Part shown: piece after piece, positions 1 through 64,000 of the stretch
Layout of the letters: every line of letters starts with the position of its first letter
Position numbering within the stretch: the first letter of the stretch is position 1
From: Candidatus Kaiserbacteria bacterium
GTDB lineage: Bacteria; Patescibacteriota; Minisyncoccia; Phycocordibacterales; UBA2100
Direction of reading: 5' to 3'
Assembly: GCA_016217925.1 (NCBI GenBank)
Contig: JACRFK010000004.1
Coordinates: 46,435 to 110,434, forward strand
Length of the DNA stretch: 64,000 nucleotides
Position numbers and translations under genes: made by a program
Notes under the pieces: generated by a model
Told to the model about the DNA's origin: nothing
What the model saw: the letters and a program-made list of their open reading frames with translations, nothing else
Databases searched by the model: none

Positions 1-1962
1 CTTCGCTGTTTTCAGTTCTGTCGGGACGATGATAGCGCCCGGATTCGCCTTTCGCTGCTCCTCAGCCTTCAGTGTATCGATGCCGATAAGTTTGATGCCT
101 TGCAAAAGTTGCGGCTCCTGACCTATCTGCGAGGTCGAGGGTGTGAATCCGATCGCTATCGCGGCCTGGCGCGGCGGCGTACCGCTGAGCCCCACGCCCG
201 GCTCTATCTCACCAAGGTCCCATGTGAGAGTGCTGTCGTTCTGGTTGAATGTCACACGCTCGGATGGAGGACTGTAAATACCTACCCAACGCACATACGG
301 CGGCATGTGCGCGACCACCCGCGCATCGGAGATCTTGTTGGTCGTATTGGTCACTGTGAATACGATGGCGTACGTGGTCTCTGTGCCTGCCTTCGGCGGC
401 AGAGGCCCGACGCTACCGAACGGATTTGAATAGTACAGACCTTGCGCCGTGAGCGAGAGGTCGCTTGCGAGCGATATCTTTTGGCTTGCCGTCGCCTGCA
501 GATTCTGTGGTACGCCGCTTTCTGACGTGCGTTTGCCCGCGGCATTGATGGAAATACTCAGGCGAGGATTGAGGATATTTTTGAGATCATCGCTTTGCGG
601 CATCCGGAAGGTGAACCCGACTTTGCCGCGTGCTCCAGGCGCAAGCGTAGCAAGCGCACCCCCGCTTGTCGTTTTGTCCCAGATCACGACATCGTCATTG
701 GAGCGATAAAAGCCGTCTGCCGTGTGCACGGTCGCGCCGTCGATTGGAAATCCGGAAAGCTTGGCGACAATGACGGCGTCTGTAATCGCCGTCGGAAGGT
801 TATTCTGCCAGTCGATAGCCACGGAAACGTTGTCACCCGGGGAGACCACGATATTCGGGCCGCTGGCGCCTCCGACAGATACCGAAAGACCGAGGAATGC
901 CTTGGATATCGCGACCGTGAATGAATTGCTCGCGAGAGTAGTCTCTATCGCGGTCGAGGTGGCTGTCGCATCTGTGCGCGAACCGGCAGAAAAGTGGAAG
1001 ACACGAGCGTCCCCTTGCTCGCCTGTGAGCAGGCCTCGTATCGTTACAACGCGATTTTGCCCGGGCGAAAAATCGCCGAGCTTCCAGGACGCGCTGCGGG
1101 AATCTTGCGATATCTGGGGTTTTGCGTTCGCGGAAGATTCATTTGTAGCAGCAGACTCGAGTTTGAAGCCAAATGGGAATTCAGCCTCAAAAAGTACGTC
1201 CCTGACCGGCGCGTTTGCATTTGAGGCGACAGATACGGTGAGTTCGATGGGCTGTCCGGATATCGTCTCGCTGTTGCCGGAGACCACGAGTGAGAGCGGC
1301 GAGGAGCTGAAAGCCACGTTGTACTCCGACGATGCGACGAAAATGGCACTCGAGCCCCCGATGCGATATTCAAGTTCCACTTTGACATTCGCCTGATCGC
1401 CTTCGTCGCCCGCAAAGACAGCGGAGACCGTTCCCTGCCTTGTCCCGCCCGCCTCGATGACGCCGAGTGGAATACGCTGACTCTGCAGGTCGGTCGCGAA
1501 ATCGGTCGGTGAGCGTGTGCCGCTCGGATACGAGACGACAAGGTCCGCGAGCTCGAGCGGTACTTTGTTCCTATTTACGACGACGAGCTGAAGCTCGGTC
1601 GGGACTCCACCCTCGATCTGCGGCGGACCGGATATCGAAATACTGATGTTGCTCGGTGATGCACCAAAACTCCCGCCGCCAAAAAGAAAGTAGTAGCTGA
1701 AAAATCCGACCGCGCAGATGAAAAAGACGATGGCTCCGCCCAAAAGCCACCAGAGCCCGGCACGTGCAAATCCTATCGCACGGGGGGCTACGATAACGCC
1801 CGAATCATCTCCTTGTGGTTCCGCGAAATCCTCTTCGACGCTCGAGATCTCCTGGCCGAGGACGCGACGTTCACGCTCGTGTATTTTCGGCGAGAGTGAG
1901 CGACTATACATCGCCCGTCGCAAACGTTCTATTTTCTCCTTCTCGTGCTCCGAGGGCTCCAT
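1..1962 (-). CDS. large membrane-anchored surface protein, partial (continues beyond 5' edge of window); short cytoplasmic N-terminus, one TM helix, then repeated beta-sandwich (CARDB/DUF11-like) modules
   Basis: Minus-strand frame translated by hand from ATG at 1962 (MEPSEHEKEKIERL...) down to position 1 without a stop (654 codons). TM helix GAIVFFICAVGFFSYYFLF. Recurring ~100-aa units such as PLELADLVVSYPSG and PIELTVSVASNANAPVRDVLFEAEFPFGFKL. Missing from the ORF track because it is incomplete. Confidence 0.6.
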   Translation of the reverse strand, partial: MEPSEHEKEKIERLRRAMYSRSLSPKIHERERRVLGQEISSVEEDFAEPQGDDSGVIVAPRAIGFARAGLWWLLGGAIVFFICAVGFFSYYFLFGGGSFGASPSNISISISGPPQIEGGVPTELQLVVVNRNKVPLELADLVVSYPSGTRSPTDFATDLQSQRIPLGVIEAGGTRQGTVSAVFAGDEGDQANVKVELEYRIGGSSAIFVASSEYNVAFSSSPLSLVVSGNSETISGQPIELTVSVASNANAPVRDVLFEAEFPFGFKLESAATNESSANAKPQISQDSRSASWKLGDFSPGQNRVVTIRGLLTGEQGDARVFHFSAGSRTDATATSTAIETTLASNSFTVAISKAFLGLSVSVGGASGPNIVVSPGDNVSVAIDWQNNLPTAITDAVIVAKLSGFPIDGATVHTADGFYRSNDDVVIWDKTTSGGALATLAPGARGKVGFTFRMPQSDDLKNILNPRLSISINAAGKRTSESGVPQNLQATASQKISLASDLSLTAQGLYYSNPFGSVGPLPPKAGTETTYAIVFTVTNTTNKISDARVVAHMPPYVRWVGIYSPPSERVTFNQNDSTLTWDLGEIEPGVGLSGTPPRQAAIAIGFTPSTSQIGQEPQLLQGIKLIGIDTLKAEEQRKANPGAIIVPTELKTAK

Positions 1963-1997
1963 CGTGAAATTATATCACCCTGTCGCCGCACGAACCG

Positions 1998-2441
1998 TTA
2001 CAGCTTAAGCCGGTAGACGTTGGTCGGCCACTGTTCAAAACCCAATTTTTGGTACAGCTTGTTCGCCGCCTCGCGGTCCGCGCGGCTGGAAAGCGAGATG
2101 GAGCCGATTTTCCTCTCTCGCGCTCGTGCAATCAACTTCTCACTGAGTTGCTTGCCCAAGCCCTGTCCCCGGTACTTTTCATCAACAACAACATCCTCGA
2201 TCTGAGCTCGTTCACCCTCCGGGATGACGACGATGGCAAGTGTTGCCATTCCGACTATTGTTTCATCATCCTGCGCAACCCAGAGTTCAACATTTTCATC
2301 TGCAATGATTTTTGTAAGAAGCTCCATCGAACATTTCGGCAAACGCTCCGAGAGCTGAAACACGAGCGCGTTGATATCCTCTAGCGCCTTTGGGCTTGCT
2401 TTCGTGAGTTCTTGGATAGTTATCATAAAAGGAGCGTACAC
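1998..2441 (-). CDS. GNAT family N-acetyltransferase
   Basis: 147 aa; acetyl-CoA binding motif YRGQGLGKQL (Q/RxxGxG/A). Confidence 0.8.
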   Translation of the reverse strand: MYAPFMITIQELTKASPKALEDINALVFQLSERLPKCSMELLTKIIADENVELWVAQDDETIVGMATLAIVVIPEGERAQIEDVVVDEKYRGQGLGKQLSEKLIARARERKIGSISLSSRADREAANKLYQKLGFEQWPTNVYRLKL

Positions 2442-3014
2442 TTATAGATGCGTTTCCGCAATTGCCTTATTGATGGAAGAGAGCAGCTTGTCGCGTTTGG
2501 CTTCCACCTCGGAGAGGTGCTCGATGCCATATGCAGTATGAGTGAAGAGGGTTGATTCAAGGGCCTCCGGGGAAATATATCCTAGCGCATACAAGACACG
2601 TGCCACACATACAACTTCGACGGCCGTCACCGATGTATGTGTCCCCGTTGTGAGTGCCTGGTGCGCATTCGCAAGTGTCTCGAAGAGATACTCGCTCTTT
2701 TCTTCTCCGTGCACGAGCCGCATTGTGAGCTCCGCGATGCGCGCGAATGTGGCTATGCACTTCCTGTCGCCCGTCGCCGATTTGAGCGCAGCTGCACCGG
2801 CGAGCCGCCATCCGCGCTTCCCCTTCACCAACGACACCTTCGCGCGCGAGTAATCTTGGACCGCATATCGCATCTTTGAACGTTCCTTGCGCACGGCGGA
2901 CGCGCGTGCGCGTACGAGTCCGAAGTCGCGGGTGAAAAGCACAATCATCCTATCCGCTTCGCTCATCTCGCGATTTCCCAGTACGAGCGCTTCGGTGTGG
3001 TATTTCTGGTACAT
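2442..3014 (-). CDS. recO: DNA repair protein RecO
   Basis: 190 aa; N-terminal OB-fold region (..MIVLFTRDFGLVRARA..) and overall layout typical of RecO; the start codon directly abuts an inverted-repeat element. Confidence 0.75.
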   Translation of the reverse strand: MYQKYHTEALVLGNREMSEADRMIVLFTRDFGLVRARASAVRKERSKMRYAVQDYSRAKVSLVKGKRGWRLAGAAALKSATGDRKCIATFARIAELTMRLVHGEEKSEYLFETLANAHQALTTGTHTSVTAVEVVCVARVLYALGYISPEALESTLFTHTAYGIEHLSEVEAKRDKLLSSINKAIAETHL

Positions 3015-3096
3015 CCCGTTAGAAATAGGAAGCTTGCGCTTCCAACTCCAAGATTATAACACCTTGTCTTTCATAACTTCCGTTATTTCTAACGGG
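3015..3096. repeat. IR element #1 (arms CCCGTTAGAAATA / TATTTCTAACGGG) between ileS stop and recO start
   Basis: 13-bp perfect inverted arms flank 56 bp containing hairpin GGAAGC-ttgc-GCTTCC and, on the recO strand, a TATAAT box. The arm ends directly at the recO ATG. Confidence 0.7.
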
Positions 3097-3104
3097 ATAC
3101 ATGC

Positions 3105-6074
3105 TTATTCGAATTCGATAATCGTGCTCGTAGCCTTTTGCAGCTCAGCGAGATACTTCTCGAGAATCGTCCGACTCTCTGGAGAAACTTTAAGCCGGTG
3201 CGTGGCAGATTCTCCGGGCTTCATGTTTTGTGATTTCCTGAACGCCTGTATCTCGCGAATGGTGTCGCGCACGAGCCCCTCTTCACGCAGTTCGTCCGTA
3301 ATGTTCGTGTCAAGCGCGACGCCATCGCCTGTCCGTTCCACCTTTTTCACGTTCACCTCGTCGGCGACGATAGAAAGATACTTATCGGCAAGCTTCGTAC
3401 CGCGCGGGATCGAGAGCGTCGCTAGCGGCTGGCGGACCTTTATCTTCGCTGCGTCGCGTGCTTCGAGCGCTTTCGTCACGATGGCGCGCGCGGCCTCCAT
3501 GGCTTCAAGAAGTTCTTTGTCCTTATTCGTGCCCCCGAACAGCCGCGCGAAGAATCCTGTCGGCACGGAGACTTCGGGCCACATTGCGAGGTGCACACTT
3601 TCTTCATCTTCGCTTTCACGTACCGCTTGAAAGAGGTGCTCCGCAAAGAAAGGCGTCGCAGGAGCCATCACGAGCGAGAGACGATGGAGCACGTAGCGCA
3701 ACGTCGCAAGTGCCGCCGTTTTATCTGGACCGTCTTCTTTAAAACGTTCACGACTTCTTCGGAGGTACCACACGGAAAGGTCGTCGATGAATTTGGGAAG
3801 CGGTCGCGCCGCAGCATCGAGCTGATAGCTCTCGTAACCCTGTGTCGTCGCGATGATGCACTCATCGAGGCGCGCAATTATCCATCTGTCTAAGATGTTC
3901 GAACTATTCCAATCACGCGGAGTGTCATCATTGTAGAGCTGCCAGAATGCGAGCACATTGCCGAGGCGGCCGATGTTTTTCTTCGCTACTTCATCGACGC
4001 CGCTTTCGGAAAAACTCAGATTCTCCGCCTGCATGACGGGAGAAGAAAGCAGGTAGAGCCGCAGCGCGTCGGCGCCATATTTCTCCACAACTTCCATCGG
4101 GTCGGGATAATTCTGCAATTTCTTGGACATTTTCTTGCCGTCTTCTGCCAAGACGATGCCGTTCACAATGACGTTTTGAAATGTGTTCTTTTGGAAGAGG
4201 GCGCCGCCGAGCACGTGCAAGTAATAGAACCATGCGCGCGTCTGGTCCAGTCCTTCGGCAATGAACTGCGCGGGGAACGTCGCCTCGAACCGTTCCTTGT
4301 TTTTAAAAGGGTAATGTTTTTCTCCATAAGGCATCGAGCCCGAATCAAACCATGTGTCCAAGACGTCGGGAATTCTTTTCATCGTGCCTGAGCATTTCTC
4401 GCAGTCAAAAGTTACTTCGTCTACTATATGCTTGTGTAGGTCATCAATTGCGCGGCCGCTTGCCTTTTCAAGCTCTTTGGCGCTCCCAAAAACAATCTCG
4501 TGCCCGCATCCCTTGCTGCCAACTGCCAACTGCTTACTGCTAACTGTCCCCATGCAGCGCCACACAGGAATGACGCTCGCCCAGAAACGCTGCCGCGAGA
4601 TAGACCAGTCGCGCGCGCCTTCGAGCCATTTACCGAATCTCCCCTCTTTGATGTGCGACGGCGTCCAATTGACCGCTTCCGCATTTTTGAGGAGATTTTC
4701 TTTTACCTTTGTGACGGAGACGAACCACGATGACGTCGCATAGTTGAGGAGCGGCGTATCGCAGCGCCAACAATGCGGATACGAGTGGGTGATATTTTCT
4801 TTCGAGAAAAACAAGCCTTTGTCCTGTAAGTATTTGAGTACGGCGATATCGGTACCGAGCCGTTCTTTGTCGTCATCAGAGCGCGGCTTGACCTCCATGC
4901 CCGCGAAATCTTTTACTTCGGGCTTCATCGTTCCGTCCATATTGACGTGCTGGACGAACGGCAGGTTCTCTCTCTTGGAAAGTTCCCAGTCATCGGCACC
5001 AAAAGCGGGCGCTTCATGCGCGATACCCGTGCCCGCGTCGGTCGTAATGAAATCCGCCGTGTATACTTTCCACCCGTTCTCGCGATTTTTGAGCGTTGTG
5101 TCGCTGCTGTAGTAGTCGAACGGCGGCCTGTATTTTTTGCCGACGAGCTCGTTGCCCTTCACCTCCGAAACGACTTGCGCGTCTTGTAGATCTTTTTGAT
5201 AGCGGTCGAGCGCTGCTTTCGCGAGAATGTAGGTACCCGACTTCGCCCTGACCTTCACATAGTCAATATCGCCTTTCACCGCAAGCGCGGTATTTCCGGG
5301 CAGCGTCCACGGAGTCGTCGTCCACGCCAAGAAATACGTCCCTGGTTCTTCCACGAGTTCGAATTTCAGAGTGACTGAAATATCTTTCATATCTTTGTAC
5401 CCTTCCGCGACTTCCTGTTGAGAGAGCGTCGTCTCGCAGCGCGGGCAGATGTGCATTGAACGGTAATCCTCGTAGACCAGTCCTTTGTCGTATATCTGTT
5501 TGAATACCCACCAGACGGATTCCATGAACGGCTTGTCCATCGTGCGGTACGCGTGCTCCATATCGGCCCAGCGGCCGATGCGCGGGACAATCTTTTCCCA
5601 ATCGGATGCAAATGTAAGTACGCGGGCTCGGCACGTCTCGTTGAATTTTGCGATACCGAATTCTTTTATGTCTTTCTTGTGCTTAAAACCGAGCTCTTTC
5701 TCAACGATGTTTTCTATGGGCAATCCGTGACAATCCCAGCCCCACACACGTGGCACCGAGTAGCCGCGCATCGTCCAGAATCGCGGTACGACGTCTTTGA
5801 TGACCGAGGCGACGATGTGGCCATAGTGCGGCAAGCCCGTAGCGAACGGGGGGCCATCGTAAAAAACGTATTCCCCCTTCGGGGCATCTTTTTTGACCGA
5901 TTTATTGAAAATGTCGTTCTCCTTCCAGAATTTCAGTGTTTTCTCTTCCCGCCGTGCCGTCTCGTTTTTTTGCCGGTTTTCCTCCATTCGTACTATCGTA
6001 GCAGAGAGAACAGGCTGCCGCGAGGTTAAGCCGTCTGTAGCTGAGCGCAGTTCGAGGCGCGGAGAAAACAACAT
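3105..6074 (-). CDS. ileS: isoleucyl-tRNA synthetase
   Basis: Class I aaRS: HIGH-type motif PHYGH, KMSKS variant KMSKK, large editing insertion; 989 aa as called. True start is probably the internal Met (MEENRQKNETARREEK..., ~5987). Confidence 0.93.
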   Translation of the reverse strand: MLFSPRLELRSATDGLTSRQPVLSATIVRMEENRQKNETARREEKTLKFWKENDIFNKSVKKDAPKGEYVFYDGPPFATGLPHYGHIVASVIKDVVPRFWTMRGYSVPRVWGWDCHGLPIENIVEKELGFKHKKDIKEFGIAKFNETCRARVLTFASDWEKIVPRIGRWADMEHAYRTMDKPFMESVWWVFKQIYDKGLVYEDYRSMHICPRCETTLSQQEVAEGYKDMKDISVTLKFELVEEPGTYFLAWTTTPWTLPGNTALAVKGDIDYVKVRAKSGTYILAKAALDRYQKDLQDAQVVSEVKGNELVGKKYRPPFDYYSSDTTLKNRENGWKVYTADFITTDAGTGIAHEAPAFGADDWELSKRENLPFVQHVNMDGTMKPEVKDFAGMEVKPRSDDDKERLGTDIAVLKYLQDKGLFFSKENITHSYPHCWRCDTPLLNYATSSWFVSVTKVKENLLKNAEAVNWTPSHIKEGRFGKWLEGARDWSISRQRFWASVIPVWRCMGTVSSKQLAVGSKGCGHEIVFGSAKELEKASGRAIDDLHKHIVDEVTFDCEKCSGTMKRIPDVLDTWFDSGSMPYGEKHYPFKNKERFEATFPAQFIAEGLDQTRAWFYYLHVLGGALFQKNTFQNVIVNGIVLAEDGKKMSKKLQNYPDPMEVVEKYGADALRLYLLSSPVMQAENLSFSESGVDEVAKKNIGRLGNVLAFWQLYNDDTPRDWNSSNILDRWIIARLDECIIATTQGYESYQLDAAARPLPKFIDDLSVWYLRRSRERFKEDGPDKTAALATLRYVLHRLSLVMAPATPFFAEHLFQAVRESEDEESVHLAMWPEVSVPTGFFARLFGGTNKDKELLEAMEAARAIVTKALEARDAAKIKVRQPLATLSIPRGTKLADKYLSIVADEVNVKKVERTGDGVALDTNITDELREEGLVRDTIREIQAFRKSQNMKPGESATHRLKVSPESRTILEKYLAELQKATSTIIEFE

Positions 6075-6149
6075 CCGAGGCGTACGAACGTACGGTGAGG
6101 ATGATGTTGAGGCTTCGCAACGAAGAAATGTGCCAGATACGGGCGGCGG

Positions 6150-7826
6150 CTACATTTTTTCGGGCGCGGGGATGCCTAATATCCATAGCCCGTTTTTGAG
6201 CGTGCGGCGCACTGCGTCTACCAGCGCAACTTTATGCGCGGCCTCAGGTGTACCGTCGAGCACGTGCACCTGCGCGTACCAACTATTGAATGCGGCTGCA
6301 AATTCGAGCAGATAATTCGTCAGCAGATGCGGCTCGCTGTGCGCTGCCGCGTATTCCACGGATTCGGGAAAGCGATGCAGAAGCCGCACAAGCTCATTCG
6401 CGCTCTCGGGAATCCCCAAGGCGTCGCCTTTGGGAAATCTTAAGGCGACGCCTTCGGAACCAGCTTTCTCGACGAGCTGGTGTGCGCGCGCGTGGGCGTA
6501 CTGCAAGTACGGCCCTGAATCCCCTTCGAGCGAGAGCGCGCGCTCGCGGTCGAAGATAATATCTTTGCCCGATGCTTGTTTGAGTATTTGATATTTTATC
6601 GCGGCTACAGCAATCTGCTGCGCAAGTATGTCCGCATTATCGGCGCGGCTTTCTGCCGCACGCACTTTTGCGGCCTCCGTAAGATCCGTGAGTAAGGATT
6701 CGCCCGTAATGACGTTGCCGGTGCGTGAAGACATTTTGCCTTCGGCGAAACGCATCATGCCGTGCGATATATGCCTCACTTTGGACGCGACGTCGGGCAA
6801 CACTTCCTTCATCGCCGCGAGTACCACTTTGAAATAGTCCGACTGTTCGTTGGCGGTCACGGTAATCGATTGGTCGAATGGCCACGTTTCTGATTTCATT
6901 TGCGCGAGTCCGAGGTCCTTGGTCTCGTATGTGGGAAGACCTTTTGACGTTACGAATACGCGGGTGTGAAGCCCGACCTTCTCGCCCTTGAAAACCACCG
7001 CGCCATCGCTCTCCTCAAAAACCTTGGGGTGTTTCTTCACAATCGTGAGTCCGCGTGGAGCTGTCTCACTCTCGAAAAATGAGTAGTCGAATTTCGTACC
7101 GAGGATTTTGTAGAGCTCTTCGAAATGCGTGAGTGAGGCCTTGCGCCCGGCATCATATATTTTATTTATCTTCGGGTCTGAGCGGTCGTACACTTTTGCG
7201 TTCAGTGCATCGATTTCCGCTTTTGTTGCAGCATCGCTTTCATACGCCTGCGCGCCCGCGGCATATGCCTTACCAAGTTGTGCGGAATCATGCGGGTCAA
7301 CACCGAGCTTTTCCACCCCCCATATCGCCTTGGCGACGTGTGGCCCCACATCTCCTTGATAATTCGCTCGCTTCACATCCGCGCCGGAAAATTGCATAAG
7401 GCGCGCGATGGATTCCCCGATAGCGTTGCTCATCAAATGCCCGATGTGAAATTCTTTGAAGGGATTTGGGTCGGTGTACTCGACCATTATCTTTTTGCCG
7501 GCATTAAGCGTACCGCTTCCCCACATGTCTTCTTTGCGCGCGGTCTCGACCGCTTCGGCGAGTGCTGCGGGTGTGAGATAAAAATTTATGAACCCTGCAC
7601 CCGCAACTTCAATTTTTGATACACCTTCAATAGTACCTAGTTGCGAAACTACGAACTCGGCCAAAGTTCGCGGTGCCATGGCCGCCCGCTTTGCACGTTG
7701 TAGAGCAACGCCCGAGGAATAATCACCATTTTCGAGCTCCGTCGGATGTTCTAATGGAATGTCGCCAGCACCCACATGTGCACCCTCAAGCGCGATCGCA
7801 AGAGCTTCTTTCAGCTTTTCCTTCAT
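6150..7826 (-). CDS. argS: arginyl-tRNA synthetase
   Basis: 558 aa; HIGH region PFKEFHIGHLMS and C-terminal DALR anticodon-binding domain. Confidence 0.93.
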   Translation of the reverse strand: MKEKLKEALAIALEGAHVGAGDIPLEHPTELENGDYSSGVALQRAKRAAMAPRTLAEFVVSQLGTIEGVSKIEVAGAGFINFYLTPAALAEAVETARKEDMWGSGTLNAGKKIMVEYTDPNPFKEFHIGHLMSNAIGESIARLMQFSGADVKRANYQGDVGPHVAKAIWGVEKLGVDPHDSAQLGKAYAAGAQAYESDAATKAEIDALNAKVYDRSDPKINKIYDAGRKASLTHFEELYKILGTKFDYSFFESETAPRGLTIVKKHPKVFEESDGAVVFKGEKVGLHTRVFVTSKGLPTYETKDLGLAQMKSETWPFDQSITVTANEQSDYFKVVLAAMKEVLPDVASKVRHISHGMMRFAEGKMSSRTGNVITGESLLTDLTEAAKVRAAESRADNADILAQQIAVAAIKYQILKQASGKDIIFDRERALSLEGDSGPYLQYAHARAHQLVEKAGSEGVALRFPKGDALGIPESANELVRLLHRFPESVEYAAAHSEPHLLTNYLLEFAAAFNSWYAQVHVLDGTPEAAHKVALVDAVRRTLKNGLWILGIPAPEKM

Positions 7827-7853
7827 GGCTGCATTGTACCAGCAGCAGTTGTT

Positions 7854-8276
7854 TTACAAATCCGAATCAATGCCCATGCTTCGGGCGGTGCCGGCGATTA
7901 TCTTTTCGGCTTGCGCGAGGTCGGAGGTGTTGAGGTCCTCCATCTTTTCCTGAGCGAGCTCTTCGAGCTGCTGCTTGGTGAGCTTGGCAACCTTATTCTG
8001 CGGCTTGTCCGAGCCCTTTTCGATGCCGAGCTTCTTCAATATAGCGCGTGAGGCCGGCGGCTTTTTCACGACGAAGGTAAAGGTGCGGTCCTTGTAGACG
8101 GTGAGGACGACCGGCACGGTGTTGCCCGCCATCGGGCGTGTCTGGGTGTTGAACTGATTAACGAACTCGCCGATGTTGACACCAGCAGGCCCGAGCGCGG
8201 TACCGACTGGCGGCGCGGGCGTCGCTGCACCTGCGGCTATCTGCAATTTGATTATTTTTGTGATTTCTTTTGCCAT
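7854..8276 (-). CDS. rplK: 50S ribosomal protein L11
   Basis: 140 aa; conserved L11 N-terminal domain (..[21 protein letters not shown]..); sits in the secE-nusG-rplK block. Confidence 0.95.
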
Positions 8277-8358
8277 AGAGATAGTTGTTAGGATTTAGAG
8301 TATAGGGTTTAGGGTCGTACTGTAACTTATCTAGTGGCTATTGGCTAGTGGCTAATAT

Positions 8359-8901
8359 CTAAACACGTTGAACCTGATCCGCCTCCAACTCAACGGGTGT
8401 TTCCCTTCCAAACATTGGCACGAGCACCTTCACCTTTCCACGCTCCTCGTCAATCTCCCCCACTTTGCCTTCGAGATCTTTGAAAGGTCCGTCGATAATA
8501 ATGACCGCGTCGCCCTCGGAAAGATCGATGGCGTGGCGCACCGTGTCTCCGCCCGCGCGCTTGAGGATTTTCTCGACTTCATCGGGAAGCAGCGGCACGG
8601 CCTGGTTGGCGGTACCGACGAATCCTGTCACTTGCGGCGTGTTGCGCACGACGCTCCAAGCGTCGTCCGATGCAATCATATCTACGAGCACATAGCCGGG
8701 GAAGGTCTTCTCGCGCATCTCCGTCTTGCGACCGTTCTTGATCTTGATCTTGTTCTCCGTCGGGACGACCACGTTGAATATCTTGTCCTTCATGCCGAAC
8801 GAATCGATGCGCTGCTTCAGGTTGCGGGCAACGGCATCTTCATAGCCCGAATACGTGTGTATGGCGTACCACTGACGCTCTTCTCCGTGCGTTTGCTTCA
8901 T
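8359..8901 (-). CDS. nusG: transcription termination/antitermination factor NusG
   Basis: NGN domain WYAIHTYSGYE plus C-terminal KOW. ORF track starts at 8928, but the first 9 codons lie inside an inverted-repeat element; likely start is MKQTHGEE at 8901. Confidence 0.9.
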   Translation of the reverse strand: MKQTHGEERQWYAIHTYSGYEDAVARNLKQRIDSFGMKDKIFNVVVPTENKIKIKNGRKTEMREKTFPGYVLVDMIASDDAWSVVRNTPQVTGFVGTANQAVPLLPDEVEKILKRAGGDTVRHAIDLSEGDAVIIIDGPFKDLEGKVGEIDEERGKVKVLVPMFGRETPVELEADQVQRV

Positions 8902-9016
8902 CCCGTTAGAAGCAGGACGCGGAAACAAGATTTGCTCCGCACCCTGACATGCTATTGCTGTTAAATATCGAGGTCATAGGGAGATTGTTGATGAGTCGTC
9001 CGCGGCTTCTAACGGG
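8902..9016. repeat. IR element #2 (arms CCCGTTAGAAGC...GCTTCTAACGGG, extendable to CCGCG) between secE stop and nusG start
   Basis: Arms at ~8902-8913 and ~9005-9016; the arm ends directly at the nusG ATG (MKQ). Confidence 0.7.
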
Positions 9017-9026
9017 ATTCGTACGT

Positions 9027-9338
9027 TTATTGCTGTGTGGTCGTTGGCTGGACGGTGAACTGCGGGAGCGGGATTGTATTTTCGCTTGAGGTTGCTTGTC
9101 CTGAGCTTGTCGAAGTGGCGATGGATTGCTCTATGCTCGTCGGCGCTGTAGCCGGCAGGACCTGCAAGAAGCGCGCGAGACCCGTCGTGAAAATATAATC
9201 AAAGAGCCCGAGGTAGAGAGAAACTCCGATGGAAATGAGCGCGACGAGAATGGTATATACGATGGTCTGCAAACGTGTGGGCCATGCCACGTGCCGTAAT
9301 TCGCCCTGTGTGTCTTTGATGTACTGGATGAATGACAT
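9027..9338 (-). CDS. secE: preprotein translocase subunit SecE
   Basis: Conserved SecE N-terminus (..GELRHVAWPTRLQT..) and a single TM helix, followed by an unusual Thr/Ser/Gln-rich C-terminal tail. Canonical position upstream of nusG. Confidence 0.85.
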   Translation of the reverse strand: MSFIQYIKDTQGELRHVAWPTRLQTIVYTILVALISIGVSLYLGLFDYIFTTGLARFLQVLPATAPTSIEQSIATSTSSGQATSSENTIPLPQFTVQPTTTQQ

Positions 9339-9345
9339 ATTTGTA

Positions 9346-9377
9346 TTCTGTGCTCCTAATCAAAAACCCCTTGCGGG
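9346..9377 (-). terminator. GC hairpin (CCCC-TTGC-GGGG) followed by U5 on the minus strand, between the SIMPL gene and secE
   Basis: Minus-strand read: GCCCCGCAAGGGGTTTTTG. A TTGACT-16-TACTAT promoter-like pair (about 9418..9391, minus strand) lies just upstream, so this could instead be a leader attenuator for secE. Confidence 0.4.
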
Positions 9378-9460
9378 GCTTATATCCAGCATAGTATTCC
9401 TTATCCGGACGAAGTCAATAGCCCCGCCTCGCTTGGCGAAGCGGGGCTATTTGGACTTGA

Positions 9461-10279
9461 TTAGCGAATCTCGTACGTGACCGTCACGTTCGACGTGATC
9501 TTGTTTTGGCCGACGGCGATTTCCGGAGACGGCGGCACTGCGGAATCCATGGCACCTCCCATTCCCAATGCCATCGTCTTGGCGTAGTACATCCGCCCGT
9601 CTCCTCCGTTCTCGGAGAACCCGACGACGCGTACGATGTCTACCCCGAGCGCATCGGCGAGCACCTCCGCTTTAGCCTGTGCTTTTGCGATAGCCTTGTC
9701 ACGCGCTTCCGCATCGAGCTTGTCCTGGTCGTCTATGGTAAACGAGAGACCGGAAACCGACGAAGCACCCTTCGAGCCGACGCCTGCGAGCAGATCGCCC
9801 GCCTTCTTTGCATCACGAACTTTTATCGTGAGCGTCTCCGACACCTGAAAACCGCGTAACACTTGCTTGCCCGGCGGGCAGTAGCCTCCGGAACATACAC
9901 TGTTGGTGTAATCGTATTGCGGATATACGCTGTAATCGGTTGTCTGAATATCTTTTTCATCGATACCCTGCGATTTCAGATACGCTTTGATGTCGTTGCT
10001 CTTCTTCGTCGCGACCTCCTGGGCGGCCTTTACGTCTTTTGCTTCCTCCTGGACCGTCACCGAGAATGTTGCAGTGTCGGGCACCGCAAAAACTTCGCCG
10101 TCGCCCGAGACGGTGATGGTGTTCGATGCGGCCACGCCGCTCCCAATATAGTGGTATTGCTTGAGCGAGGAGAGCGTGAGCACCAGGAGGAACACCCCCA
10201 ACATCGAGAGCGCAAACATTCCCGCCATCTGCATTCTGTGCGGCGGCATGATGTGTATCTCTTTTTTCTCAATATCCAT
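9461..10279 (-). CDS. SIMPL-domain (DUF541, BP26/OMP28-like) membrane-anchored periplasmic protein
   Basis: 272 aa; N-terminal TM helix then SIMPL-like domain (..ITVSGDGEVFAVPDTATFSVTVQEEAKDVKAAQ..). Confidence 0.7.
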   Translation of the reverse strand: MDIEKKEIHIMPPHRMQMAGMFALSMLGVFLLVLTLSSLKQYHYIGSGVAASNTITVSGDGEVFAVPDTATFSVTVQEEAKDVKAAQEVATKKSNDIKAYLKSQGIDEKDIQTTDYSVYPQYDYTNSVCSGGYCPPGKQVLRGFQVSETLTIKVRDAKKAGDLLAGVGSKGASSVSGLSFTIDDQDKLDAEARDKAIAKAQAKAEVLADALGVDIVRVVGFSENGGDGRMYYAKTMALGMGGAMDSAVPPSPEIAVGQNKITSNVTVTYEIR

Positions 10280-10419
10280 ATAAAAATAACTCTTAACTAC
10301 TAGTAAACACAGTATAACACCGTGCGAAGACTAATGACGTTCGTATGAAGATTTTCTTACTGACTCCTCGGCTCAGTTTACCGGGAATGATCTAGAGTCC
10401 CTCAAGCGAACCACATAGC

Positions 10420-10718
10420 CTGCTAGAACGTCGGGATAGCGAAGACAAGGCCCAAGAGTGGCAACGCGAAGACCACAAGGCGAGATATTCGCCTGTCGAA
10501 TTCTCAAATCCGCACTGGCGTGCGCTCGGAAGCCCTTTCTCCGGCTCAAAGACCGCGCGCGCCGTGCTCTCGGGCTACCTCGGCCGTGCGGTCGGAAGAC
10601 GCATTATCCACAACGAGGATCTCGCGGAATTTCCCCCCGGAATATTTTTTGCGATATCGACGGTCTCCCCGATAACCGATTCTTCATTGTGGGCGCAAAT
10701 GATGAGCGTGATGTCCAT
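10420..10718 (-). pseudogene. family-2 glycosyltransferase remnant (frameshifted, truncated)
   Basis: Minus-strand ATG at 10718 gives MDITLIICAHNEESVIGETVDIAKNIPGG, a GT2 N-terminus. The downstream GT2 motif EILVVDNASSDRTAEVAREHG appears only in the +1 frame after a G7 homopolymer (plus-strand C7 at ~10627-10633). A second shift at a (CG)4 tract restores ..VFEPEKGLPSARQCGFENSTGEYLAL, and then the DxD region is missing. Confidence 0.6.
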
Positions 10719-10785
10719 ATTTTAGGCGGGACACTTTTCCGAGAGGCGGACAATTGCAGGAGTTTGCATGGCACTATTATACCCT

Positions 10786-10810
10786 CCCTTTTCTCTGGGC
10801 GACTATCGGG
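10786..10810 (-). other. isolated tRNA 3'-end-like fragment (T-arm + acceptor 3' strand + CCA) immediately downstream of tRNA-His
   Basis: Minus-strand read AGGGTTCAATTCCCGATAGTCGCCCA: a GGTTCAATTCC T-loop-like motif followed by an acceptor strand and CCA. No matching 5' half nearby. Confidence 0.35.
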
Positions 10811-10833
10811 AATTGAACCCTGAAAAAACTTAC

Positions 10834-10909
10834 GGGGGCGGTTGTCGAGAGTTGAACTCGAATCGAGTGCTCCACAAGCACCAATGTTAACCGTTACACC
10901 ACAACCGCC
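10834..10909 (-). tRNA. tRNA-His (GTG)
   Basis: Hand-folded cloverleaf. G-1 with 8-bp acceptor stem GGCGGTTG/CAACCGCC, D-arm GTGT-AACGGTTA-ACAT, anticodon stem GGTGC/GCACT with loop TTGTGGA (GTG), T-arm TCGAG-TTCAACT-CTCGA. CCA is not encoded. Confidence 0.8.
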
Positions 10910-10973
10910 ATCGAACTCTTGAGTTATAGCAAATTCGGCACTAGTACGCGACTTTATGCCCGGTGTGGTGCGC

Positions 10974-12074
10974 CTAATTTTGCTTCTCGACGACAGGAAC
11001 GGGTGCGGGGACATCGACGACGGTGAGCGATATCCGCCCGATGATTTGACCGTATTGCGTTATCACGTTGACCCTCCACTTCCCCCCTGAAATATCCTTG
11101 ATGTACGAGTACCCGCGATAGCCGCCGTCGCGCCCGCCTTGAATCGGATAGCGGACGGTGGCATGCGTTAGCCACGTGCCGGTCGCAGCGTCGTAGCGCT
11201 GCCACTCATGGAGGATGACGGTGGAAATGCCCGTTGGGGCAAATACCGCGCTGAACGCGTATGCAATTTGCCCCGGTGCGTGATGAAAGACGGTGCCGTA
11301 CGGCAAATATTTTTCATACCATGACGAGTCTTCCCCTCCGAGGTAGAAAATGTTGTCCTGGCCGCGTTCGACGCTGTGGTACACACCGGCGGCCTTGAGC
11401 GCAAGTGGCAAGGGCGGTATCGCATTGGAGAAATAGAGGATGTTGAAGATGATGAATATGGCCGCGATGGTCCGCGCGATACGCGTGCGCTCTGCTAGGA
11501 GCTCCGGCATAAGAAGGAACATCGGGCGGAGAAACAGGAAGATTATAACGAGGCTCGTAGCGCCGCTTATGACAAACATCCACGGCCCGATCCGGTCAAA
11601 TACGATCGGAAGAAAAAAGATAAGGAACGAAAAGAGAACGGTGAAGAGCATCGATACTTGGAATGAGAATTTCATATACTGCCGCACGAAGCGCTCGTTG
11701 CCTAAAAGTAGTGCAGTGACGATGACAACGAATACCCAACTCAAAGGAAAGCTAGCACTGCGACTATAGAGTGACAGGTAGCCCGAGAAGAGCCCGCCAA
11801 AAGCGAATTGTGTAACGACCGGGATGAGCGGCGTGACCTTGAGGACCCATGGGGCGCGGATGCGGCCCGTCGTGATGAGATTCAGCACGACGATACTTAT
11901 CGCCGCAAGCGCGAGATAGGAGAACAACAGCGCATTACTCGTCCAAACATCCACGCGGCGCAGGAGGATGAGATTGTCCGCGAAGAATCCGGCAATGAGC
12001 GCGAGCGGTGAGATGTAGCGCATGTACCACCACGCTAACTCCTCGATATTCTTGGGCACGTAGCGGCGGATCAT
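10974..12074 (-). CDS. polytopic integral membrane protein with C-terminal extracytoplasmic beta-rich domain, function unknown
   Basis: 366 aa; at least 8 predicted hydrophobic helices, then a soluble C-terminal ~110 aa (..HEWQRYDAATGTW..GKWRVNV..). Confidence 0.55.
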   Translation of the reverse strand: MIRRYVPKNIEELAWWYMRYISPLALIAGFFADNLILLRRVDVWTSNALLFSYLALAAISIVVLNLITTGRIRAPWVLKVTPLIPVVTQFAFGGLFSGYLSLYSRSASFPLSWVFVVIVTALLLGNERFVRQYMKFSFQVSMLFTVLFSFLIFFLPIVFDRIGPWMFVISGATSLVIIFLFLRPMFLLMPELLAERTRIARTIAAIFIIFNILYFSNAIPPLPLALKAAGVYHSVERGQDNIFYLGGEDSSWYEKYLPYGTVFHHAPGQIAYAFSAVFAPTGISTVILHEWQRYDAATGTWLTHATVRYPIQGGRDGGYRGYSYIKDISGGKWRVNVITQYGQIIGRISLTVVDVPAPVPVVEKQN

Positions 12075-12634
12075 ACGTCCTTGTACGCGGGCGGGTCCTC
12101 GGCAACTCCGGCGCGATGATTGACCAGGCGCGTGAGTGCGTAGAGGAGCGAAGACAAACGGTTGGCGTATGCGCGGCTCGAAGCGCTCACCTCACGCTCC
12201 CCCGATTCATGCAATGCGACGAGCCGGCGCTCAGCGCGCCGTGCGACCGCACGCGCGATATCGAGACGTGACGAAAGCTCCGTCCCGCCGGGAACGAGGA
12301 ATGTTTTTATCGGTGGCATTTCCCCTTCTATGCGGTTGATGAGGACGCCGAGCGCTTCGACGCTCGAAAGCGGAATGGATTTGGGCGCACCGGCGACTTC
12401 CGCCTGCAGCGTAAAGAGATGGTTCTGCACATCGTGCAGCAGCATCTTCACTTTCTGTTCCTGAGCAATGAGGTCGTCGGGACACTCGGCCTTGCACCAA
12501 CCGACGAGAGTGTTTAACTCATCGAGCATGCCCAAGCATTCAAATATCGGGCTCGCTTTACTCGCCCGATTTCCCGGCCCGGAGTCAAAGAGTTTGGTCG
12601 AGCCGCCGTCGCCTTTCCCAGTAAAGAGTGCCAT
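12071..12634 (-). CDS. ATP:cob(I)alamin adenosyltransferase, PduO type
   Basis: 187 aa; N-terminal TGKGDGGSTKL and DELNTLVG motifs match the PduO/MMAB family signature (TxxGDxGxTxL ... DELN). Confidence 0.8.
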   Translation of the reverse strand: MALFTGKGDGGSTKLFDSGPGNRASKASPIFECLGMLDELNTLVGWCKAECPDDLIAQEQKVKMLLHDVQNHLFTLQAEVAGAPKSIPLSSVEALGVLINRIEGEMPPIKTFLVPGGTELSSRLDIARAVARRAERRLVALHESGEREVSASSRAYANRLSSLLYALTRLVNHRAGVAEDPPAYKDV

Positions 12635-12673
12635 ACGGGCATCATATCAAAATGTCGGATACAATGGGTTTGT

Positions 12674-14614
12674 ATGGGTGCTATCGTGAACCTGAAAGAA
12701 GCTGGTTCCAAGGCGTTGTACGGCGGCAAGGCTGTCAACCTATCGAAGTTGCTCACTGCGGGATTGCCGGTTCCCTCAGGCTTCGCAATCAGCGTAAAAG
12801 CATTCAGCGGAGGAAAGCTCAATGAGACCGCGACGGAGGAGCTGAGAGGTTTGATTGACGGGTCAAAAAAATATGCCGTCCGTTCGTCCGCAGTCAGTGA
12901 AGATGCTAAAGACGCTTCGTGGGCGGGGCAATTTGAAACGTACTTAAACGTCGATTCGGCCGGTGTAATTTCATCGATAGAAAGTTGCCACAGCACGACA
13001 AAAGCACGGGCTAGAGCGTACGGCAAAGAAATGAAGGGCGGGACAAGATGTGATGTGGCAGTAGTGGTACAAGAAATGCTAGTCCCCGATTATGCGGGAG
13101 TTCTTTTCACCCGTAATCCGGTCACCGGTGCAAACGAATTCGTCATCGAGTATATACGCGGTCTTGGAGAAGAATTGGTGAGCGGCAAAGCCGATCCGGA
13201 GCGCATCGTCACAAATGGAGCAAGTGATGTGCTCACGCCATTCAATCTCGCAAAACTAATTGCTCTTGCAAAAGCGGCTGAACAGGCCTTCGGCTCTCCG
13301 CAAGATATCGAGTTCGCATCTCAAGATGGTACGATATGGCTACTTCAATCGAGACCTATCACTACGGGATCTTCGCCAAATCTATTCGATATCGGAGAAC
13401 CCGCGGAACTGTTCTATTGGGGCCCGTCACGGACGGAAGCTTTGTATATGAGCGATTGGCTCTTAGCTACTAATAAAGTCTTTGTGGAGCAGTCAGCTGA
13501 CTCCTCGTGGCCCAAACCCCCGAAATCACTTACGTTATTCCACGGGCATCAAATGGTGTGGTTGAGTAATGAGAAAAAGTTTCATACGTACGCGGGAAAT
13601 GCATTCACCGCATACCTAAAGACGCGCGATGCGGCTAAAGAATATGAGGAGTGGACGGTTCTGTGCGAACAAGCTGACGAAGCGGCAGAGCACAATTCAG
13701 AAATATTTCCAAAACTCGTTGGAGCGTGGGAGAAAACGATCGCCGCCGAATTCTCTCTGTACGGAGCTGAAACCGTCATTGGCAATATGCTATCGAGGCT
13801 GAACGAAAAGGACCGGCAGGAGGCATGGCAGGAATGTACACTCCCGGACGAGCCCGGTTTTTTGCAGCGGATAGACGAAGAAATATTGGGCGGAAAAAGT
13901 ACTGCGGAACTGATGCTCTCGTACCCTTGGATACAGGACGGTTACTTTGGCGTCACGAACAAAGCGGCGGAATATTTCGATAAGCGTCGCGGCGAGATTA
14001 CCGGTAAGACACCGTCAAAAATCGGTGACGCAAATAGAAGAAAGGCGGTCGCGGCAAGACTCGGCTTAACAACAGAAGAAGTGACCGCGTTCGATTTGGC
14101 CCGCGCACTGGCAAAGTTTATGGACGACCGGAAACAGTGGATGATGCGCACACGCCGCTTTCTCGCAACTTTAAAGAAGAATCCGGGGCTCCAGCATGGC
14201 TGTCTGTACGATAATGGGACGATTGTCGAGCTCGATGAAAAGAAGGCGGCCGATCTCTGGAAAAGATACGTCGACTACAAAACGGTTCAGAGTGACTTAC
14301 GAGGGGTAGTAGCAAGCAGGTCAGATGCAGATATCGTAGAGGGTGAAGTAGTCGTCGTTGATTCTCCGAACGCAGCGGTACGGGCAGATAGTATTCTTGT
14401 CGTTCCCTCGACGAGCCCGAGCTACGTACCACTCATGCGCAACGCGAGAGCGCTTATTACGAACCACGGAGGCATGATGTCGCATGCCGCGATCGTTGCA
14501 CGCGAATTTAGCCTGCCATGCATCGTTGGGACGAAAACTGCGACCAAACAACTGAAAAGCGGCGATACGGTTGTTATGGACCTCGTCAACGGCTCAATAC
14601 AACGCGTCCGCTAA
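12674..14614 (+). CDS. PEP-utilising enzyme (PEP synthase / pyruvate phosphate dikinase N-terminal ATP-grasp domain + phosphohistidine mobile domain; rifampicin-phosphotransferase-like architecture)
   Basis: 646 aa; N-terminal GGKAVNLS nucleotide-binding motif and C-terminal mobile-domain signature GGMMSHAAIVAREFSLPCIVG with the catalytic His. Confidence 0.8.
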   Translation: MGAIVNLKEAGSKALYGGKAVNLSKLLTAGLPVPSGFAISVKAFSGGKLNETATEELRGLIDGSKKYAVRSSAVSEDAKDASWAGQFETYLNVDSAGVISSIESCHSTTKARARAYGKEMKGGTRCDVAVVVQEMLVPDYAGVLFTRNPVTGANEFVIEYIRGLGEELVSGKADPERIVTNGASDVLTPFNLAKLIALAKAAEQAFGSPQDIEFASQDGTIWLLQSRPITTGSSPNLFDIGEPAELFYWGPSRTEALYMSDWLLATNKVFVEQSADSSWPKPPKSLTLFHGHQMVWLSNEKKFHTYAGNAFTAYLKTRDAAKEYEEWTVLCEQADEAAEHNSEIFPKLVGAWEKTIAAEFSLYGAETVIGNMLSRLNEKDRQEAWQECTLPDEPGFLQRIDEEILGGKSTAELMLSYPWIQDGYFGVTNKAAEYFDKRRGEITGKTPSKIGDANRRKAVAARLGLTTEEVTAFDLARALAKFMDDRKQWMMRTRRFLATLKKNPGLQHGCLYDNGTIVELDEKKAADLWKRYVDYKTVQSDLRGVVASRSDADIVEGEVVVVDSPNAAVRADSILVVPSTSPSYVPLMRNARALITNHGGMMSHAAIVAREFSLPCIVGTKTATKQLKSGDTVVMDLVNGSIQRVR

Positions 14615-15183
14615 GCACGGAATACGGGCTCTTCCGAAAGATCTAACTCCGCGCGGACCTTTTTAATCCGCTTCTCATAGTCCGCAACAACTTTCGGAGA
14701 TTTGTGTATACGATAATAATTTCCCGCGTTTTTATACAAAGAGCAGTCAAAAACATCGGCGTCTTTGACCAACTCGATGTACGGATTATCACTGTAAACA
14801 TCTTTATCACTGTGATCGTGTACGCACGACACGATGAGGTCGATTTCTTCGCCCGAAAATCCCCCCATCTCTTCGAGAATCTTTTTTGCCATAGGCGCGC
14901 CTTGATGCGCGTGGTCGGCATACTTCCCTTCTACGATCACATAGATATCGTGAAGCACGCACGCTGTCTCGGCGATCTCTACGTCAAGATTACGCGCCTG
15001 CGCCAAGATTCTCCCAATCTGCACACATCCGGCAGAATGCTTAAGCTCCCATATTATCGAACTTTCGCGTTCGGTGTCAGGAAGCGTAGTTTTGAGAAGA
15101 GTTTCGGCAACGTAACGTTCTATCTTCTCGCTCCTCGCGAGACTGGCGCCTTTGTAGTGATGAAAGTCACTTGGTGTTGACAT
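14611..15183 (-). CDS. HD-domain metal-dependent phosphohydrolase
   Basis: 190 aa; H...HD motif (..ACVLHDIYVIVEGKYADHAH..). Confidence 0.7.
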   Translation of the reverse strand: MSTPSDFHHYKGASLARSEKIERYVAETLLKTTLPDTERESSIIWELKHSAGCVQIGRILAQARNLDVEIAETACVLHDIYVIVEGKYADHAHQGAPMAKKILEEMGGFSGEEIDLIVSCVHDHSDKDVYSDNPYIELVKDADVFDCSLYKNAGNYYRIHKSPKVVADYEKRIKKVRAELDLSEEPVFRA

Positions 15184-15497
15184 GTAGCAATACTATACCA
15201 AAGCGATGGCCCCGCTCGTAATCAACGATAAGCGGGACCAAAATACCTGAGTTTTGTGAACATGAGCGAGAGAGTCTGACTATCTGCCCACGCGATGACC
15301 GCGAAACCAACCATCATGCACAGGCAAAACATGAGGGTCGAAAGCACTCGACTTTTTGACGGGAAAAACCTTTCAACCGCCAGCCAGAGTACGAAGCCTC
15401 CGGCAAGGCCAAGAAACCACATGGGGCACCTCACACAACAGTTACAACTGCCTTGTGTATACAGGGTTAGCAACCGAACGTCAACAAAAACTCTTTG

Positions 15498-15579
15498 TGC
15501 GCAGGGGGGGACTCGAACCCCCATGCCGTGAGGCACACGCACCTCAAGCGTGCTGGTCTACCAATTTCCACACCTGCGC
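15498..15579 (-). tRNA. tRNA-Leu (GAG), class II with long variable arm
   Basis: Acceptor GCGCAGG/CCTGCGC, anticodon stem CACGC/GCGTG with loop TTGAGGT (GAG), long variable arm, T-arm GGGGG-TTCGAGT-CCCCC, discriminator A. Confidence 0.8.
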
Positions 15580-15581
15580 AT

Positions 15582-16259
15582 TTACAACTGCTCGCCTACT
15601 ATAGCTAACATTTGCTGTATTTTCAAACGCTTCCGCGATAGATACACCGGACTGGGTCCGGCATACATTTTTCGCAAAATTTGGAGACTTTCACGTTTTG
15701 CGTACTTCAACTGCATGCACGCATTCTTTTTGACGGGGCCGGTTACGTGGCCGTGTGCGCCTGTTCGTAATTCAATGCTCTTCCGTAACCAATTAAGAAA
15801 TGTGGAACTCGCTGAGGCAAAAATGAGATAAAACATGAAGCTTGATTTCCATCGAGGATCCCAATACGAGTGGGTGCAACCATCTCCATCAAAGACACCC
15901 CGCAAAAAGTGGAAAAAATATTTGTCAGGAACTTTAATGGGGCCGAGCGTCTTCGATTTAGAAGGAGTAAGACCGACTGATAATAAAAAATTATAAAAAA
16001 GAACGCTCCTAAACTGAATACGCAGGGCCTTTTTCGTCGTCGAGGATTTCTTGGCTGTAATCCGAAAATCAACGTCGACACACCGATTGAAATTTTCCAG
16101 CTGCTCGCGATCGGTCGATGTTAAATCAATAAGTGTAGATTTCGAGGCTAGACAGCCGTCGGTTGCTAATAAACCAATGGCGTACGCAAGCCTCGGCGAC
16201 CACAATTGTGAAATCCTTCTTTTTGCATTAAATCCAGGTTTTGGTCCTCTCTTCCCCAT
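15582..16259 (-). CDS. LAGLIDADG homing endonuclease, double-motif (monomeric) type
   Basis: 225 aa; motif 1 LAYAIGLLATDGCL and motif 2 FLRGVFDGDGCTH. Its stop codon lies 2 nt upstream of the tRNA-Leu 5' end on the same strand. Confidence 0.8.
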   Translation of the reverse strand: MGKRGPKPGFNAKRRISQLWSPRLAYAIGLLATDGCLASKSTLIDLTSTDREQLENFNRCVDVDFRITAKKSSTTKKALRIQFRSVLFYNFLLSVGLTPSKSKTLGPIKVPDKYFFHFLRGVFDGDGCTHSYWDPRWKSSFMFYLIFASASSTFLNWLRKSIELRTGAHGHVTGPVKKNACMQLKYAKRESLQILRKMYAGPSPVYLSRKRLKIQQMLAIVGEQL

Positions 16260-16324
16260 CGCCTTATGCTAACATACCTCAAGGTAGTAGCGTCTACCAA
16301 TTGTTGATAAATAAAAAGAGCGTT

Positions 16325-16771
16325 CTATTCGCTTTTTGTCTCTGCCGCAACCTCAGCCTCGGCCTCGGCTACCGGCGCCTCCTCCTTCGCGACGACCTTC
16401 GTCACACCGGAGACATTGACCATCATGCGCGTGCGACGTAATTGACGGCGTGCCTCACGGGCAACTTTGTCGCGAATGAAATAGAGCTTGGCGCGGCGTA
16501 CGCGGGAGCGCTTCACAATCTCGATTTTATCTATCATCGGAGAATAGATTGGGAATATCTTCTCAACGCCTACACCGGAGGCAACGCGGCGCACGGTGAA
16601 AGTGCCGCCGGCTTCGCTGCCGTGCTTGCGCGCGAGCACCAAGCCTTCGAATGCCTGGAGGCGGGTCTTACCTTTTTCTTCGATTTTCTGCCAGACGCGC
16701 ACCGTGTCCCCCGGCCGGAGGTCGAGGTTCTTGCGTGCATCCATATCCACTGGAGAAATCTTGATTGTCAT
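16325..16771 (-). CDS. rplS: 50S ribosomal protein L19 with Ala/Glu-rich C-terminal extension
   Basis: MTIKISPVDMDARKNLDLRPGDTVRVW..IYSPMIDKIEIVKR is canonical L19. The ORF track start (16846) carries a 25-aa upstream extension that is probably not translated. Confidence 0.9.
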   Translation of the reverse strand: MTIKISPVDMDARKNLDLRPGDTVRVWQKIEEKGKTRLQAFEGLVLARKHGSEAGGTFTVRRVASGVGVEKIFPIYSPMIDKIEIVKRSRVRRAKLYFIRDKVAREARRQLRRTRMMVNVSGVTKVVAKEEAPVAEAEAEVAAETKSE

Positions 16772-16933
16772 ATAAATTTGTCGCGCCTGCCTGCCGAAGC
16801 CTCGGCGCAGGCAGGGCACTATACCACTGCTAGCTATTCCGAGCAAACTTATGCACGGGATGAGTACATTTAGTAGCGCAGTCCGTTGACCATACGCCTC
16901 CGCACAGCTACTCTGTCAAAGTATCCGAAGCCT

Positions 16934-17008
16934 GCCCTCGTAGTTCAACGGATAGAACTGCGCTCTTCTAAGGCGTTAATGTAGGTTCGATTCCTACCGA
17001 GGGCACCA
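16934..17008 (+). tRNA. tRNA-Arg (TCT)
   Basis: Acceptor GCCCTCG/CGAGGGC, D-arm GTTC-AACGGATA-GAAC, anticodon loop CTTCTAA (TCT), T-arm GTAGG-TTCGATT-CCTAC, CCA encoded. Confidence 0.8.
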
Positions 17009-17022
17009 AGTTGGATACAGAA

Positions 17023-17096
17023 GCGCGCTTAGCTCAGTTGGTTAGAGCATCTCATTTACACTGAGAGGGTCGGGGGTTCGAATCCCTCAGCGCGCA
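17023..17096 (+). tRNA. tRNA-Val (TAC)
   Basis: Acceptor GCGCGCT/AGCGCGC, D-arm GCTC-AGTTGGTTA-GAGC, anticodon stem TCTCA/TGAGA with loop TTTACAC (TAC), T-arm GGGGG-TTCGAAT-CCCTC. Confidence 0.8.
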
Positions 17097-17119
17097 CAAA
17101 AGCAGAAGTTTTCAAACAG

Positions 17120-17452
17120 TTAAATGCTTGGATCTTTGACCACGGCGGGAGGATTTGCCTTCAGAGCGTCGAATTGTGCTTTGCGCTCCTCGAATGCGCG
17201 AACCGTTGCATTGAGCTCGGTCCGATTAAGCATCGGTGCCGGCAATACGGATGTGTCTGGAGAGCCTCCGAGATCGTTAAGAATCCGCAGGAGCACCCAT
17301 GTACTGTACAAAAATACAAGTACCAGTACGACGAATGCCGACACGATGAGTGTGCGCCAATAGAGATCCGCGAGCGAGCGGGTGTATTCGGGCTCGTACC
17401 CCGCTTTGATCATCTCGGGTAGATCCTTCCATGGTGTGCCGCCGAATTTCAT
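17120..17452 (-). CDS. small single-TM protein at the distal end of the pilMNO cluster (possible PilP-like or accessory protein)
   Basis: 110 aa; one hydrophobic helix (LIVSAFVVLVLVFLYSTWVLL); co-directional with and 64 nt downstream of the pilO-like gene. Confidence 0.45.
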   Translation of the reverse strand: MKFGGTPWKDLPEMIKAGYEPEYTRSLADLYWRTLIVSAFVVLVLVFLYSTWVLLRILNDLGGSPDTSVLPAPMLNRTELNATVRAFEERKAQFDALKANPPAVVKDPSI

Positions 17453-17516
17453 CCCGCTCTTTCTATGCTAATAATCGGGCGATTGTACGTGAGGGGTGAA
17501 AGGGCGGGATTCATGA

Positions 17517-18056
17517 TCAAATATCTGAGGTTGTTAAGATGCGTACATACACATTCATATGCCAAAGTCCCGACGCTTTACCAGAAGATTGCGGCGTACG
17601 CTCGATGTCGAGACGTGTCACTCTTGACGGGATTGGCAACGTTTCGAACAATCGTGCGGCATGCATGAGTGCCGGAAACTTGCCGTCCGCCGCGACGACG
17701 AAACCGACCGCTTTTATATTGGCCCCATCGGAAGCAGGAACATTCTCTGGTATGGCATCGCCTAGTTTTACCGTTACGCCGGCCGTTTTTCCGACACCCT
17801 CTATCATATTAGCGGCAGAAACGATATCCGTATTGAGAAGTTCTTTGAGTATTGCTCCATCCTTCGCGGTTTCTTGTGCAAGCGCGTGCATCCGTATTGA
17901 GACAGCGTTCGTGACCACCGCTTTCTGTTCATTTCCCGCGAGTGCCAACCGCTCGCTTTCGTCCACGTTGATCGTCCATGCGAACAGCCCGACAAGGCCC
18001 CACGCGACGAGCGCAATTGCGAGGATTAAGAATGCTGTAGATGTGCGATGGAGCAT
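17517..18056 (-). CDS. type IV pilus assembly protein PilO-like
   Basis: 179 aa; N-terminal TM helix, coiled-coil segment, then an alpha/beta domain. Third gene in pilM-pilN-pilO order. Confidence 0.55.
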   Translation of the reverse strand: MLHRTSTAFLILAIALVAWGLVGLFAWTINVDESERLALAGNEQKAVVTNAVSIRMHALAQETAKDGAILKELLNTDIVSAANMIEGVGKTAGVTVKLGDAIPENVPASDGANIKAVGFVVAADGKFPALMHAARLFETLPIPSRVTRLDIERTPQSSGKASGLWHMNVYVRILTTSDI

Positions 18057-18065
18057 ATGTATGCA

Positions 18066-18587
18066 TCAAAAGGCCCCCGAGAGCGTGAGCGAAAAACGCG
18101 CGCCGGGCTCTCCCGTGAGATCGCCGATGGGGATGGAGACCATCTTGAAAAGCGGGTCGGAGGAGAGCGCTTGGCGATATCCATTGATCGCTTCACGTGT
18201 CGCCGCAGAACCGGTAACCACGAGCGTTCCCGGCTCGTCTCCGGAATACGTAAGGTGATCGATCGTGATCGTGGAAGGTCGCAAAGAAAGTACTTTGGTT
18301 ATTGCGGCCGTCGGTGTCGTCGTCGCGACGAGGACCGGTGAAAGTGACGTGAGGATCGTTCGTATGGATGCGATCGCTGAGCGATCTGCATCGTTCACTG
18401 CTTTCGTAGAGGTACTCGTAGGAACGCCTGCGACATCGCCCGCATGGAGTGCGAGGTAGCTCGGCAATAGCGAAAGCGCACAGAGACTCGCAACGAAGAG
18501 CGCTGTGAACGAACCGGCAACTATGAAACGAGCGCGGTATGTGTTCCATACGGCTTTCTTTGCTTCTTTTGGGAGAATGTTGCTCAT
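18066..18587 (-). CDS. type IV pilus assembly protein PilN-like
   Basis: 173 aa; short cytoplasmic N-terminus (..AVWNTYRARF..) and one TM helix; start overlaps the pilM stop. Confidence 0.6.
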   Translation of the reverse strand: MSNILPKEAKKAVWNTYRARFIVAGSFTALFVASLCALSLLPSYLALHAGDVAGVPTSTSTKAVNDADRSAIASIRTILTSLSPVLVATTTPTAAITKVLSLRPSTITIDHLTYSGDEPGTLVVTGSAATREAINGYRQALSSDPLFKMVSIPIGDLTGEPGARFSLTLSGAF

Positions 18588-19726
18588 ATATGAAGTGACC
18601 GCATTGCAAGGCCAACGGCAGTCGCATACTGCAAAGAGGCACGACTATCGAGGGGTGGAATATATTCATCAAAGTCACACACGTGCTGCCATATATTGGC
18701 GACGTATGTAGGCGCTTGCACGCGCCCTGCGATGTAGTCCGGGAGCCCTTTCAGGTTCGCACTACCACCGACGATGAGGACCTGCCCGACTGGCGTCATG
18801 CGCTCACCTTTTTCGTTCCGGCGTGTGTCCCAGTAGTGATAGTGGCGCGCAACCTCATCAGCAAGGGCTGATGCCGTGCCAATTATGGCTTCGATACCCG
18901 GCGACTTGGGCCCCGCATCGGCAAGGAGGCCCTGTTCGTTCTTGAATATCTGCGTCTCTTCCGGTGACAAGGACAGCCCTTCTGCAACGGCACGAGTGAC
19001 CATATCGCCGCCGACCTCGACTGTTGAGGTAAAGATCGGTATGCCTCGCTTCAAGACGGCGAAACCCGTGCGTGCACGTCCAAAATCTACAAGGAGCGTG
19101 ACGGGTTCGTCTGCTGCATCTGAGGAGACAGCACGCGCGATGGAGCGCGCCTCGATCTCAAGCGAGAGGAGGCGGATGCCGGCGGCTTCAAACGCGGCAA
19201 CATAACTTTCTGCGAGCTCGCGCGCAAATACCGCAACGCCGATATCTTCCCCGGCGCCATCATCATGCCTTTGTATAACGTCGAAATCAAAAACCGCCGC
19301 TCCGGCGGCAATAGGGACCCGGCCCTCAAAGCCGAATTCGATCATGTTGATCGCTTGGTCATGGTCGGCACCTTCAGGTATATGCATCTCGAAGACGTAC
19401 GCCGCCTCCTCCGGCAATGCGGCATGTGCACAGTCGACGCCTCCGAAATATCTCTTGGCCTCAGCGAGCGCCGCCGCGAGCGCACCAACGTCTTGAACGA
19501 TCCCGTTCACAACAACACCTGTATCGAGGGGCATTTCACCGTATGACGCTATCCGATAACGACTTTTGAGCGGTGCAAGAATGAGCCACTTGATGGATGC
19601 GTCCGAAATGTCGACGCCTGCGGCGCGCGGATAAATCATCTCGGGTGTGGGGAACCACCGCGCAAATGTGCGCGACATTTTTCTTGCTGTGTTCCCAAAA
19701 CCAGAGCCACTCTTGAAGAGCTGCAT
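18584..19726 (-). CDS. pilM: type IV pilus assembly ATPase-like protein PilM (actin/HSP70 fold)
   Basis: 380 aa; PilM-type N-terminus ..VDISDASIKWLIL.. and glycine-rich nucleotide-binding segments; followed by pilN/pilO-like genes. Confidence 0.75.
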   Translation of the reverse strand: MQLFKSGSGFGNTARKMSRTFARWFPTPEMIYPRAAGVDISDASIKWLILAPLKSRYRIASYGEMPLDTGVVVNGIVQDVGALAAALAEAKRYFGGVDCAHAALPEEAAYVFEMHIPEGADHDQAINMIEFGFEGRVPIAAGAAVFDFDVIQRHDDGAGEDIGVAVFARELAESYVAAFEAAGIRLLSLEIEARSIARAVSSDAADEPVTLLVDFGRARTGFAVLKRGIPIFTSTVEVGGDMVTRAVAEGLSLSPEETQIFKNEQGLLADAGPKSPGIEAIIGTASALADEVARHYHYWDTRRNEKGERMTPVGQVLIVGGSANLKGLPDYIAGRVQAPTYVANIWQHVCDFDEYIPPLDSRASLQYATAVGLAMRSLHI

Positions 19727-19797
19727 GAGGCCAATTATACCCTGCGTATGGGCGTGTGAAGTGGGATTATTTCAATTCTGCTGCGCCCGTTGAAGCT

Positions 19798-20163
19798 TTA
19801 GCGAAGTCGGGTTCCGTTCGATACAGTGCGTTCCGCACTGATGAGCGCGACACCGCTCTCATCACTTGCGGCGAGAAGCATCCCCTGGCTCTCGACGCCG
19901 CGCAGCACGCGCGGTGCAAGATTTACGATGTACGGGAATTGCCGCCCGACTAATTCTTCGGGTTTTTTCCACTGTGCGATGCCAGAAACGATAGTGCGTT
20001 GTCCTAGCTCTTCTCCGAAATCGACGGTGCATTTGATGAGCTTATCTGTTTCCGGCACCAATTCTGCCGCAATGACGGTGCCGATGCGGATATCGAGCTT
20101 TGCAAAGTCCTCGTATGAAATCTCTTCCGTCATGAGTTGCAGTTTAACATTCACAAACTTCAA
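19798..20163 (-). CDS. tRNA-binding domain protein (CsaA/Trbp111/EMAP-like)
   Basis: 121 aa; ..FAKLDIRIGTVIAAE..KLIKCTVDFGEE.. is typical of the OB-fold tRNA-binding domain shared with the MetRS C-terminus. Confidence 0.75.
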   Translation of the reverse strand: MKFVNVKLQLMTEEISYEDFAKLDIRIGTVIAAELVPETDKLIKCTVDFGEELGQRTIVSGIAQWKKPEELVGRQFPYIVNLAPRVLRGVESQGMLLAASDESGVALISAERTVSNGTRLR

Positions 20164-20217
20164 GCGCGAATAAATTCCTATCTCTCACCACCGAGATAAA
20201 TAAGAATATCGCGCGGG

Positions 20218-20643
20218 TTACTTCTTCCCATGCATATCTAAAAACCTTTGCAGAATAACGGCCGCGGCGGCGGCATCATCGTGCCCCTTCCCTTCCGGCG
20301 CGTAGCGCGAGGCCTCTATCGAGCTCCACATTTCCCATACACGCTCGATGGGTACTGCAATCGCCCCTTCGAGCGCCGCGACGAACGCTTCAGCTTCCGC
20401 CGTAACCGGATTATCTTTGCCTCCGTGCGAACGGGTATCGCCGACGACGATGCTTCCGATTTTTTCATTCTTGACGAGTTTCTCTAGATGCGACAAGAGT
20501 TTGTCATCATTCGGGAGCGTCGCTCGTGGGAAAGCAATCGTGCCTGCCGCATCAGAAACAGCCACGCCGACGCGTTTTGTTCCGTAGTCAATCCCAAGAT
20601 ACTTCATCCCGCTCTTTCTATCCGAATAATCATCCGTTGGCAA
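20218..20643 (-). CDS. ruvX: putative pre-16S rRNA nuclease / Holliday-junction-resolvase-like YqgF (RuvX)
   Basis: 141 aa; YLGIDYGTKRVGVAVSD matches the RNase H-fold YqgF signature. Confidence 0.85.
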   Translation of the reverse strand: MPTDDYSDRKSGMKYLGIDYGTKRVGVAVSDAAGTIAFPRATLPNDDKLLSHLEKLVKNEKIGSIVVGDTRSHGGKDNPVTAEAEAFVAALEGAIAVPIERVWEMWSSIEASRYAPEGKGHDDAAAAAVILQRFLDMHGKK

Positions 20644-20668
20644 ACAGCGTGTGAAAGAGCGGGATTCA

Positions 20669-21109
20669 TCATATGAGTTTGGAGGTCTTGTACTGTTCCG
20701 GCTTAAATGCCTGCAACCTCACCACCTTCGCCTCGACACCCGCATCCGTCAAGTCGCGCTCGAGCCGGTCGACGAATTCCCCCGCCTGGTCATACCCGAG
20801 CGCGATTATGTCCGGCTTTGCCTCGGCGATGTGTTCGATGTAGCCGTCTTCCTGTCCCAGAACGACTTCGTCAACGAGCGTGTTGCGCGACAGTAGTGCG
20901 TGCCGCTCCTTTTCGGACCGTCGCGGCTTTGCCCCTTTGATGCGCATCACGATGGGATCGCGCGCGACGGAGACGATGAGGTGTGGATTGCGGGCGAGCG
21001 CACGCGCCTGTCGAAAAAAATCGACGTGTCCTTCATGGACCATGTCGAATGTGCCAAAAACCATGATGCGTGTCATGCCGTCTTTGTACTCCCTCCGATG
21101 AGCTCCCAC
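20669..21109 (-). CDS. cytidylyltransferase-family nucleotidyltransferase (HxGH); candidate RibL-like FMN adenylyltransferase
   Basis: 146 aa; [21 protein letters not shown] matches the (T/H)xGH nucleotidyltransferase motif of the CoaD/RibL/TagD family. Confidence 0.65.
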
Positions 21110-21828
21110 AACAGGTCGAACTTTTGTTTCTCCGCCTCCGCGATACTTTTGCTTTCGATAACGACTGTCATCGTCTCTTCTGCGGCCGACAACATAACGA
21201 CCTTGTTATCGTATATAAGATTTGTGCCCTTAAAATGAAACTCCTTTGGAAGCCAGCGAACCTCCCGCAGTTCTTTCGCGTGATTCCGTTTTGCTAAGTC
21301 CTCGCGCATATCAGGAAAAACTAATCCTCGTATGCTGATGTTTTGTTTTATGCGAGTCGGGACATAATATTCGAGGTCGTATTTTTCTCCCACGGTCTTA
21401 TACGTTTCCGTGAGCGAACCGATGTAGCGCAACACATTCCCCGGCTTCTTGAGTGAATCTTCTATCGCCAGACGGTAACCCTCCTGTCCTTCGAAGTACG
21501 AGAGCTTCGGCCGCGTGCCTTTCTTTTTCTCAAGTGCCTTGAGTTGCGGAAGTGCGGCAGCAAGGTCGGTTAATTCTTTTTTGCGCAAAGAGTACAGAAC
21601 CTCCGGACTCATGGCGGCGAAGTGCGTACCTCCGCGCATTTTGAAACTGCCCATGACTCCTCGCTTCTCAAGACCTTTGAATATCTGATAAGCGGTCGAA
21701 CGTTTGATACCTGCTTGCTTCGCGAGCTTAGTCATCGGCGCATCGCCAAGGTTGAGGGCGGCCATATACAGGCCTGCTTCTTTCGGATTGAGGCCAATAG
21801 TCTCCAAGATCTCACTTATATGTTGCAT
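21073..21828 (-). CDS. TrmB-family transcriptional regulator
   Basis: 251 aa; N-terminal winged HTH (..[49 protein letters not shown]..) and C-terminal TrmB-like domain. Confidence 0.7.
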
Positions 21829-22008
21829 GTTGTCGTCTTTTCGGACAACATTATATTAATCAACATATCCTATTATGTCAAGCAAATAGAGGGCTAAATA
21901 AACCATGCCGAGTAGGACTTCTTATTGATGTCGTATTTGCTGGATAATATTTACCCTTTGAAATAAAATTCCAGCGTTCCCTGACAACTGAATCTGAGGA
22001 GGTGTCCT

Positions 22009-22347
22009 ATGCTCAAGCTTGTGCGCTGGGTTAAAGCTGAATTCCCCTCCATCCTTGGTTTTCTCGTCTTAATCGCATTGCTCTTCGCCGCACGGGAGTT
22101 CACCCACCCGACACTTGGGTGGAAGGCTAATGTCCGATGGGAAAACGGACCGGCGGTGCTTTACGTCGACACGGTCACTGGGTGGTGTTCGGTGCACCAA
22201 ACCTCAAACCGACTAACGCCGAGCCTCGCGGGACCCTTAATCATCACTCTGCCATGCGGTGAGCTCTTTCCCCTGCTCGTGTATGAACTCAACCGGCCGC
22301 GGAAACGCGGCCGGATTCTTTATTTTATGAGCGGGTTTCTTCCGTAA
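22009..22347 (+). CDS. small hypothetical membrane/secreted protein
   Basis: 112 aa; canonical GGAGG Shine-Dalgarno 7 nt upstream of the ATG; N-terminal hydrophobic segment. Confidence 0.35.
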   Translation: MLKLVRWVKAEFPSILGFLVLIALLFAAREFTHPTLGWKANVRWENGPAVLYVDTVTGWCSVHQTSNRLTPSLAGPLIITLPCGELFPLLVYELNRPRKRGRILYFMSGFLP

Positions 22348-23320
22348 GCACTTCCCTGTTTACCCTTGAAAGCATGAGCATTGCGATGAGAAGCAGAATC
22401 GTGCCAATCCATTGCCCGATGTAGAGGCCGAAGTAGGTGCCTGCGGCCTGATTGCCTGGGATGAAGTAGGCGTTTACAAATACTGCGGCGAGTGGAAAGC
22501 CGAGCTCGGCAATCGTTGCGATAGAGGCTTTGGTAAATTGGAGTCCGTAGTAGTAGAGGAAGAGTGAGAAGACGCCCGAGGTGAGCGCGACAATGAAGAG
22601 GAAGAGCACATCGGTGCCTGTAATGACGCCGGGAGCGGGGAATGTGCCTTGGGCTGCGTTGAGAACAATGAGGAAAATGAGTCCGACAATGAAGCGCAGC
22701 GATGTGAGCGTCTGGAATGCCGCCGTGCGCAACACGTATTTACCGAAGACGGTCGAGGCGCCCCACAGCGCGGCGGCGGTAAGCGCGAGCGCAGAGCCTA
22801 TGAAATTAGGGTTGAAGGCTTCGCCCGCATACAATTGCGGTACGAGATTGGGGAAACTCACAAGGTAGGCGGCGCCGAGCGCAACCGCTGTCCAGAGCCA
22901 GAAATTCTTGTGCATGCGCTCGCCGAGCATCCACCACGCGAGCGCGATGGCAATAAGCGGCTGGATTTTTTGGAGCACGATGGAAACGGACGGATTTACA
23001 TAGTGGAACGATTCCGTGAAGGCAACCGCCGCGAGCGCCGAGCCGCAGACGCCGATAAAAAGGATGGCGAACCACTCGCGGGAGGAGATATTCTTAAGAT
23101 GCCCCCAATTGAAAAGCAAGATGGGAATCGCGATGAGACTGGAGATGACGTGCTCACTGAGGACGATGAAGTTGGAGCTGAGCCCCTGCGTGAGGTGCGT
23201 GCGGAACGGAGCGTCGGTGGCCCAGAGTGCCGCCGCGAGAAAGACGAGTGCGGGCCCAAAAAGAACGATGGAGCGTGAAGCGGACATATGCTTACAATAA
23301 TGCCATATCGAGGGCAGCAT
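22325..23320 (-). CDS. EamA/DMT-family transporter (possible RibN-like riboflavin transporter given context)
   Basis: 331 aa; 10 predicted TM helices in two EamA repeats; adjacent to ribH. Confidence 0.75.
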   Translation of the reverse strand: MLPSIWHYCKHMSASRSIVLFGPALVFLAAALWATDAPFRTHLTQGLSSNFIVLSEHVISSLIAIPILLFNWGHLKNISSREWFAILFIGVCGSALAAVAFTESFHYVNPSVSIVLQKIQPLIAIALAWWMLGERMHKNFWLWTAVALGAAYLVSFPNLVPQLYAGEAFNPNFIGSALALTAAALWGASTVFGKYVLRTAAFQTLTSLRFIVGLIFLIVLNAAQGTFPAPGVITGTDVLFLFIVALTSGVFSLFLYYYGLQFTKASIATIAELGFPLAAVFVNAYFIPGNQAAGTYFGLYIGQWIGTILLLIAMLMLSRVNREVLTEETRS

Positions 23321-23771
23321 TCGCCGCCTCTATCCCCTTGTTCGTTTTTCCCTGCGAGCGGGCCTTCGCCTGCGCGAGGTTGTTGGTCGTGATGACGCCG
23401 AATGATATGGGAAGCGCGTGGTCGAGCGAAAGGCGCATGAGCCCCCCTGAAACTGCCGTCGCAAGATACCGATCGTGTTCGGTCTCTCCTTTTATGATGC
23501 ACCCGATCGTGATGACTGCATCGAGTTTTTGTCTTTTTATCAGCTTCAGGCATGCCAGGGGTATCTCGAAGGCACCGGGCACCCGCACGATATGCGTGTT
23601 CGCCTCTTTCACACCCCACTTATGCAGGGTCTCGAGCGCCCCCGTGAGCATGAGGTCGGTAATATCTTCATTGAATCGGGAGACGACGACGCCGACCCGT
23701 AATTTGGAGGCATCACGCACGGCGCGCTTTTTTGTATATTCTTTTCGCTGCATTGCGCCCCACTCTAGCAC
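23292..23771 (-). CDS. ribH: 6,7-dimethyl-8-ribityllumazine synthase
   Basis: 159 aa; VGVVVSRFNEDITDLMLTGALETL..VPGAFEIP is the canonical lumazine synthase core. Confidence 0.9.
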   Translation of the reverse strand: MLEWGAMQRKEYTKKRAVRDASKLRVGVVVSRFNEDITDLMLTGALETLHKWGVKEANTHIVRVPGAFEIPLACLKLIKRQKLDAVITIGCIIKGETEHDRYLATAVSGGLMRLSLDHALPISFGVITTNNLAQAKARSQGKTNKGIEAANAALDMALL

Positions 23772-24357
23772 GAGTGGCGGCCCTCAGGAGGCGAACAGTG
23801 TGATCGAGCTCTACGTTGACCTGGTCACCCACGGTAAGAAGACCAAGGTTCGTGCGCCTGATCGTATGAGGGATGAGTGCCACGACGATGGTGGCACCTC
23901 TTTTGCGGGCTATCGTGAGACTCGCTCCGTTGATTGCGACGGACCCGCGGAGTGCGATCGACCTTCTCTGAACAGGTGGGACGGCAATGATGAGCTCACG
24001 TGAGTTCCCTTTCTCTACCACACCAATAATACGCGTCCGCACATCCACATGCCCCTGCATGAGATGCCCCTCGACGCGATTGCCGTATACGAGCGAACGT
24101 TCGAGATTCACCATTCCTCCCTTCGCGAAAAATCCTGCCGTTGTTTTCGAAAGCGTTTCTGGTATGTACTCGACAAGAAAAGTATTTCTTCTAAATGTCA
24201 CAACAGTGGAGCAGATGCCGTCGATAGAGACGCTCTGTCCCCTTGAGAGGTTCCAACCATTCGGTTTTTTTATGCAGACACGTAGACACGAACCGTGCGT
24301 TTTCACGGAATCGATCTTTGCGGTCTTCTCGACAATGCCGGTAAACATGAGCGTCAA
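23713..24357 (-). CDS. ribE: riboflavin synthase alpha subunit
   Basis: 214 aa; N-terminal MFTGIVE and internal repeat of the lumazine-binding barrel (..HLMQGHVD..). Confidence 0.88.
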   Translation of the reverse strand: MTLMFTGIVEKTAKIDSVKTHGSCLRVCIKKPNGWNLSRGQSVSIDGICSTVVTFRRNTFLVEYIPETLSKTTAGFFAKGGMVNLERSLVYGNRVEGHLMQGHVDVRTRIIGVVEKGNSRELIIAVPPVQRRSIALRGSVAINGASLTIARKRGATIVVALIPHTIRRTNLGLLTVGDQVNVELDHTVRLLRAATRARVGRNAAKRIYKKARRA

Positions 24358-24695
24358 TCCTTAAAGTGTTCGCGGGCCTTCTTGATATCCTCCGCGATCG
24401 CTTCTTCCAATTTTGCATCATCCGTAAACCTCTTGTTCTCCCGTATTTTTTTCAATAGGTGGATCTTTACATTCCATCCGTAAAGGTCCTTGGAGAAATC
24501 GAAGACGTGCGCTTCCAGAACCTTCCGCTTCTGGTCGGCAAACGCGACCGCTTCGTACTCTTCTTCACCAATTTTTACGAGCGCCGCATAAATGCCGGAA
24601 ACGCCTTCGTCCGTAAGCGGAATATTTATCGTCGGGTATCCAAGCGCGGCCGCACGCCGCGAACCCGCCTCTACGATGCCTGTGTACGTATCCAT
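24354..24695 (-). CDS. ribK: riboflavin kinase (monofunctional, RibF C-terminal-domain type)
   Basis: From internal Met MDTYTGIVEAGSRRAAALGYPTINIP... (~113 aa) = riboflavin kinase domain. The 85-aa upstream extension in the ORF track overlaps the AKR gene and is rejected. Confidence 0.75.
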   Translation of the reverse strand: MDTYTGIVEAGSRRAAALGYPTINIPLTDEGVSGIYAALVKIGEEEYEAVAFADQKRKVLEAHVFDFSKDLYGWNVKIHLLKKIRENKRFTDDAKLEEAIAEDIKKAREHFKD

Positions 24696-24702
24696 AAAAA
24701 TA

Positions 24703-25629
24703 TCAATCGAAGTACGGGACCTGGCCCCATTGATACGGGTCGACGATTCGTAAGCCCCGCTCGAGACCCGCGATTGCGTGCATGTCTCCCTCCGATAATT
24801 CGAAATCAAATACGTCGATGTTCTCTTTGATTCTTTCGGGGTGCGTACTTTTGGGAATAACGACCGTGTTTCTTTGTATCCCCCATCGGAGCAACACCTG
24901 TGCGGGAGTTTTGCCGTGCGCTCTCGCGATACTGCGGATAATTTTTTCATCTACCAATCGCGCGGACATTTCTTCGTAGCCCGGCCGCGCGAGCGGAGAA
25001 TACGCGGTGACGACCATCCCGAGCCGCTGGCAGAAATCGAGCAGGCGCGTCTGCTGCAGGTACGGATGCAGCTCTATCTGATTCACGGCGGGCTGAATTC
25101 GCGCGTACGAAAATAGGTCGAGCAGAAGCGGGGCCGTGAAATTCGCGACGCCTATCGCTTTTACCAATCCTGCGTCGACGAGTTCTTCCATCGCTTCCCA
25201 TGTCTCGCGTATCGAGACCTTCTCAACGACGAGGTGGCCGTTTTCGTCATACGTGTGGCCGCCTTTGGGCTCAGCGATGCCCCAGTGCACGAGGTAGAGG
25301 TCGAGGTAATCGAGCTGGAGGTCGTGAAGCGTCGCTTCGCATGCGGCGCGGACATCACCTCGCGCGTGCTCGGTGTCCCACAGTTTACTGGTGATGAAAA
25401 CATCTTCGCGCCGCAGAGAGCCACCACCAAAAACACTGCCGAAGGCCTCACCGATCTCTCTTTCGTTGCCGTAAATGGGCGCGCAGTCGATATGCCGGTA
25501 GCCGCACTTGGTGAGCGCATACCCGACCGCCTGCCCGGCCTCGCTTGGTGCGGATTTCCACGTACCGAGACCGACCATGGGCATAGCGACACCAGTATGC
25601 AAGGTGAGATGGCCGGAAGGAGAACTCAT
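24703..25629 (-). CDS. aldo/keto reductase family oxidoreductase
   Basis: 308 aa; AKR signatures (..MPMVGLGTW.., ..LQLDYLDLYLVHW.., ..IPKSTHPERIKEN..). Confidence 0.88.
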   Translation of the reverse strand: MSSPSGHLTLHTGVAMPMVGLGTWKSAPSEAGQAVGYALTKCGYRHIDCAPIYGNEREIGEAFGSVFGGGSLRREDVFITSKLWDTEHARGDVRAACEATLHDLQLDYLDLYLVHWGIAEPKGGHTYDENGHLVVEKVSIRETWEAMEELVDAGLVKAIGVANFTAPLLLDLFSYARIQPAVNQIELHPYLQQTRLLDFCQRLGMVVTAYSPLARPGYEEMSARLVDEKIIRSIARAHGKTPAQVLLRWGIQRNTVVIPKSTHPERIKENIDVFDFELSEGDMHAIAGLERGLRIVDPYQWGQVPYFD

Positions 25630-25688
25630 ACATGCAATCTTAAAAGAAGTTCCCTGTTTAGTCGACCACGCGATGCAACCTTGCCACG

Positions 25689-27140
25689 TTAGCCGTGAAT
25701 AGAGGCGTGTTGGCGGATGTACTGGCGCAGCTGTTCGGCGTCAACGTCGATAACATGGAATGCGTTCTCTGGCAGCGCTTTTTCAAGGTCTTTGAATCTT
25801 GCCGGCCGCTCGGGGATGAAGCCAAGAGCTTCTTTGATGGTGTCCTCAAATTTTACGGGAAGCGCCGTCCCCATGCAGACCATGGGTATGCCGTCGGATT
25901 TTTTCTCCCGAAAACCTACCGAGACGGCGTCGGCGGTGTGCGGGTCAATGACATACGAGCATTTCTCATAGACGTCCCGTATCGCCTGCAAACGATTTGC
26001 GTGTGTGGAGCTATCGCTCGAGAATCCGAGCTTTGCGAAATCTTCCGGGCCCGCACCGTAATCCTTCAGATCAACACGCTTCTTCGATTCAAATTCCTTC
26101 ATGTACTTGGTGAGCGCCGCGGCATCTCTTTTGAGCACATCAAACGCCAAGCGCTCGTAATTCGATGCTTTCGAAATATCCATCGACGGGCTTGAGGTGA
26201 CCTGAGCGGGAGCCAATTCGTAGACGCCCGTTTTGAAAAGTTTGTCGAGTACGTTGTTTTCATTGGTCGCGACCACGAGGCGGTGTATCGGTACGCCCAT
26301 ACGCTTCGCGATGTAGGCCGAAAGCATGTCGCCAAAATTCCCGCTCGGTACGACGAGATCAACCGGGTCGCCAACCTGCGTCGCCGCTTGCAGATATCCG
26401 GAAACAAAGTACGGAACCTGCGAGGAAATGCGGCCCCAGTTGATGGAATTGACCGCACCGAGCTTGGAGAACTCCTCCTCTCCCTTCAGCTCTTTCACCA
26501 GGTCCTGACAATCATCGAAACGCCCGCGGACACTCACATTGAAAATATTGCCGCCACTCAACGAGCCCATTTGCGCTTTTTGGAAGGCACTCATCCCCAC
26601 TTCCGGGCTCAGCATGAAAAGCGTCACGGTGCCAAGCCCCTTGAAAGCCGCTTCGGCGGCAGAGCCCGTGTCTCCTGACGTGGCTCCGAGAATGGTCAAA
26701 TGCTCACCCCGTTTTTTGAGCTCGTAATCCATTTCCTGCCCGAGCTGTTGCATGGCCATATCCTTGAACGCGGCGGTCGGGCCGAGCGAGAGTTGTTGAA
26801 CATAGAAATTATCTTCTACGCGAATGAGCGGGACAATATTTCCGCCCTCCGCCGCGCCGAACGAATCTTCCGAATACGCCCTGTCTATCATCCCGTGCAA
26901 TTCCTCGTCGAGGATATCGCCGTCAATCAACTTCTTCTTCACCGTAAATGCGATATCCCGGTACGAAGCGCCCGTGAGCGTTGCCAACTCCGGGTGCGGG
27001 AACTGCGGATATTCCGACGGCACATAGAGTCCGCCGTCGGGCGCGAGGCCTGCAAGCAGCACGTCGGAGTACGACAGTCCTTTTTTCGAGCTATCGCGTG
27101 TGCTTATCATTTTCATATCCTCATGCCGGCAATTGCGCAC
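25689..27140 (-). CDS. thrC: threonine synthase
   Basis: 483 aa; PLP-lysine motif GPTAAFKDMA; overall long-form ThrC. Confidence 0.88.
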   Translation of the reverse strand: MRNCRHEDMKMISTRDSSKKGLSYSDVLLAGLAPDGGLYVPSEYPQFPHPELATLTGASYRDIAFTVKKKLIDGDILDEELHGMIDRAYSEDSFGAAEGGNIVPLIRVEDNFYVQQLSLGPTAAFKDMAMQQLGQEMDYELKKRGEHLTILGATSGDTGSAAEAAFKGLGTVTLFMLSPEVGMSAFQKAQMGSLSGGNIFNVSVRGRFDDCQDLVKELKGEEEFSKLGAVNSINWGRISSQVPYFVSGYLQAATQVGDPVDLVVPSGNFGDMLSAYIAKRMGVPIHRLVVATNENNVLDKLFKTGVYELAPAQVTSSPSMDISKASNYERLAFDVLKRDAAALTKYMKEFESKKRVDLKDYGAGPEDFAKLGFSSDSSTHANRLQAIRDVYEKCSYVIDPHTADAVSVGFREKKSDGIPMVCMGTALPVKFEDTIKEALGFIPERPARFKDLEKALPENAFHVIDVDAEQLRQYIRQHASIHG

Positions 27141-27774
27141 GTATCATCGCTATTGTCTCCTTACCACTCTTATCATACAGGTCATCCGCGGAGACGTTGA
27201 CGTGCGCCATGGCGCGATACTTTTTGAGACGATCCCGCAGGAGAGCCGGGAAACACCGCTCGAGCGTCTGCTTCTCGGTTTCTCCCTTTTTCTGCACGTA
27301 CATACCGTTCCATACTACCGGCTTCGGCTTCTCGAAGAATTTCTGTATCATCGTCTCAATGTACTCCTCCCCCGCTTCGAGGTTCACGATGAGGCAATTC
27401 TCCTGCAGCCATTCGGTCGTTGCTTTGTCGAGATAGATAACGCTCCCCGTCGTATCGAACACGAGATTCCTGTCAGTATCGATGAAATCCACCTTCGTGT
27501 GCTTCGCCTCCGAATCCAGATAGATGCGCTCGCGCTCCTGGTACGTGTCGGCGCTTGGCAGGCCAAGCCACCCCGCAATCTCCTCCATGCCGGAAAAGCC
27601 GAGAGATTTTATTATTTCCTTATCCACCTGATACCAGTCGAATCCAGATTGGTCGCGAAGTACCTTGGAGCGAAAGCTTTTCCCGACATTCGACATGCCG
27701 ACGAAGGCGATGCGGAGCGTATTTTCCGCGAGATGTGCGCCAAATTCTGCTTGTGTGAGCAGCGCGAGGTCCAT
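27121..27774 (-). CDS. P-loop kinase (shikimate/gluconate-kinase-like fold), function unknown
   Basis: 217 aa; Walker A GMSNVGKS and a DTTGS motif similar to the shikimate kinase lid; overlaps thrC start by 20 nt. Confidence 0.55.
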   Translation of the reverse strand: MDLALLTQAEFGAHLAENTLRIAFVGMSNVGKSFRSKVLRDQSGFDWYQVDKEIIKSLGFSGMEEIAGWLGLPSADTYQERERIYLDSEAKHTKVDFIDTDRNLVFDTTGSVIYLDKATTEWLQENCLIVNLEAGEEYIETMIQKFFEKPKPVVWNGMYVQKKGETEKQTLERCFPALLRDRLKKYRAMAHVNVSADDLYDKSGKETIAMIRAQLPA

Positions 27775-27852
27775 TCGCGCAACACTACAACATTTCTATA
27801 CATTAGAGAAATCGTCACTGTGTAGTAGATTTTGTGGTACAACACTCTCTAG

Positions 27853-27938
27853 GGAGGGGTGGCGGAGTTGGTCTATCGCACTTGTCTTGAAAACAAGAGT
27901 GTCGCAAGGCACCGTGGGTTCGAATCCCACCCCCTCCG
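27853..27938 (+). tRNA. tRNA-Ser (TGA), class II
   Basis: Acceptor GGAGGGG/CCCCTCC, anticodon stem CTTGT/ACAAG with loop CTTGAAA (TGA), long variable arm, T-arm GTGGG-TTCGAAT-CCCAC, discriminator G. Confidence 0.8.
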
Positions 27939-27994
27939 CAGATGTACACAGGGGCCGATTGAGTCCGCAGATAGAGGCGGTACAATGCTCGCAT

Positions 27995-28405
27995 ATGAAG
28001 AAACAGCAAGGTTTTACGCTTATTGAGTTACTAGTGGTTATCGCTATCATCGGCATTCTCGCGTCCATCGTACTCGCATCGCTCAACTCGGCACGCGTCA
28101 AAGCGCGCGATGCTCGTCGCCTCGCCGACATCGATGCAATAAAGAAGGCGCTTACACTTTACAACAACGACAACAATGCGTACGTCGTCTCGGCTGCCAC
28201 AACCACCATCACCGGGTCGGATGCGGTCTCAACAGCGCTTATTGCAGCCGGAGCGATATCCGTAGTCCCGGCTGACCCGCAGACTGGAACGTACGACTAC
28301 ACGTACCGCAGCGACGCCACCGGCAGTAACTACTGGCTTGGCTACTGCATGGAGAACGCCAACAATAACAACCTGCAAGGTTGTAATAATTTCTTTAGAC
28401 CATAA
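27995..28405 (+). CDS. type IV pilin (prepilin with class III signal peptide)
   Basis: 136 aa from MKKQQGFTLIELLVVIAIIGILASIV: the G/FTLIE prepilin peptidase cleavage/methylation motif. The ORF track N-terminal extension runs through tRNA-Ser and is rejected. GGTACAAT box 8 nt upstream of the ATG. Confidence 0.88.
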   Translation: MKKQQGFTLIELLVVIAIIGILASIVLASLNSARVKARDARRLADIDAIKKALTLYNNDNNAYVVSAATTTITGSDAVSTALIAAGAISVVPADPQTGTYDYTYRSDATGSNYWLGYCMENANNNNLQGCNNFFRP

Positions 28406-28417
28406 GAGGCCGGTCCG

Positions 28418-28458
28418 AAAGCCCCTCACTTGTCCGCAAGTGAGGGGCTTTTCGTTCT
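28418..28458 (+). terminator. rho-independent terminator after the pilin gene
   Basis: AAAGCCCCTCACTTG-tccgc-CAAGTGAGGGGCTTT followed by TCGTTCT. Confidence 0.75.
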
Positions 28459-28546
28459 AGAGCAACGATACTCCAGCTCTTTCTATCCCGTAGTTGTCCG
28501 ATAACCCCATGTACGTCCTGAAAGGGCGGGATACAATAGTAATGCT

Positions 28547-29017
28547 ATGCCACCTCAGAGGACCGTTTTGCGATGGAATGCGTACGAACATGAGCACGTA
28601 CCGCGCGGCAGCGACTGGTATTGGGCTCTCGGCATCATCGCGGTCTCTGCGGCGATTACGAGCATCCTTTTCCACGATGTCCTCTTCGCGATACTCATAC
28701 TCATCGCCGCTGCGATTTTGGGCATGCTGGCGAATGTCCCGCCAGAGATCGTGCGGTTCGAGATATCAGACCGCGGAGTTCGCGTGGGCGATACTATGCA
28801 TCGTTTTGAGGAGATAATCTCATTCTGGGTCGAGGAAGAAGGGCTCGATCGTCCGCTCCTTCTCGTCGACACGACGAAATTGATGGCTCCAAATCTCATT
28901 ATTCCCCTCGAGAATATAGACCCGCATGCGGTGCGTAGCTACCTGCGCGAACATGCCGAAGAGGTCCCGATGAAAGAACCTGTTGCGCACAAGATCCTCG
29001 AATTCTTTGGGTTGTAA
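28547..29017 (+). CDS. small two-TM membrane protein, function unknown
   Basis: 156 aa; hydrophobic segments WYWALGIIAVSAAITSILF and LFAILILIAAAILGML; GGGATACAAT box 9 nt upstream of the ATG. Confidence 0.5.
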   Translation: MPPQRTVLRWNAYEHEHVPRGSDWYWALGIIAVSAAITSILFHDVLFAILILIAAAILGMLANVPPEIVRFEISDRGVRVGDTMHRFEEIISFWVEEEGLDRPLLLVDTTKLMAPNLIIPLENIDPHAVRSYLREHAEEVPMKEPVAHKILEFFGL

Positions 29018-29021
29018 CGAT

Positions 29022-31214
29022 TTACTCGGCGACCGAGACAGTGGTCGTTGCTTCTTTAGTGCCTCCGGCAACTGTTTCGCAGTGAAGGAGGAACATCGCG
29101 CTCGTTGTTATCGGCGAGGTTGTCGCCGCGCCGGCGACACTCGTGTTGGAAGAGTTACGCTCGGTGAAGTCTTCCTGGTCTGGACTCGAGATGACGCAAG
29201 AGGTCATTCCTGTCGTAAGCCAGGAAAGAAGCGAGGTGCCGTTTGGGGGGACAGTTTTGGGATTCGCCACAAGAATGATGGTCGGGCGTGATACCTGGAC
29301 GGAGCATTGGGCGCCGGAGGTCTTAGCTCCGTCGACACACGCAAGAGAGTAGGTAGCGGTGTTGGTGCCGGCCGGAGGGTTCGCGACGGTCGTTGTGGCA
29401 GAGCCTCCGGGCTGGGTGGTGACGGTGAAGGAACTGCTGGAGGCGATGCCGGAGGAACAGCCGTAGGTGATGGCGATCTGCTGACCTACGTCGGCGACCT
29501 CAGGAGAGCACGAGAGGGTCGCCTTCGGCGTGCCTCCGCCTGTGGGGATGCACTGCCAATTCGTGATGCAAGCGCCGCTGTAGGTGGGCTGCCAAGAACC
29601 GGTGGTGCAGTTGTTGGGGTTGGGTCGTTGGGGTTGCATGGAGCACTGCCCTTGGGTTGACGGCGTGCACGCGACAGGCTGGGCTGGCAGAGGCATCGTC
29701 GGAGCATTGCCGCCGTAGTATTGATTCTGTTGCTGTTGTTGATACTGATACAGCTGGAGCTGATAGTTGTATTGCTGCAACTGTTGCTGGTACTGCTGTT
29801 GCTGCTGGGCATAGGCATTGGGGTCTGTGGAGCACTGTTGAGCGGCGGCAGGAGGCGGCATGGGTGGTGTCGGCTTAAAAGCATTCGCAAGGCCCTTCAG
29901 GAACGAATCGAGTGGTCCCGATGAGGAGTTTGAGGAAGAAGTCCTTCCTGTATTTGGATCTTGAAACGTTTGTTGACCCACGCGGATACAGTTGTTGGGC
30001 GGAGTTCCCGTGCTGCCGGGCGGACACTGTTGAGTCACGCTACCTTTAACGCACTCCGTGTCCCCCGCATCATTCTTCCCGCACTTGTACCCATTATTCT
30101 CAAGGTATCCCGCATCCTTCGGACCGGCCGGATAACACGTCCTTCCGCCGTCGTAACAATCGCGGGTAGCGGTCGGGTCACTGGGAGACCTGTCCAAGGA
30201 AGGATTCGAAGTGTCCCCCTTGTCACCCCCTTCCGGGATGAGAACCTTTGCGTCACCCAAATCCGGGTTTTGCTTGAAGGCATCCTCGGTCACTTGCCTA
30301 GAGGCTTCCAAGGCGGCTTGATCAGGATTGGCAAGTGCCATCTTTAGTATTTGATCGTCTGTTGGTGACGTCGCTGGCAGGGTCAGGGAAGAATCCGCGG
30401 GCTTAACGCCATAGGCGTTGTTCAAAATCTCAAGTGAGCGCGAGTCAATGCCCGACGAAATCTTGACGCCATTTACGCCGGTGCCTGTGTATGCATCAAA
30501 TGTACTTGTGTTTAATGATTGAGTAAGGATAGCGGTCTTATCGATACCGTCCATATTTGCCGTAAAACACTTAAATTCTTTTTTTGTTACGCCCATGTTA
30601 CCCCCCAAAGTAAGTACGCTATTCAGCGTATTACCTGTCGCGTTCGGTGTGCATGCCAGAGTGGCGCATTTTCCAGGCGGCATATTTGGATTCGGTTGCG
30701 TCGTCACCTTTATGCCCCCTTTATCGGAAGCAATGTCAACCTGCGCAGATTTCCCAACACATCGGTATTTAGCCGGTACCGATGCGTCCGGTATCGCCCC
30801 GACACAGTCGTCAGTCGCCTTTTCTGCAGGCTTGGCGGTTCTCTTGGTCGTTGCTGCGATTTTAGCTTCCTTGATTGCCGTTTCGCATTTCTTGGCGAGT
30901 TCGGCTCGCGCCGTTGCTTGTTGGCTGCCTACTGTATCACTGCCGATTCCCCCGGGCGCTGCGGTCTGAGACGCCGGATTGCCACCCGGCAATGTGGATT
31001 CGACACCTACGGCTACGGCCGAGAGAATCGCGACGAAAACGAATGCCGCTACTATCGAAACACCCCGAGCCGGGACTCGTCGTCTGAAAGCCACCATGTC
31101 GCAATCATGCGCCCCGCAGGCCTTTGGTGCAATGTGTATGAAGTGGAAAAGATCTCCGATCTCGGAACACATCCGAGAGGTTACGAAAAACTTATGCATA
31201 TTTTTTATAGACAT
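29022..31214 (-). CDS. giant secreted Gln-rich/Cys-rich surface protein, paralog A
   Basis: 730 aa; signal/TM (..VSIVAAFVFVAILSAVAVG..), Cys-containing central region, poly-Q/Y coiled-coil-like stretch (AQQQQQYQQQLQQYNYQLQLYQYQQQQQNQYY), then CTTGSWQPTYSGACITNWQCIPTGGG plus two Ig-like C-terminal modules. Shares a ~360-bp near-identical DNA block with paralog B. Confidence 0.7.
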   Translation of the reverse strand: MSIKNMHKFFVTSRMCSEIGDLFHFIHIAPKACGAHDCDMVAFRRRVPARGVSIVAAFVFVAILSAVAVGVESTLPGGNPASQTAAPGGIGSDTVGSQQATARAELAKKCETAIKEAKIAATTKRTAKPAEKATDDCVGAIPDASVPAKYRCVGKSAQVDIASDKGGIKVTTQPNPNMPPGKCATLACTPNATGNTLNSVLTLGGNMGVTKKEFKCFTANMDGIDKTAILTQSLNTSTFDAYTGTGVNGVKISSGIDSRSLEILNNAYGVKPADSSLTLPATSPTDDQILKMALANPDQAALEASRQVTEDAFKQNPDLGDAKVLIPEGGDKGDTSNPSLDRSPSDPTATRDCYDGGRTCYPAGPKDAGYLENNGYKCGKNDAGDTECVKGSVTQQCPPGSTGTPPNNCIRVGQQTFQDPNTGRTSSSNSSSGPLDSFLKGLANAFKPTPPMPPPAAAQQCSTDPNAYAQQQQQYQQQLQQYNYQLQLYQYQQQQQNQYYGGNAPTMPLPAQPVACTPSTQGQCSMQPQRPNPNNCTTGSWQPTYSGACITNWQCIPTGGGTPKATLSCSPEVADVGQQIAITYGCSSGIASSSSFTVTTQPGGSATTTVANPPAGTNTATYSLACVDGAKTSGAQCSVQVSRPTIILVANPKTVPPNGTSLLSWLTTGMTSCVISSPDQEDFTERNSSNTSVAGAATTSPITTSAMFLLHCETVAGGTKEATTTVSVAE
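29265..29625. repeat. ~360-bp near-identical (>95%) direct repeat shared with 32724..33084 (paralog gene-conversion tract)
   Basis: Side-by-side reading: ..cgccacaagaatgatggtcgggcgtgatacctggacggagca[t/c]tgggcgccggaggtcttagctccgtcgacaca.. matches in both copies through ..ggtggtgcagttgttggggtt..; flanks are more diverged. Confidence 0.8.
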
Positions 31215-31256
31215 AGAGCACTATGTACTAGTAATTATGTCCTGTACAATTGATGA

Positions 31257-32036
31257 ATGGTTGCAAAACGGTATGCGGTCGATTTGAAGAGTCGTGTAGC
31301 GAAGTTGCGCAGTACGGGTAAAACATATGCTGAAATACAAAAGGTCTTCTCCATTCCAAAGAGCACTCTTTCAGTCTGGCTGGGTAAGAGATACCGGGGA
31401 GTATTCGACAGAAACGCCCAACTTGAACACTTAAAGCGTGCCCGTCTTATCGCTGCAAGAATCCTCCGAGAGCGGAAGATCCAGCGTGATTCAATATCGG
31501 AAGCGAAAGGTATAGACGCGGCACGATTATTACCACTACAAGATGTTGGGTTCAGAAAATCACTTCTTGCCATGCTCTACTGGGCAGAAGGATCAAAACA
31601 CAAAAAGGCAAGTGGTCTGACTTTTACGAATACAGATCCCCGACTAGCGGTTCTCTATATCACGTTACTCAGATCTTGTTTTCTCATAGACGAAAAACGC
31701 CTTAGAATCCGACTGCACGTGCATCATTATCACAACAAAAAAGAGGCTGTGAGATTTTGGTCGCAGCTACTTCACGTTTCACCCGATCAATTTGGGAAAC
31801 TGCATGTAAAAAAGCGCAGCACGAGAAGGAAGTTCCGAAGGAACTTCATGGGTATTTGTTTTATTTCGTACGGTAATACCAGCATGCTGAAAGAAGTCCT
31901 TGCATTTGGTTACGCGATACAGGACCTGATTAACAAATCTCCAACCATGCCCTTGGCAGGAATCGAACCTGCATTTCATCCTTCGCAGGGATGTGTCCTA
32001 TCCATTGAACGACAAGAGCCGACGAGAGAAATGTAA
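31257..32036 (+). CDS. HTH + single-motif LAGLIDADG-like endonuclease ORF; 3' end runs antisense through tRNA-Arg(GCG)
   Basis: 259 aa; N-terminal HTH (GKTYAEIQKVFSIPKSTLSVWL), degenerate LAGLIDADG motif LLAMLYWAEGSK, basic C-terminus. Confidence 0.5.
   Translation: MVAKRYAVDLKSRVAKLRSTGKTYAEIQKVFSIPKSTLSVWLGKRYRGVFDRNAQLEHLKRARLIAARILRERKIQRDSISEAKGIDAARLLPLQDVGFRKSLLAMLYWAEGSKHKKASGLTFTNTDPRLAVLYITLLRSCFLIDEKRLRIRLHVHHYHNKKEAVRFWSQLLHVSPDQFGKLHVKKRSTRRKFRRNFMGICFISYGNTSMLKEVLAFGYAIQDLINKSPTMPLAGIEPAFHPSQGCVLSIERQEPTREM
31948..32019 (-). tRNA. tRNA-Arg (GCG), putative
   Basis: Acceptor GCTCTTG/CAAGGGC (one G-U), D-arm GTTC-AATGGATA-GGAC, anticodon stem CATCC/GGATG with loop CTGCGAA (GCG), T-arm GCAGG-TTCGATT-CCTGC. 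The rare anticodon and antisense overlap with a CDS lower confidence. Confidence 0.55.
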
Positions 32037-32066
32037 CACGTTTCGATTTTTTTCGTAACGCCACTC

Positions 32067-34997
32067 TTACCGCATCGTGAACGGGTCCGTGAATCCGAAC
32101 TCCAGGTACAGTGGGTCGGGCGCCGACGGTGGCGTATTCGGCTCACCGAGATTTGCGTCGGCAGGAGTGTACAGATCCGCCTCTATCATATAATCGCGAC
32201 CGCTCACGAGATCTGTGTCGCACACATAAGGAGTACCCGACGGGCACGCATCGCCCGCGTTCGGTACATGCCAGTCATAACTGCCGCTCGTCGCCTTCCC
32301 TCCCGCGATAAGCCCCACGACCTCACCGCCCTGCACATCGACTAACCATAGCGATATTGCCGAGCCTGGAGGCGGATTTATCGTGCGCCAGGCGATGGTC
32401 GTCGTCGTGCCGAGCGGTACCGTCGCCCCGTCTATCGTAGAACTCGCCTCCACCAACCCGCCGGCAAAATTGTCGGGAACTCCCGCAACGTGGACAGTGG
32501 TCGTTGCTCCCTTGGTACCTCCTGCGAGAGTCTGACACTCGAGATGGATACGTGCGGCTGATGTAAGTGGCGTCGTCGTAGCCGCGCCGGCAACGCTCGT
32601 ATTACTCATATTTTGTATCGTGAAGCCGGGCATGTCCGGACTCGATATCACACAGGAATCCATCCCCGTCGTGAGCCAGCTGATGAGCGAGGTGCTGCTC
32701 GCGGCGGTAACCGTGGCGGGATTCGCCACAAGAATGATGGTCGGGCGTGATACCTGGACGGAGCACTGGGCGCCGGAGGTCTTAGCTCCGTCGACACAGG
32801 CCAGAGAGTAGGTCGCAGTGTTGGTGCCGGCGGGGGGATTCTGGACGGTCGTGGTGGCAGAGCCTCCGGGCTGGGTAGTGATGGTGAAGGAACTGCTGGA
32901 GGCGATGCCGGAGGAACAGCCGTAGGTGATGGCGATCTGCTGACCTACGTCTGCGACCTCAGGAGAGCACGAGAGGGTCGCCTTCGGCGCGCCTCCGCCC
33001 GTGGGGATGCATTGCCAATTCGTGATGCAAGCGCCGCTGTAGGTGGGCTGCCACGAGCCGGTGGTGCAGTTGTTGGGGTTTGGTTGTGGGACTTGGTCTC
33101 GGCACTGGTTGCCGGTCGACGGGGAGCATGGGGTGGGTCGTTGCGGAAGTGGTAAGTCGGGCGGCGTGATACCGCCGTTTCTTTCTGCATAGAACTGGTT
33201 CATCTGCTGCTGGTACTGCTGTTGCTGGAGCTGGTAGTTGTACTGCTGTAACTGCTGCTGGTACTGCTGTTGCTGCTGGGCGTATACGTTCTGATCGGTC
33301 GAGCAGGCTTGGGCGGGCGCGGCTGGCGGAGATTGCGGAGCACCGAGCGCTTTCATAAGTCCCTCGAGCATAGAGCTGAGCGCCTTCCCGATATCACCCC
33401 CGCCACCGCCCGGCTTGTCGCCACCCGGTTTCTCGCCACCAGTTCCCGGCCCGGCGCCCGGACCAGCCGGCGGAGTAGGCGTTTTGACCTCCGGTTTTGC
33501 ATCCGGCGTCCCGTCGCCTTTCTTGACCTCTGGCTTGACTTCCGGCTTCGGCACATCGGTCTTTGCTCCAGGTTTGGGCGCAGGCCCTGATTTTGGACAC
33601 GTTGACGCGTCGGACCCCGGGCTTCCACAAGGAGTTCCGAAAGCATCCGTCATCTGTGGAGTTTTTTTGTCTACAGAGTCTGCCTTGTCCCCAGACTTCG
33701 GCGGAGTGTTTTTCTCTCCAGCATCCGCCTTGTCTCCAGATTTCGGTGTACTTGGGCCTGATGGTGATGCGTCAGTTTTCTGCGGCGGGCTACTTCCCTG
33801 TTCATCCTTCAGCTTCTGTGCCTGAAGTCTATCCAACTCTTCTTGTTTCGCCTCAGGAAAGTTTTCGCCAGCCCCCGCGTTAGCGATTGCTTTCTCATTT
33901 TCAAGCTCTTGAATGCGCGCATCCCTCTCGAGCGCGATTTGTTTGTCTGCCTCAGCCCATGCCGCCTGGTCGGAACGAATTGTTTCCTCTAGCGCGGCTT
34001 GATTGTTTGCCCCAGCCCATGCCGCCTGGTCGGAACGAATTGTATTCTCCAGCTCGGCTCTTCTAAGTTCCTCTGGAGTGGCTGCGGGCCCAAAGGTGTC
34101 GTTGACCCCTGGCGTGGTAGGACCAAAGGCATCCTTCAGATTGGCATACTCTGCCGCCTGTTCTGGCGTGAGCTTCACGGCATTCTCACCGAGCGCTTTA
34201 TCTATCGCCCATGGATTCTCTCCTTGGTAGTCACTAGGTATCGGCGCGGTCGGGTCGTTACCGTATGCTTGAATCTGTTCCAGCGCAGTAGCCTCTTTCA
34301 ATGCCTTATCACGCAGGGCCTCATTCGAGGTGTACGCCGAATACGCGTTCCGTATTGCCTCTTGATCGCATCCTGACTGACCCGCCATACAAACTGCATC
34401 AAGTTGCGTATACGCATCTTTTTGATCTTTTGCTAACGCGTCGTACGCCGCCGCCTGGTCTCTTAGTTTTTGGATTTCATCAGCATTCGACGGGACCTTG
34501 GGCGGCTCGCCTGTCCCGGCATCGTCTGTAGGGCCTTTTGTCAACGTACATTGCTTTTCGTCGCAGATGTCCGCATGGCAGATATTCTCTGCTATACAGT
34601 AGCCTTGCGCAGCAATATCCGTATCCTCCGTATGCTGGCATTTCTTCCACGACAGATTTGTTATTATGACCTTAACGTACGAACCCTCTTGGTACGTCGG
34701 CCCCTTCGCCTTGGTCCCGTATTTATGTGTCGTGTCCTCTTTCGGGCACTCCTTATCGGCCTCTTTGGGGTCGCTGGGTGTCGACGCCGCGCTTTGTGCC
34801 AGCTGCGCTTGCGGGGCGAACGCATATGAAGAGGCTGAAGAAAACGAGTTGGCTACCTCGACGACGCCTGTTACGCCGCCGAGGATGGCTACAAACACAA
34901 GGGGGGTTACAAGAGAAAACTTTCGCTCCCGGTTGAGCGATTCGTGGAAAACCATATCACAATAATGCGGCCTATAGGGCGAAGCTGCAATGCGCAA
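32067..34997 (-). CDS. giant secreted Gln-rich/Cys-rich surface protein, paralog B
   Basis: 976 aa; signal/TM (..LVTPLVFVAILGGVTGVVEV..), Pro/Lys/Glu-rich spacer (KPEVKPEVKKGDGTPDAKPEVKTPTPP), tandem ~27-aa repeat (TIRSDQAAWA..), poly-Q/Y stretch, then the same CTTGSWQPTYSGACITNWQCIPTGGG + Ig-like tail as paralog A, plus an extra C-terminal domain. Confidence 0.7.
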   Translation of the reverse strand: MRIAASPYRPHYCDMVFHESLNRERKFSLVTPLVFVAILGGVTGVVEVANSFSSASSYAFAPQAQLAQSAASTPSDPKEADKECPKEDTTHKYGTKAKGPTYQEGSYVKVIITNLSWKKCQHTEDTDIAAQGYCIAENICHADICDEKQCTLTKGPTDDAGTGEPPKVPSNADEIQKLRDQAAAYDALAKDQKDAYTQLDAVCMAGQSGCDQEAIRNAYSAYTSNEALRDKALKEATALEQIQAYGNDPTAPIPSDYQGENPWAIDKALGENAVKLTPEQAAEYANLKDAFGPTTPGVNDTFGPAATPEELRRAELENTIRSDQAAWAGANNQAALEETIRSDQAAWAEADKQIALERDARIQELENEKAIANAGAGENFPEAKQEELDRLQAQKLKDEQGSSPPQKTDASPSGPSTPKSGDKADAGEKNTPPKSGDKADSVDKKTPQMTDAFGTPCGSPGSDASTCPKSGPAPKPGAKTDVPKPEVKPEVKKGDGTPDAKPEVKTPTPPAGPGAGPGTGGEKPGGDKPGGGGGDIGKALSSMLEGLMKALGAPQSPPAAPAQACSTDQNVYAQQQQQYQQQLQQYNYQLQQQQYQQQMNQFYAERNGGITPPDLPLPQRPTPCSPSTGNQCRDQVPQPNPNNCTTGSWQPTYSGACITNWQCIPTGGGAPKATLSCSPEVADVGQQIAITYGCSSGIASSSSFTITTQPGGSATTTVQNPPAGTNTATYSLACVDGAKTSGAQCSVQVSRPTIILVANPATVTAASSTSLISWLTTGMDSCVISSPDMPGFTIQNMSNTSVAGAATTTPLTSAARIHLECQTLAGGTKGATTTVHVAGVPDNFAGGLVEASSTIDGATVPLGTTTTIAWRTINPPPGSAISLWLVDVQGGEVVGLIAGGKATSGSYDWHVPNAGDACPSGTPYVCDTDLVSGRDYMIEADLYTPADANLGEPNTPPSAPDPLYLEFGFTDPFTMR
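32724..33084. repeat. second copy of the ~360-bp near-identical block (see 29265..29625)
   Basis: As above. Confidence 0.8.
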
Positions 34998-35066
34998 AAG
35001 GGGAAAGCTTAGGCCGTCTACAGGCGAATCAGCAGATTTCGTGGCTTGGCCTGCCTAACACAGACG

Positions 35067-35333
35067 TTAGGCCGTAAGCGAACGGAGCGCGCGTGCCGCT
35101 TGCGATTTCATGCGGGCAGCGGTGTTCTTTTTGATGGTTCCTTCCTTGGCGGCCTTGTCTATCGCTTTGTAGACCGAGGGAAGCATCGCGGCCGCTTCCT
35201 TGGCGCTCTTGCTGAGTACGAGCTTGCTCATATCTTTGACCGCATCCTTCATGGTCTTCTTGCGGCGCGCATTGAAAACGCGCCGGCGTTCCGCCGCGCG
35301 CATTGCCTTCTTTGCCGAACTCGTGTTTGCCAT
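35067..35333 (-). CDS. rpsT: 30S ribosomal protein S20
   Basis: From MANTSSAKKAMRAAERRRVFNARRK...: canonical S20. The ORF track adds 10 upstream codons. Confidence 0.9.
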   Translation of the reverse strand: MANTSSAKKAMRAAERRRVFNARRKKTMKDAVKDMSKLVLSKSAKEAAAMLPSVYKAIDKAAKEGTIKKNTAARMKSQAARALRSLTA

Positions 35334-35429
35334 TGGGAGCGATACTACGCTGATAAAGAACATTTTGCAAGTTGCAGGCTGTCTTTTTCTTTACTGTTCA
35401 CTGTGCACTGTTCACGGTAAACTGCCTCT

Positions 35430-36008
35430 ATGATAGGACACCTAATGGGTAAGGTGACTGCGGTACGCGCCGGATACGCCATCATTTCCGCGGGTGGCGT
35501 CGGATACAAAGTATTCGCGACACGCGAGCTTCTGCTCACACTGAAGCAAGGCGGCGAAGCGGCGCTCTGGACCCACCTCGCGGTGCGCGAGAGCATTCTC
35601 GACCTCTACGGCTTTTCCAACGAGGAGGAGCTACGACTCTTCGAACTCCTACTGACCGTTTCCGGTATCGGGCCGAAGTCCGCGCTCGCCATTCTCGATA
35701 TCGCATCGGTCGAGACACTGCGCAGCGCCATCTCTGCGGGCAACGCGTCGTACCTCACCAAAGTCTCAGGCATCGGCAAAAAGACCGCCGAGAAAATCGT
35801 GCTCGAGTTGAAAGACAAAGTGGGCGTGTCGGCGGCCGGTAGTGCGGCGTCGCTTCATGGTGACGAAGAAGCGCTCGAGGCGATGCGCGCGCTCGGATAT
35901 TCGCAGGGAGAAGCGCGCGATGCCCTGCGTAAAGTTCCCCAGGAAGTCGAACGCTCCAATGATAGGTTGCGGGAGGCGTTGCGAATACTGGGTTCAAACA
36001 AAAAGTGA
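35430..36008 (+). CDS. ruvA: Holliday junction DNA helicase subunit RuvA
   Basis: 192 aa; MIGHLMGKV..GGVGYKV OB domain, two HhH motifs (..VSGIGPKSALAIL.., ..VSGIGKKTAEKIV..), C-terminal domain III. Confidence 0.9.
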   Translation: MIGHLMGKVTAVRAGYAIISAGGVGYKVFATRELLLTLKQGGEAALWTHLAVRESILDLYGFSNEEELRLFELLLTVSGIGPKSALAILDIASVETLRSAISAGNASYLTKVSGIGKKTAEKIVLELKDKVGVSAAGSAASLHGDEEALEAMRALGYSQGEARDALRKVPQEVERSNDRLREALRILGSNKK

Positions 36009-36036
36009 ACATTCTGAAGCCAGGTATACTACAGGT

Positions 36037-37014
36037 ATGATTAAACGCGTCCTTATCATATCTCTCGTCATATTCATCATCGCGCTCTTCATTTTCTGGT
36101 TGGTGACCGGCGGCGGTGCTGCTGCGGCACGCGCAGCGCGTTCGCTCGCAAACCCGCTCGAACTTATCTTCGGGACGAGTACTTCTGGCTCATTCATCGC
36201 GCTCCCCTGGCAACCGGATTCTTCCACACGCGGCCCCGATATCAGCGACTACGCATCTGAAGCCGCAGCACTCAATCAGGCTTCTGGCGATACGGACCAA
36301 CTGCCAAGCTCGGAAGATACGCAGGTGCGTGACTTCGGCACTCCGTCACCATACGCTGGAAGGATCACTATCCGAGAGAGTAGCGCGACGGAGAGTGACC
36401 CCTCGCGAGAATTCATCGAACTCGCCGCGTCCGAAAGCAACACGGGCCCTATTCTCATAACGAATTGGTCCCTGCAAAGTGCTGTCTCCGGAGCACGTGC
36501 GCCTATTCCCCAAGCCGCGCCGGCCTTTGTCATGGGCGTCGTCAACAACGTGCTGCCAATATCTCTCGAACCGGGCGCGGCCGTATTTGTAACGACGGCG
36601 GCATCGCCCGTCGGCACTTCGTTCCGTGAAAATGTCTGCACTGGCTATTTAAGCGAGCTCCAGACGTTCACACCGGAGCTTGCGGGCGAGTGCCCGGCAC
36701 CGTCGGAAATGTTGCCGATGAATGCCGACAACATCCGCACGTACGGCAGCTCGTGCTTTGACTATCTCAACAACTTGTCTTCGTGCCATTTCACCCCCAA
36801 CCCACCGCCCAGCCTGTCGCCCGCATGCCGATCGTTCATCACCAACGCAGTCTCCTACAACGGGTGCGTCAATACCTACCGTGCCCAAGCCTCGTTTACG
36901 CTCCCCACGTACCGTGCATATCTCTCGCTACGTTCAGAACTATGGGCCAATACGCATGAAGTGGTCCGTCTCTTGGACGCCGAGGGAAGGACCGTGGACG
37001 TCTTAACGTACTGA
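36037..37014 (+). CDS. membrane-anchored secreted protein, function unknown
   Basis: ~325 aa from MIKRVLIISLVIFIIALFIFWLV (signal/anchor). The ORF track start (35842) overlaps ruvA in another frame and is rejected. Cys-containing C-terminal half. Confidence 0.55.
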   Translation: MIKRVLIISLVIFIIALFIFWLVTGGGAAAARAARSLANPLELIFGTSTSGSFIALPWQPDSSTRGPDISDYASEAAALNQASGDTDQLPSSEDTQVRDFGTPSPYAGRITIRESSATESDPSREFIELAASESNTGPILITNWSLQSAVSGARAPIPQAAPAFVMGVVNNVLPISLEPGAAVFVTTAASPVGTSFRENVCTGYLSELQTFTPELAGECPAPSEMLPMNADNIRTYGSSCFDYLNNLSSCHFTPNPPPSLSPACRSFITNAVSYNGCVNTYRAQASFTLPTYRAYLSLRSELWANTHEVVRLLDAEGRTVDVLTY

Positions 37015-37530
37015 GAACAAAATAACTCCTGCCGCGACCGAGACGTTGAGTGACTCCTTTTTACCGTGCATGGGAATTTCCACGACCGCATCACACATTT
37101 TGAGAATATTCTGCGGAATTCCATCTACCTCGTTGCCAAAGATGAATACGATTTTCCTTTTTTTCTTTCCTCCGGAGGAGGATCCGCCTCCGGCGGAGAA
37201 CTTCCGATAGTCGATGGCGAGTGGGCTCTGCTCCACGCCGATGATACTCCACCCTTCTTTTTTCCCTCCGGAGGAGGGTCCGCCTCCGGCGGATAATTTC
37301 TTTATCAACGCGGCCGGTGATTTGTGATACTCCCAAGGTACGAATTTCTCCGCACCCAGCGCCGTCTTCGCGATATCTTTCCTGGCGCGGTCAAATCGGT
37401 CCGTTGGAGTTGGTGTATATCCGCTTAGGTATATGCGGGATACGCCAGATGCATCACAGGTGCGGAAAATAGAGCCCACATTGTGAGCACTCCGCACGTT
37501 GTGCAACAGGACCGCGATATCTTTCTTCAT
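37003..37530 (-). CDS. SpoU/TrmH-family RNA 2'-O-methyltransferase with tandem Gly/Ser-rich insertions
   Basis: 175 aa; LHNVRSAHNVGSIFRTCDASGV and C-terminal IPMHGKKESLNVSVAAGVILF are SPOUT signatures. Two adjacent insert copies: SAGGGPSSGGKKEG and SAGGGSSSGGKKKR. Confidence 0.8.
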   Translation of the reverse strand: MKKDIAVLLHNVRSAHNVGSIFRTCDASGVSRIYLSGYTPTPTDRFDRARKDIAKTALGAEKFVPWEYHKSPAALIKKLSAGGGPSSGGKKEGWSIIGVEQSPLAIDYRKFSAGGGSSSGGKKKRKIVFIFGNEVDGIPQNILKMCDAVVEIPMHGKKESLNVSVAAGVILFSVR

Positions 37531-37540
37531 GCGCTATACT

Positions 37541-37891
37541 ATGGGCATGCTTTCCCTTTTCCCGCAAATCCTGTTCCTCGCACCATTTTCGGCCTCTCTG
37601 ATACGGCTCGCGCTCGCGTGCGTGTTCTTCCTCATGGCTTGGAAACACTTCGCGGCACCTGAAAATAGTTTACGTGCTCTCGGCGTTCTCGAAATTGCCC
37701 TCTCGGCCGCGCTCGTCCTCGGCACATGGACGCAGGGAGTCGCTTTACTGGGAGCAGCGCGGATATTCCTCGACATCTTCATACCCCGCCTGCGGGTGCT
37801 GCCGCTTAGCACTACACTCCTCTCGCTCGTAATGCTCCTCTCGCTCGTCGTGACGGGCGCCGGAGTCTTCGCATTTGATCTACCACTGTAG
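37541..37891 (+). CDS. DoxX-like small membrane protein
   Basis: ~117 aa from MGMLSLFPQILFL..; four hydrophobic helices. Confidence 0.45.
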   Translation: MGMLSLFPQILFLAPFSASLIRLALACVFFLMAWKHFAAPENSLRALGVLEIALSAALVLGTWTQGVALLGAARIFLDIFIPRLRVLPLSTTLLSLVMLLSLVVTGAGVFAFDLPL

Positions 37892-38019
37892 CAGGTAGAA
37901 AGTCGCAGTTTCATCTGCTAGGATGCAGACGTAAACCCCCCGTAGCCCCGACGCGCAAAGCGGTCGGTGTCCCGACAGCAAGGCTCGTCGGGACTCAGTG
38001 GGGTGTAGAGTATATGTTG

Positions 38020-38090
38020 CCCCCCGTAGCTCAGTGGTAGAGCAGCTCCCTTTTAAGGAGTTGATGTTGGTTCGATTCCAACCGGGGGGA
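38020..38090 (+). tRNA. tRNA-Lys (TTT)
   Basis: Acceptor CCCCCCG/CGGGGGG, D-arm GCTC-AGTGGTA-GAGC, anticodon stem GCTCC/GGAGT with loop CTTTTAA (TTT), T-arm GTTGG-TTCGATT-CCAAC, discriminator A. Confidence 0.75.
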
Positions 38091-38177
38091 AGCGAGCGAA
38101 GTGAGCTGACCTCCGGTTGGATAGAAAGGGGTCGGGAAAACATTTGTTTTCCCGTGGAGGAAGGAATGGGAAAACCG

Positions 38178-38292
38178 TGGGTTTCCCAGAGCCAACAGGG
38201 GGGATGTGGTCAGAAAATTCTTGCCGCGGCGGCGGCAAAAATATTTGTGACGACAAGAACGAAGTATGGTTTCCCAGAGCCGCCAGGGGGAC
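38178..38292. repeat. two copies of GGTTTCCCAGAGCC[A/G][A/C]CAGGGGG ~87 bp apart, downstream of tRNA-Lys; GC hairpin TTGCCGC-ggcg-GCGGCAA between them
   Basis: Read directly: ..ggtttcccagagccaacagggggg.. (38181) and ..ggtttcccagagccgccaggggga.. (38268), in the convergent gap between tRNA-Lys and gdh. Confidence 0.5.
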
Positions 38293-38295
38293 AGG

Positions 38296-39540
38296 CTACA
38301 CCTTCTTGGCGTAAAGCGCCTCCTCAAGCCGCTCGAGCGCAAGCGCGAACGCCGCGCGGCGCAGGTCAGTCTTTAGTTTCTTGCTCCGCTCCCACACATT
38401 CTTCGACTCACGGTCGAGCAACTTTCGCAGTTTGTGGAGCACATCTTTCTCGCTCCAGTGTTCCCCTTTCAGGTTTTGCTCCCATTCATAGGTCGAAACG
38501 ACGACACCGCCTGAATTCGCGAGGACGTCCGGAACAACGTGCACGCCTTTTTTGAACAACACGTCATCGGCTTCTGTCGAGGTCGGACCGTTGGCGAGCT
38601 CGAGGACGACTTTTGCTTTGATATTTCTCGCATTTTTCTTTGTTATTTGATTTTCAAGCGCAGCGGGAATGAGTACGTCACACGGAAGTTCGAGTAGTTT
38701 CCCGTTGGAGATGTATTTCGCATGCGGGAATCCCTTGAGAGCTCCATTCTCTTTCTTATATTTCTCCACCGCGTCCGGATCGAGGCCCCGCGGCGAGTAG
38801 ACGCCGCCTTTTGAGTCGGACATCGCGAGAACTTTGTGTCCGAGCGCATGAAAAATCTTCGCGGCATTGCCGCCGACGTTGCCCACGCCCTGTATGACCA
38901 CGGAGACCGATTCAGGCAGTTTCATTTCTGTTTGAAGCGCTTTGAAAACATCGAAGCCGCCGGCGCCGGTTGCCGCGCCGCGGCCTTCAGAGCCGCCGTA
39001 GTCGAGCGGTTTTCCGGTAAATGTCCCGTTGCGTATATCGCCGGTGAGTTTTTTATACTCATCCGCCATCCACCGCATAATTTCTGGCGTGGTGTTCACA
39101 TCCGGAGCGGGCACGTCGCGCTCTGGGCCCAAGACCGGATAGAGTGCCCCCACCCACCCGCGAGAAAGCCGTTCGAGCTCGCCTTTCGAAAGTTCTTTCG
39201 GATCGAGTGTGATGCCGCCTTTACCGCCGCCCATCGGAATACCGGCGACGGCGCATTTTATGGTCATCCAGAATGCAAGGGCCTTTACCTCATCGATATT
39301 TGCATCGTGATGAAAGCGTATGCCGCCTTTGTACGGTCCGCGTAGGGAAGAATACTGGACGCGGTACCCCTCGAATACTCGCGTCGTGCCGTCGTCCATG
39401 GTGACGGGGATGGCGACGGTTATCTCGCGCTCGGGTTTTTGCAGCCGGGCACGGAGCGCATCGGATACCTTTTGGATCTTAAGTGCGCGAGAGAGCTGGA
39501 GTTGTGCCTGCTCAAATGGGCTCACCCCGTTAGAAGCCAT
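38296..39540 (-). CDS. gdhA: NAD(P)-dependent glutamate dehydrogenase
   Basis: 414 aa; Glu/Leu/Phe/Val dehydrogenase signatures (..GGGKGGI.., ..VVIQGVGNVGGNAAK..). First codons (MASNG) lie inside an IR element; GTG 15 nt downstream is an alternative start. Confidence 0.9.
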   Translation of the reverse strand: MASNGVSPFEQAQLQLSRALKIQKVSDALRARLQKPEREITVAIPVTMDDGTTRVFEGYRVQYSSLRGPYKGGIRFHHDANIDEVKALAFWMTIKCAVAGIPMGGGKGGITLDPKELSKGELERLSRGWVGALYPVLGPERDVPAPDVNTTPEIMRWMADEYKKLTGDIRNGTFTGKPLDYGGSEGRGAATGAGGFDVFKALQTEMKLPESVSVVIQGVGNVGGNAAKIFHALGHKVLAMSDSKGGVYSPRGLDPDAVEKYKKENGALKGFPHAKYISNGKLLELPCDVLIPAALENQITKKNARNIKAKVVLELANGPTSTEADDVLFKKGVHVVPDVLANSGGVVVSTYEWEQNLKGEHWSEKDVLHKLRKLLDRESKNVWERSKKLKTDLRRAAFALALERLEEALYAKKV

Positions 39541-39602
39541 ACATAAGTTCAGCTAGTGATAAATAACCCGTGAAATGTAATTGAGCGAAGCTTCTAACGG
39601 GG
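39525..39602. repeat. IR element #3 (arms CCCCGTTAGAAGC / GCTTCTAACGGGG) at the gdh start
   Basis: Arm followed immediately by GTG (in frame with the annotated ATG that lies just inside the arm). Confidence 0.7.
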
Positions 39603-39671
39603 CTCATACCTGCCATGTACGCATAGTACACGAACGGCTCGATATTATTCCAAACAGGAGGGTGTGGCTAA

Positions 39672-41066
39672 CTAAATCTTCAGGTTCACCGTGACCGAAT
39701 CCGTGATTGGCGTACCGTCGGGCGCTAGGCATGATATGGAGAACACCGTCGCGGCCGTGATGGGTTGTGTTGCCGCTCCCCCGGAAAGCGAACTTTGATT
39801 GAAGCCCCCGTTCGGTGATGTCTCGGTGCATTTTGTAACACCTTGCGTGTTCCAGAAGACCGAGGTGCGCGCGCCGAGCGTGACCGATGTGGGCACCGCC
39901 CAGATATCTACTTTTGGCGTAACAGTTGAGGTCGCGGTGGTCGTCGTCGCAGACGCGGCTGGCTTTGGCGTTTGCTGGAGAACCACTACTGGCGCCGAGG
40001 CGGCGGGTGGAGCCCCTACTTGGTAACCACGCCACTTACAAATGTTGTCGAAGAACGACGGCGTAACCACTTTCGAAAGAAAATTGGTCGCCCACGGACG
40101 ATTCTTGCACCATGCGCCGACAAGACCTTGAGAACCCTGCCCGCCAAACGTCTCGGAACCGTAGAAGCCGGCGACCTCGACGTTACCTTGTGTATCGCGC
40201 GAACCACCGACGACTGTCGCGCCGCTAGTACCCTCCTTGATATCTCCGCGTATGCCTCCCGGCGGCACGGCAAGCCCGGCGGTAGTCGTTGCTCCGACAA
40301 TGGCGCGGGTCGTTGTGGCGGGAGTAGTAGGTGTATCTCCTCTCGGTGTTGAGGTGCTTTTCGTCGGGTCAATCGCGCAGGTGTCAGGACGAATGCATCC
40401 CTTGGCATCCTGCCCACCGGGGACGACACGGAATCCCGGGGAACAACGTGCCGCCGGGACATCTGGGCACTTGTCGGTGAGGCTGCCCGTGCACAAACCG
40501 AGGGCTTGATTCAGGATAGTGCACGAACCGTCCTCTGTGCTCGTCGGGGTGGTGATGACGATGGGCTCGGGTGTGTAGTCGGCACAGGGGTTCGAGATGA
40601 GAGAAATGTCGTGCGTCGGGAAGCGGGTTCCCAGACAACCGCTAGAGTCTCCCGGATTGGTCGGGGATGTTGGTGGAGGAGACGAAGACGAGGGGGGTTT
40701 TTGCTGCATGAGCTTGCCAAAAAGTTCGCCAAGCGCCTTCATCACCTGGTCGAGACCTGCCGAGCCTCCCGGTTGCCCACCGCCTGAAAATGAGTCGGCG
40801 TGACACTCAACGAGTTCACAATGACCCTTTGTCACACCGTTGGTTGGATCTATGCACGTCACGGGCTTGCATGTCGTATACGGATCTTTTTTTGCTGCAG
40901 TGGCGGCGGCGACACACTTTGCGCAGGTTACATTTGCTACGGTGCTCGCACTGGCCGTATGAGCTTGAAATAATAAAAAGGCAATACTAAAAAATAGAGC
41001 CGCTGCAATGATTAGGATCGGAGGGATAGTTTTTGATTTGTACATATACTCAAAATAGTACCACAT
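39672..41066 (-). CDS. secreted Cys-rich protein with C-terminal Ig-like module related to the giant-paralog tail
   Basis: 464 aa; signal peptide, many paired Cys, Pro/Ser/Thr linkers, C-terminal ..TSVFWNTQGVTKCTETSPNGGFNQSSLSGGAATQPITAATVFSISCLAPDG.. with the same pattern as the ..ATLSCSPEVADVGQQIAITYGCSSG..YSLACVDG.. modules. Confidence 0.6.
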   Translation of the reverse strand: MWYYFEYMYKSKTIPPILIIAAALFFSIAFLLFQAHTASASTVANVTCAKCVAAATAAKKDPYTTCKPVTCIDPTNGVTKGHCELVECHADSFSGGGQPGGSAGLDQVMKALGELFGKLMQQKPPSSSSPPPTSPTNPGDSSGCLGTRFPTHDISLISNPCADYTPEPIVITTPTSTEDGSCTILNQALGLCTGSLTDKCPDVPAARCSPGFRVVPGGQDAKGCIRPDTCAIDPTKSTSTPRGDTPTTPATTTRAIVGATTTAGLAVPPGGIRGDIKEGTSGATVVGGSRDTQGNVEVAGFYGSETFGGQGSQGLVGAWCKNRPWATNFLSKVVTPSFFDNICKWRGYQVGAPPAASAPVVVLQQTPKPAASATTTTATSTVTPKVDIWAVPTSVTLGARTSVFWNTQGVTKCTETSPNGGFNQSSLSGGAATQPITAATVFSISCLAPDGTPITDSVTVNLKI

Positions 41067-41079
41067 CCACCAAGTACCA

Positions 41080-41757
41080 TTATTTGGTCGGCTGCACCGC
41101 CGGTGGATTCAGGAGGAAGAGCAGATTGCTCACCATAGCCGCGGAATCGCTCAATAATTTGGACGTATCCAGAGGTTGCACGAGGCCGGAGGAGGGCGTC
41201 GGGAGTGTGGATTGTGGGCTTGTGTCTATCCCTGGATTGCCGGTGTTGCTTGGCGGAGTACTTTGGTCACTTTGTTGTAGGAGCCTGCTCAACACCGCGT
41301 TTACGGCAGAGCTGAGCGAGGACAGGCTGCTAAGAGCGGACATTATTCCATTGAGGCCGGTGGAAGAAACCCCCCTGCATTCGTTGACGAAACACAGGCC
41401 CTCTACGATGCCTGAACTATTCGAAGTCGGCACGACGCAGGGGAAGTCTCCATTCGGCGGCGGCTGCGGAGGCTTCATCGCTGCCCGTCGTGCAGTCTCT
41501 GCGACACACGCCGGATGCGTTAGCCCCCCGGTAGCACCCGCGACGTCGAGCCCGGCAGCTTTTGTGGGATTAATCGGCGCTAAGTAAGTAGGGTCGATTG
41601 TTACATTAGGTATTTTTATTAAACCCGAGACGGGTTCAGTTCCGTCGGTTGTCAGAGTCGCGAACGCTGTGAATGGCAGAAAGGAAATAAGGATAGCGAC
41701 GACAAGTGTACGCATACAACATTGTAGCTCACTGCAGGACGAACAATTCGAGCGCAT
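41080..41757 (-). CDS. secreted Cys-containing protein, function unknown
   Basis: 225 aa; signal peptide (..LVVAILISFLPFTAFA), Ser/Leu-rich low-complexity stretch. Confidence 0.5.
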   Translation of the reverse strand: MRSNCSSCSELQCCMRTLVVAILISFLPFTAFATLTTDGTEPVSGLIKIPNVTIDPTYLAPINPTKAAGLDVAGATGGLTHPACVAETARRAAMKPPQPPPNGDFPCVVPTSNSSGIVEGLCFVNECRGVSSTGLNGIMSALSSLSSLSSAVNAVLSRLLQQSDQSTPPSNTGNPGIDTSPQSTLPTPSSGLVQPLDTSKLLSDSAAMVSNLLFLLNPPAVQPTK

Positions 41758-42397
41758 ACTCGAGCTCTAGTCCACGCCTGCGCGATTCATGCGGGAGCTC
41801 CGCAAGCTCAGCGATGAGCCGTTTCGCGCGTCCCTGCTCCGCCTCTGTGCGACCTTTGAGGTACATGTCCTTCGCCGCCCAGAATAAGACGCCGTGAATG
41901 GCCTCGGGAGCCGCGTCCGCGGCAAGTTGCCGTTGGTAGTTCACCCAGAGCGACTTCTTGTCGGCGCGTCGCAGCGCATTGGCTACCGCAAAGATGTCGC
42001 CTCCCTTTTTTGCACTCGCGCTGTCGAAACGCTTCGACTCTTCGGCATACTTCTCTATCTGTTTGCGCGTCGCAGCATCGAGCTTCTCCTCAAGAATAAA
42101 AAAAGGGTCTGCCGAAGCGCGCATATCCGGGAGAGCAGCGAGCGCCTGTGCGCGCATTTCTTCATTTGCAAAGACCCCGTTGAGTACGACCAAACGTCCT
42201 TCATCGAACATCCCGCGGCCGCCGAGTGCCGCCGCGAGATCTGCCGGGGCATTAGCGTCGGTTATGCGCACGACGCGAGAACCTTTCTTTGATATTTTCT
42301 TAACGGCCGCATCCATCGCCGCGCGCGCTTTTTCCCTGTCTGTTCCTGAATAGAAGTACAACATAGTTAGCGCTGCAATTTTTTTAGAGAACCCCAA
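41729..42397 (-). CDS. DNA polymerase III delta subunit-like (HolA), tentative
   Basis: 222 aa; N-terminal ..LYFYSGTD.. and overall alpha-helical layout resemble HolA; immediately downstream of and overlapping polA. Confidence 0.45.
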   Translation of the reverse strand: MGFSKKIAALTMLYFYSGTDREKARAAMDAAVKKISKKGSRVVRITDANAPADLAAALGGRGMFDEGRLVVLNGVFANEEMRAQALAALPDMRASADPFFILEEKLDAATRKQIEKYAEESKRFDSASAKKGGDIFAVANALRRADKKSLWVNYQRQLAADAAPEAIHGVLFWAAKDMYLKGRTEAEQGRAKRLIAELAELPHESRRRGLELEYALELFVLQ

Positions 42398-44781
42398 TCC
42401 TGCCCTATCGCGACTTCTGCGACAATAGGCACGCCAGAGAGTTTGTCCACAGGTGCGACCGACTCCATTACGTGACGTATCGCGCGCGCCACTTCTTCCG
42501 CTATACTCTCGTCGAGTTCATACACGAGCTCGTCGTGGACCTGCAGCACGAGCGCCGCCTTATCGCGCCAGCCGTTCTCCTCGATGAGCCTGTCGGCTTC
42601 TACCATTGCGAGCTTGATGATATCGGATTGCGTCCCCTGTATCGGCGCATTCACCGCCATGCGTTCGGCTTGCGAGCGTATGTTCGGGAGCGTCGATTTG
42701 AATTCGGGGAAATAGCGGCGACGGCCGAAGAGCGTCTCCGTATAACCTTTTCTCGCCGCATCTGCTTTTGTGTGCTCGATGAAACGTGCGAGTCCGGAAA
42801 AATCCTTGAAATACTCGTCGAGAAAATGCGTGGCTTCGTCACGCGAGACCGTTTCACCCAGATTTGCGCGCAGGGCGTTCACGCCCATACCATAGAGAAT
42901 GCCGAAGTTGATGACCTTGGCGCGGCGGCGCATTTCGTAATCTACCAATTCCGGCGGCACATCGAAGACTTCGGCTGCGACAGCAGCATGCACATCGCCA
43001 CCTGCCTTGAATACGCGTATCAGCTTCTCGTCACCCGAAAGTCCCGCAGCGATACGCAGCTCTATCTGCGAATAATCGAGTGAGGCGAGCACACGCCTCT
43101 TCGGTGCCGCAAAAGCACTGCGTATGCGACGGCCATACTCGGTCTTTATCGGGATATTCTGGAGATTGGGATTTTGACACCCCATGCGGCCAGTCGTGGT
43201 CCCGGTCTGTAAAAATTCCGCGTGTAACCGCCCGTCTGTGCCGATGAGCGCGGGCATTTTCTCTATGTAGGTCGAGAGCAACTTCTGCAGTTCACGATAC
43301 GCGAGCACGTCAGCGATGACCGGATGGAGCGACGAGAGTTTTGCGAGCTCCTCCTCGCGCGTCGTACGCGCACCGCCAGCCGTTTTCTTCTGCTTCACCG
43401 GATTTATTTTGAGCTCGTCATAGAGCACGACGCCGAGCTGTTTCGGGGAATTGATATTGAACTCGTGTCCTGCGTGTGCGTATATCCTGCCCGCGGCTTT
43501 CCCTAGCTCTGTATTATATTCGCGCGCGAGCTCGGCGAGATGTGCAGTGTCCACGTAGATCCCTGTGGCATTCATCCGCTCGACGACGGGGATGAGCGGT
43601 CGTTCTATTTTTTCATAGACTTCGTGGATGCGCCCCGTTTTATGCAACTCCGCAAAGATATTCTCGCGCGCTTTCTCAAAATCCTCTGATTTACCTTCGC
43701 GCAAAATATCGCCGAGCGACGGGTTGGTGACGTCCGAGTGCAGGAGCCACAGTGCGACGGACGTCTCACGCAGCGCCTTCGGGTCGACATTTTGCACTTC
43801 CGCTTCCTCGGGTAAAGCGGCTTCTGCCCCGCCCTTTTTTGACGAGAGACTTTTCACGCGCTCCTTGAGCGAGCGAAATTCCAGTGTATCGCAAAGCGCT
43901 TCAATGTCCGCCCCGTGATCTTCGATGCGCCACGGATGGTCGGGCTGCGTGAAGGTGACGGGAGCGTCGCGGTGAATGGTCGCGAGTTGTTTTGAGAATA
44001 ACGCGTCCCTTTCCCCCTCCCGCAGCAGCTTCACGACCCGCGGCTTGATCTCCTTCTTCTCGAATTCTTCCGGATGTTTCTTGAGCGTTTTATATATATT
44101 TTCAATGGAGCCGAATTTTTGGATGAGCTCGGTCGCCGTTTTCTCCCCGATGCCTTTGATGCCTTTGATGTTGTCGGAAGCGTCGCCGCACATGCCCTTG
44201 TAATCGGTCACGTGCTCGGGTCCGAAACCATAACGCTCGAGGACGGCGGCTTCATCGTAGAATTTCATGTTGGAAATGCCGGTGAGAAGCCGATAGACCG
44301 TGACGCGGCCGTCCACGACGAGTTGGAGCATGTCCATGTCGCCCGTGAGAATGATAGTTTCAATATCCTTGCGCTTCGCGACCTGCTCGGTGACTGTCCC
44401 GACGACGTCGTCTGCCTCGAATCCGGCGACATCAAGCGTCGGGATTCCGAATGCATCGAATACTTCACTCGTGCGCTTCAACTGTTCAACGAGGGGTTCT
44501 TCTGTCTTTGCTCGTGTGCCTTTGTAATCCGCAAAGAGTTCCTCCCGGTGCGTTTTCTCCGCGCGGTCGCGCGCAGCGACAATGTAATCGGGCTTGAGGT
44601 CTTGGATTGATTTGAGGAGCATTGTCATGAGGCCGTACAGAGCACCAGTCGGCTCGCCTTTGGATGAGGTGAGATCGGGCAGTGCATGGTACGCGCGATG
44701 CACGATGGCGTGCGTATCGAGAAGCAGCAGTCGCTTGGGTTTTTCTGTTTTCTGTTTGCTGTTGTCTTTTTTCTTAGCCAT
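42367..44781 (-). CDS. polA: DNA polymerase I (5'-3' exonuclease + polymerase domains)
   Basis: 804 aa; N-terminal FEN-like 5' nuclease, C-terminal family-A polymerase motifs (..DYSQIELRIAA.., ..RRRAKVINFGILYG.., ..QVHDELV..). Confidence 0.93.
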   Translation of the reverse strand: MAKKKDNSKQKTEKPKRLLLLDTHAIVHRAYHALPDLTSSKGEPTGALYGLMTMLLKSIQDLKPDYIVAARDRAEKTHREELFADYKGTRAKTEEPLVEQLKRTSEVFDAFGIPTLDVAGFEADDVVGTVTEQVAKRKDIETIILTGDMDMLQLVVDGRVTVYRLLTGISNMKFYDEAAVLERYGFGPEHVTDYKGMCGDASDNIKGIKGIGEKTATELIQKFGSIENIYKTLKKHPEEFEKKEIKPRVVKLLREGERDALFSKQLATIHRDAPVTFTQPDHPWRIEDHGADIEALCDTLEFRSLKERVKSLSSKKGGAEAALPEEAEVQNVDPKALRETSVALWLLHSDVTNPSLGDILREGKSEDFEKARENIFAELHKTGRIHEVYEKIERPLIPVVERMNATGIYVDTAHLAELAREYNTELGKAAGRIYAHAGHEFNINSPKQLGVVLYDELKINPVKQKKTAGGARTTREEELAKLSSLHPVIADVLAYRELQKLLSTYIEKMPALIGTDGRLHAEFLQTGTTTGRMGCQNPNLQNIPIKTEYGRRIRSAFAAPKRRVLASLDYSQIELRIAAGLSGDEKLIRVFKAGGDVHAAVAAEVFDVPPELVDYEMRRRAKVINFGILYGMGVNALRANLGETVSRDEATHFLDEYFKDFSGLARFIEHTKADAARKGYTETLFGRRRYFPEFKSTLPNIRSQAERMAVNAPIQGTQSDIIKLAMVEADRLIEENGWRDKAALVLQVHDELVYELDESIAEEVARAIRHVMESVAPVDKLSGVPIVAEVAIGQDWGSLKKLQR

Positions 44782-44783
44782 GG

Positions 44784-46037
44784 CTATTTTGTCATCGGCA
44801 AAATCACCGTCTTGTCAGGTATATTAATAATCGCCTCGGCCATACAACCCAAGCGGAACGTACCAAACGGCCCTCCTTGAAATATGGGTATCTTTATATC
44901 GTCTTCCACGCCTTCAAAACGCATCGGTTCCCTTTTTAAGAGTCGTTCTATAACATCTCCGGTCGTAGCTGGACCTAATAAAAACTGACGCAAGGAGAGT
45001 TCGTCAGCCGATAGACGAGTTTCGAATTCGCTCCGCAACCGCTGTTCTCGAGGAATAGAAGTCATGAATGTCGTGACTCGCGTCCGCTCCTCTTTTGGTG
45101 TCTCGTCATGTGTGATGTAATCGCTTAAGGCCTCTTTGATTATGGGATCATCAGACTCTCGTAACCGCATCAAATAATCGACAAACAGTTTGTTTTTATT
45201 GCCGAATGAAAAAATGAAAGGCTGTCGCTGTAAGTCGTACCGAAACGGTTCGGCGCCAAACATACGATCTTCACGTACCGGAGGATCCGCCAAATGCTCC
45301 TTCACTGCGGCGGTAATATCAGTGCCGGTGGCATCGAGAATTTTCCCCTCGGAGCGATCCGTGCCTTGCTTCCGCTTTGTAAGATTACACTTTGTCAGGT
45401 ATTCGTCCGTCGGCCAGGAATGTCTAGGATCTGGTGAGCCCCTGCCAATGTGTTCAAGCCGTCCGCCAGCAACGTCAAAACTCCCATATTGATTGCTCCT
45501 GTAGGGCGAAAACAAAAAACGTTCCCTTGTCCAAGAGCCGATTTTATGTGTTGTTTCACTGAAATATCCCGGTATACCGAACTCCGGCCCTCCCATCGCA
45601 TGCTGCACGGTTCCCCACGACGGCGTTCGGCCTTCCGTGAGTTCATATTCGACTCGTAGTAGTTGATCGAATGAATCTCTCGATTTTATCAGCACATCCT
45701 CATAAAACTTCGCCGAAAACGCAGCCATGGACTTGACCACCGCGAGAACTTTTTCGGGGTCGCCCCTTGTCTGATTGAGCCGAAGAACGTCGTGCTGCGT
45801 TTTCAATGCTTCTTCGATTCCTTTGAATTGTGTTTCAAGAGCTGGCGGAAGTGATAATACTTTTTTCACCTTAAACCCCCCTAGGTCTTCGACGTTCAAT
45901 CGCCTGCGTGTCGCACTCGAAAGTCCCAAAAAATATTCGCTGTATTCCACAGTGCCCACGTTGGGTACATCAATCGATTTCAGTTCGCCTTTGATTGGCT
46001 TCTCTAGAGAATTCTGTGTCTGCAACCCATCCATCAA
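44784..46037 (-). CDS. hypothetical protein, function unknown (first gene of a polA operon)
   Basis: 417 aa; no motif I can name; stop codon 2 nt before the polA start. Confidence 0.5.
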   Translation of the reverse strand: MMDGLQTQNSLEKPIKGELKSIDVPNVGTVEYSEYFLGLSSATRRRLNVEDLGGFKVKKVLSLPPALETQFKGIEEALKTQHDVLRLNQTRGDPEKVLAVVKSMAAFSAKFYEDVLIKSRDSFDQLLRVEYELTEGRTPSWGTVQHAMGGPEFGIPGYFSETTHKIGSWTRERFLFSPYRSNQYGSFDVAGGRLEHIGRGSPDPRHSWPTDEYLTKCNLTKRKQGTDRSEGKILDATGTDITAAVKEHLADPPVREDRMFGAEPFRYDLQRQPFIFSFGNKNKLFVDYLMRLRESDDPIIKEALSDYITHDETPKEERTRVTTFMTSIPREQRLRSEFETRLSADELSLRQFLLGPATTGDVIERLLKREPMRFEGVEDDIKIPIFQGGPFGTFRLGCMAEAIINIPDKTVILPMTK

Positions 46038-46106
46038 TCGTGATGATACGCCCTTCTCAGGCTATCTCAAATGTGATGCATGTCGCGCCTTCGGGAATTG
46101 CCTCTA

Positions 46107-46622
46107 TCACGCGCTCGGCATCGAAGTCTTCGTTTGGGCTTCCCGCTCCGGGCCAGAGGGACGGGGATTGTTCTCCCTTTCATGAAGCGCTTTCGCTTGC
46201 TCGGCGATTAACAAGTCGTACAAATACTTCAGAACGGAGATGTCCGTCCCCTTATGCTGTCGCAATTCATCTACGGCATATTTGAGTGCCTCGACGTCGT
46301 ATTCGGATGTGCGCTGCTCCGGCTGTAGGGCGCGATTTGTGAGCGCGTATATGTTGAGGTACTCAGTCATGAGTTTGTCGACTGCTCCCTCCGCTTCACG
46401 GTTCGTTTTGAACTTGTTTGGAAGGAGGGAGGCGTACTTCGAGAGCTTCTTTCCTAGGTCGAGCACGACTCTGCGCATGGGGTCGGTATCGCGGAGCATC
46501 TGTGTAATCCTGTCTGAAGCCTGCGCTCCGGTCCCGGTGAGAACGCTCGCTGTAAGGCCGCCGGTGAGCCTCGCCGTGTCCTTCAAGAACTTTCTCCGAG
46601 ACAAGTCGGGTTCTTTGTTCAT
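46107..46622 (-). CDS. twin-arginine (Tat) signal-peptide protein, all-alpha, function unknown
   Basis: ~171 aa from MNKEPDLSRRKFLKDTARLTGGLTASVLTGTGAQA: perfect S-R-R-x-F-L-K Tat consensus + h-region + AxA. The ORF track N-terminal extension (to 47018) overlaps pilB and is rejected. Confidence 0.6.
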   Translation of the reverse strand: MNKEPDLSRRKFLKDTARLTGGLTASVLTGTGAQASDRITQMLRDTDPMRRVVLDLGKKLSKYASLLPNKFKTNREAEGAVDKLMTEYLNIYALTNRALQPEQRTSEYDVEALKYAVDELRQHKGTDISVLKYLYDLLIAEQAKALHERENNPRPSGPEREAQTKTSMPSA

Positions 46623-46667
46623 GATGCATAAAGGGTAGCACAGCTGCGATGCGCTACAATAGAGGTA

Positions 46668-48365
46668 ATGGCCACGCAATTCAACGAGAAAAAGCAAGAG
46701 GAACGCCTCGCGGAGCTTCGCTCGCAAGAAGAGGAGCAGCTCGCCGAGATGCTCTCGGGCAAGTACGGCGTCGAATACGTGGACCTCACGTCGAAATCCA
46801 TAGATACCGACGCACTGCGCATCGTCGAAGAGAAGACCGCGCGCACCACAGAGATAGCGGCGTTCCACAAGGTCAACAAAAACCTTTTCCTCGCAATGCG
46901 CGCGCCGGAGCGGCCCGATGCCATTCAGGCTATACAGAACATAGAGAAGCTCGGATATACGGTGCGTCGATTCATCGTCTCCAAGGCGTCGCTTGAACAT
47001 GCCTGGGACCGTTACCACGACATTTCGTACGCGACCGAGACGGAAGCGGGCATTCTTACGCTATCGAACGAGACTATCAACCAAATGCTCCAAAAACTGA
47101 AAAAGCTCGAAGACGTCCGCCTTGAAATACAAACCTACTCCGGCTCAAAAGACACGCACCGCATCTCCCGCGTGCTTGAAATAATCATGGCAGGCGCTCT
47201 CTCGCTCGGTGCCAGCGACGTGCACCTCGAGCCTGAGGAAGACGCCGTGCGCATGCGCTATCGTCTTGACGGTGTCTTGATAGAGGTCACAACGTTTGAC
47301 GCTCCCACGTACGCGCTCATCTCGAGCCGCCTGAAACTTCTCTCCGGATTAAAGCTCAATATAAAGAACGCGGCACAAGACGGCCGCTTCTCGATAGTTG
47401 TGAACCAAAAAGAGATCGAGATACGCGCCTCGGTATTGCCGGGAGCGTACGCCGAAACCATCGTCATGCGTATTTTGGATCCTTCGACCATTGCGCTCCC
47501 GATGGAAGCGCTCGGGTTCGACAAATACCTGATGGATATATTCAATCGCGAAATAGCGAAGCCCAACGGTATGATATTGAACACCGGTCCGACGGGAAGC
47601 GGAAAGACGACGACGCTCTACGCCTTTTTGCGACAGGTAGCAAATCCCGGTATTAAAGTCGTTACTATCGAAGACCCTATCGAATACCATCTACCCGGCA
47701 TCGTCCAGACGCAGGTTTCCAAGGATTACACGTTCGCCTCCGGATTGCGCTCGACATTGCGTCAGGACCCGGATGTCATCATGGTGGGCGAGATACGAGA
47801 TGCCGAGGTCGCCTCGACTGCCGTACACGCATCGCTCACGGGGCACCTGGTCTTCTCTACCCTCCACACCAACGACGCGGCGGGCACCTTCCCCCGCCTC
47901 ATCGACATGGGCGTGAATGCAGACATCTTGGGCGCCGCGGTTACCGTCGCGATGGCACAACGTCTCGTACGCCGGCTCTGCCCCGCATGCCGCGTGCCGA
48001 CACCGATCGGGCCAGAGGACAAAAAGACGATGGAACCTCTCCTGCGCAACATTCCCCATGCGGACGAGCTGCCCGCGAATCGCGACACGATGTGGCTCCC
48101 GAAGGGCTGCGAAAAATGCGGCAATCTTGGCTACAAAGGGCGCATCGCGGTCGTGGAAGTTATTTTGATGGATAAAGAAATAGAAGATTGCGTGCGCCAC
48201 ACTTCATCCGAGCGCGATATCTGGAAAGCAGCCGCGCACCAAAAGATCCGCCGCATGGGACAAGACGGCGTCGTTAAAGTCCTGCAAGGCGTCACCTCGC
48301 TCGAAGAGCTCGCGCGCGTAGTCGACCTGCAGGACACCGTGATGTTGGAAAGTATTGGTAATTAA
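46668..48365 (+). CDS. pilB: type IV pilus assembly ATPase PilB / GspE-family secretion ATPase
   Basis: 565 aa; Walker A GPTGSGKTTT, Asp/His boxes, Walker B ..VIMVGEIRD.., tetracysteine CPAC..CEKC motif. Confidence 0.92.
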   Translation: MATQFNEKKQEERLAELRSQEEEQLAEMLSGKYGVEYVDLTSKSIDTDALRIVEEKTARTTEIAAFHKVNKNLFLAMRAPERPDAIQAIQNIEKLGYTVRRFIVSKASLEHAWDRYHDISYATETEAGILTLSNETINQMLQKLKKLEDVRLEIQTYSGSKDTHRISRVLEIIMAGALSLGASDVHLEPEEDAVRMRYRLDGVLIEVTTFDAPTYALISSRLKLLSGLKLNIKNAAQDGRFSIVVNQKEIEIRASVLPGAYAETIVMRILDPSTIALPMEALGFDKYLMDIFNREIAKPNGMILNTGPTGSGKTTTLYAFLRQVANPGIKVVTIEDPIEYHLPGIVQTQVSKDYTFASGLRSTLRQDPDVIMVGEIRDAEVASTAVHASLTGHLVFSTLHTNDAAGTFPRLIDMGVNADILGAAVTVAMAQRLVRRLCPACRVPTPIGPEDKKTMEPLLRNIPHADELPANRDTMWLPKGCEKCGNLGYKGRIAVVEVILMDKEIEDCVRHTSSERDIWKAAAHQKIRRMGQDGVVKVLQGVTSLEELARVVDLQDTVMLESIGN

Positions 48366-48368
48366 CCT

Positions 48369-48650
48369 ATGGTGGAAAACTCTAATTTCTTTGAAGACCA
48401 AGAGAAGCGAGCGGCCGCGCGAGCGGCTTTGGTTGCGCGCAGAAAAGCCGGACGGGAGGTGGGTCTGCAAGCAGCGCTGAACAATATACATACGGTTGGT
48501 GAAGAGGTCCGAAAGGGACTGACTGACAGTACCGGTGCCGCCCAGGAAGAAACAGAACGCGCTAATACCCAGTCCCGCGAAAGAATAGCGGCCATAGCAA
48601 AAGAGTTGGATGAAAAATTAAAGAGGCGACGAGAGGAGTCGGAATTGTAG
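48369..48650 (+). CDS. small charged hypothetical protein
   Basis: 93 aa, Ala/Arg/Glu-rich; begins 4 nt after the pilB stop. Confidence 0.35.
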   Translation: MVENSNFFEDQEKRAAARAALVARRKAGREVGLQAALNNIHTVGEEVRKGLTDSTGAAQEETERANTQSRERIAAIAKELDEKLKRRREESEL

Positions 48651-48717
48651 TTTTACACCACAAGACCCCGCATGCCCGTCTGAGGCATTGACTTTGGACG
48701 CGGTACAATAGTGAGGT

Positions 48718-49110
48718 ATGCTGGAGAAGAAAAAACTGCTCATGGTAGACGACGACGCGTTCTTCACGTCGATTATCACCAATGCCTTTAGAAAACATGG
48801 CTGCGAGACCCTCTCGGCGCGTGACGGCAGGAGCGGCATCGAGCTCGCGCGGAAAGAGCGCCCTGATCTCATACTCCTTGATATGGCGATGGTCGGCATG
48901 GACGGTTTTGAGACGCTCTCGACCCTCAAAAAAGATTCTGCGACCGCGAGTATCCCCGTCATTATCTTCTCGGGAAGTGCGGGCAGCAGCGATACGGAAA
49001 AACAGGAGCGGGCAAAGCAAGCGGGTGCGGTGGACTACCTCGAAAAAATGCAGTTCACGCCTGAGCAGTTATGGGAGCGTGTGAAGGGATTCCTCGTGTC
49101 GCCGCTTTAG
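48718..49110 (+). CDS. single-domain response regulator (CheY-like receiver)
   Basis: 130 aa; acidic pocket DDD, phospho-acceptor Asp in LILLDMAMVGMDG, conserved Thr/Lys positions. Confidence 0.85.
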   Translation: MLEKKKLLMVDDDAFFTSIITNAFRKHGCETLSARDGRSGIELARKERPDLILLDMAMVGMDGFETLSTLKKDSATASIPVIIFSGSAGSSDTEKQERAKQAGAVDYLEKMQFTPEQLWERVKGFLVSPL

Positions 49111-49210
49111 ACCACAAAACCCCGTTGCGCGGGGGCAGCGGGGTGTTATCGTGGAAGTAGTTGACTCCTTCTTCGCTCGTGATGCTCACGAGCTATGGAC
49201 GGACGAGATA

Positions 49211-49345
49211 GGGGCTCGATTCTCTCAGCGACGCTTTCGGGAGAAAGTTGCAACGCGGACCTAAGGATGGCGGAAGCCGTCCCGCCAAGGCGGGAAACCG
49301 CCGCGTCCTCGGTAAAGTTACTATCGTTGAGAGAATCGTGACCCC
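49211..49345 (+). ncRNA. candidate structured ncRNA, unclassified
   Basis: ~135 nt intergenic. 14+4-bp closing helix GGGGCUCGAUUCUCUCAGCG / CGUUGAGAGAAUCGUGACCCC encloses three hairpins: CUUUC-GGGA-GAAAG, GGAUGGC-GGAA-GCCGUCC and CCCGC-CAAG-GCGGG, plus a CGCGG/CCGCG inner helix. GNRA loops exist only on the plus strand. Confidence 0.45.
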
Positions 49346-49408
49346 GTCATAATTCGTTTAAACACTAGGCGAAAGTGTAGCATATATAATACAAAAGTCA
49401 AGCCCATT

Positions 49409-49420
49409 AGAGAGCTCCGC
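49409..49420. repeat. solitary arm (GCCTCTAACGGG) of the IR element family, 55 nt upstream of ruvB
   Basis: Same 12-mer as the arms at 58376 and 3084-type elements; only a degenerate partner (ccccgtcata) upstream. Confidence 0.5.
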
Positions 49421-49476
49421 CTCTAACGGGCCAAGGCACCTTCTTTCGGTCCAATCGGACCCAAATAAGCCAACGT

Positions 49477-50490
49477 ATGACCAACAAAGACCAACAAGCC
49501 GTAGAAAAAAGCCCGCGCTCGCTCGACCAGGCGCTGCGCCCTGATTCGTGGGCGGAGTACGTCGGCCAGGAGGCGATCAAAGAAAATCTCCGCATTCTTT
49601 TGCAGGCCGCCAAAGGCCGCAACCACCAGCCCGAGCACGTGCTTCTCTACGGGCCACCGGGCCTCGGTAAAACAACGCTCGCCCACTTGATGGCCAAAGA
49701 GGTCGGCGCGAATCTCCGCTCGACTTCCGGTCCGGCAATCGAGCGCGTCGGCGATCTCGCTGCAATCCTCACGAATCTTTCGCCGGGCGATGTGCTCTTC
49801 ATCGACGAAATACACCGACTCAACCGCACGATTGAAGAAGTGATGTACCCCGCGATGGAAGCGGGCGTGCTCGACATCGTTATTGGCAAAGGGCCAAGCG
49901 CGCGAACCGTGCAGCTGGAACTTCCGCCATTCACACTGATTGCCGCGACAACAAGAATTTCAATGCTCTCCGCGCCACTACGCAGCCGCTTTTCCGGCGG
50001 CACATTCCGCTTGCAGTACTACACGGATGCTGAAATTGCGGAAATCTTGCGCCGCTCCGCAAAAATATTGCACATCGATATCGACATGGACTCGCTCAAA
50101 GAAGTTTCGCAACGCAGCCGCTCCACTCCGCGCACCGCCAACTACTTATTGAAACGCGCGCGCGACTTTGCGGCGGTGAACGAAGAGAAATTGGACTTGA
50201 AGACGGTGAAAAAAGCGCTCGCGCTTCTCGAAATCGACGAGGGCGGACTCAACCAGACCGACCGCGACATCCTCACGCTCCTCATCGAGAAATTCGGCGG
50301 TGGCCCGGTCGGACTCAAAACAATTGCGGCCGCGCTTTCGGAAGAAGAGGCGACGATAGAAGAAGTAAACGAGCCGTACCTCATGCAAACGGGGCTCATC
50401 GAAAGAACCCCGCGCGGAAGAACGGTGACGAAAAAAGGCTACGAGCACATGGGTGCCGATGCGCCTCGCGCGCAAGAAAAACTTTTGTAG
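49477..50490 (+). CDS. ruvB: Holliday junction DNA helicase RuvB
   Basis: 337 aa; AAA+ Walker A LLYGPPGLGKTTLA, Walker B VLFIDEIHRL, sensor/arginine fingers, winged-helix C-terminus. Confidence 0.95.
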   Translation: MTNKDQQAVEKSPRSLDQALRPDSWAEYVGQEAIKENLRILLQAAKGRNHQPEHVLLYGPPGLGKTTLAHLMAKEVGANLRSTSGPAIERVGDLAAILTNLSPGDVLFIDEIHRLNRTIEEVMYPAMEAGVLDIVIGKGPSARTVQLELPPFTLIAATTRISMLSAPLRSRFSGGTFRLQYYTDAEIAEILRRSAKILHIDIDMDSLKEVSQRSRSTPRTANYLLKRARDFAAVNEEKLDLKTVKKALALLEIDEGGLNQTDRDILTLLIEKFGGGPVGLKTIAAALSEEEATIEEVNEPYLMQTGLIERTPRGRTVTKKGYEHMGADAPRAQEKLL

Positions 50491-50564
50491 AAAACGAGAG
50501 TTTGGGGATAAGAGAACTTGTGTCTCGAATGCCGTGTACTATACGAGTTACAGAACGCACGGTA

Positions 50565-50602
50565 ACGAACGACCTCCCTTTCGGGAGGTCGTTTCGTTTA
50601 CG
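50565..50602 (+). terminator. rho-independent terminator downstream of ruvB
   Basis: AACGAACGACCTCCC-tttc-GGGAGGTCGTTTCGTT followed by a T-rich stretch. Confidence 0.65.
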
Positions 50603-51072
50603 GCTATTTCGGATCGATGATGAGCGTGATTCGAATTGATACGATCTCATCGGGCCCAGCACACCACCTCATTGCTCTAGCCGACCATTCCCGCACTGTT
50701 TCGAAACTTGCGCCTCGATATATCCTGGGAACTGCTTCCTGGTGTGACTACATTTCTGCAGACTCCTTGGAAGCGACCGACGCACGGTAAAGCGCATCGA
50801 TAGAAGAAATACTACCGCACCCTAAAAATCGCGCGCAAAGCGGAAAAGCCGAAAAATGGTGGATTTCGAGTGGATAGAGCTGTGGAAAAGTGACCTCGCC
50901 GCGAGGCGCCCGCAGGGGCCGAATGTCTGCCGAAGGCAGATACGGGGAGGGTCATGCACGCGCGAGCACGCGCGGGCCGAGACGCGAGAGGTTCACGTCG
51001 GCACGAGCACGTGCCGGCCAGTTTCGTTGGTTCCCCCTACCAACTATCGACTAAAAACTGTAAACTGCCCTT

Positions 51073-51603
51073 ATGTCAGGACACAACAAATGGTCTCAAA
51101 TAAAACGCCAGAAGGGGGCCGCTGACGCCAACAAAAGCAAAGTGTGGGGCAAGCTCGCCAAGCGCATTGCGGTGGAGAGCAAAAAGGCGAACGGAGACGT
51201 GAATTCCCCGAGCCTCCGGGCCGTCATTGAAATGTCCAAGAAAGAAAATATGCCGAAAGACAGCATCGACCGCGCAGTCGCCAAAGGAACCGCGCATGAC
51301 GCGGCGTCGCTCGACGCCATCACATACGAAACGTACGGTCCCGGCGGATGTGCCATCGTGATAGAAGCGCTCACCGACAGCCGCAACCGCACGGCGCAGG
51401 AAATAAAACATCTGCTCGGCGAGCTCGGCCTCACGCTCGCCTCCCCGGGGAGTGCCCTCTGGGCATTTGAACGGACCGCAACAGGCTACACGCCGAAGAC
51501 TACGGTTCCCCTCTCCGCCGAAGACGATGAGAAGCTCATGCAGATAATGGAAAAGATAGACGCGTACGACGACGTGCAGGAAGTGTACACGAACGCGGAA
51601 TGA
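51073..51603 (+). CDS. yebC: YebC/PmpR-family probable transcriptional regulator (short form)
   Basis: 176 aa; MSGHNKWSQIKRQKGAADANKSKVWGKL matches the YebC N-terminus (GHSKWANIKHRK..). Canonical position upstream of ruvC. Confidence 0.8.
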   Translation: MSGHNKWSQIKRQKGAADANKSKVWGKLAKRIAVESKKANGDVNSPSLRAVIEMSKKENMPKDSIDRAVAKGTAHDAASLDAITYETYGPGGCAIVIEALTDSRNRTAQEIKHLLGELGLTLASPGSALWAFERTATGYTPKTTVPLSAEDDEKLMQIMEKIDAYDDVQEVYTNAE

Positions 51604-51604
51604 T

Positions 51605-51757
51605 ATGGCGATATATCCTCGATGTGATGCGTGCAAAGAGGAGCTCAAAAAATTCGGCGGAATTCTTCTGAGCCCTCCTGATAAAAAGAATCTCGTTAGA
51701 AAACTCCATCTCTGCCGGACATGCTACAAAAAAGTATCGTCTGTATTACGAAAATGA
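51605..51757 (+). CDS. 50-aa zinc-ribbon mini-protein (CxxC-26-CxxC) between yebC and ruvC
   Basis: MAIYPRCDACKEELKKFGGILLSPPDKKNLVRKLHLCRTCYKKVSSVLRK. ATG is 2 nt after the yebC stop; its TGA overlaps the ruvC ATG (ATGA). Below the ORF-track size cutoff. Confidence 0.45.
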   Translation: MAIYPRCDACKEELKKFGGILLSPPDKKNLVRKLHLCRTCYKKVSSVLRK

Positions 51758-52260
51758 AAGTCCTTGCTATCGACCCTGGATACGGACGCTGCGGTGTGGC
51801 CGTTGTGGAGAAAAATGGCGGTGGCCCTTCGACTTCGCTCAGGACAGGGAAGGAAATTCTTTTGTATTCCGCATGTATTGAAACTCCAGCGAGTATGGAT
51901 TTCCCGAAACGACTTGTGGTTGTTGTTAATGAGTGCAAACGGCTTATCAAAATGCACTCGCCGGATTGTTTGGCTCTGGAAAAACTGTACTTTCAGACCA
52001 ATCAGAAGACGGCAATGCGCGTCGCTGAGGTGCGCGGTGCGCTTATCAATACCGCGCAAGCCGCGGGAATTGAAGTTTTTGAGTACACGCCGGGTGAGGT
52101 AAAGAGTGCAGCCGCGGGAAATGGCAGCGCTGATAAAAAAGCGGTCGCGCGGATGCTCCACGCACTCATGAAGATAGAAAAAGAGATACAGCACGACGAT
52201 GAGTACGATGCAATCGCCATCGCTGTAACACATTTGTCCCGCGTACGTCTAAACTGTTGA
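51754..52260 (+). CDS. ruvC: crossover junction endodeoxyribonuclease RuvC
   Basis: From MKVLAIDPGYGRCGVAVVE: RNase H-fold RuvC with catalytic Asp/Glu (..EKLYFQ.., ..DEYDAIAIA..). The ORF track adds 11 upstream codons. Confidence 0.9.
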   Translation: MKVLAIDPGYGRCGVAVVEKNGGGPSTSLRTGKEILLYSACIETPASMDFPKRLVVVVNECKRLIKMHSPDCLALEKLYFQTNQKTAMRVAEVRGALINTAQAAGIEVFEYTPGEVKSAAAGNGSADKKAVARMLHALMKIEKEIQHDDEYDAIAIAVTHLSRVRLNC

Positions 52261-52432
52261 AGCTCACGCGGTAAGTGCGGCCGGGCTCTGTAGCGAATAA
52301 CCGCAAAAAAGAATACATCCCGCCCTTACTTATTCCAAAAACTACCTGGTCTAACGGAGCAACTCCATTGCGCCAACGGACAATGATAGACATAGCGCGA
52401 GAGGAAAGAGCGGGATACAATACCCACAATAT

Positions 52433-54877
52433 ATGGCCGCAGTACGACGTCTTTTCAGACGTATAAAGGTTATCTTCCGCAGCATGCCGCGATGGCTCGA
52501 GGCGGGCCTCCTCATCGCCGCCGTGGCGACATTTCTCATACTCGGCAGCGGGATCATTTGGGCGACCGTGATGCCGATACCGGCGATTAACAACTTCGAG
52601 AACAGGCAGGTCGCGCAATCGACCAAGATATTTGACCGCACCGGCAACATTGTCCTCTACGATGTACACGGCAGAATGCGTCGCACTGCCGTACCTCTCG
52701 ATGAAATTAGTCCGTACATCCAAAAAGCTTCCATCGCGGTCGAGGACTCGACTTTCTACGAGAACGCCGGATTCCGCCCGCTCTCATTCTTGCGCGCGGT
52801 CATGGCGAACGTGTTTTCCGGTTCGTACGCCCAAGGTGGCTCGACCATTACACAGCAAGTCGTCAAGAACGCGCTTCTCACACAAGACAAAACCATCATC
52901 CGCAAGATAAAGGAGATAATCCTCGCTCTGCGTCTTACGCGCGTCTACACCAAGGACCAGATACTGAACACGTATCTCAACGAGACGGCATACGGCGGCA
53001 CTATCTACGGCGTCGAAGAGGCGAGCCAATATTTCTTCGGTGTTCCCGCAAAGGACGTGGACTTGGCGCAGGCGGCATACCTCGCAGCTCTTCCACAAGC
53101 GCCAACGTACTATTCTCCCTATGGGAATCACCGCGAGGCACTCGATGCGCGCAAAAATCTCGTACTCGGCCAAATGCTTGAAAATAATTTTATTACGAAA
53201 GAGGAGTATGAGCAGGCCAAGAACGAGGAGGTCCAATTCAACGACCCGAAGAACGCGGGTATCAAAGCTCCGCATTTCGTGTTCTTTATCCAAGAATATC
53301 TTGAGCAAAAATACGGCGCCGACGCAGTGAACCAGGGAGGCCTCCATGTCGTGACCACGCTCGATTATGCTCTCCAGCAAAAAGCGGAGGCAAGCGTCGC
53401 AGAATTCGCGCCTGGCCTATTGAAGAACCTGAACGCATCGAACCAAGGTGTCGTGGCGATTGATCCAAAGACCGGACAGATACTCGCCATGGTCGGCTCG
53501 AAGGGGTACTTCGACGACACCATCGATGGAAAAGTGAATATCACGCTCGCGAACCGGCAGCCGGGCTCCTCATTCAAGCCGTTCGTTTACGTGACCGCGT
53601 TCGAAAAAGGCTACACGGCCGACACGGTGGTCTTCGACCTTCCGACGCAATTCTCAGCGGCGTGTGCACCGACCGACGTCACGAACGGCACATACCCCTG
53701 TTACGCCCCGACCAACTTCGACGGAGGTTTCGAGGGCCCCATGAAATTGCGCGACGCGCTCGCTCGGTCCGAGAACATTCCCGCCGTCAAAGTCCTCTAC
53801 CTCGCGGGCATTCAAAATTCTATCGAGACGGCACAGAAACTCGGCATCACGACCCTGACCGAACCCGCGAATCATTACGGTCTTACGCTCGTCCTAGGCG
53901 GTGGGGGCGTCAACCTCTTGGAGATGACGGGCGCTTACAGCGTCTTTGCGAATGACGGCGTCAAGAACCCGGCGACGGGTATCTTGCGTGTGGAGGATAC
54001 CTCGGGGAATACTCTCGAGACCTACCAGGAGCAAAGCATACGAGTCCTCGAACCTCGCGTCACGCGGCTTCTCAACGACATTCTCTCAGACAATGTCGCG
54101 AGGTCACCAGAGTTCGGCCTGAACTCGCCGCTCCATTTCCCCACCTACGACGTCGCGGTGAAGACGGGAACGACCAACGACTTCCGCGATGCGTGGATAA
54201 TAGGTTACTCGCCGGGAATCGCCGTCGGAGCGTGGACAGGCAACAACGATAACTCATCGATGGTGAAAAACCCGGCTTCATTCATCGTTGCTCCGATGTG
54301 GCATGATTTTATGGTCGAAGCGCTCTCCAAGTATTCCTCGCCCTCGGACACCTTCCCCGCCCCGGGGCCGGATCCTGACATTGCCACAATGCCACCAGTG
54401 TTGACAGGCAATTTGAATACGGACCCGTCGCAGGGCGTTCACGAAATCCTCTACTGGGTAGACAAAGACAACCCCCGAGCCGGGCGCCCCGCAAATCCGG
54501 CAAGCGACCCGCAATTCGCGTACTGGGAGTACCCGGTATCGCTCTGGGCCGGCCAGCAGACAAATCTTGGGAGTAGCACCACGCCCTCGATCGTGAGCAC
54601 GCTCGTACCCTCTGCAGGATTCCGCATCATGTCTCCTTACGCCGGAGAGGTGATTAACTTTGGTGTCGCCCCGCTTTTTGCCGCGGAGTCGTCTCGCCCG
54701 CAGACAATGCTCAGCGTCTCGTATTATGCCAATGGCGCCTTCATAGGCACCTCTGGCCAGCCACCCTACCTTGTCTCCTACCGCCCCGCCGCTCCTGGCA
54801 GCGTGACGCTGCGCGCGGTCGCAAAACACTCTGATGGTTCGGGGGAAGAACAAACCATCACTTTCACGGTTCAATAA
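52433..54877 (+). CDS. class A penicillin-binding protein (PBP1A: GT51 transglycosylase + transpeptidase)
   Basis: 814 aa; GT51 motifs EDSTFYENAG, GGSTITQQ, RKIKE; transpeptidase SxxK (GSSFKP), SxN, KTGT; N-terminal TM anchor. Confidence 0.92.
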   Translation: MAAVRRLFRRIKVIFRSMPRWLEAGLLIAAVATFLILGSGIIWATVMPIPAINNFENRQVAQSTKIFDRTGNIVLYDVHGRMRRTAVPLDEISPYIQKASIAVEDSTFYENAGFRPLSFLRAVMANVFSGSYAQGGSTITQQVVKNALLTQDKTIIRKIKEIILALRLTRVYTKDQILNTYLNETAYGGTIYGVEEASQYFFGVPAKDVDLAQAAYLAALPQAPTYYSPYGNHREALDARKNLVLGQMLENNFITKEEYEQAKNEEVQFNDPKNAGIKAPHFVFFIQEYLEQKYGADAVNQGGLHVVTTLDYALQQKAEASVAEFAPGLLKNLNASNQGVVAIDPKTGQILAMVGSKGYFDDTIDGKVNITLANRQPGSSFKPFVYVTAFEKGYTADTVVFDLPTQFSAACAPTDVTNGTYPCYAPTNFDGGFEGPMKLRDALARSENIPAVKVLYLAGIQNSIETAQKLGITTLTEPANHYGLTLVLGGGGVNLLEMTGAYSVFANDGVKNPATGILRVEDTSGNTLETYQEQSIRVLEPRVTRLLNDILSDNVARSPEFGLNSPLHFPTYDVAVKTGTTNDFRDAWIIGYSPGIAVGAWTGNNDNSSMVKNPASFIVAPMWHDFMVEALSKYSSPSDTFPAPGPDPDIATMPPVLTGNLNTDPSQGVHEILYWVDKDNPRAGRPANPASDPQFAYWEYPVSLWAGQQTNLGSSTTPSIVSTLVPSAGFRIMSPYAGEVINFGVAPLFAAESSRPQTMLSVSYYANGAFIGTSGQPPYLVSYRPAAPGSVTLRAVAKHSDGSGEEQTITFTVQ

Positions 54878-54880
54878 ATA

Positions 54881-62667: not shown

Positions 62668-64000
62668 TGAAATTTACCGTCGCGGATTGCACACGAGCGG
62701 CCTGCTCCGCAGCACCCGCAACGACCTCGGCAGTACCCGGACCGCCCTCGCTCGCTGCGGCGAGGTCTTGCTTTGCTTTTTTAATGGCGAGGATCTGAGA
62801 AGGATCCGAGGTAATGATCTGGTCCTCAGTGTACGAAGCGATGACCTTGATCGCGACATGTTTGAGCCCCGCGAAGAAGATACCCTCCCCCACGTCACTC
62901 TCGAGAAGAAGGTATTTTTCTTCGTCGGAGAGTTTGAACGTCTGCTGCACGAGATCGACCGATGTCGGAGATTGGCGCAACAGCATTTGTATCGAAGAGT
63001 TGGTGATCATCGGAATGCCGTAGGGCGAGTTCAGGAAGTCGGAGACGTCTTGGGTAATCGTCGAGATGCCAAGGAAGTATTTGCGCCCGCGCTTCGCGAT
63101 GGAGAAAAGAAATGACGCGGTGTCTTCTGAGCGCATCATCCACCACGCTTCATCGATGACAAGCAGTCGCTTACGCAGCTCCTTGCGAACCGCGTTCCAA
63201 ATGTGGTGCGTGATGATGTACATCGCGACGGGCTTGAGATCGTCTTCCATGTCGCGCACGGAAAAGACGATAAGTTTCTTATTCATGTCGACGTTAGTCG
63301 GTCGGTTCATAAATCCGGCCCACGTGCCCTTCGTGTATTTTGATAGTCGTGCGACCAGCGATTCGCTACCCTCCATGCCGGAGAGCACGAGCTCGAAGTC
63401 GGAGAGGAGCGGCGGCTCTACAAGCGCGAAATTTGCATCGGCAGTGATGTCTTTAAGCGCATAGGTTTCTGTAATAGCACGGTCGATGACGGCATCTTCC
63501 TCCGGTGTAAGGCCGCCCAACATGATGCGGAAAAGGCCGACCAGTGTGATGATGTTGTTGCGCAGCACATCGGACGGATTCTCATCTTCACGCGGGATGG
63601 CGAGGTCGAATGGGTTGATGTGATGTTCCGATGAAAGTGAAATATTGAAATAGCGTCCGCCCACTGTCTCGGCGAGGTATTCGTACTCGCGTTCAGGGTC
63701 TATGACAATAACTTCCGTGTCGAACATAAGACTGCGGAGAATCTCGAGCTTGGTCGTGTACGATTTGCCAGCGCCGGACTTTGCGAAGGTCACGGAGTTA
63801 TAGTTCTCGAGCGAGAATCGATCGAAAAGAATGAGCGACGAGTTGTGGCGGTTGATGCCGTAGAGAATCCCCCTATCCGAAGTGAGGTCGAAGGAAATGA
63901 ATGGGAATATCGAAGAAAGCGGAGCCGAGTTGAGTTTCGTGTGCACGTTTATCTCATCGGTCGCGAGCGGAAGCACGCTTCGGAACCCTTGCTCTTGCTG
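62630..64000 (-). CDS. VirB4/TrbE/CagE-family type IV secretion ATPase, C-terminal part (gene continues beyond 3' edge)
   Basis: Walker A FAKSGAGKSYTTK, Walker B LLVIDEAWWMM, ..GRKYFLGISTITQDVSDF..; the frame stays open from 63976 to 64000. Confidence 0.8.
   Translation of the reverse strand, partial: QQEQGFRSVLPLATDEINVHTKLNSAPLSSIFPFISFDLTSDRGILYGINRHNSSLILFDRFSLENYNSVTFAKSGAGKSYTTKLEILRSLMFDTEVIVIDPEREYEYLAETVGGRYFNISLSSEHHINPFDLAIPREDENPSDVLRNNIITLVGLFRIMLGGLTPEEDAVIDRAITETYALKDITADANFALVEPPLLSDFELVLSGMEGSESLVARLSKYTKGTWAGFMNRPTNVDMNKKLIVFSVRDMEDDLKPVAMYIITHHIWNAVRKELRKRLLVIDEAWWMMRSEDTASFLFSIAKRGRKYFLGISTITQDVSDFLNSPYGIPMITNSSIQMLLRQSPTSVDLVQQTFKLSDEEKYLLLESDVGEGIFFAGLKHVAIKVIASYTEDQIITSDPSQILAIKKAKQDLAAASEGGPGTAEVVAGAAEQAARVQSATVNFNAPEVPATAPQQ

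Follow-up and report, generated by a model that had tools for sequence, protein, structure and literature searches.

A recent glycosyltransferase pseudogene beside a probably replaced tRNA-His gene at a rearrangement hotspot of a Candidatus Kaiserbacteria genome

The locus considered here lies in a 64-kb window (the whole 64,000-nucleotide stretch of DNA that was analysed) from contig JACRFK010000004.1 of a Candidatus Kaiserbacteria metagenome-assembled genome (MAG). Read along the minus strand, it comprises a gene for a DUF2914 membrane protein, a working tRNA-His gene, a short fragment of a second tRNA-His, the remains of two membrane protein genes and of a family-2 glycosyltransferase (GT2) gene, and an intact SIMPL/DUF541 gene (Table 1). 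The DUF2914 gene was used as a synteny anchor with which 80 related loci were retrieved, and comparison with these identifies the 554-bp interval from tRNA-His to SIMPL as the residue of a conserved 4-5-kb cell-envelope gene block. The relatives' block consists of genes for a small membrane protein, a 235-aa GT2, membrane proteins, a second GT2, a VTT/DedA-like protein, a PAP2-like protein and a 66-aa membrane ORF, the last of which many loci retain before SIMPL. None of the lost block genes was found elsewhere in the 64-kb window. Across 47 relatives the distance from tRNA-His to SIMPL runs from 111 nt to 8.2 kb, which supports the description of the locus as a rearrangement hotspot that was already given in a sequence-only reading of this DNA.

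Table 1. Positions of the genes, remnants and short elements at the tRNA-His locus (numbered within the window).
Feature	Position	Strand	Remark
SIMPL/DUF541 gene	9461..10279	-	intact downstream flank; PF04402, E=2.9e-55
Last 17 codons and stop of 66-aa membrane ORF	10423..10477	-	relatives' final gene before SIMPL
Deletion junction	10477..10478		about 4.0 kb of L008 (L008:10245-14257) missing
GT2 remnant, segment 3, (V)VFEPEKGLPSARQCGFENSTGEYLA	10478..10554	-	stops one codon short of the DAD motif
(CG)4 tract	10554..10561		lesion 2 at its edge, 10555/10554
GT2 remnant, segment 2, KKYSGGKFREILVVDNASSDRTAEVAREHGAR	10555..10650	-	holds the in-frame G6 and a chance DnaA-box match
ORF MDITLIICAHNEESVIGETVDIAKNIPGG...	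10575-10718	-	present as described in the sequence-only reading
DnaA-box match TTATCCACA	10604-10612	+	inside the GT2 remnant
G6 homopolymer	10633-10638		two in-frame Gly codons
A6 run	10645..10650	-	lesion 1 site, 1-nt deletion in GCN-AAA-AAA; tblastn frame switch at 10650/10651
GT2 remnant, segment 1, MDITLIICAHNEESVIGETVDIA	10651..10718	-	22 codons plus GC
15-codon mini-ORF	10722..10769	-	left by an in-frame deletion in a small membrane protein gene (113-115 aa)
GAGGGTATAAT	10776..10786	-	conserved -10-like box of the downstream operon
Orphan tRNA-His 3' fragment	10797..10820	-	tail of an apparently displaced 'B-type' tRNA-His allele
13-nt linker GTAAGTTTTTTCA	10821..10833	-	between tRNA-His and the orphan fragment
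Working tRNA-His(GTG), 'A-type' allele	10834..10909	-	ARAGORN; Rfam tRNA 56.6 bits, E=7e-11
DUF2914 membrane protein gene	10974..12074	-	intact upstream flank; PF11141

The GT2 remnant (10718 to 10478, minus strand) corresponds to the first 81 of the 235 codons of a GT2 gene. When its three segments are stitched together and frame-corrected, the N-terminus matches PF00535 over profile positions 2-84 of 168 (E=4.4e-16, 59.7 bits) and homologues are 77-84% identical, which bears out the earlier recognition of a GT2 N-terminus in this gap and of the GT2 signature EILVVDNASSDRTAEV in a second frame. An intact 235-aa orthologue, free of the same truncation, occupies the same position in L060 (the closest relative found), L008 and L003. 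Alignment to the homologues also upholds the claim that the catalytic DxD region has gone, the remnant ending at GEYLA, one codon ahead of their DAD, with the DxD and acceptor half deleted; of what makes a functional GT2 it keeps the N-terminal GT-A nucleotide-binding region and lacks both that half and an uninterrupted frame. With the frames corrected it has zero internal stops and is identical to the L060 protein at 73 of 80 residues, the neighbouring DUF2914 gene showing 88% identity in the same comparison. Because the remnant is thus at least as close to L060 as is the DUF2914 gene, the death of the GT2 gene is recent. With two lesions and the loss of two thirds of the gene, including the DxD, it is evidently a recent pseudogene and no switch, as the sequence-only reading had also preferred, and the 47-aa 'hypothetical protein' annotated here as HY971_02450 is to be corrected to a pseudogene fragment.

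The position and nature of the two frameshifts differ in part from what had been described. Lesion 1 (-1) is placed by tblastn with the intact orthologue between GC and AAAAAA. Homologues read A(K/R)KYSxGKF at this point and the corrected frame of the remnant reads KKYSGGKF, so that GGG GGG represents in-frame Gly-Gly codons and the 'AKNIPGG' of the uncorrected frame is already out of frame. The homopolymer formerly given as G7 is G6, and the frame is lost about 12 nt upstream of it, not exactly at it. Lesion 2 (-2) does fall where a second shift had been proposed, as a loss of 2 nt where the (CG)4 tract ends on its 3' side, at which point relatives read GCGCGCGCG-TC/TT/CG-GTC. That the gene might be a phase-variable contingency glycosyltransferase, toggled by slippage in the G or CG tract, is suggested by the presence of G6 and (CG)4 in the 5' part of a surface-glycosylation gene. 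We find this scarcely credible: the G6 is in frame and only lesion 2 touches a tract, the (CG)4; and orthologues have no G tract at the site, where relatives read GGCGGG, GGAGGG or CGGGGA, which also removes the backdrop of homopolymer phase variation against which the gene had been viewed. Neither tract is unusual in the window (22 G/C runs of at least six, 15 tracts of (CG)4 or longer), and two assemblies agree here. As the two lesions are independent and two thirds of the gene is lost, no tract length would restore a product.

A perfect DnaA box had also been pointed out within the remnant. It is indeed there, but its significance was not borne out, since it is the one perfect copy in a window that holds 12 matches with at most one mismatch, compared with 8.6 +/- 3.0 expected, and these form no cluster. 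The match derives from codons for VVDN, and a test for oriC at this point returned coding-derived sequence, counts at chance level and no turn in GC skew; the box is there by chance.

The 3' end of the remnant is set by a deletion that blastn across the junction locates precisely, with window 10500-10478 aligning to L008:10222-10244 and window 10476-10433 to L008:14258-14301 at 91%. After the split from the nearest sampled relative the lineage lost about 4.0 kb in this one deletion, which joined codon 81 of GT2 to the 66-aa ORF at its last 17 codons; the stranded GT2 5' end also bears the 1-nt deletion at GC/AAAAAA and the 2-nt deletion at the (CG)4 edge. A further remnant, the 15-codon mini-ORF, aligns with the first codons and the last codons and stop of the intact small membrane protein gene of L008/L003, whose 113-115-aa product has a weak match to DUF2878; this in-frame deletion is common to L002/L060. 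What we see here is ordinary genome decay, at a site where relatives carry a putative mobile nuclease gene. The locus offers an example of reductive evolution in a bacterium of the CPR, in the form of a clean and datable loss of an envelope-glycosylation block.

As the source is a MAG, and as L002 has a scaffolding artefact at the same tRNA, the frameshifts, the junction or both might be products of assembly or binning. A second assembly (Logan, SRR12113407) is identical across the entire region, the independent assembler yielding the same 711 nt; the junction lies inside contigs of 17.5 kb and 217 kb with syntenic genes on both sides; and three separate lesions within 240 nt are atypical of short-read error. 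We therefore hold an artefact to be very improbable.

The tRNA-His gene of the window has G-1 at 10909 and its discriminator, C73, at 10837; the next three bases are CCC, CCA not being encoded, and the gene is 100% identical in L002/L060. Behind it, across the linker, lies the orphan tRNA 3'-end-like sequence that had been noticed beside the gene and that we recover as the 25-mer GGGTTCAATTCCCGATAGTCGCCCA (10796-10820, minus strand), which is unique in the window and had 0 matches in 100 shuffles even at three mismatches. The fragment spans the T-stem 5' GGG, T-loop, T-stem 3' strand, acceptor 3' strand and discriminator. Its 24-mer agrees at 24 of 24 positions with the 3'-terminal part of the working tRNA-His in L008/L066, as well as with fragments in L063/L065 and in L068, while its comparison with the 3' end of the window's own tRNA-His gives 15 of 22 (seven differences). 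It is then followed by the same downstream GAGGGTATAAT as in L008/L066, a box that is conserved in the window, L002, L008, L003, L012, L062 and L068 and that sits 16-19 nt past the tRNA-His 3' end in fragment-free relatives; linkers homologous to that of the window occur only in fragment-bearing loci (L002/L060, L063/L065, L068). Judged by sequence identity and position, these comparisons establish the fragment as the 3' tail of a tRNA-His allele that relatives still use at the same position, and the fragment does have a full-length counterpart, a tRNA-His gene.

The present tRNA-His is a different and self-consistent allele. Its acceptor strands GCGGTTG and CAACCGC form standard pairs with one another and differ from the B-type pair, while its 5' acceptor strand could pair with the orphan fragment only through wobbles. 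As the 5' acceptor strand matches its own 3' strand, the whole gene, and not the 3' end alone, appears to have been exchanged, with the old tail left 13 nt downstream. Recombination with a foreign allele, entering on the 5' side, probably overwrote the resident tRNA-His and left its tail behind. L060 has the fragment and an intact GT2 gene, so that formation of the fragment and deletion within GT2 are separate events.

Two other origins of the fragment need to be weighed against replacement of the gene. The sequence-only reading had taken it for a duplication left by integration or excision of an element, and such an integrase att scar would require a phage or island that entered the tRNA-His 3' end and whose imprecise excision also took the 3' end of GT2 and the adjacent genes. 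In its favour, the 3' ends of tRNA genes are classic att sites, the locus is variable, and in some other relatives 18-19 nt from the 3' end of the tRNA itself are repeated exactly, in direct orientation, 130-195 nt downstream of the tRNA-His gene. In the window, however, the fragment is no repeat of the adjacent tRNA, from which it differs at seven of 22 positions, and is instead a perfect match to another allele; the acceptor-strand pairing of the present tRNA-His argues that more than an att core was exchanged; a mere 13 nt separates tRNA-His from the fragment, with no integrase or element remnant in that linker; and the 4-kb deletion begins 320 nt further on, within GT2, not at the fragment. 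The genes called on the 15.8-kb Logan locus (L001) include no integrase family, and a search of 2.9 million viral contigs with the 24-mer gave 0 matches and hence no viral attP match. An att scar is on these grounds decidedly improbable. The layout of a full gene, a short spacer and the 3' part of a second gene is also what would be expected of an ancestral tandem tRNA-His pair whose downstream copy lost its 5' two thirds, with no replacement at all. This too we consider improbable, given that a second tRNA-His gene occurs in none of 88 related loci, that native sequence directly follows the fragment and precedes the full gene, that it is the fragment that equals the relatives' orthologous single-copy gene while the full gene differs, and that L068 has the same linker and fragment after a quite different, HNH-carrying tRNA-His type.

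The degree of conservation of the fragment is itself in need of explanation. Between the window and L063/L068/L008 identity at four-fold sites is 0.43-0.44, yet the fragment is kept at 24 of 24; the sister lineage L060 has a different fragment (eight differences) behind the same junction; and on the DUF2914 tree the fragment-bearing loci do not form a single clade. Conservation so far above that of neutral DNA, together with the differing fragment of L060, is more than one ancient event and subsequent drift can account for; the account also needs recent or repeated events, mosaic recombination, or selection acting on the fragment. That a larger patch had been transferred recently was considered and rejected, as both flanks are diverged and L060-like, which would confine the patch to about 35 nt at most. 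Selection would be understandable if the fragment were retained for a function, whether as the -35 or upstream part of the downstream operon's promoter or as a tRNA-like RNA-processing signal, and this would be compatible with its origin as a scar. Besides the perfect conservation, it would agree with the tRNA 3' strand TAGTCG that stands 16-19 nt before a conserved TATAAT in fragment-free relatives. The eight differences in L060, the death in the window of the operon supposedly served and the mismatched T-stem of the window copy (CAGGG/CCCGA) count against it, as does a promoter and terminator consensus scan of 10200-11050, which found no full -35/-10 consensus and nothing else of use; we regard a retained function as unlikely. 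When the region and the inserts of two relatives were scanned against Rfam, only tRNAs came out at credible scores.

In 17 relatives a ~166-aa zinc-finger/HNH ORF ends 2 nt before tRNA-His, and the gap from DUF2914 to tRNA-His is bimodal, at ~65-150 nt or ~570-770 nt. The ORF scores below the curated profile cut-offs (PF13392, 21.5 bits with a cut-off of 24.8; PF01844, 19.3 bits with 21.4), the HNH region of IscB matches it at E=1e-5 in nine of ten members, I-HmuI and the En domain of a maturase give E=0.1-0.2, and a CxxC...HH...N...CxxCH...H pattern is invariant. The HNH proteins can be 90% identical where the host DUF2914 proteins are 59% identical, and 52% identical where the hosts are at 94%; the gene is, from this discordance, apparently horizontally mobile among the relatives. 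It goes with a divergent tRNA-His type (14 of 17 loci with the ORF and 6 of 69 others, p=5e-9) and with old 3' tails (5 of 17 and 5 of 69, p=0.02). An old 5' half, from G-1 to the anticodon loop, lies upstream of the ORF in L088 and L013; L088 thus has both 5' and 3' remnants of tRNA-His and L013 a 5' half, the window having the 3' remnant only. We also considered, and discarded, the possibility that the HNH loci are group I introns, since their 3' exon is not complete and they contain another full tRNA; three Rfam scans, which covered sequences other than the HNH-bearing loci themselves, gave no match to group I intron models. The window contains no HNH homologue and its flank upstream of tRNA-His is native, so that the link to a nuclease is drawn from the relatives. 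It is likewise the relatives that display the patchy distribution and host-discordant phylogeny expected of homing, there being no HNH homologue beside the probably replaced gene in the window. A scan of viral contigs with the HNH protein gave only a partial match to the zinc finger, and literature searches returned no description of HNH/tRNA-His cassettes or tail-mimic modules.

The initiating break may then have been made by the mobile HNH endonuclease that abuts tRNA-His in relatives, its gene having perhaps been lost later or never co-converted. Taken as a whole, the explanation that combines decay of the gene block, replacement of tRNA-His and, with less certainty, a break made by an HNH nuclease seems to us a probable one. 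A wider proposal is tentative, and we put its chances somewhat below even: the orphan tail would be a footprint of essential-tRNA turnover driven by homing endonucleases, one cycle of which occurred here with the nuclease since lost. Within the same tentative proposal, free-standing nuclease genes of Kaiserbacteria, namely HNH genes directly 5' of tRNA-His and LAGLIDADG genes directly 5' of tRNA-Leu(GAG), would pass from lineage to lineage; they would accompany or shield a divergent tRNA allele and disrupt the resident copy. On this view the tail would owe its perfect conservation either to having belonged to a functional tRNA until recently or to being a nuclease target still.

Elsewhere among the tRNA genes, a LAGLIDADG gene abuts tRNA-Leu and a structured "tRNA-tail mimic" module follows tRNA-Lys. 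We considered whether the orphan fragment might be a decayed copy of such a 130-195-nt module. The copies in these modules begin within the T-loop and are identical to their own tRNA; the fragment is not one of them because it takes in the T-stem 5' strand as well as the entire T-loop and has the sequence of another allele. Judged from about 90 related loci, tRNA genes in this clade appear to be sites of active turnover, at which apparently mobile HNH and LAGLIDADG genes adjoin tRNA-His and tRNA-Leu, whole tRNA alleles are replaced and a retargetable structured module copies tRNA 3' ends. Should the link to the nuclease hold, this would be a chromosomal case of selfish elements that persist by overwriting an essential single-copy tRNA.

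The dead gene resembles GT2 (PF00535) pseudogenes of reduced genomes in its recognisable N-terminal nucleotide-binding half (E=4e-16), its small indels and its truncation; unlike active members of the family it has 81 of 235 codons left and nothing from the DxD onward, and is to be classed as a remnant. Homopolymer contingency loci are known from the phase-variable glycosyltransferase genes of Neisseria, Haemophilus and Campylobacter, with which it shares a surface-glycosylation gene and short G and CG tracts near the 5' end, whereas here the frame is not lost in the G tract, the tract is unconserved and slippage cannot restore the gene. Tyrosine-integrase elements leave att duplications in tRNA genes at anticodon-loop, T-loop and 3'-end sublocations, and the fragment is like these in that an intact tRNA gene is followed by an incomplete copy of a tRNA 3' end; it is unlike them in that the copy belongs to a different allele, that there is no element or integrase and that the whole tRNA, including the 5' acceptor strand, appears to have been exchanged.

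The tRNA-gene intron system of the same phylum shares with the relatives' loci a tRNA target, an HNH-family ORF and, in L088 and L013, a left junction in the anticodon loop, but these loci are not introns, as the 3' exon lacks positions ~38-51 and a complete second tRNA-His follows the ORF. Free-standing homing endonucleases occur in phage tRNA gene clusters, as with SegB of T4 and the nucleases of the T5 tRNA region, and the parallel lies in the relatives' small HNH gene set against a tRNA, its apparent horizontal movement and the exchange of the neighbouring tRNA allele. In contrast to the phage systems, this locus is on a bacterial chromosome and concerns one essential single-copy tRNA, pieces of the resident tRNA flank the putative nuclease gene, and the window itself holds the footprint alone.

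The fragment that lies just 3' of tRNA-His records the replacement of a whole tRNA-His gene and is more informative than the family-2 glycosyltransferase (GT2) remnant beyond it, which belongs to a real but ordinary decay locus that the sequence-only reading had described mostly correctly. The strings quoted in that reading are all found in the window, and the entire region is identical in L001, a Logan assembly of run SRR12113407. The relevant features of the locus are all on the minus strand, and the comparisons made here are with related loci retrieved using DUF2914 as a synteny anchor.

The fragment, at 10797-10820 on the minus strand, is a 24-mer that covers a tRNA from the final three bases of the T-stem 5' strand to the discriminator, taking in the T-loop and the 3' strands of both T-stem and acceptor. 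It matches the window's own tRNA-His at 15 of 22 positions and the 3' end of tRNA-His in two relatives, L008 and L066, at 24 of 24; there the gene is positionally orthologous, with the same GAGGGTATAAT box after it. The gene of the window (allele A) has the acceptor GCGGTTG/CAACCGC and the T-arm TCGAG-TTCAACT-CTCGA, and that of L008/L066 (allele B) has GCGACTA/TAGTCGC and TCGGG-TTCAATT-CCCGA. As these differences are compensatory, affecting both strands, the A gene of the window is complete and self-consistent. The window thus reads native upstream flank, A gene, CCC and a 13-nt linker, B tail, native downstream flank. Among 88 loci the same linker and tail recur only in L002/L060, L063/L065 and L068, and no second tRNA-His gene was found in any of the 88.

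Several smaller differences were seen around this tRNA. In the window it is followed by CCC (10834-10837, minus strand) with CCA not encoded, the B-type gene of L008 encodes CCA (L008:9626-9629), and the orphan tail has C-CA, one C short. The public MAG scaffold L002 has an N-gap (L002:~9770-9810) flanked by a duplicated tRNA-His 5' part and leader, an artefact of assembly at this tRNA; the L060 metagenome contig runs through without interruption. L063 (~5735-5915), and likewise L065, has an insertion of ~180 nt, bounded by direct repeats GGGTATAA, in a promoter-like box just downstream of the tail.

The fragment had been read as the duplication left by integration or excision of an element at a tRNA gene. 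An att duplication repeats the adjacent tRNA's own end and leaves the 5' acceptor strand unchanged. Here the tail is that of a different allele from the adjacent tRNA and only 13 nt separate the two, which argues against an integrase scar. So does the search for integrase families among the called genes of the 15.8-kb L001 locus, which found none, and that for the 24-mer in IMG/VR, which gave no match. The replacement at tRNA-His and the loss of genes downstream are also separate events, since L060 has the tail alongside an intact GT2 gene and the 4-kb deletion starts 320 nt from the tail.

The relatives show the tRNA-His site to be a landing place for a predicted mobile HNH nuclease gene. DUF2914 and tRNA-His are separated by either ~65-150 nt or ~570-770 nt, a bimodal distribution, and in 17 loci the longer gap holds an ORF of ~166 aa that combines two FCS/TRASH-type zinc fingers with a CxxC...HH...N...CxxCH...H pattern at its C-terminus and has its stop 2 nt before G-1 of tRNA-His. 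HNH models score this ORF just under their curated cut-offs, the IscB HNH region matches 9 of 10 members at E=1e-5, and I-HmuI and the group II maturase En domain match weakly. Its mobility is apparent from identities that disagree with those of DUF2914: L067 and L124 share 90% in HNH and 59% in DUF2914, and L088 and L112 share 52% and 94%, respectively. A divergent tRNA-His type with the D-arm TAGCTCAATTGGTAGAGCT is found in 14/17 HNH loci versus 6/69 (p=5e-9), and native-type tails within 60 nt downstream in 5/17 versus 5/69 others (p=0.02); linkers and tail start points vary among lineages (L068, L082, L112, L124/126). In L088 and L013 the HNH ORF is still preceded by the 5' half of the resident tRNA-His (from G-1 up to and including the anticodon loop, ...CTTGTGG), from which we infer a cassette that split the resident gene and supplied a replacement. 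L068 ties such cassettes to the window, as there an HNH gene and a divergent, C-type tRNA-His precede the linker and B tail seen in the window. Where the HNH ORF is missing, the slot often contains a gene for a small membrane protein of ~130 aa (MVQKLAWVFGIV...; e.g. L075, L096, L120, L134), so that two unrelated genes alternate there. No description of HNH/tRNA-His cassettes was found in the literature searched.

Within the window no HNH homologue was found, and its tRNA-His has a native upstream flank and belongs to the native tRNA family, which would fit either loss of the nuclease gene through later recombination or copying of the tRNA part alone during repair. The tail-bearing loci are not monophyletic in the DUF2914 tree. 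Identity at 4-fold sites between the window and L063, L068 and L008 is 0.43-0.44, with neutral sites near saturation, and at that level the 24/24 match of the tail in these loci has a probability of ~3e-9 per pair, which argues that the tail is not an old, neutrally drifting scar. In the sister L060 the same TCAGG junction leads into a tail with 8 differences, which represents a different allele type and matches the L018 type at 22-24 of 26 positions, and the tail of the window looks mosaic, its T-stem being mismatched (CAGGG/CCCGA). In each lineage the tail may have belonged to a functional gene until a short time ago, or it may be refreshed by recombination or be under selection. A candidate basis for selection is a promoter role: in tail-less loci, TAGTCG of the tRNA 3' strand is found 16-19 nt ahead of the conserved TATAAT box, where one would expect a -35 element.

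Features of the window and of related loci (locus handle before the colon)
Feature	Position	Strand	Remark
Cobalamin adenosyltransferase	12071-12634	-	
DUF2914	10974-12074	-	
tRNA-His	10834-10909	-	
Stretch without intact gene	between tRNA-His and SIMPL		554 nt
SIMPL	9461-10279	-	then secE, nusG, rplK
tRNA-Leu(GAG)	15497-15579	-	
LAGLIDADG ORF	15582-16259	-	225 aa; PF14528, 31.9 bits; ends 2 nt before tRNA-Leu(GAG)
Module after tRNA-Lys(TTT)	38091-38204	+	114 nt; partial second copy 38268-38292
HNH locus with resident tRNA-His pieces, one or both sides	L068:7011-7679		
As above	L088:1083-1848		old tRNA-His 5' half at ~1190-1228
As above	L013:6406-7158		
As above	L124, L112, L082		
Module after tRNA-His	L012:9419-9630		
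Module after tRNA-His	L120:9747-9896		
Module after tRNA-Arg	L103:2595-2765		
Module after tRNA-Val	L008:5420-5560	-	
Module after tRNA-Leu	L002:7576-7725		

The GT2 remnant gives a PF00535 match (E=4.4e-16) when its three frames are stitched, and its homologues are 77-84% identical. In L060, the closest relative for which there are data, with DUF2914 88% identical, the GT2 at this position is intact at 235 aa, and tblastn with that protein maps the first frame change to 10650/10651 rather than to the G tract where the frame was said to be lost; the tract itself, reported as G7, is G6 (10633-10638). The window reads ATC GC/A AAA AAT ATT CCG GGG GGA, and one base put back after GC restores the A-K-K-Y-S-G-G-K-F of the homologues (P0001 has AKKYSGGKF), so the lesion is a 1-nt deletion within or beside the A-run, and GGG GGG simply encodes Gly-Gly. 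Since orthologues have GGCGGG, GGAGGG or CGGGGA at the G6 site, no homopolymer is conserved there, and with the frame change lying outside it the phase-variation angle was dropped. The second lesion is a 2-nt deletion at 10555/10554, on the edge of (CG)4, where relatives have GCGCGCGCG, then TC, TT or CG, then GTC; this could be the loss of one CG unit, but need not be. With the frames corrected, the 80 residues show 7 differences from L060 and no stops; the remnant is no less conserved than the intact gene beside it, and so died recently. The gene was rightly called a pseudogene; it belongs to a known family and passes neither the DxD test nor that of an open frame. Its 47-aa ORF at 10575-10718 is annotated by NCBI as hypothetical protein HY971_02450 (Candidatus Kaiserbacteria MAG).

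One codon ahead of the DAD motif, ...GEYLA is joined directly to the final 17 codons, with the stop, of a 66-aa membrane ORF: window 10500-10478 corresponds to L008:10222-10244, and 10476-10433 to L008:14258-14301 at 91%. Relative to L008, ~4.0 kb is missing, comprising GT2 codons 82-235, two membrane proteins, a second GT2, a VTT/DedA-like protein, a PAP2_C protein and two thirds of the 66-aa ORF, and none of these genes was found elsewhere in the 64-kb window. An older in-frame deletion, which the window shares with L002/L060, has left only a 15-codon ORF (10722-10769) of the gene for a small membrane protein that lay between tRNA-His and GT2. The term hotspot is fair for an interval that has been repeatedly lost and rebuilt, the distance from tRNA-His to SIMPL ranging from 111 nt to 8.2 kb across 47 relatives. 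The DnaA box noted inside the remnant exists as the one perfect match in 64 kb, but it is there by chance: it is the reverse complement of GTT GTG GAT AAT codons (VVDN), spelled differently in relatives, and boxes with at most one mismatch number 12 against 8.6 +/- 3.0 expected. Neither clustering nor a skew turn was seen in the window, and this angle was dropped.

Other tRNA genes have neighbours of their own. The LAGLIDADG/tRNA-Leu pairing of the window recurs in 14 related loci (52-77% identical) but not in the sister L002/L060, the closest relative, whose tRNA-Leu is 69% identical to that of the window. A structured module (~100-190 nt) is found after 24 of 234 tRNAs (Leu, His, Arg, Val) in related loci, to which the window's tRNA-Lys, found separately, is an addition. 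It consists of a terminator-like hairpin, a segment antisense to the last ~20 nt of the tRNA, a two-hairpin core, and a copy, often exact, of the final 18-19 nt of the tRNA. The core has a GCGACGGC hairpin loop besides the conserved internal loop GGAGC...GCGAG and is 82-94% identical across different tRNA species, the end segments being swapped to suit the host tRNA; 13 of 21 consensus pairs have compensatory changes, Rfam scans gave no match, and tandem copies occur in L024, L025 and L129. The family might represent a novel kind of structured RNA or else a small mobile element. In the window's module an antisense segment to the tRNA 3' end (CCTCCGGTTGGA, 38110-38121) and two hairpins are accompanied by a near-exact copy of the last 13 nt of tRNA-Lys (CCAACAGGGGGGA, 38192-38204), and the 68-nt core is 94% identical to that after tRNA-Leu in L095. 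An 11-nt exact copy of the tRNA-Lys 5' end (CCCCCCGTAGC, 37934-37944, plus strand), 76 nt ahead of that gene, may have arisen by chance in C-rich sequence or may be left over from an earlier copy.

Compared with known systems, the GT2 remnant is like phase-variable glycosyltransferases only in its short tracts, and the tRNA part resembles att scars in outline without having their defining features. HNH-bearing group I introns have been reported in tRNA-Asn of Patescibacteria (PMC13011429), but the cassettes described here differ in having a complete second tRNA and an incomplete 3' exon. In their mode of action the tRNA-His cassettes of the relatives would be closer to the free-standing homing endonucleases of phage tRNA clusters.

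Follow-up and report, generated by a model that had tools for sequence, protein, structure and literature searches.

The locus and its genes

An intact gene for a predicted double-motif LAGLIDADG homing endonuclease of 225 amino acids lies between rplS and a complete tRNA-Leu(GAG) gene in the window, i.e., the 64,000-nucleotide stretch of a Candidatus Kaiserbacteria contig that was analysed here, with all three genes on the minus strand (Table 1). A sequence-only reading of the window had placed the gene at this junction, with its stop codon 2 nt short of the 5′ end of the tRNA, and both points are borne out. The reading frame has its own start and stop codons and is bounded by the rplS stop codon on one side and by an uninterrupted tRNA on the other. 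No group I or group II intron in or around it was matched in Rfam even at E ≤ 10, which, together with the contiguous and complete tRNA, upholds the further remark that no intron context is visible. In the leader between rplS and the start codon, the T-rich stretch TTTTTATTTAT comes after the rplS stop codon and is followed by a fragment resembling tRNA-Leu(GAG) and then by a −10-like element.

Table 1. Features of the rplS–tRNA-Leu(GAG) junction, in coordinates of the window
Feature	Position	Strand	Support
LAGLIDADG homing endonuclease gene, free-standing, double-motif, 225 aa, intact	15582..16259	(-)	
rplS (ribosomal protein L19), conserved left flank	16325..16771	(-)	Pfam Ribosomal_L19, E 2.2e-34
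tRNA-Leu(GAG), complete, conserved right flank	15497..15579	(-)	ARAGORN; Rfam tRNA, 48.5 bits
Cassette leader, 65 nt	16260..16324	(-)	Conserved across occupied loci (alignment)
tRNA-Leu(GAG)-like fragment AATTGGTAGACGCTACTACCTTGAGGT, D-loop through anticodon loop	16276..16302	(-)	
Extended -10-like element TGTTAGCAT, ending 6 nt before the ATG	16266..16274	(-)	
LAGLIDADG motif 1, LAYAIGLLATDGCL, Asp34 at the catalytic position	16149..16190	(-)	
LAGLIDADG motif 2, FLRGVFDGDGC, Asp126 at the catalytic position	15876..15908	(-)	
Sigma-70-like promoter TTGAAA-17 nt-TATAGT, within the last 15 codons of the ORF	15598..15626	(-)	

A conserved LAGLIDADG fold under purifying selection

The Pfam model PF14528 (LAGLIDADG_3) scores the protein at 31.9 bits, above its cut-off of 22.5, and spans the first domain only, and PHROG 4645, described as 'endonuclease', matches with an E-value of 4.7e-26; NCBIfam offers no model matching the family. 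The segments GLLATD34G and VFDGD126G represent the two LAGLIDADG motifs, each with an acidic catalytic residue. Across 30 homologues of 58–78% identity the residues D34, G35, D124, G125, D126 and G127 are invariant, and in a set of 88 unique sequences D34, G35 and D126 are conserved in at least 95%. The AF2 model (pLDDT 89.7) displays helices and strands in the order expected of tandem alpha-beta-beta-alpha-beta-beta-alpha domains, and its best PDB matches in Foldseek are I-Tsp061I, I-AniI, I-DmoI and I-SceI, with a probability of 1.00 to each of these and to I-OnuI (against 2dch, E 3.6e-11 and TM 0.65–0.71). The protein also has a conserved N-terminal KRGPKP extension, and it has a C-terminal helix, the codons of which double as the promoter-like site.

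Monomeric double-motif LAGLIDADG enzymes cut a target of ~18–22 bp site-specifically and leave 4-nt 3′ overhangs, and in this fold the beta-strands form the surface that contacts DNA. In the 88 unique sequences the beta-strands are the most conserved secondary-structure class of the nuclease, and dN/dS values for 32 pairs of homologues range from 0.04 to 0.11 with a median of 0.08. The gene looks active and is under strong purifying selection, and the conserved strand surface together with this selection lends indirect support to site-specific DNA cleavage by the protein. The mean pairwise identity of the nuclease, at 60%, is close to the 57% of L19. Constraint of this order, in identity and in dN/dS, exceeds the usual expectation for a purely selfish gene, so that a role at the level of the host is conceivable.

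A single slot across Paceibacteria

The nuclease belongs to an unnamed family that numbers over 2,000 protein clusters from the Paceibacteria (Parcubacteria, CPR), a large group of uncultured bacteria of ultra-small size, and that spans at least 500 species-level genomes and for which every source name seen was either 'hypothetical' or 'uncharacterized'. No description of it was found in the literature on LAGLIDADG proteins of Parcubacteria/Patescibacteria or on free-standing endonucleases at tRNA genes. In a sample of loci picked on the presence of the nuclease gene itself, rplS immediately precedes it in the same orientation in each of the 77 loci with enough upstream sequence, and tRNA-Leu(GAG) lies directly downstream in all 60 that were scanned for it. 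The distances are likewise restricted: the stop codon is mostly 0–9 nt from the tRNA, with a mode of 1 nt, and the spacer from the rplS stop to the ATG is near-constant, mostly 62–103 nt.

Being chosen on the gene, this sample is unable to reveal empty sites, and close relatives were therefore scanned from rplS. Among 61 informative loci (the metagenome loci coming from few sample series, with duplicates included), 23 are truly empty, with the same tRNA straight after rplS and, in junctions of the L088, L113 and L150 types, a spacer of 12–19 nt between them, 18 are occupied, 17 retain a remnant, and in 3 a second nuclease family, GIY-YIG, occupies the site, its inserts being preceded by a partial copy of the tRNA 5′ end. 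Empty sites are thus common and the gene is not universally present at this junction, its occupancy among close relatives being ~30%; with these empty sites and no intron, the earlier proposal, that a homing endonuclease gene of the free-standing kind has been inserted at a conserved junction of housekeeping genes, is supported.

Decay is also visible. In-frame stop codons are seen in the copies at L067 and L135 (among the 18 occupied loci, one has a stop codon), and in the 17 remnants nothing but the final ~50 nt of the ORF is left. At L102, for instance, the spacer agrees at 49 of 51 positions with the 3′-terminal 51 nt of the L081 cassette; no robust leader fragment was found in the remnant spacers, in which only this 3′ block of ~50 nt aligns. 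The state of the site differs in 29 of 42 nearest-neighbour pairs, and the closest relative of the window genome (L094), with flanking proteins 88–97% identical, has a remnant only.

Pairwise identities to the window, compared between the nuclease and 4–6 flanking host proteins, also bear on mobility. The L083 nuclease is only 52% identical to that of the window, as against 71–73% for L001 and L002 with equally close host genes, whereas L106, L003 and L005 are distant hosts with nucleases 67–73% identical to the window's. The nuclease phylogeny hence disagrees with several host genes, pointing to horizontal spread. The identities of nuclease and rplS are still positively correlated (r 0.29–0.58), so that much of the inheritance has been vertical. 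A pair of loci, L086 and L088, was considered as a homing event caught in the act, being 99.6% identical from the tRNA rightwards and 83% in rplS, with an apparent recombination breakpoint at the 5′ end of the tRNA, but an assembly chimera joined at the identical tRNA fits equally well and the case was set aside. A phage vector was likewise rejected, with relatives in IMG/VR only distant (24–38% identity) and none of them beside a tRNA.

Promoter-like sites and a tRNA-like element in the cassette

The site TTGAAA-17 nt-TATAGT is the best promoter-like site between positions 15400 and 16950, with 10 of 12 positions matching, and the related pattern TTGAAR-17-TAnnnT appears in 48 of 88 unique ORF tails. 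It falls in the part of the ORF that the 17 remnant loci have retained after losing the rest, and is placed such that it would drive the downstream tRNA-Leu, with a predicted transcription start ~12 nt before the tRNA, near 15591. No terminator was found between the nuclease ORF and the tRNA. Co-transcription of the two, which the sequence-only reading had deemed probable, is accordingly possible, but the tRNA also has this promoter-like site of its own within the 3′ end of the ORF. A dual-coding constraint at the embedded site was examined and dismissed, as third-codon conservation is 0.55 in the last 18 codons and 0.55 elsewhere and the hexamer pair is present in only the 48 of 88 tails. A cassette whose 3′ coding end supplies a promoter-like site for the tRNA might represent a low-cost means of insertion beside an essential gene.

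At the other end of the cassette, a TAnnnT element ends 4–10 nt (mode 6) before the start codon in 77 of 86 unique leaders, in 34 of them with a preceding TG, and a Shine-Dalgarno-like motif is present in none of the 86. The −10-like element would on these grounds be the promoter of a leaderless or near-leaderless mRNA, with transcription predicted to begin at or beside the ATG (16259). The tRNA-Leu-like fragment overlaps this promoter-like site of the nuclease gene, in its −35/spacer region. The leader consensus is identical to tRNA-Leu(GAG) positions 13–39 at 25 of 27 positions, and the alignment scores 20.5 as against 8.3 ± 1.0 (maximum 12.5) for shuffled sequences. Two blocks, GTAGACGCT and TTGAG, are at least 90% conserved in the leaders, with 6 variable nucleotides between them. 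The spacing in GTAGAC..CTTGAG is 8 nt in 53 of 53 leaders versus 7 nt in 52 of 52 real tRNAs, and this fixed difference of 1 nt indicates that the leader copy is an old conserved element rather than a fresh attachment-site duplication. The fragment may have been left behind by the original insertion or may serve as an operator, and both could hold at once. A conserved hairpin in the leader was rejected, since its second arm varies without compensation.

The probable cleavage target

Near the site, only the tRNA-Leu(GAG) gene is conserved broadly enough to provide a target of ~20 bp; the spacer 5′ of it is not conserved among empty sites. The cleavage target is thus probably in the tRNA-Leu(GAG) gene or at its 5′ edge. 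Loci that are occupied (L086, L092), empty (L088) or reduced to a remnant (L120) share identical tRNA-Leu alleles; protection by differences in the tRNA sequence was rejected on this ground, and a target wholly inside the tRNA would also exist in genomes with the gene. The two halves of the tRNA, 5′ and 3′, both fail to track nuclease identity or rplS identity; with alleles thus uncorrelated with nuclease clade or host, no tract of co-conversion can be seen. The idea that tRNA-Leu(GAG) turns over faster than the neighbouring tRNAs was also considered and discarded, as its mean identity of 0.79 differs only marginally from their 0.84 and 0.83.

A speculative extension, to which we would give perhaps a minor chance, is that the nuclease recognises the tRNA-Leu(GAG) gene from the D-arm to the anticodon loop and that the leader element GTAGACGCT-N6-TTGAG is an uncleavable mimic of it, serving as an operator for autorepression in what would be a self-limiting gene drive. 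Were this true, the drive would hit an essential tRNA gene, bring along a replacement promoter for that tRNA and compete with the GIY-YIG family for the same landing pad, and such regulated coexistence, or else an extra benefit to the host, would account for the unusually strong purifying selection. The tRNA-like element over the nuclease promoter can thus be seen as a testable case of target mimicry.

Interpretation and alternatives

Taken together, the empty and remnant sites in relatives, the disagreement between nuclease and host, the intact catalytic aspartates and the low dN/dS point to a free-standing, horizontally moving homing endonuclease gene. With good confidence, we see it as a LAGLIDADG gene having one specific site in Paceibacteria, from the rplS stop to the 5′ end of tRNA-Leu(GAG), and spreading by homing. 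The mobile unit is ~745 bp, comprising a conserved leader of ~60 nt (T-run, tRNA-Leu-like fragment and −10 element) and the ORF. The CPR bacteria, whose genomes are tiny, are believed to acquire foreign DNA. In genomes without the gene the nuclease would make a double-strand break. Repair of this break from a relative's occupied copy, brought in by DNA uptake and paired through rplS and the tRNA as flanking homology, would then copy the cassette into the empty site. The promoter in the ORF tail would keep the tRNA expressed once the insert separates it from rplS, and later deletion of copies would complete a classic cycle of gain, decay, loss and regain.

The strong purifying selection, a mean identity on par with that of L19, a position fixed in more than 75 diverse genomes, the positive correlation with rplS and the remnants as records of loss would all suit a domesticated host gene, fixed early in Paceibacteria in a cellular role as regulator or nuclease, vertically inherited and lost many times. 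The gene-anchored scan had even suggested a universally present gene of this kind, which was abandoned when the rplS-anchored scan revealed that most close relatives are without it. Against domestication stand the low occupancy, the nucleases of 52% versus 71–73% identity in equally related hosts and of 67–73% in distant ones, the nonsense mutations in some copies, and an unrelated GIY-YIG nuclease gene at the same site in other relatives. Furthermore, its distant relatives are phage-borne endonuclease genes and both catalytic aspartates are kept, unlike in WhiA or many maturases, and we consider domestication improbable.

A different kind of mobility, in which the ORF is a passenger moved by a tRNA-targeting integrase or transposase, or by recombination in the flanks after DNA uptake, with the nuclease being irrelevant, is suggested by the partial tRNA-Leu copy in the leader, which resembles the tRNA duplications at the ends of integrated elements, and by the partial tRNA 5′ copy that precedes the GIY-YIG inserts as well. 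We regard this as very improbable, for the ~745-bp insert encodes the nuclease alone, none of the loci has a recombinase gene in the interval from rplS to the tRNA, the partial copy differs from every real tRNA by its fixed 1-nt spacing, and the strong selection on the catalytic residues would be left unexplained. Finally, most LAGLIDADG genes are borne by introns or inteins, including those in CPR rRNA genes (PMC11270868), and tRNA introns are numerous in Patescibacteria (PMC13011429), which might suggest an ORF within a self-splicing intron that interrupts the tRNA or some gene that went unrecognised. The chance of this is close to negligible, given that there is no group I or II match at E ≤ 10, that the downstream tRNA is complete and contiguous, that start and stop codons of its own delimit the ORF, and that empty sites have rplS directly followed by the same tRNA.

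Under homing as the preferred explanation, the family can now be named as a site-specific, free-standing LAGLIDADG homing endonuclease. All stages of the cycle of gain, decay and loss would be visible in natural populations, at a site shared with a second nuclease family, and LAGLIDADG enzymes that are compact, monomeric and directed at a conserved natural target would be candidate scaffolds for genome engineering.

Comparison with known systems

The closest structural parallels, I-Tsp061I and I-DmoI of archaeal rRNA introns and I-AniI and I-SceI of organelles, share the fold, the two LAGLIDADG helices with terminal catalytic Asp and a length of ~200–250 amino acids. Their identity to the window protein is only 11–17%, and its gene is bacterial, chromosomal and outside introns. 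WhiA is also among the structural matches of the model (3hyj/3hyi in Foldseek). WhiA and the LAGLIDADG maturases are generally described as having lost the catalytic residues, and WhiA as occurring almost throughout its lineages. These are the hallmarks of domestication, i.e., catalytic loss and/or near-universal vertical presence; the present family has the LAGLIDADG fold in common with them, but its catalytic Asp residues are invariant and it is found in ~30% of close relatives.

Regarding regulation, I-TevI reportedly represses itself by binding an uncut operator that lies over its own promoter and resembles its homing site. The leader element in the window, overlapping the −35/spacer region and resembling tRNA-Leu with one extra base between its blocks, would be comparable in design; the enzyme family is different and the leader is a candidate operator by analogy. 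Mobile cassettes that combine an endonuclease gene with a gene fragment are known from fungal mitochondria; at atp6 of Allomyces, a free-standing endonuclease gene is said to lie beside the host gene together with a displaced partial copy of it. There the duplicate comes from the 3′ end of a protein gene and is joined in frame, whereas the one in the window is an internal tRNA segment, situated upstream, and has been long conserved rather than decaying.

A precedent for a free-standing nuclease gene embedded among tRNA genes is SegB of phage T4, a GIY-YIG homing endonuclease whose gene lies in a tRNA cluster and whose recognition site includes a conserved tRNA-gene motif (PMC2330249). SegB promotes the inheritance of itself and of the flanking tRNA genes, and it cleaves one of the tRNA genes of T4 itself, at a site that it prefers less (PMC2330249). 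It differs in its nuclease family, in belonging to a phage rather than a cellular chromosome and in that the paper describes no tRNA-like fragment in its promoter region (PMC2330249). The target of the window gene is a predicted one. A helix-turn-helix plus LAGLIDADG-like family that lies next to tRNA-Arg(GCG) is a related element. LAGLIDADG genes are also located inside the 16S and 23S rRNA genes of CPR bacteria, in many cases as part of group I introns (Tsurumaki et al. 2024, PMC11270868), in a study that makes no mention of tRNA-linked or free-standing copies. They come from the same radiation and superfamily and are likewise thought to home into highly conserved RNA genes, but lie inside those genes (PMC11270868), whereas the window gene is free-standing and adjoins the tRNA from outside. 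Thus, the homing endonucleases of CPR bacteria would appear to extend beyond rRNA introns.

The gene and its product

The ORF between rplS and tRNA-Leu(GAG) codes for a protein that by motif, profile and predicted fold belongs to the LAGLIDADG superfamily: it carries the motifs LAYAIGLLATDGCL and FLRGVFDGDGC, matches the Pfam model LAGLIDADG_3 with a score over threshold, and has the archaeal intron endonuclease I-Tsp061I as its top sequence match in the PDB. The AlphaFold2 model built from 30 homologues is confident (pLDDT 89.7, pTM 0.88) and matches the monomeric LAGLIDADG enzymes, led by I-Tsp061I (E 3.6e-11) and followed by I-AniI, I-DmoI and I-SceI. The alignment of these homologues shows both motifs to be invariant, the catalytic-position residues Asp34 and Asp126 included. 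The nuclease is under strong purifying selection (dN/dS 0.04–0.11, median 0.08 over 32 pairs), and the secondary-structure class with the highest conservation is the beta-strands, which make the DNA-contact surface of the LAGLIDADG fold. The sequence-only reading had described a double-motif LAGLIDADG ORF at this junction, its stop 2 nt before the tRNA, and proved right in every detail. It had also seen no intron context, which the check for a group I intron bears out: an Rfam search of the region, even at E≤10, returns the tRNA as its sole match and no intron.

Features of the rplS–tRNA-Leu(GAG) junction (window coordinates)
Feature	Position	Strand	Placement
rplS	16325..16771	-	upstream of the ORF, followed by a 65-nt spacer
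LAGLIDADG ORF, ATG start, 225 aa	15582..16259	-	3' of the 65-nt spacer
Promoter-like site, TTGAAA-17 nt-TATAGT	15626..15598	-	within the last 15 codons of the ORF
tRNA-Leu(GAG)	15497..15579	-	2 nt beyond the ORF

The family and its fixed site

At E≤0.001 a search with the nuclease finds 2,117 related proteins. The best 120 are full-length (nearly all 219–233 aa) and, once the window's own 100% copy, a Candidatus Kaiserbacteria MAG entry, is set aside, 57–79% identical to the query; any name that they bear is "hypothetical" or "uncharacterized", and those with a named source come from Kaiserbacteria, Nomurabacteria and other Parcubacteria. Profile searching against 1.8 billion representatives gives cluster counts of 230 (E≤1e-30) and 4,299 (E≤1e-10). 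The protein matches PHROG 4645 "endonuclease" and no NCBIfam model; distant relatives (24–38% identity) are common on phage contigs, none of them adjoining a tRNA.

Scanning one genome per species detected a relative in at least 500 genomes, from which 80 loci were fetched. rplS is the immediate upstream gene on the same strand in all 77 gene-anchored loci with enough upstream DNA, and tRNA-Leu(GAG) lies directly downstream in 60 of the 60 loci scanned, usually 0–9 nt (mode 1 nt) from the nuclease stop; the rplS stop codon and the nuclease start codon are separated by a spacer of near-constant length. Mean pairwise identity is 60% for the nuclease versus 57% for L19 of the same genomes, values that we take as equal. 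The first reading of these loci was of a fixed, domesticated gene, which was dropped once a scan anchored on rplS showed empty sites.

Empty sites, remnants and horizontal movement

Since loci chosen on the nuclease itself could not reveal empty sites, metagenomes were scanned with the window's rplS as anchor, giving 80 loci (L19 66–97% identical to the window's) with a readable junction in 61. The gene is present in 18; in 23 the site is empty, with tRNA-Leu(GAG) following rplS within 12–100 nt and no trace of the nuclease gene; 17 hold a remnant, the last ~45–51 nt of the ORF alone before the tRNA; and three have a different small ORF. Thus, the comparison of empty and occupied junctions proposed in the sequence-only reading speaks against universal presence. 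One remnant (L102) matches the cassette end of an occupied locus (L081) at 49 of 51 positions. When the loci are ordered by rplS similarity the states are interleaved, being unlike in 29 of 42 nearest-neighbour pairs, and within one tight cluster (nucleotide distance ≤12%) five loci are occupied and five are remnants. The window genome's closest relative in the set (L094), with flanking proteins 88–97% identical, keeps a remnant only, and two occupied loci (L067 and L135) have in-frame stop codons.

Across all occupied loci nuclease identity correlates weakly with L19 identity (r 0.29), and the disagreement was checked against 4–6 flanking host proteins. Locus L083 matches L001, L002 and L100 in how close its host proteins are to the window's (e.g., a 380-aa protein at 79% versus 77–85%), whereas its nuclease is 52% identical to the window's as against 71–73%. 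Conversely, L106 comes from a clearly more distant host (three flanking proteins at 61%, 57% and 28%) with a nuclease 73% identical to the window's, and L003 and L005 from very distant hosts (L19 62–63%, another protein 49–51%) with nucleases 67% identical to the window's and 75–79% identical to those of Kaiserbacteria loci. These mismatches indicate that the gene has moved between lineages.

With empty sites, remnants and nuclease–host disagreement all in evidence, and no intron match, the earlier proposal of a free-standing homing endonuclease gene at a conserved housekeeping junction is both supported and extended, and we regard it as quite probable that the ORF is a LAGLIDADG homing endonuclease gene, free-standing and horizontally mobile. 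The main rival reading, a domesticated gene that has been lost repeatedly, would fit the uniform neighbourhood of the gene-anchored loci; set against the lateral movement of the nuclease it appears improbable. Even for a mobile gene, the very strength of the purifying selection leaves room for an added host-level or self-regulatory role.

Leader and embedded promoter-like site

Comparison of empty with occupied sites gives an insert of ~745 bp in three parts: a leader, the ORF and a promoter-like site embedded in it. The leader, ~60 nt long and highly conserved in all lineages, consists of a T-run after the rplS stop, GTAGACGCT, six variable bases, TTGAG and a -10-like TAnnnT, often TGnTATAAT, ending ~6 nt ahead of the ATG; the blocks GTAGACGCT and TTGAG are each at least 90% conserved. 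The position of the -10-like element and the absence of a Shine-Dalgarno-like motif from all 86 unique leaders suggest a leaderless mRNA for the nuclease gene. The leader consensus agrees with tRNA-Leu(GAG) positions 13–39 at 25 of 27 bases (alignment score 20.5; shuffles 8.3 ± 1.0). GTAGAC and CTTGAG stand 8 nt apart in each of the 53 leaders with both blocks and 7 nt apart in 52 of 52 real tRNA genes, a constancy which indicates an old, conserved, tRNA-derived element and no fresh duplication. The element is laid out as in a LAGLIDADG site, with a variable centre between two conserved blocks and ~20 bp in all, and overlaps the -35/spacer region of the nuclease gene's own promoter-like site; an operator role is plausible.

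Of the promoter-like sites in the region, the embedded TTGAAA-17 nt-TATAGT is the best, and it is placed for a transcription start ~12 nt 5' of the tRNA. The hexamer pair occurs in 48 of 88 unique sequences, always with 17-nt spacing, and the segment kept in remnant loci is exactly this site, whereas true empty sites have a -10-like element in the short spacer instead. Because the insertion parts the tRNA from rplS, we infer that the cassette gives the tRNA a promoter, which would limit the cost of the insertion to the host.

Other insertions and variation at the junction

In three loci (L119, L141 and L145) a GIY-YIG ORF of ~77 aa (Pfam E 8e-17) replaces the LAGLIDADG gene, flanked 5' by a copy of tRNA-Leu positions 1–25 split by the 20-nt palindrome CCTGCCTGCCGGCAGGCAGG and 3' by the intact tRNA. 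By this comparison, the 5' side of the tRNA-Leu(GAG) gene is a landing site for two unrelated nuclease families.

Some remnant loci carry extra inserts, so the junction gathers other small insertions too: the 426-nt rplS–tRNA-Leu spacer of L140 holds a small ORF for a putative winged-helix (ArsR-like) regulator, going by its translation, and the 187–188-nt spacers of L120 and L136 a long perfect inverted repeat, GAATCCCAATACTTAGT...ACTAAGTATTGGGATTC. Two metagenome contigs (L086 and L088) are 99.6% identical over 784 nt from one base before tRNA-Leu rightwards, while leftwards rplS is 83% identical and nothing further upstream is shared; such a pattern would arise from recombination with its breakpoint exactly at the tRNA 5' end, or from chimeric assembly across the identical tRNA.

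In most of the compared loci (L001–L160) rplS has tRNA-Arg(TCT) and tRNA-Val(TAC) nearby, in an order, strand and distance that vary even between close relatives. The tRNA genes of these genomes are unusually divergent overall (~80–84% mean identity), and tRNA-Leu(GAG) has several acceptor-stem types (GCGCAGG, GCCCGGG, GCGCCGG, GCACAGG) that follow the relatedness of neither the hosts nor the nucleases. L057 and several TPA loci (e.g., L007, L019, L050, L063) bear titles such as "Burkholderiales bacterium" and "uncultured Candidatus Saccharibacteria" at odds with their Parcubacteria-type gene content and synteny, and are probably mislabelled or contaminated bins.

Candidate cleavage target

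At empty sites the spacer 5' of the tRNA is unconserved and rplS 3' ends vary outside Kaiserbacteria; the tRNA gene alone has conservation broad enough to provide a ~20-bp target, which makes it the candidate, and the tRNA-like leader fragment points the same way. However, identical tRNA alleles occur across occupied, empty and remnant loci, so the resident tRNA has no protection by sequence. These shared alleles, the lack of a visible co-conversion signal in tRNA alleles and a tRNA-Leu divergence only marginally above that of neighbouring tRNAs argue against a simple tRNA-target model. The target might instead straddle the tRNA 5' boundary and be split by the insert; the enzyme might tolerate or avoid the resident site, for which T4 SegB, which recognises a tRNA-gene motif and cuts a T4 tRNA gene as well (PMC2330249), offers a comparison; or autorepression at the leader element might keep nuclease expression low.

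Comparison with known elements

The archaeal intron enzymes are closest to the nuclease in structure, but the nuclease is only 11–17% identical to any solved structure. LAGLIDADG genes of the CPR have been described as intron- or insertion-borne copies in rRNA (PMC11270868) and Patescibacteria tRNA introns with HNH genes (PMC13011429); neither account describes this free-standing family. Elements of this kind are well known; the novelty, as read from these genomes, lies in the site, the free-standing context on a bacterial chromosome, the tRNA-like element conserved in the leader and the predicted tRNA promoter embedded in the ORF.

Follow-up and report, generated by a model that had tools for sequence, protein, structure and literature searches.

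Gene conversion in a pair of paralogous, putative envelope genes of Candidatus Kaiserbacteria and the probable concerted evolution of their conserved C-terminal module

The window, the whole stretch of 64,000 nucleotides of Candidatus Kaiserbacteria DNA that was analysed (contig JACRFK010000004.1 of assembly GCA_016217925.1), carries two large paralogous genes, designated gene 1 (B) and gene 2 (A). The genes and their neighbours are as follows:

27995..28405, + strand: type IV pilin or pseudopilin gene (PF07963 at 2e-11, TIGR02532 at 6e-10)
28547..29017, + strand: 156-aa membrane ORF, convergent with A, stop codons 4 nt apart; weak DUF5673 match only
29022..31097, - strand: gene 2 (A), 691 aa from the MVAFRRR start; ORF to 31214 (730 aa)
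31257..32036, + strand: 259-aa HTH ORF between the tRNA-Arg and the start of A; Pfam matches to HTH only
31948..32019, - strand: tRNA-Arg(GCG), between the paralogues
32067..34955, - strand: gene 1 (B), 962 aa from the MVFHESLN start; ORF to 34997 (976 aa)

A first-pass annotation made from the sequence had reported two large ORFs of 730 and 976 aa, and both are present (29022-31214, - strand, and 32067-34997, - strand); the MV codons at 31097 (A) and 34955 (B) are the likely true starts. B is identical to the Candidatus Kaiserbacteria hypothetical protein HY971_02605 at NCBI (P0001, 962 aa). Both genes look functional, judging from their complete ORFs and a common family-specific upstream motif. 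The same annotation placed them just downstream of the pilin gene, which does not hold in the transcriptional sense because the pilin lies on the strand opposite to A and B, convergent with A and separated from it by the 156-aa ORF. Its description also needs correcting in that the tRNA-Arg and the 259-aa HTH ORF sit between the genes. The 3' end of this HTH ORF overlaps the tRNA-Arg antisense. The ORF is sporadic, occurring in 4 of 62 related loci and always at the same site, with true homologues only in L005, L042, and L054, and in PHROG it matched a transcriptional repressor (E=6.5e-4).

The locus has a fixed position in nearly all of the related loci compared. The order in L001 to L004 is rpsT, gene 1, tRNA-Arg, gene 2, and the convergent 156-aa ORF. 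rpsT was upstream in 44 of the 62 related loci and the 156-aa ORF, the most constant neighbour, was directly downstream in 56, with only two of these not having it on the opposite strand; a pilin was present in 19. The pair, or a single copy, thus fills the same slot between rpsT and the 156-aa ORF in 44 to 56 of the 62 loci. The position of the tRNA-Arg is kept in related genomes, with its orientation inverted in some. The surroundings are a housekeeping region near dnaA, ruvABC, and polA, and the designation of the locus as a pilin-adjacent island does not fit this arrangement.

In B a leader or transmembrane anchor precedes a variable region rich in Cys; next come a helical stalk containing 20-aa repeats, a Pro/Lys/Gly linker, and a conserved C-terminal module with a third beta-sandwich. 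A also has a leader or transmembrane anchor and a variable region rich in Cys, and its conserved C-terminal module ends after the second Ig-like domain. These parts and the upstream motifs were located at the following positions:

34956..35010, - strand: upstream motif of B (TTTCCCCTTTTGCGCATTGCAGC ... GGCCGCATTATTGTGAT-ATG), from the same family alignment as that of A
34857..34955, - strand: leader or membrane anchor of B (MVFHESLNRERKFSLVTPLVFVAILGGVTGVV), conserved among gene-1 orthologues
33927..34046, - strand: tandem repeat in the helical stalk of B, 2 x 60 nt, 87% identity (repeat search)
33177..33293, - strand: Gln/Tyr-rich helix of B (YAQQQQQYQQQLQQYNYQLQQQQYQQQ...), model residues 30-68, AF2 pLDDT 73-80
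33003..33059, - strand: three-Cys beta-hairpin of B (CTTGSWQPTYSGACITNWQC), AF2 strands 108-126
32484..32981, - strand: two Ig-like beta-sandwich domains of B, model residues 134-211 and 214-299
32073..32453, - strand: third C-terminal beta-sandwich, B only, Kre9/KNH-like, AF2 residues 310-436, pLDDT 85-96
31098..31165, - strand: upstream motif of A (TTTTCCAC ... CATTGCaCC ... GGGGCGCATGATTGCGAC-ATG), from alignment of upstream regions
30999..31097, - strand: leader or membrane anchor of A (MVAFRRRVPARGVSIVAAFVFVAILSAVAVGV), matching the family consensus sRG[AST]S[VI]LAALVxVAxLG
about 29694-29834, - strand: Gln/Tyr-rich helix of A, equivalent of the B helix
about 29538-29615, - strand: three-Cys beta-hairpin of A, equivalent of the B hairpin
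about 29025-29525, - strand: two Ig-like domains of A, equivalent of the B domains

In BLASTP comparisons A and B were 75% identical across the C-terminal 300 aa (E=1e-108), and outside these 300 aa nothing was alignable except the leaders. The AF2 model of the conserved module (mean pLDDT 79.6) has a long helix, a beta-hairpin, and beta-sandwiches. The first-pass annotation was right on the poly-Gln/Tyr stretch, on the CTTGSWQPTYSGACITNWQCIP motif, and on both Ig-like modules, which are all present; it did not list the third beta-sandwich of B. The protein sequence of the Gln/Tyr helix is nearly invariant across orthologues, and the nucleotide identity of this region between A and B is 0.80-0.85. 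The family consensus of the hairpin is C-x2-G-x-W-x-P-x(n)-C-x3-W-Q-C. The proteins end in ...TTTVSVAE (A) and ...FGFTDPFTMR (B), and LPXTG is absent at both C-terminal ends. The stalk repeat of B encodes a 20-aa unit, ALEETIRSDQAAWAxANxQA, whose copy number is 2, 3, or 5 depending on the genome. The structure model of the N-terminal part had a pLDDT of 35 and was unusable.

A hydrophobic segment is present at the N-terminus of both A and B and in 119 of 135 full-length family members. In the leader consensus R has a frequency of 92%, G of 72%, and S of 59%, with a Gly about 14 residues past RG in 51%, and the resemblance of the leader to a class III signal is only loose. In the five closest gene-1 orthologues 26-30 of the 33 residues of the B leader are kept, as are 20-24 of 33 in L013, and the next region diverges; third-codon positions vary, which places the constraint on the peptide. 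An uncleaved N-terminal anchor would place the conserved Ig module distally and the variable part proximal to the membrane, the reverse of most adhesins. The upstream motif of A could be aligned with upstream regions of family genes in at least 10 genomes. Its exact 14-mer, at 31100-31113, has no other exact match in the window, and matches in the window with up to 3 mismatches were not above chance frequency.

With a threshold of E<1e-30 the family has 305 cluster representatives, and with E<1e-10 it has 810. Its members are roughly 600-1100 aa long, the conserved module invariably forms their very C-terminal end, and the median Cys count is 26. From sequence and structure models the predicted layout of the family runs from an N-terminal anchor through a hypervariable region rich in Cys and a stalk to the Gln/Tyr helix, the three-Cys hairpin, and two to three Ig-like domains. 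A and B had no Pfam, NCBIfam, or PDB sequence match apart from a weak Kre9_KNH match of B, and database searches of A, B, and the family returned no enzyme, phage, or other family; nor did they find SLH, CWB2, or S-layer domains. Structure comparison places the module next to Ig-like domains that belong to adhesion and surface proteins. The Ig-like folds and the lack of an enzyme match agree with the earlier description of the proteins as secreted or surface type, and suggest a surface or adhesin role for A and B.

The two genes share a near-identical block within the conserved module:

29259..29621, - strand: gene-conversion tract, A copy, 363 nt, 94.8% identity to 32718-33080; it contains the three-Cys hairpin, the first Ig-like domain, and the beginning of the second
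32718..33080, - strand: gene-conversion tract, B copy, partner of 29259-29621

This pairing is the best-scoring ungapped segment and was also found by repeat search. A block more than 95% identical had been described previously; the near-identity was confirmed but the figure was slightly high, with 20 mismatches in 361 nt (94.5%) for 29265-29625 versus 32724-33084. Its flanks had been described as diverged, and they are, with codon-aligned nucleotide identities of 0.5-0.65 (about 60%). None of 2000 shuffles of the difference positions gave a 366-nt window as similar. Synonymous divergence (pS) between A and B was 0.17 in the block and 0.71-0.79 in the flanks, compared with 0.63-0.67 between orthologues over the same codons as the block. 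Non-synonymous differences in the block amounted to 1.9% of sites between A and B versus 13-16% between orthologues and the window. Inside the tract the nucleotide identity of A and B is 0.93-0.98, whereas that of each with its L003 orthologue is 0.60-0.72; in the second Ig domain the relation is reversed (A/B, 0.58-0.65; orthologues, 0.68-0.84). Thus, the block groups by genome and the second Ig domain by orthologue. A and B are direct copies 3.46 kb apart. Because pS in the block is so far below that in the flanks and between orthologues, the block is, on this sequence comparison, the product of gene conversion between the paralogues, as proposed earlier, and not of protein-level constraint.

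Tracts with at least 90% identity between paralogues were found in five species, with differing boundaries. The boundaries, given as profile positions, are:

genome of the window: 91-220
L002/L009: 125-293
L008: 7-276
L001: 128 to the contig end
L017: 156-272

Weaker patches (0.79-0.89 identity) were found in L003, L013, L007, L030, and L039. Conversion tracts always lie on the conserved module, with its Cys hairpin and its Ig-like domains, and in none of the genomes compared does the variable N-terminal part have a conversion tract or sharing between the paralogues. The C-modules of positional orthologues are 62-77% identical, whereas their N-terminal regions are 36-48% identical over partial lengths or have no significant match; the N-terminal regions of the paralogues have no match with one another whatsoever. 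The N-terminal relatives of A are P0022 to P0026. Across genomes, identical leaders are joined to unrelated ectodomains (L001_2 versus L002_2, and W_B of the window versus L001_1).

One alternative, that the near-identical block arose from repeat collapse or a chimeric consensus, deserves mention because the source is a metagenome-assembled genome. The L002/L009 tract shows 100% identity for about 480 nt and the L001 contig stops within its identical tract, both typical trouble spots of short-read assembly, which could be a partial source of these two cases. However, the assembler kept the copies in the window apart, as they differ at 19-21 positions spread along the tract, of which 16 are synonymous; neither reading frame is disrupted; and assemblies of unrelated projects show the same pattern with other boundaries. 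An artefact is therefore very improbable. Identity maintained since duplication by purifying selection is hardly credible either. The block does encode the most conserved residues of the family, but its synonymous sites are also nearly identical (0.17, versus about 0.65 between orthologues), and its non-synonymous differences are far fewer than those of orthologues. The synonymous-site comparison refutes purifying selection alone as the cause.

One reading, which follows the first-pass annotation, is that the paralogues are segment-exchanging cassettes that diversify an adhesin and so vary its antigenicity or host range; pilE/pilS and vls are systems of this type. The copies do undergo recurrent conversion, the copy number of the 20-aa repeat varies, and the N-termini are hypervariable between strains, with the same leaders on unrelated ectodomains, which fits population-level allele replacement via conserved flanks. 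However, the converted tracts cover the stretch of the protein that is best conserved, and the variable halves are not exchanged between the paralogues of any genome. There are just two copies, each full length with its own start and conserved upstream motif; promoterless partial cassettes are absent; and most species have a single copy of the family gene. Programmed variation is thus an unlikely account. The annotation also suggested pilus-tip adhesins. On a pilus-based reading the proteins would be type IV pilus-associated subunits, borne or assembled by the pilus machinery, with the leader serving as a degenerate class III signal without Glu5, as in tip-located minor pilins. The leader consensus is in register with G|FTLIELLVVIAIIG of local pilins, a pilin lies two genes away, and the window encodes PilM and a PilB-type ATPase. 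However, prepilin models PF07963 and TIGR02532 matched neither A nor B nor any of 62 family members, and B has Lys, not Gly, ahead of the hydrophobic segment. With a pilin position matrix the family scored only marginally higher than other membrane-anchored ORFs (median, -29.6 versus -34.2; 18% exceeded the background 95th percentile), and the Pro/Gly-rich sequence after about 20 hydrophobic residues leaves no long pilin alpha-1 helix or head. With two thirds of the loci lacking a pilin, and the pilin on the other strand, a pilus subunit is decidedly doubtful.

Known systems offer partial parallels. The streptococcal emm, mrp, and enn genes (M and M-like proteins, mga regulon) are tandem paralogues for surface fibrils that recombine with their neighbours, and M proteins resemble A and B in that the N-terminal part is hypervariable and the C-terminal part conserved, with a helical repeat stalk as a further element. 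M proteins have a C-terminal LPXTG/sortase anchor, whereas the hydrophobic segment of A and B is N-terminal, and to our knowledge M proteins have neither Ig-like domains nor a Gln/Tyr helix. The S-layer paralogues slpA/slpB of Lactobacillus acidophilus and sap of Campylobacter fetus share an identical anchoring part and differ in the exposed part, and as with A and B the conserved part is the recombination substrate. In these systems silent copies exist and an inversion about one promoter switches expression; A and B are arranged as direct repeats, have an upstream motif each, and are Cys-rich, unlike classical S-layer proteins. The omp2a and omp2b porin genes of Brucella are in inverted orientation, unlike the direct copies A and B. 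Gene conversion occurs between these adjacent envelope-protein paralogues and, like that of A and B, homogenises them partially, with a tract extent that varies by lineage (PMC7050475). They are Gram-negative outer-membrane porins of unrelated families with no hypervariable half or Ig-like module. In tandem lipoprotein paralogues of Staphylococcus aureus, conserved segments, not whole ORFs, are the unit of recombination and evolution, as in A and B; that unit spans the 3' end, spacer, and 5' end, whereas the unit of A and B lies within the 3' third of the gene, and the lipoproteins are different proteins (PMC2568036).

Ig-like extender domains from large adhesins and surface fibres of bacteria (MpIBP 5irb, GhpA 9flw, PrgB 8beg, invasin 1cwv, and RbmA 4be5) share only the fold class with the module, with 9-16% identity, TM 0.13-0.3, and no sequence-family relationship found. 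None of the structural matches has a counterpart of the Gln/Tyr helix and three-Cys hairpin ahead of the Ig domains. The Kre9/KNH-like PF10342 matches are weak and come from the third domain of B (E=0.006; 17.7 bits, under the 24.6-bit cutoff) and from about half of the family; not every family member has this domain, and A lacks it. The NCBI name of the relative P0008, 'Ser-Thr-rich GPI-anchored membrane family', follows PF10342.

Concerted evolution of a core envelope gene pair by recurrent conversion, rather than a pilus-linked antigenic-variation island, is the probable explanation. A and B would be an old tandem duplicate of an envelope gene specific to Kaiserbacteria and close relatives, each with a fast-evolving, often non-homologous, Cys-rich ectodomain after a conserved hydrophobic leader or anchor, and the 363-nt block would be the trace of fairly recent non-reciprocal homologous recombination between direct copies. 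Conversion would be limited to the conserved module, since this is the only part in which the copies remain similar enough at nucleotide level to start recombination. Because the tracts lie only on this module and both genes are full length with a common motif, homogenisation rather than cassette-style diversification is suggested. Shared constraint on the module, from the same partner or from co-assembly of A and B, may make homogenisation harmless or useful, whether neutral or selected. The C-terminal module would thus evolve in concert while the N-terminal halves diverge freely, in proteins that are probably exported and displayed at the surface, may oligomerise via the Gln/Tyr helix, and may take part in surface recognition or adhesion.

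The window holds two members of the protein family considered here, gene A (gene 2 in comparisons with relatives) and gene B (gene 1). They are the only family copies in the 64 kb, and each is a full-length ORF with its own start codon. The pair and its neighbors are arranged as follows.

18584-19726, minus strand: PilM (PF11104 at 3.6e-31)
27995-28405, plus strand: pilin (PF07963 at 2e-11)
28547-29017, plus strand: 156-aa membrane ORF between the pilin and A; two TM helices predicted, sole match (DUF5673) weak
29022-31214, minus strand: gene A, ORF of 730 aa
31098-31165, minus strand: upstream motif of A
31257-32036, plus strand: 259-aa HTH ORF, between A and B
31948-32019, minus strand: tRNA-Arg(GCG), between A and B
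32067-34997, minus strand: gene B, ORF of 976 aa
34956-35010, minus strand: upstream motif of B
36040-37014, plus strand: membrane-anchored lamin-tail-domain (LTD) protein, adjoining ruvA
46668-48365, plus strand: PilB/GspE-type ATPase (PF00437 at 2.9e-114)

From its 15th codon, B is identical to HY971_02605 (P0001, 962 aa), which NCBI lists as a hypothetical protein from a Candidatus Kaiserbacteria MAG, and the DNA 5' of the MV start is conserved in A, B, and relatives. These features make it likely that the products are 691 aa for A (start at 31097) and 962 aa for B (start at 34955). A itself was absent from the protein collection, in which its closest match was 70% identical.

As the first-pass annotation had noticed, these two large genes are paralogs that share a near-identical block of DNA. 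In a BLASTP comparison the C-terminal 300 aa aligned with 75% identity (E=1e-108), the leaders aligned weakly, and nothing else aligned. The near-identity of the block held, but the figure of >95% first given for it was slightly high. The block as originally delimited has 20 mismatches in 361 nt (94.5% identity), and the best ungapped segment (29259-29621 versus 32718-33080, 363 nt) is 94.8% identical. Codon-aligned nucleotide identity between A and B fell from 0.90-0.98 within the block to 0.5-0.65 on both sides, with a weaker second peak (0.80-0.85) at the Gln/Tyr stretch.

Related contigs (L001-L003) were obtained through homologs for comparison with orthologs. Within the tract A and B were 0.93-0.98 identical, whereas each was only 0.60-0.72 identical to its own ortholog in L003. 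The order was reversed in the second Ig domain, where identity was 0.58-0.65 between A and B and 0.68-0.84 between orthologs. The Nei-Gojobori estimates for the tract were a pS of 0.17 and a pN of 0.019, compared with a pS of 0.71-0.79 in the A/B flanks and 0.63-0.67 between orthologs over the tract codons. When the positions of the differences were shuffled, an interval as clean as the tract was obtained in 0 of 2000 trials. Protein constraint cannot lower synonymous divergence in this way, and therefore nonreciprocal recombination is the explanation. At the level of sequence comparison, the block is confirmed as a gene conversion tract between A and B, as had been proposed. The 19-21 differences left in the tract are mostly synonymous, which indicates that the conversion event is not of very recent date and that the two copies were kept apart in the assembly.

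The order rpsT, gene 1, tRNA-Arg, gene 2, and convergent 156-aa ORF was found in all of L001-L003. Thus, the tandem duplication is older than these species. With each GTDB species represented by one genome, a scan yielded 59 loci, mostly labeled Kaiserbacteria or Paceibacterota. A profile of the conserved C-terminal module recovered about 12 full-length tandem pairs over these loci and a shorter second paralog in 6 more; the rest were single-copy. Sliding-window comparison within each pair revealed tracts with at least 90% identity in five species, with boundaries that differed among species. In module profile positions, these tracts were the following.

Genome of the window: 91-220
L002/L009: 125-293, 100% identical over ~480 nt
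L008: 7-276
L001: 128 to the contig end
L017: 156-272

Patches of lower identity (0.79-0.89) in other pairs (L003/L004, L013, L007, L030, and L039) are older conversion patches. In L002, which is the same species as L009, the tract extends to the stop codon (gene 1 at 398-3001, gene 2 at 3332-5236). The N-terminal half of the L002 gene 1 is of the gene 1 type, whereas the final ~480 nt match gene 2 at 100% identity. The third C-terminal domain, present in gene 1 of the window genome and L003, is missing from this gene. This is an apparent replacement of the 3' end by conversion, with an assembly effect possible too. A tract that reaches the stop codon, together with the missing third domain, suggests that conversion can also remodel the 3' end of family genes.

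In a more distant subclade (L024, L025, L027, L028, L029, and L034) a shorter paralog of 388-429 aa comes after the family gene. This paralog matches the two Ig-like domains only, with a nucleotide identity of 0.43-0.46 and no conversion signal, and represents a second, independent kind of duplication.

Conversion tracts were always on the conserved module. The N-terminal ectodomains of paralogs had no significant similarity in any genome. Those of positional orthologs were 36-48% identical over partial lengths or gave no match, compared with 62-77% identity for the C-terminal modules. Thus, recombination between A and B homogenizes the module and leaves the variable part unshuffled. The marks of concerted evolution were all present: the reversal between tract and flanks, the synonymous drop in the tract, and independent events in several lineages.

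The surroundings of the pair are those of a core genome. Housekeeping genes (IleRS, ArgRS, PolA, PBP1, ruvA/B/C, dnaN, and dnaA) are found across the window, and the GC content of the region is unremarkable. The position of dnaA and dnaN at 54.9-57.6 kb places the locus ~22-27 kb from the probable replication origin. Upstream of the family gene(s), rpsT was present in 44 of 62 loci, with ruvA, the LTD protein, and a SpoU methylase farther upstream. The 156-aa ORF was directly downstream, nearly always convergent, in 56 of the 62. It is the most constant neighbor of the family gene, and in the window its stop codon is 4 nt from that of A. The ORF could be a functional partner of the family protein, or its location could reflect simple synteny. 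The fixed position in housekeeping surroundings is not that of an island, as the locus had been called. A phage or defense origin was also rejected, as there were no PHROG matches, the near-origin region is a housekeeping one, and the synteny is fixed.

A pilin followed the 156-aa ORF in only 19 of the 62 loci, on the strand opposite to the family gene. Therefore, adjacency to a pilin is partly conserved synteny, not a constant association. In the window the pilin is on the plus strand and thus convergent with A rather than upstream of it. Type IV pilus genes are dispersed through the window; PilM and the PilB-type ATPase flank the pair at 10-15 kb, one on each side.

The tRNA-Arg(GCG) gene, which is also present in L001 (11979-12050), L002 (3049-3120), and L003 (7947-8019), is on the same strand as the family genes in the window and L002, whereas its orientation is reversed in L001 and L003. 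Nearby there are incomplete copies of the 3' end of the tRNA, direct in L003 and inverted in L002. These strand differences and partial copies suggest a past site-specific insertion or inversion at tRNA-Arg. The 3' end of the HTH ORF overlaps tRNA-Arg on the antisense strand. This ORF has an N-terminal HTH and an LYWAEGSK motif reminiscent of LAGLIDADG endonucleases, without a model match. It was found in 4 of 62 loci (the window, L005, L042, and L054), always between tRNA-Arg and the start of a family gene. Most of the apparent homologs in 12 loci were tRNA-Arg translated in antisense; true homologs remained in 3 loci after trimming. The HTH ORF may be a mobile gene that inserts site-specifically, or it may encode a regulator that acts locally; if it is an endonuclease, it could stimulate recombination at this locus.

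Neither A nor B had a sequence match in PDB, Pfam, NCBIfam, or PHROGs except for Kre9_KNH in the last domain of B (PF10342, 17.7 bits, under the 24.6-bit gathering cutoff), in agreement with the earlier remark that the architecture could not be placed in a known family. PF10342 was detected in 5 of 62 diverse members at E<=0.01 (best, 2.6e-5), and P0010, a homolog, has a precomputed match. A FlxA match was spurious, the result of low complexity. In a Pfam scan of the 62 members the variable regions were free of domain matches, and a literature search found no paper on this protein family. At E<1e-30, a profile search of 1.84 billion representatives returned 305 clusters, defined at 50% identity; the number was 810 at E<1e-10. 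In every case the module forms the extreme C terminus of proteins of ~600-1100 aa, whose last domain is either the second Ig domain or a third one. A hydrophobic N-terminal segment was present in 119 of 135 full-length members, and the median Cys count was 26.

The AF2 model of the C-terminal 437 aa of B (21 sequences; pLDDT 79.6) contained the following elements.

Residues 30-68: long helix over the Gln/Tyr stretch
Residues 108-126: beta-hairpin with the CTTGSW...C...C motif
Residues 134-211 and 214-299: two Ig-like sandwiches
Residues 310-436: third sandwich

These beta-sandwich domains are structurally similar to Ig, MG, or PKD domains. The model is thus consistent with the two Ig-like C-terminal modules recognized earlier and adds a third sandwich. 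The N-terminal 395 aa of A, modeled with six homologs, gave low confidence (pLDDT 35). A 60-nt tandem repeat in B (33927-34046, minus strand) encodes ALEETIRSDQAAWAxANxQA. The repeat has 2 copies in the window, 3 in the homologs P0003/P0004, and 5 in P0002, and thus stalk length varies between strains.

The family leader has the consensus sRG[AST]S[VI]LAALVxVAxLG (members P0027-P0170; 30999-31097 and 34857-34955 in the window). The sequence past the hydrophobic stretch is Pro/Gly-rich, and a conserved SQxAxAA motif ~15 residues past the hydrophobic segment might be a processing site. The gene 1 leader and its short tail, MVFHESLNxERKF, are conserved as protein while third codon positions vary, from which we infer that the leader stays in place as a functional anchor and is not discarded as a signal peptide would be.

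Directly upstream is a family-specific DNA motif (TTTTCCACaTTT ... CATTGC ... GGCGCATgATTGcG), which ends 2 nt ahead of the ATG and is also found in L001-L003, L008, L010, L011, L013, L026, and L030. The exact 14-mer is present at A only; the B copy has 3 mismatches, and matches with up to 3 mismatches occur in the window no more often than expected by chance. There is no Shine-Dalgarno sequence, and a -10-like CATGAT/CATTAT ends 6 nt ahead of the ATG. The motif would fit a leaderless-mRNA promoter or an operator common to both paralogs. In a sigma-70 consensus scan it was below the calling threshold, and thus a leaderless sigma-70 promoter is considered putative.

Several alternative explanations were weighed. 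Pure purifying selection on the block is refuted by the nearly identical synonymous sites in the tract. An assembly artifact is unlikely to be behind the block in the window, where the copies differ at 19-21 positions, but may be behind the 100%-identical tracts of other MAGs. Cassette-type antigenic variation of the pilE/pilS or vlsE type is disfavored. No silent, promoterless, or partial donors were found among the two copies in the 64 kb, both of which are complete and have the upstream motif, and the locus is core genome. The tracts are on the conserved module, and the variable N-terminal halves, which lack significant similarity between paralogs, are never exchanged. Thus, the suggestion of variation cassettes is not supported for this pair of full-length genes.

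It was also considered that the products might be pilus subunits because the leader loosely resembles a Glu5-less class III signal and aligns in register with G|FTLIELLVVIAIIG of the local pilins. However, the leader consensus RG[AST]S[VI]LAAL lacks Phe1 and Glu5, and the B leader also lacks the Gly of the class III signal. Family leaders scored only marginally above other membrane-anchored ORFs with a matrix built from 16 local pilins, and the pilin HMMs PF07963 and TIGR02532 did not match A, B, or any of the 62 members. The leader residues, the HMM searches, and the presence of an adjacent, opposite-strand pilin at only 19 loci do not support a pilus subunit or the pilus-tip role suggested in the first-pass annotation.

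What is seen at this locus is an old tandem duplication in a fixed genomic position, recurrent conversion confined to the C-terminal module, N-terminal halves that are freely diverging or replaced, and an upstream motif common to both genes. The A and B products would be exported and anchored via the N-terminal segment, with their Cys residues probably paired as disulfides. The Gln/Tyr helix may drive oligomerization, and the Ig-like module may be a common structural or partner-binding unit, while the variable half would give strain-specific surface properties. Conversion would be self-limiting to the conserved module because homologous recombination requires stretches of identity, which survive only there. 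Homogenization might be selected, for co-assembly or a common partner, or might be neutral. A more specific proposal, which we regard as a long shot, is that the family forms a core component of the envelope, specific to CPR, that must co-assemble via the Gln/Tyr helix and Ig module. The paralogs would then form mixed oligomers, conversion would be the footprint of obligate co-assembly, and the N-terminal halves would set strain-specific host or phage interactions. Such a component could be a stalk or canopy protein of the Kaiserbacteria envelope, or else a giant prepilin-like subunit that lacks Glu5 and is acted on by the type IV pilus machinery.

Concerted evolution is known for adjacent envelope-protein paralogs, as in Brucella omp2a/omp2b (PMC7050475), and for neighboring paralogs in the tandem lipoprotein clusters of S. 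aureus (PMC2568036). The genetic behavior of A and B is the same. However, A and B belong to an unrelated, unannotated family and have their hydrophobic segment at the N terminus, and the two copies are arranged as direct repeats with a separate upstream motif for each. The C termini (...ATTTVSVAE and ...EFGFTDPFTMR) have neither the LPXTG of a sortase anchor nor a C-terminal hydrophobic segment, and Pfam found no S-layer anchoring domains (SLH or CWB2) in A, B, or the 62 members. The proposed layout of A and B, with a conserved anchor and a variable exposed part, also resembles that of emm-like genes and of the slpA/slpB and sap families. Concerted evolution is already well known, and A and B do not indicate a new mechanism.

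Uncultured CPR (Patescibacteria) are presumed to live in attachment to other cells, and to our knowledge almost none of their surface proteins have been characterized. The analysis defines a large unannotated family, which lacks a Pfam or NCBIfam model and whose gene has a constant place in the core genome of Kaiserbacteria and their relatives. Judged from sequence, it is best filed as a new candidate surface-protein family with ordinary concerted evolution. The architecture, the confidently predicted C-terminal module, and the extremely variable N-terminal half make the family a specific candidate for a part in host recognition or in the structure of the envelope. The tandem pair provides a clean, multiply replicated case of conversion-driven concerted evolution in a minimal genome. 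The value of the finding is a widespread, syntenic, uncharacterized CPR family of envelope type with a replicated conversion signature.

Follow-up and report, generated by a model that had tools for sequence, protein, structure and literature searches.

The DNA in front of ruvB in this genome raises a question in three parts: what is the folded element that lies there, which strand is it written on, and does it bear on ruvB itself? The window, by which we mean the whole 64,000-nt stretch of Candidatus Kaiserbacteria DNA that was analysed, has a non-coding gap of 366 nt (49111-49476) between a response-regulator ORF at 48718-49110 and ruvB at 49477-50490, in line with the ~370 bp reported when the locus was first described. 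The original prediction, made from the sequence alone, placed in this gap a candidate structured plus-strand RNA of ~135 nt with a long closing helix, and proposed that it might be a riboregulator or leader of ruvB. As explained below, comparison of homologous loci points instead to a gene for a small RNA (sRNA) on the minus strand, and we put the probability that both this identity and this strand are correct at about 0.7.

A conserved fold upstream of ruvB

The segment at 49211-49345 folds on the plus strand with a minimum free energy of -67.5 kcal/mol (z -5.2), a value that was equalled by none of 200 shuffles, and the closing helix has 15+1+4 pairs in this single-sequence fold. The segment thus folds as the first description has it. 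The reverse complement of the same segment folds at -65.5 kcal/mol (z -5.4). As the two strands fold equally well, single-sequence folding gives no strand information.

The element is confined to one lineage and is found at one place. RuvB homologues at 83-93% identity carry the names Candidatus Kaiserbacteria, Paceibacterota or Patescibacteria, and on every contig with a close RuvB homologue the gap 5' of ruvB measures 340-445 nt and the conserved core recurs in it. In a RuvB-based scan of metagenomes, the element was present in all 35 distinct upstream regions, where RuvB identity ranged from 81 to 97%. Many of the loci come from groundwater at Rifle (RIFCSP) and Hainich (Hain-H41/H43). GTDB was searched by a DNA-pattern scan of one genome per species, which returned 51 matches. 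Forty-eight of these score 104-145 bits with the covariance model, while the other three, in Proteobacteria or Myxococcota, have no covariance-model score and are chance matches. The carriers (35 metagenome loci and 48 GTDB species) are all Kaiserbacteria/Paceibacterota, and the element is retained in every Kaiserbacteria species sampled; the sample includes a complete chromosome, CP066682, which at 859 kb is below 1 Mb. In 45 of the 48 GTDB loci ruvB is adjacent and divergent to the modelled minus-strand RNA, and the remaining three stop too early to show the ruvB neighbourhood. Loci of ruvB from other phyla, at 54-62% identity, gave no match. A second RuvB homologue search, started from the most distant carrier (L141), returned the same clade only, at identities of at least 79%, and so reached no outer edge.

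The element is also single copy, being present once in the 64-kb window and giving one pattern match per GTDB genome, bar one mixed bin. Two copies of the sRNA occur in the metagenome-assembled genome DATDWX01 (L094 and L124), on two contigs and each beside its own ruvB. These ruvB genes are 81% and 97% identical to that of the window, and the bin probably mixes two Kaiserbacteria.

Covariation, which the original prediction had named as a check, is extensive. Across 70 distinct sequences the consensus has 45 pairs, 29 of which show compensatory changes on both sides, and 94.7% of cells are paired. None of 500 shuffles matched the observed pairing and covariation values, and in a control where partners were slid by 1-3 columns, pairing was ~40%. 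The features of the core, read on the minus strand, are these:

49211-49345, minus strand: core three-way junction, defined by folding and covariation
49211-49233 with 49323-49345, minus strand: closing helix P1, long, with small internal loops
49234-49247, minus strand: short hairpin P1a, on the 3' side of the junction
49250-49254 with 49317-49321, minus strand: helix P2 (5 bp), stacked directly on P1
49259-49267 with 49306-49313, minus strand: helix P3
49271-49277 with 49297-49303, minus strand: helix P4
49281-49294, minus strand: apical CUUG hairpin

Not all of the helices first drawn are part of this consensus. The closing helix has compensatory changes, as do two of the three hairpins that it was said to enclose: the CUUUC/GAAAG hairpin, in which the pairing is conserved and the loop varies, and the hairpin with the CAAG loop, which is CUUG on the other strand. 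The third, GGAUGGC-GGAA-GCCGUCC, is unconserved and its supposed GGAA loop falls within one strand of helix P4. Also unconserved is the inner CGCGG/CCGCG helix, in place of which the conserved pairings are GCAAC/GUUAC (P2) and ACC..AGGA/UCCU.GGU (P3).

In the minus sense, P3 is formed by ACC.AGGA with UCCU..GGU, and its AGGA/UCCU portion is invariant. The internal loop between P2 and P3 is U-rich on one side and C-rich on the other (UUU versus CCNN). Invariance of the internal loops (UUU / CCNN; GAGGACG / AUCCUUAGG) suggests that the fold is also a platform for protein recognition or stability. The apex varies, being a bare UUCG or CUUG loop or carrying an inserted hairpin that is mostly CUUG-capped. 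Insertions in the apical loop reach ~100 nt in L008 (2623-2860) and ~50 nt in L019 (1227-1416), and from these it follows that the apex tolerates expansion. At the other end of the molecule, a natural deletion variant, L011 (1265-1417), has lost the outer portion of P1 together with the region of the predicted start.

The window contains other folded and repeated sequences. A second folded intergenic element at 57675-57785 consists of a 28-bp near-perfect inverted repeat that closes two GC-rich hairpins; it folds at -72.4 kcal/mol (z -6.8), has no Rfam match and sits in a gap of ~400 nt between ORFs 56208-57572 (minus) and 57970-58317 (plus). A REP-like palindrome, CCCCGTTAGAA...TTCTAACGGGG, occurs at 39523-39542 / 59240-59259, at 39587-39607 / 59172-59192 and at 49404-49432, this last site being in the probable ruvB leader, and a long REP-like version stands in place of the sRNA terminator hairpin in four loci (L091, L043, L045 and L136). 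A direct repeat of 300 nt (29259-29558 versus 32718-33017, 94% identity) and a repeat of 126 nt (29733-29858 versus 33204-33329, 77% identity) lie inside two large ORFs of the minus strand (29022-31214 and 32067-34997) that are probably paralogues. Finally, there are two short repeats at 33927-34046 and 37156-37300, one a 60-nt unit in tandem (87% identical) and the other a 49-nt unit whose copies are spaced 96 nt apart (86%), both probably in coding sequence.

Predicted promoters, terminator and ruvB leader

The signals that flank the core, together with ruvB, are as follows:

49396-49401, minus strand: TTGACT, the -35 box of P_right (the sRNA promoter), from the promoter scan; TTGAC(A/T) stands at a fixed distance from the extended -10 in 69/70 homologues
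49374-49382, minus strand: extended -10 TGCTACACT of P_right, from the promoter scan and conservation
49346-49366, minus strand: short 5' leader with the predicted start A at 49366, placed from the promoter position
49153-49210, minus strand: variable linker on the 3' side; its extra hairpin (49175-49193) is clade-specific
49111-49143, minus strand: intrinsic terminator from the terminator scan, a hairpin (49120-49143) followed by UUUUGUGGU (49119-49111)
49144-49152, plus strand: extended -10 TGTTATCGT of the probable ruvB promoter (P_left), which reads ACGAUAACA on the sRNA strand, just before the terminator
49125-49130, plus strand: -35-like TTGCGC of P_left, inside the sRNA terminator stem
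49477-50490, plus strand: ruvB, the invariant neighbour, starting 75 nt past the sRNA -35 box

P_right is a near-consensus promoter of the form TTGAC(A/T)-N13-TGnTAnnnT and is found on the minus strand in 69 of the 70 distinct sequences; the sole exception is L011, the natural deletion variant. Within the extended -10, the TG, T1, A2 and T6 are invariant and other positions vary, and the spacer is likewise free to vary except for a TRTG-like motif. The -10 resembles those of the tRNA promoters GCTACTCT and GCTATAGT in the window. A conserved C-A-G lies 7-8 nt past the -10, and this places the predicted start of the sRNA at 49366. Roughly half of the species have a covarying stem-loop here, AGAAGCGG..CCGCUUUU, consisting of a hairpin and a U-run, with which the RNA would begin. 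As the stem includes the +1 nucleotides and a G.U pair (A.C on the other strand), we read it as a protective 5' stem-loop, although a hairpin plus U-run could act as an early terminator instead of protecting the end.

At the other end, the 3' block is fixed at 42 nt and consists of A..nTAnCA, a 9-bp hairpin and then UUUUGUGGU. The stem of the terminator is GC-rich and 86% paired, with compensatory changes in 4 pairs, and in ~10 species the hairpin is swapped for a longer palindrome. Upstream of this block, the extra hairpin at 49175-49193 is present in the closest relatives only (L012, for example) and is absent or different elsewhere. The RNA predicted from these signals would span 49366 to ~49112 on the minus strand, or ~255 nt, and folds at -105.6 kcal/mol (z -5.3).

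The second candidate promoter, P_left, faces the other way. All 70 sequences have TGnTAnnnT at the same place (the regular expression fixes the TG, T, A and last T), with the middle T of the -10 in 57/70 and other positions free. In 58/70 a TTGnnn, mostly TTGC, is found 16-18 nt from this -10, so that the 3' block in the plus sense reads TTGCnn, 16 nt, TGnTATnnT. By our own estimate, ~0.17 such motifs would be expected per flank by chance. Judged from the alignment, this pattern, in which few positions are fixed and the rest are free, is that of a promoter and not that of an RNA seed. The extended -10 of P_left overlaps the sRNA terminator.

Where, then, would ruvB be transcribed from? The 41-139 nt that separate the ruvB ATG from the sRNA promoter contain no conserved plus-strand promoter, and the sequence between the element and this ATG is unconserved, bar the minus-strand promoter. 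In five species (L096, L102, L103, L120 and L132) the ATG is only 2-3 nt from the sRNA -35 box. A ruvB promoter within the AT-rich spacer of the sRNA promoter was considered and rejected, as no hexamer there is conserved beyond what the sRNA promoter needs (TRTG). In addition, where the left neighbour is divergent, ruvB cannot be co-transcribed with it. As P_left is the sole conserved candidate, as the ATG can be this close to the -35 box, and as co-transcription with a divergent left gene is excluded, we infer that ruvB is transcribed from P_left. Its transcript would start near 49159, and the leader, ~320 nt long, would be antisense to the sRNA throughout.

In most of the 35 metagenome loci the neighbour to the left is a plus-strand gene that converges on the sRNA. 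The possibility that the element is the minus-strand leader of a leftward gene is rejected because of this orientation, which was checked in the 35 metagenome loci, and also because the leftward gene, where there is one, is preceded by a -10 box of its own at 6-7 nt from the ATG.

L015, L027, L032 and L048 have, on the left side of the sRNA terminator, a leftward gene for a protein of ~115-130 aa (MVNE...). Directly past the terminator U-tract comes GGTGTAAAGT or GGTGTAGAGT, and the gene begins 6-7 nt beyond it. This has the look of a leaderless mRNA, with a -10 box that adjoins the sRNA terminator. The GGTGTAGAGT motif also precedes the tRNA at window position 38020. A separate motif, GAAAGrGCGGGATaCAaTA, occurs four times (17498, 20653, 28520 and 52404), with the last copy ending 11 nt before the ATG at 52433, and probably serves near-leaderless genes as a common promoter.

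The arrangement of the signals in the ruvB gap suggests how the locus might work. The element would be a single-copy sRNA gene that is transcribed independently from a sigma-70-type promoter with an extended -10 and ended by an intrinsic terminator. In the product, P1 would stack on an irregular rod of P2, P3 and P4 capped by CUUG or UUCG, with the side hairpin P1a branching off, and the RNA would be abundant and stable. That a stable sRNA is made from the minus strand is, on the comparative evidence, likely. Its strong promoter would fire head-on against P_left, and sRNA transcripts would cross P_left. Here, ruvB could be negatively controlled in cis by promoter occlusion or polymerase collision, and duplexes of sRNA and leader would be substrates for RNase III, lowering ruvB expression. 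This antagonism of ruvB, which is suggested by promoter geometry, is a tentative proposal that we hold at distinctly less than even odds.

Its nearest competitor, which we consider rather unlikely and place slightly below it, is that the RNA is a trans-acting or protein-binding housekeeping RNA, an analogue of 6S, Y or CsrB-type RNAs, whose position in the ruvB leader is accidental. The elaborate three-way junction, with its invariant internal-loop residues and constant helix lengths, is of a kind that would fit such an RNA, and so are the stable tetraloops, the strong promoter and the protective 5' stem-loop seen in many species. Every species sampled has kept the element, in a lineage whose genomes are very small, and nesting alone would be enough to give the synteny with ruvB. 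Against this, the element has no linked gene for a partner protein and no Rfam family is matched. In addition, the overlap of terminator and P_left is kept in 70/70 sequences, even where the hairpin has been replaced, which suggests that the arrangement matters. The two models are compatible and not mutually exclusive. A protein-binding scaffold that acts in trans, possibly in addition to a role in cis, is a part of the proposal that we regard as doubtful.

The strand that carries the structure

The minus strand is most likely the one that bears the structure. When RNAalifold was applied to the same MAFFT columns, the minus sense gave -48.2 kcal/mol with a structure conservation index (SCI) of 0.77 and the plus sense gave -35.4 kcal/mol with an SCI of 0.59. 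With separate alignments, the values were -54.2 kcal/mol and 45 pairs for minus versus -35.4 kcal/mol and 35 pairs for plus. In the minus sense P2 is 100% paired and covaries at three positions (UG:56/CG:14; GC:31/GU:23/AU:16), while in the plus sense its wobble cells become C.A or A.C mismatches. The reading of strand from such G.U asymmetry follows a principle established for RNAstrand (PMC1892782).

Further support comes from counts made on alignment A5, which was fitted to the minus-strand model and so biases pair-cell, G.U/A.C and parsimony counts toward minus: G.U cells outnumber A.C cells by 279 to 56 in the minus sense, and parsimony on a neighbour-joining tree gives 96 wobble-type changes that fit minus versus 38 that fit plus. 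By helix, these changes divide 21:0 in P2, 42:6 in P3/P4 and 33:32 in P1, so that the inner helices (P2-P4) favour minus by 63 to 6 and P1 alone is strand-neutral. The pairing of P2 and the same-column RNAalifold comparison are independent of the fitting of A5.

Loops had led the original prediction to the opposite strand, as GNRA-type loops appeared in the plus orientation only. This diagnostic did not hold, since the apical loops in the minus sense are CUUG or UUCG, which are stable tetraloops, and the plus-strand reading is probably wrong, given the energies, the P2 pairing and the wobble-type changes listed above. The lesson is that GNRA loops in one sequence can give the wrong strand call. 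Some observations do run the other way: the clade of the window itself has one plus-sense G.U pair in P1, which in the minus sense is A.C, P1a is capped in 22/70 sequences by a plus-sense GNRA loop (GGGA or GUAA), and conserved unpaired residues are A-rich on plus and U/C-rich on minus. Covariance models were also built, one per strand (R1 and R2), and both score ~126 bits on 47 GTDB sequences outside the training alignments; with equal scores, this test says nothing about strand.

The same facts bear on the idea that the plus-strand structure is a cis-regulatory leader or riboswitch in the ruvB 5' UTR, with P_left as its promoter. In every case the element lies upstream of ruvB, on the ruvB side, P_left is just 5' of P1 in 70/70 sequences, and in many lineages P1 begins a few nt from the predicted start; the GNRA loops of P1a, the A-rich loops and a plus covariance model that scores as well as the minus model are all compatible with it. 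What makes this reading improbable is that a plus-strand RNA would have C.A or A.C mismatches in at least a quarter of P2 and P4 cells, with the inner-helix changes and the consensus energy and SCI against it as well. It would also leave a near-consensus minus-strand promoter and a U-tract terminator, in ~70 sequences, with no explanation. Moreover, the element has neither a terminator/antiterminator nor an SD-sequestering helix after it on the plus strand, and the terminator scan found no plus-strand terminator-like site within 48600-49600. Of the earlier leader or riboregulator idea, the link to ruvB survives in another form, as the plus transcript is probably its leader, and the structured plus-strand leader probably does not.

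That there is no RNA gene here at all, and that the element is a palindromic DNA repeat (MITE/REP-like) or a 48-aa plus-strand ORF (49195-49341), is extremely improbable: the long terminal inverted repeat, the REP-like palindromes known in this genome and the ATG-started frame that spans the element are set against a single copy in the window (a match with 3 mismatches at 17073 is the T-arm/acceptor end of a tRNA and is coincidental), one match per whole GTDB genome, a strictly syntenic position and covariation that includes G.U pairs, and the small protein gene is ruled out by a start that is unconserved, its ATG lying in a clade-specific insertion, and by frequent indels of any length among homologues, including those of ~50 and ~100 nt.

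Relation to known RNAs and meaning for the lineage

The proposed minus-strand sRNA matches no family catalogued in Rfam 15. At gathering thresholds, the 4227 models of Rfam 15 found seven tRNAs and nothing else in the whole window. At E<=10, with both strands of 49050-49520 searched, there was one match, to a 21-nt viral pseudoknot model (E=4.6) that lies outside the element, and at E<=5 nothing was found at the element in seven relatives. These cmscan results, which assign the element to no family, uphold the first description in its view that SRP, RNase P, tmRNA and 6S RNA do not fit. Searches of the literature on non-coding RNAs of CPR, Kaiserbacteria or Parcubacteria found nothing relevant, and no regulatory RNA described for the group. 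The element probably represents a new RNA family, though of a familiar kind: bacterial sRNAs that have a promoter and terminator of their own, here probably cis-antisense.

Cis-encoded antisense sRNAs that lie over the 5' leader of a neighbour include SymR/symE, RNA-OUT/RNA-IN of IS10, CopA/CopT and RNAI/RNAII. Like these, the element would encode a short RNA, predicted here to be stable, that has conserved stem-loops and is driven by a strong promoter and ended by a terminator of its own. It would be complementary throughout to the leader of its neighbour, which in this case is placed from a promoter motif only, and the promoters would be convergent, making interference and duplexes possible. 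Unlike the one to three hairpins of SymR/CopA/RNAI-type RNAs, the Kaiserbacteria element has a three-way junction of ~135 nt with invariant internal loops, and in contrast to their open "kissing" loops it has closed, stable tetraloops at the apex. The overlap with the target also differs, in that it leaves out the ribosome-binding site.

Other comparisons are less close. 6S RNA (RF00013) shares a strong housekeeping-type promoter, a length of ~200 nt, a closing helix made by both ends and a single copy. The central bubble of 6S is absent, however, as P1 passes straight into P2 on the 5' side (0 unpaired nt) and the 3' side has just 2 nt plus P1a, and cmscan gives no 6S match even at E<=10. With riboswitches and structured 5' leaders the element has in common a junction fold closed by P1 and a position upstream of a gene, but the structure most likely sits on the strand opposite to the gene, and no expression platform follows it. 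Lineage-restricted structured RNAs were reportedly found by comparative genomics by Weinberg et al. in 2017, with raiA, OLE, ROOL and HEARO-type RNAs as examples. The element resembles motifs of this type in being defined by covariation, limited to a single lineage and free of a known partner or function; it differs in being smaller, in having a clear promoter and terminator and a fixed partner in ruvB, and in lying outside the 4227 families of Rfam 15.

As the element is kept in every sampled Kaiserbacteria species behind a near-consensus promoter, the RNA likely matters to the cell, and it is a candidate for a new Rfam family. A bolder view, to which we give limited credence, is that this is a class-wide and highly expressed Kaiserbacteria RNA with a three-way-junction fold not seen before, which would be either the RNA component of a new ribonucleoprotein or the core of a switch, made of convergent promoters, that adjusts how much of the Holliday-junction motor RuvB is present in these reduced-genome bacteria. 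If the proposed arrangement is true, an sRNA gene is nested antisense in the leader of a recombination gene and has its own terminator built into the promoter of its target. The head-on layout with the probable ruvB promoter would make this locus a test case for control of DNA recombination by antisense RNA or transcription interference in an uncultivated lineage.
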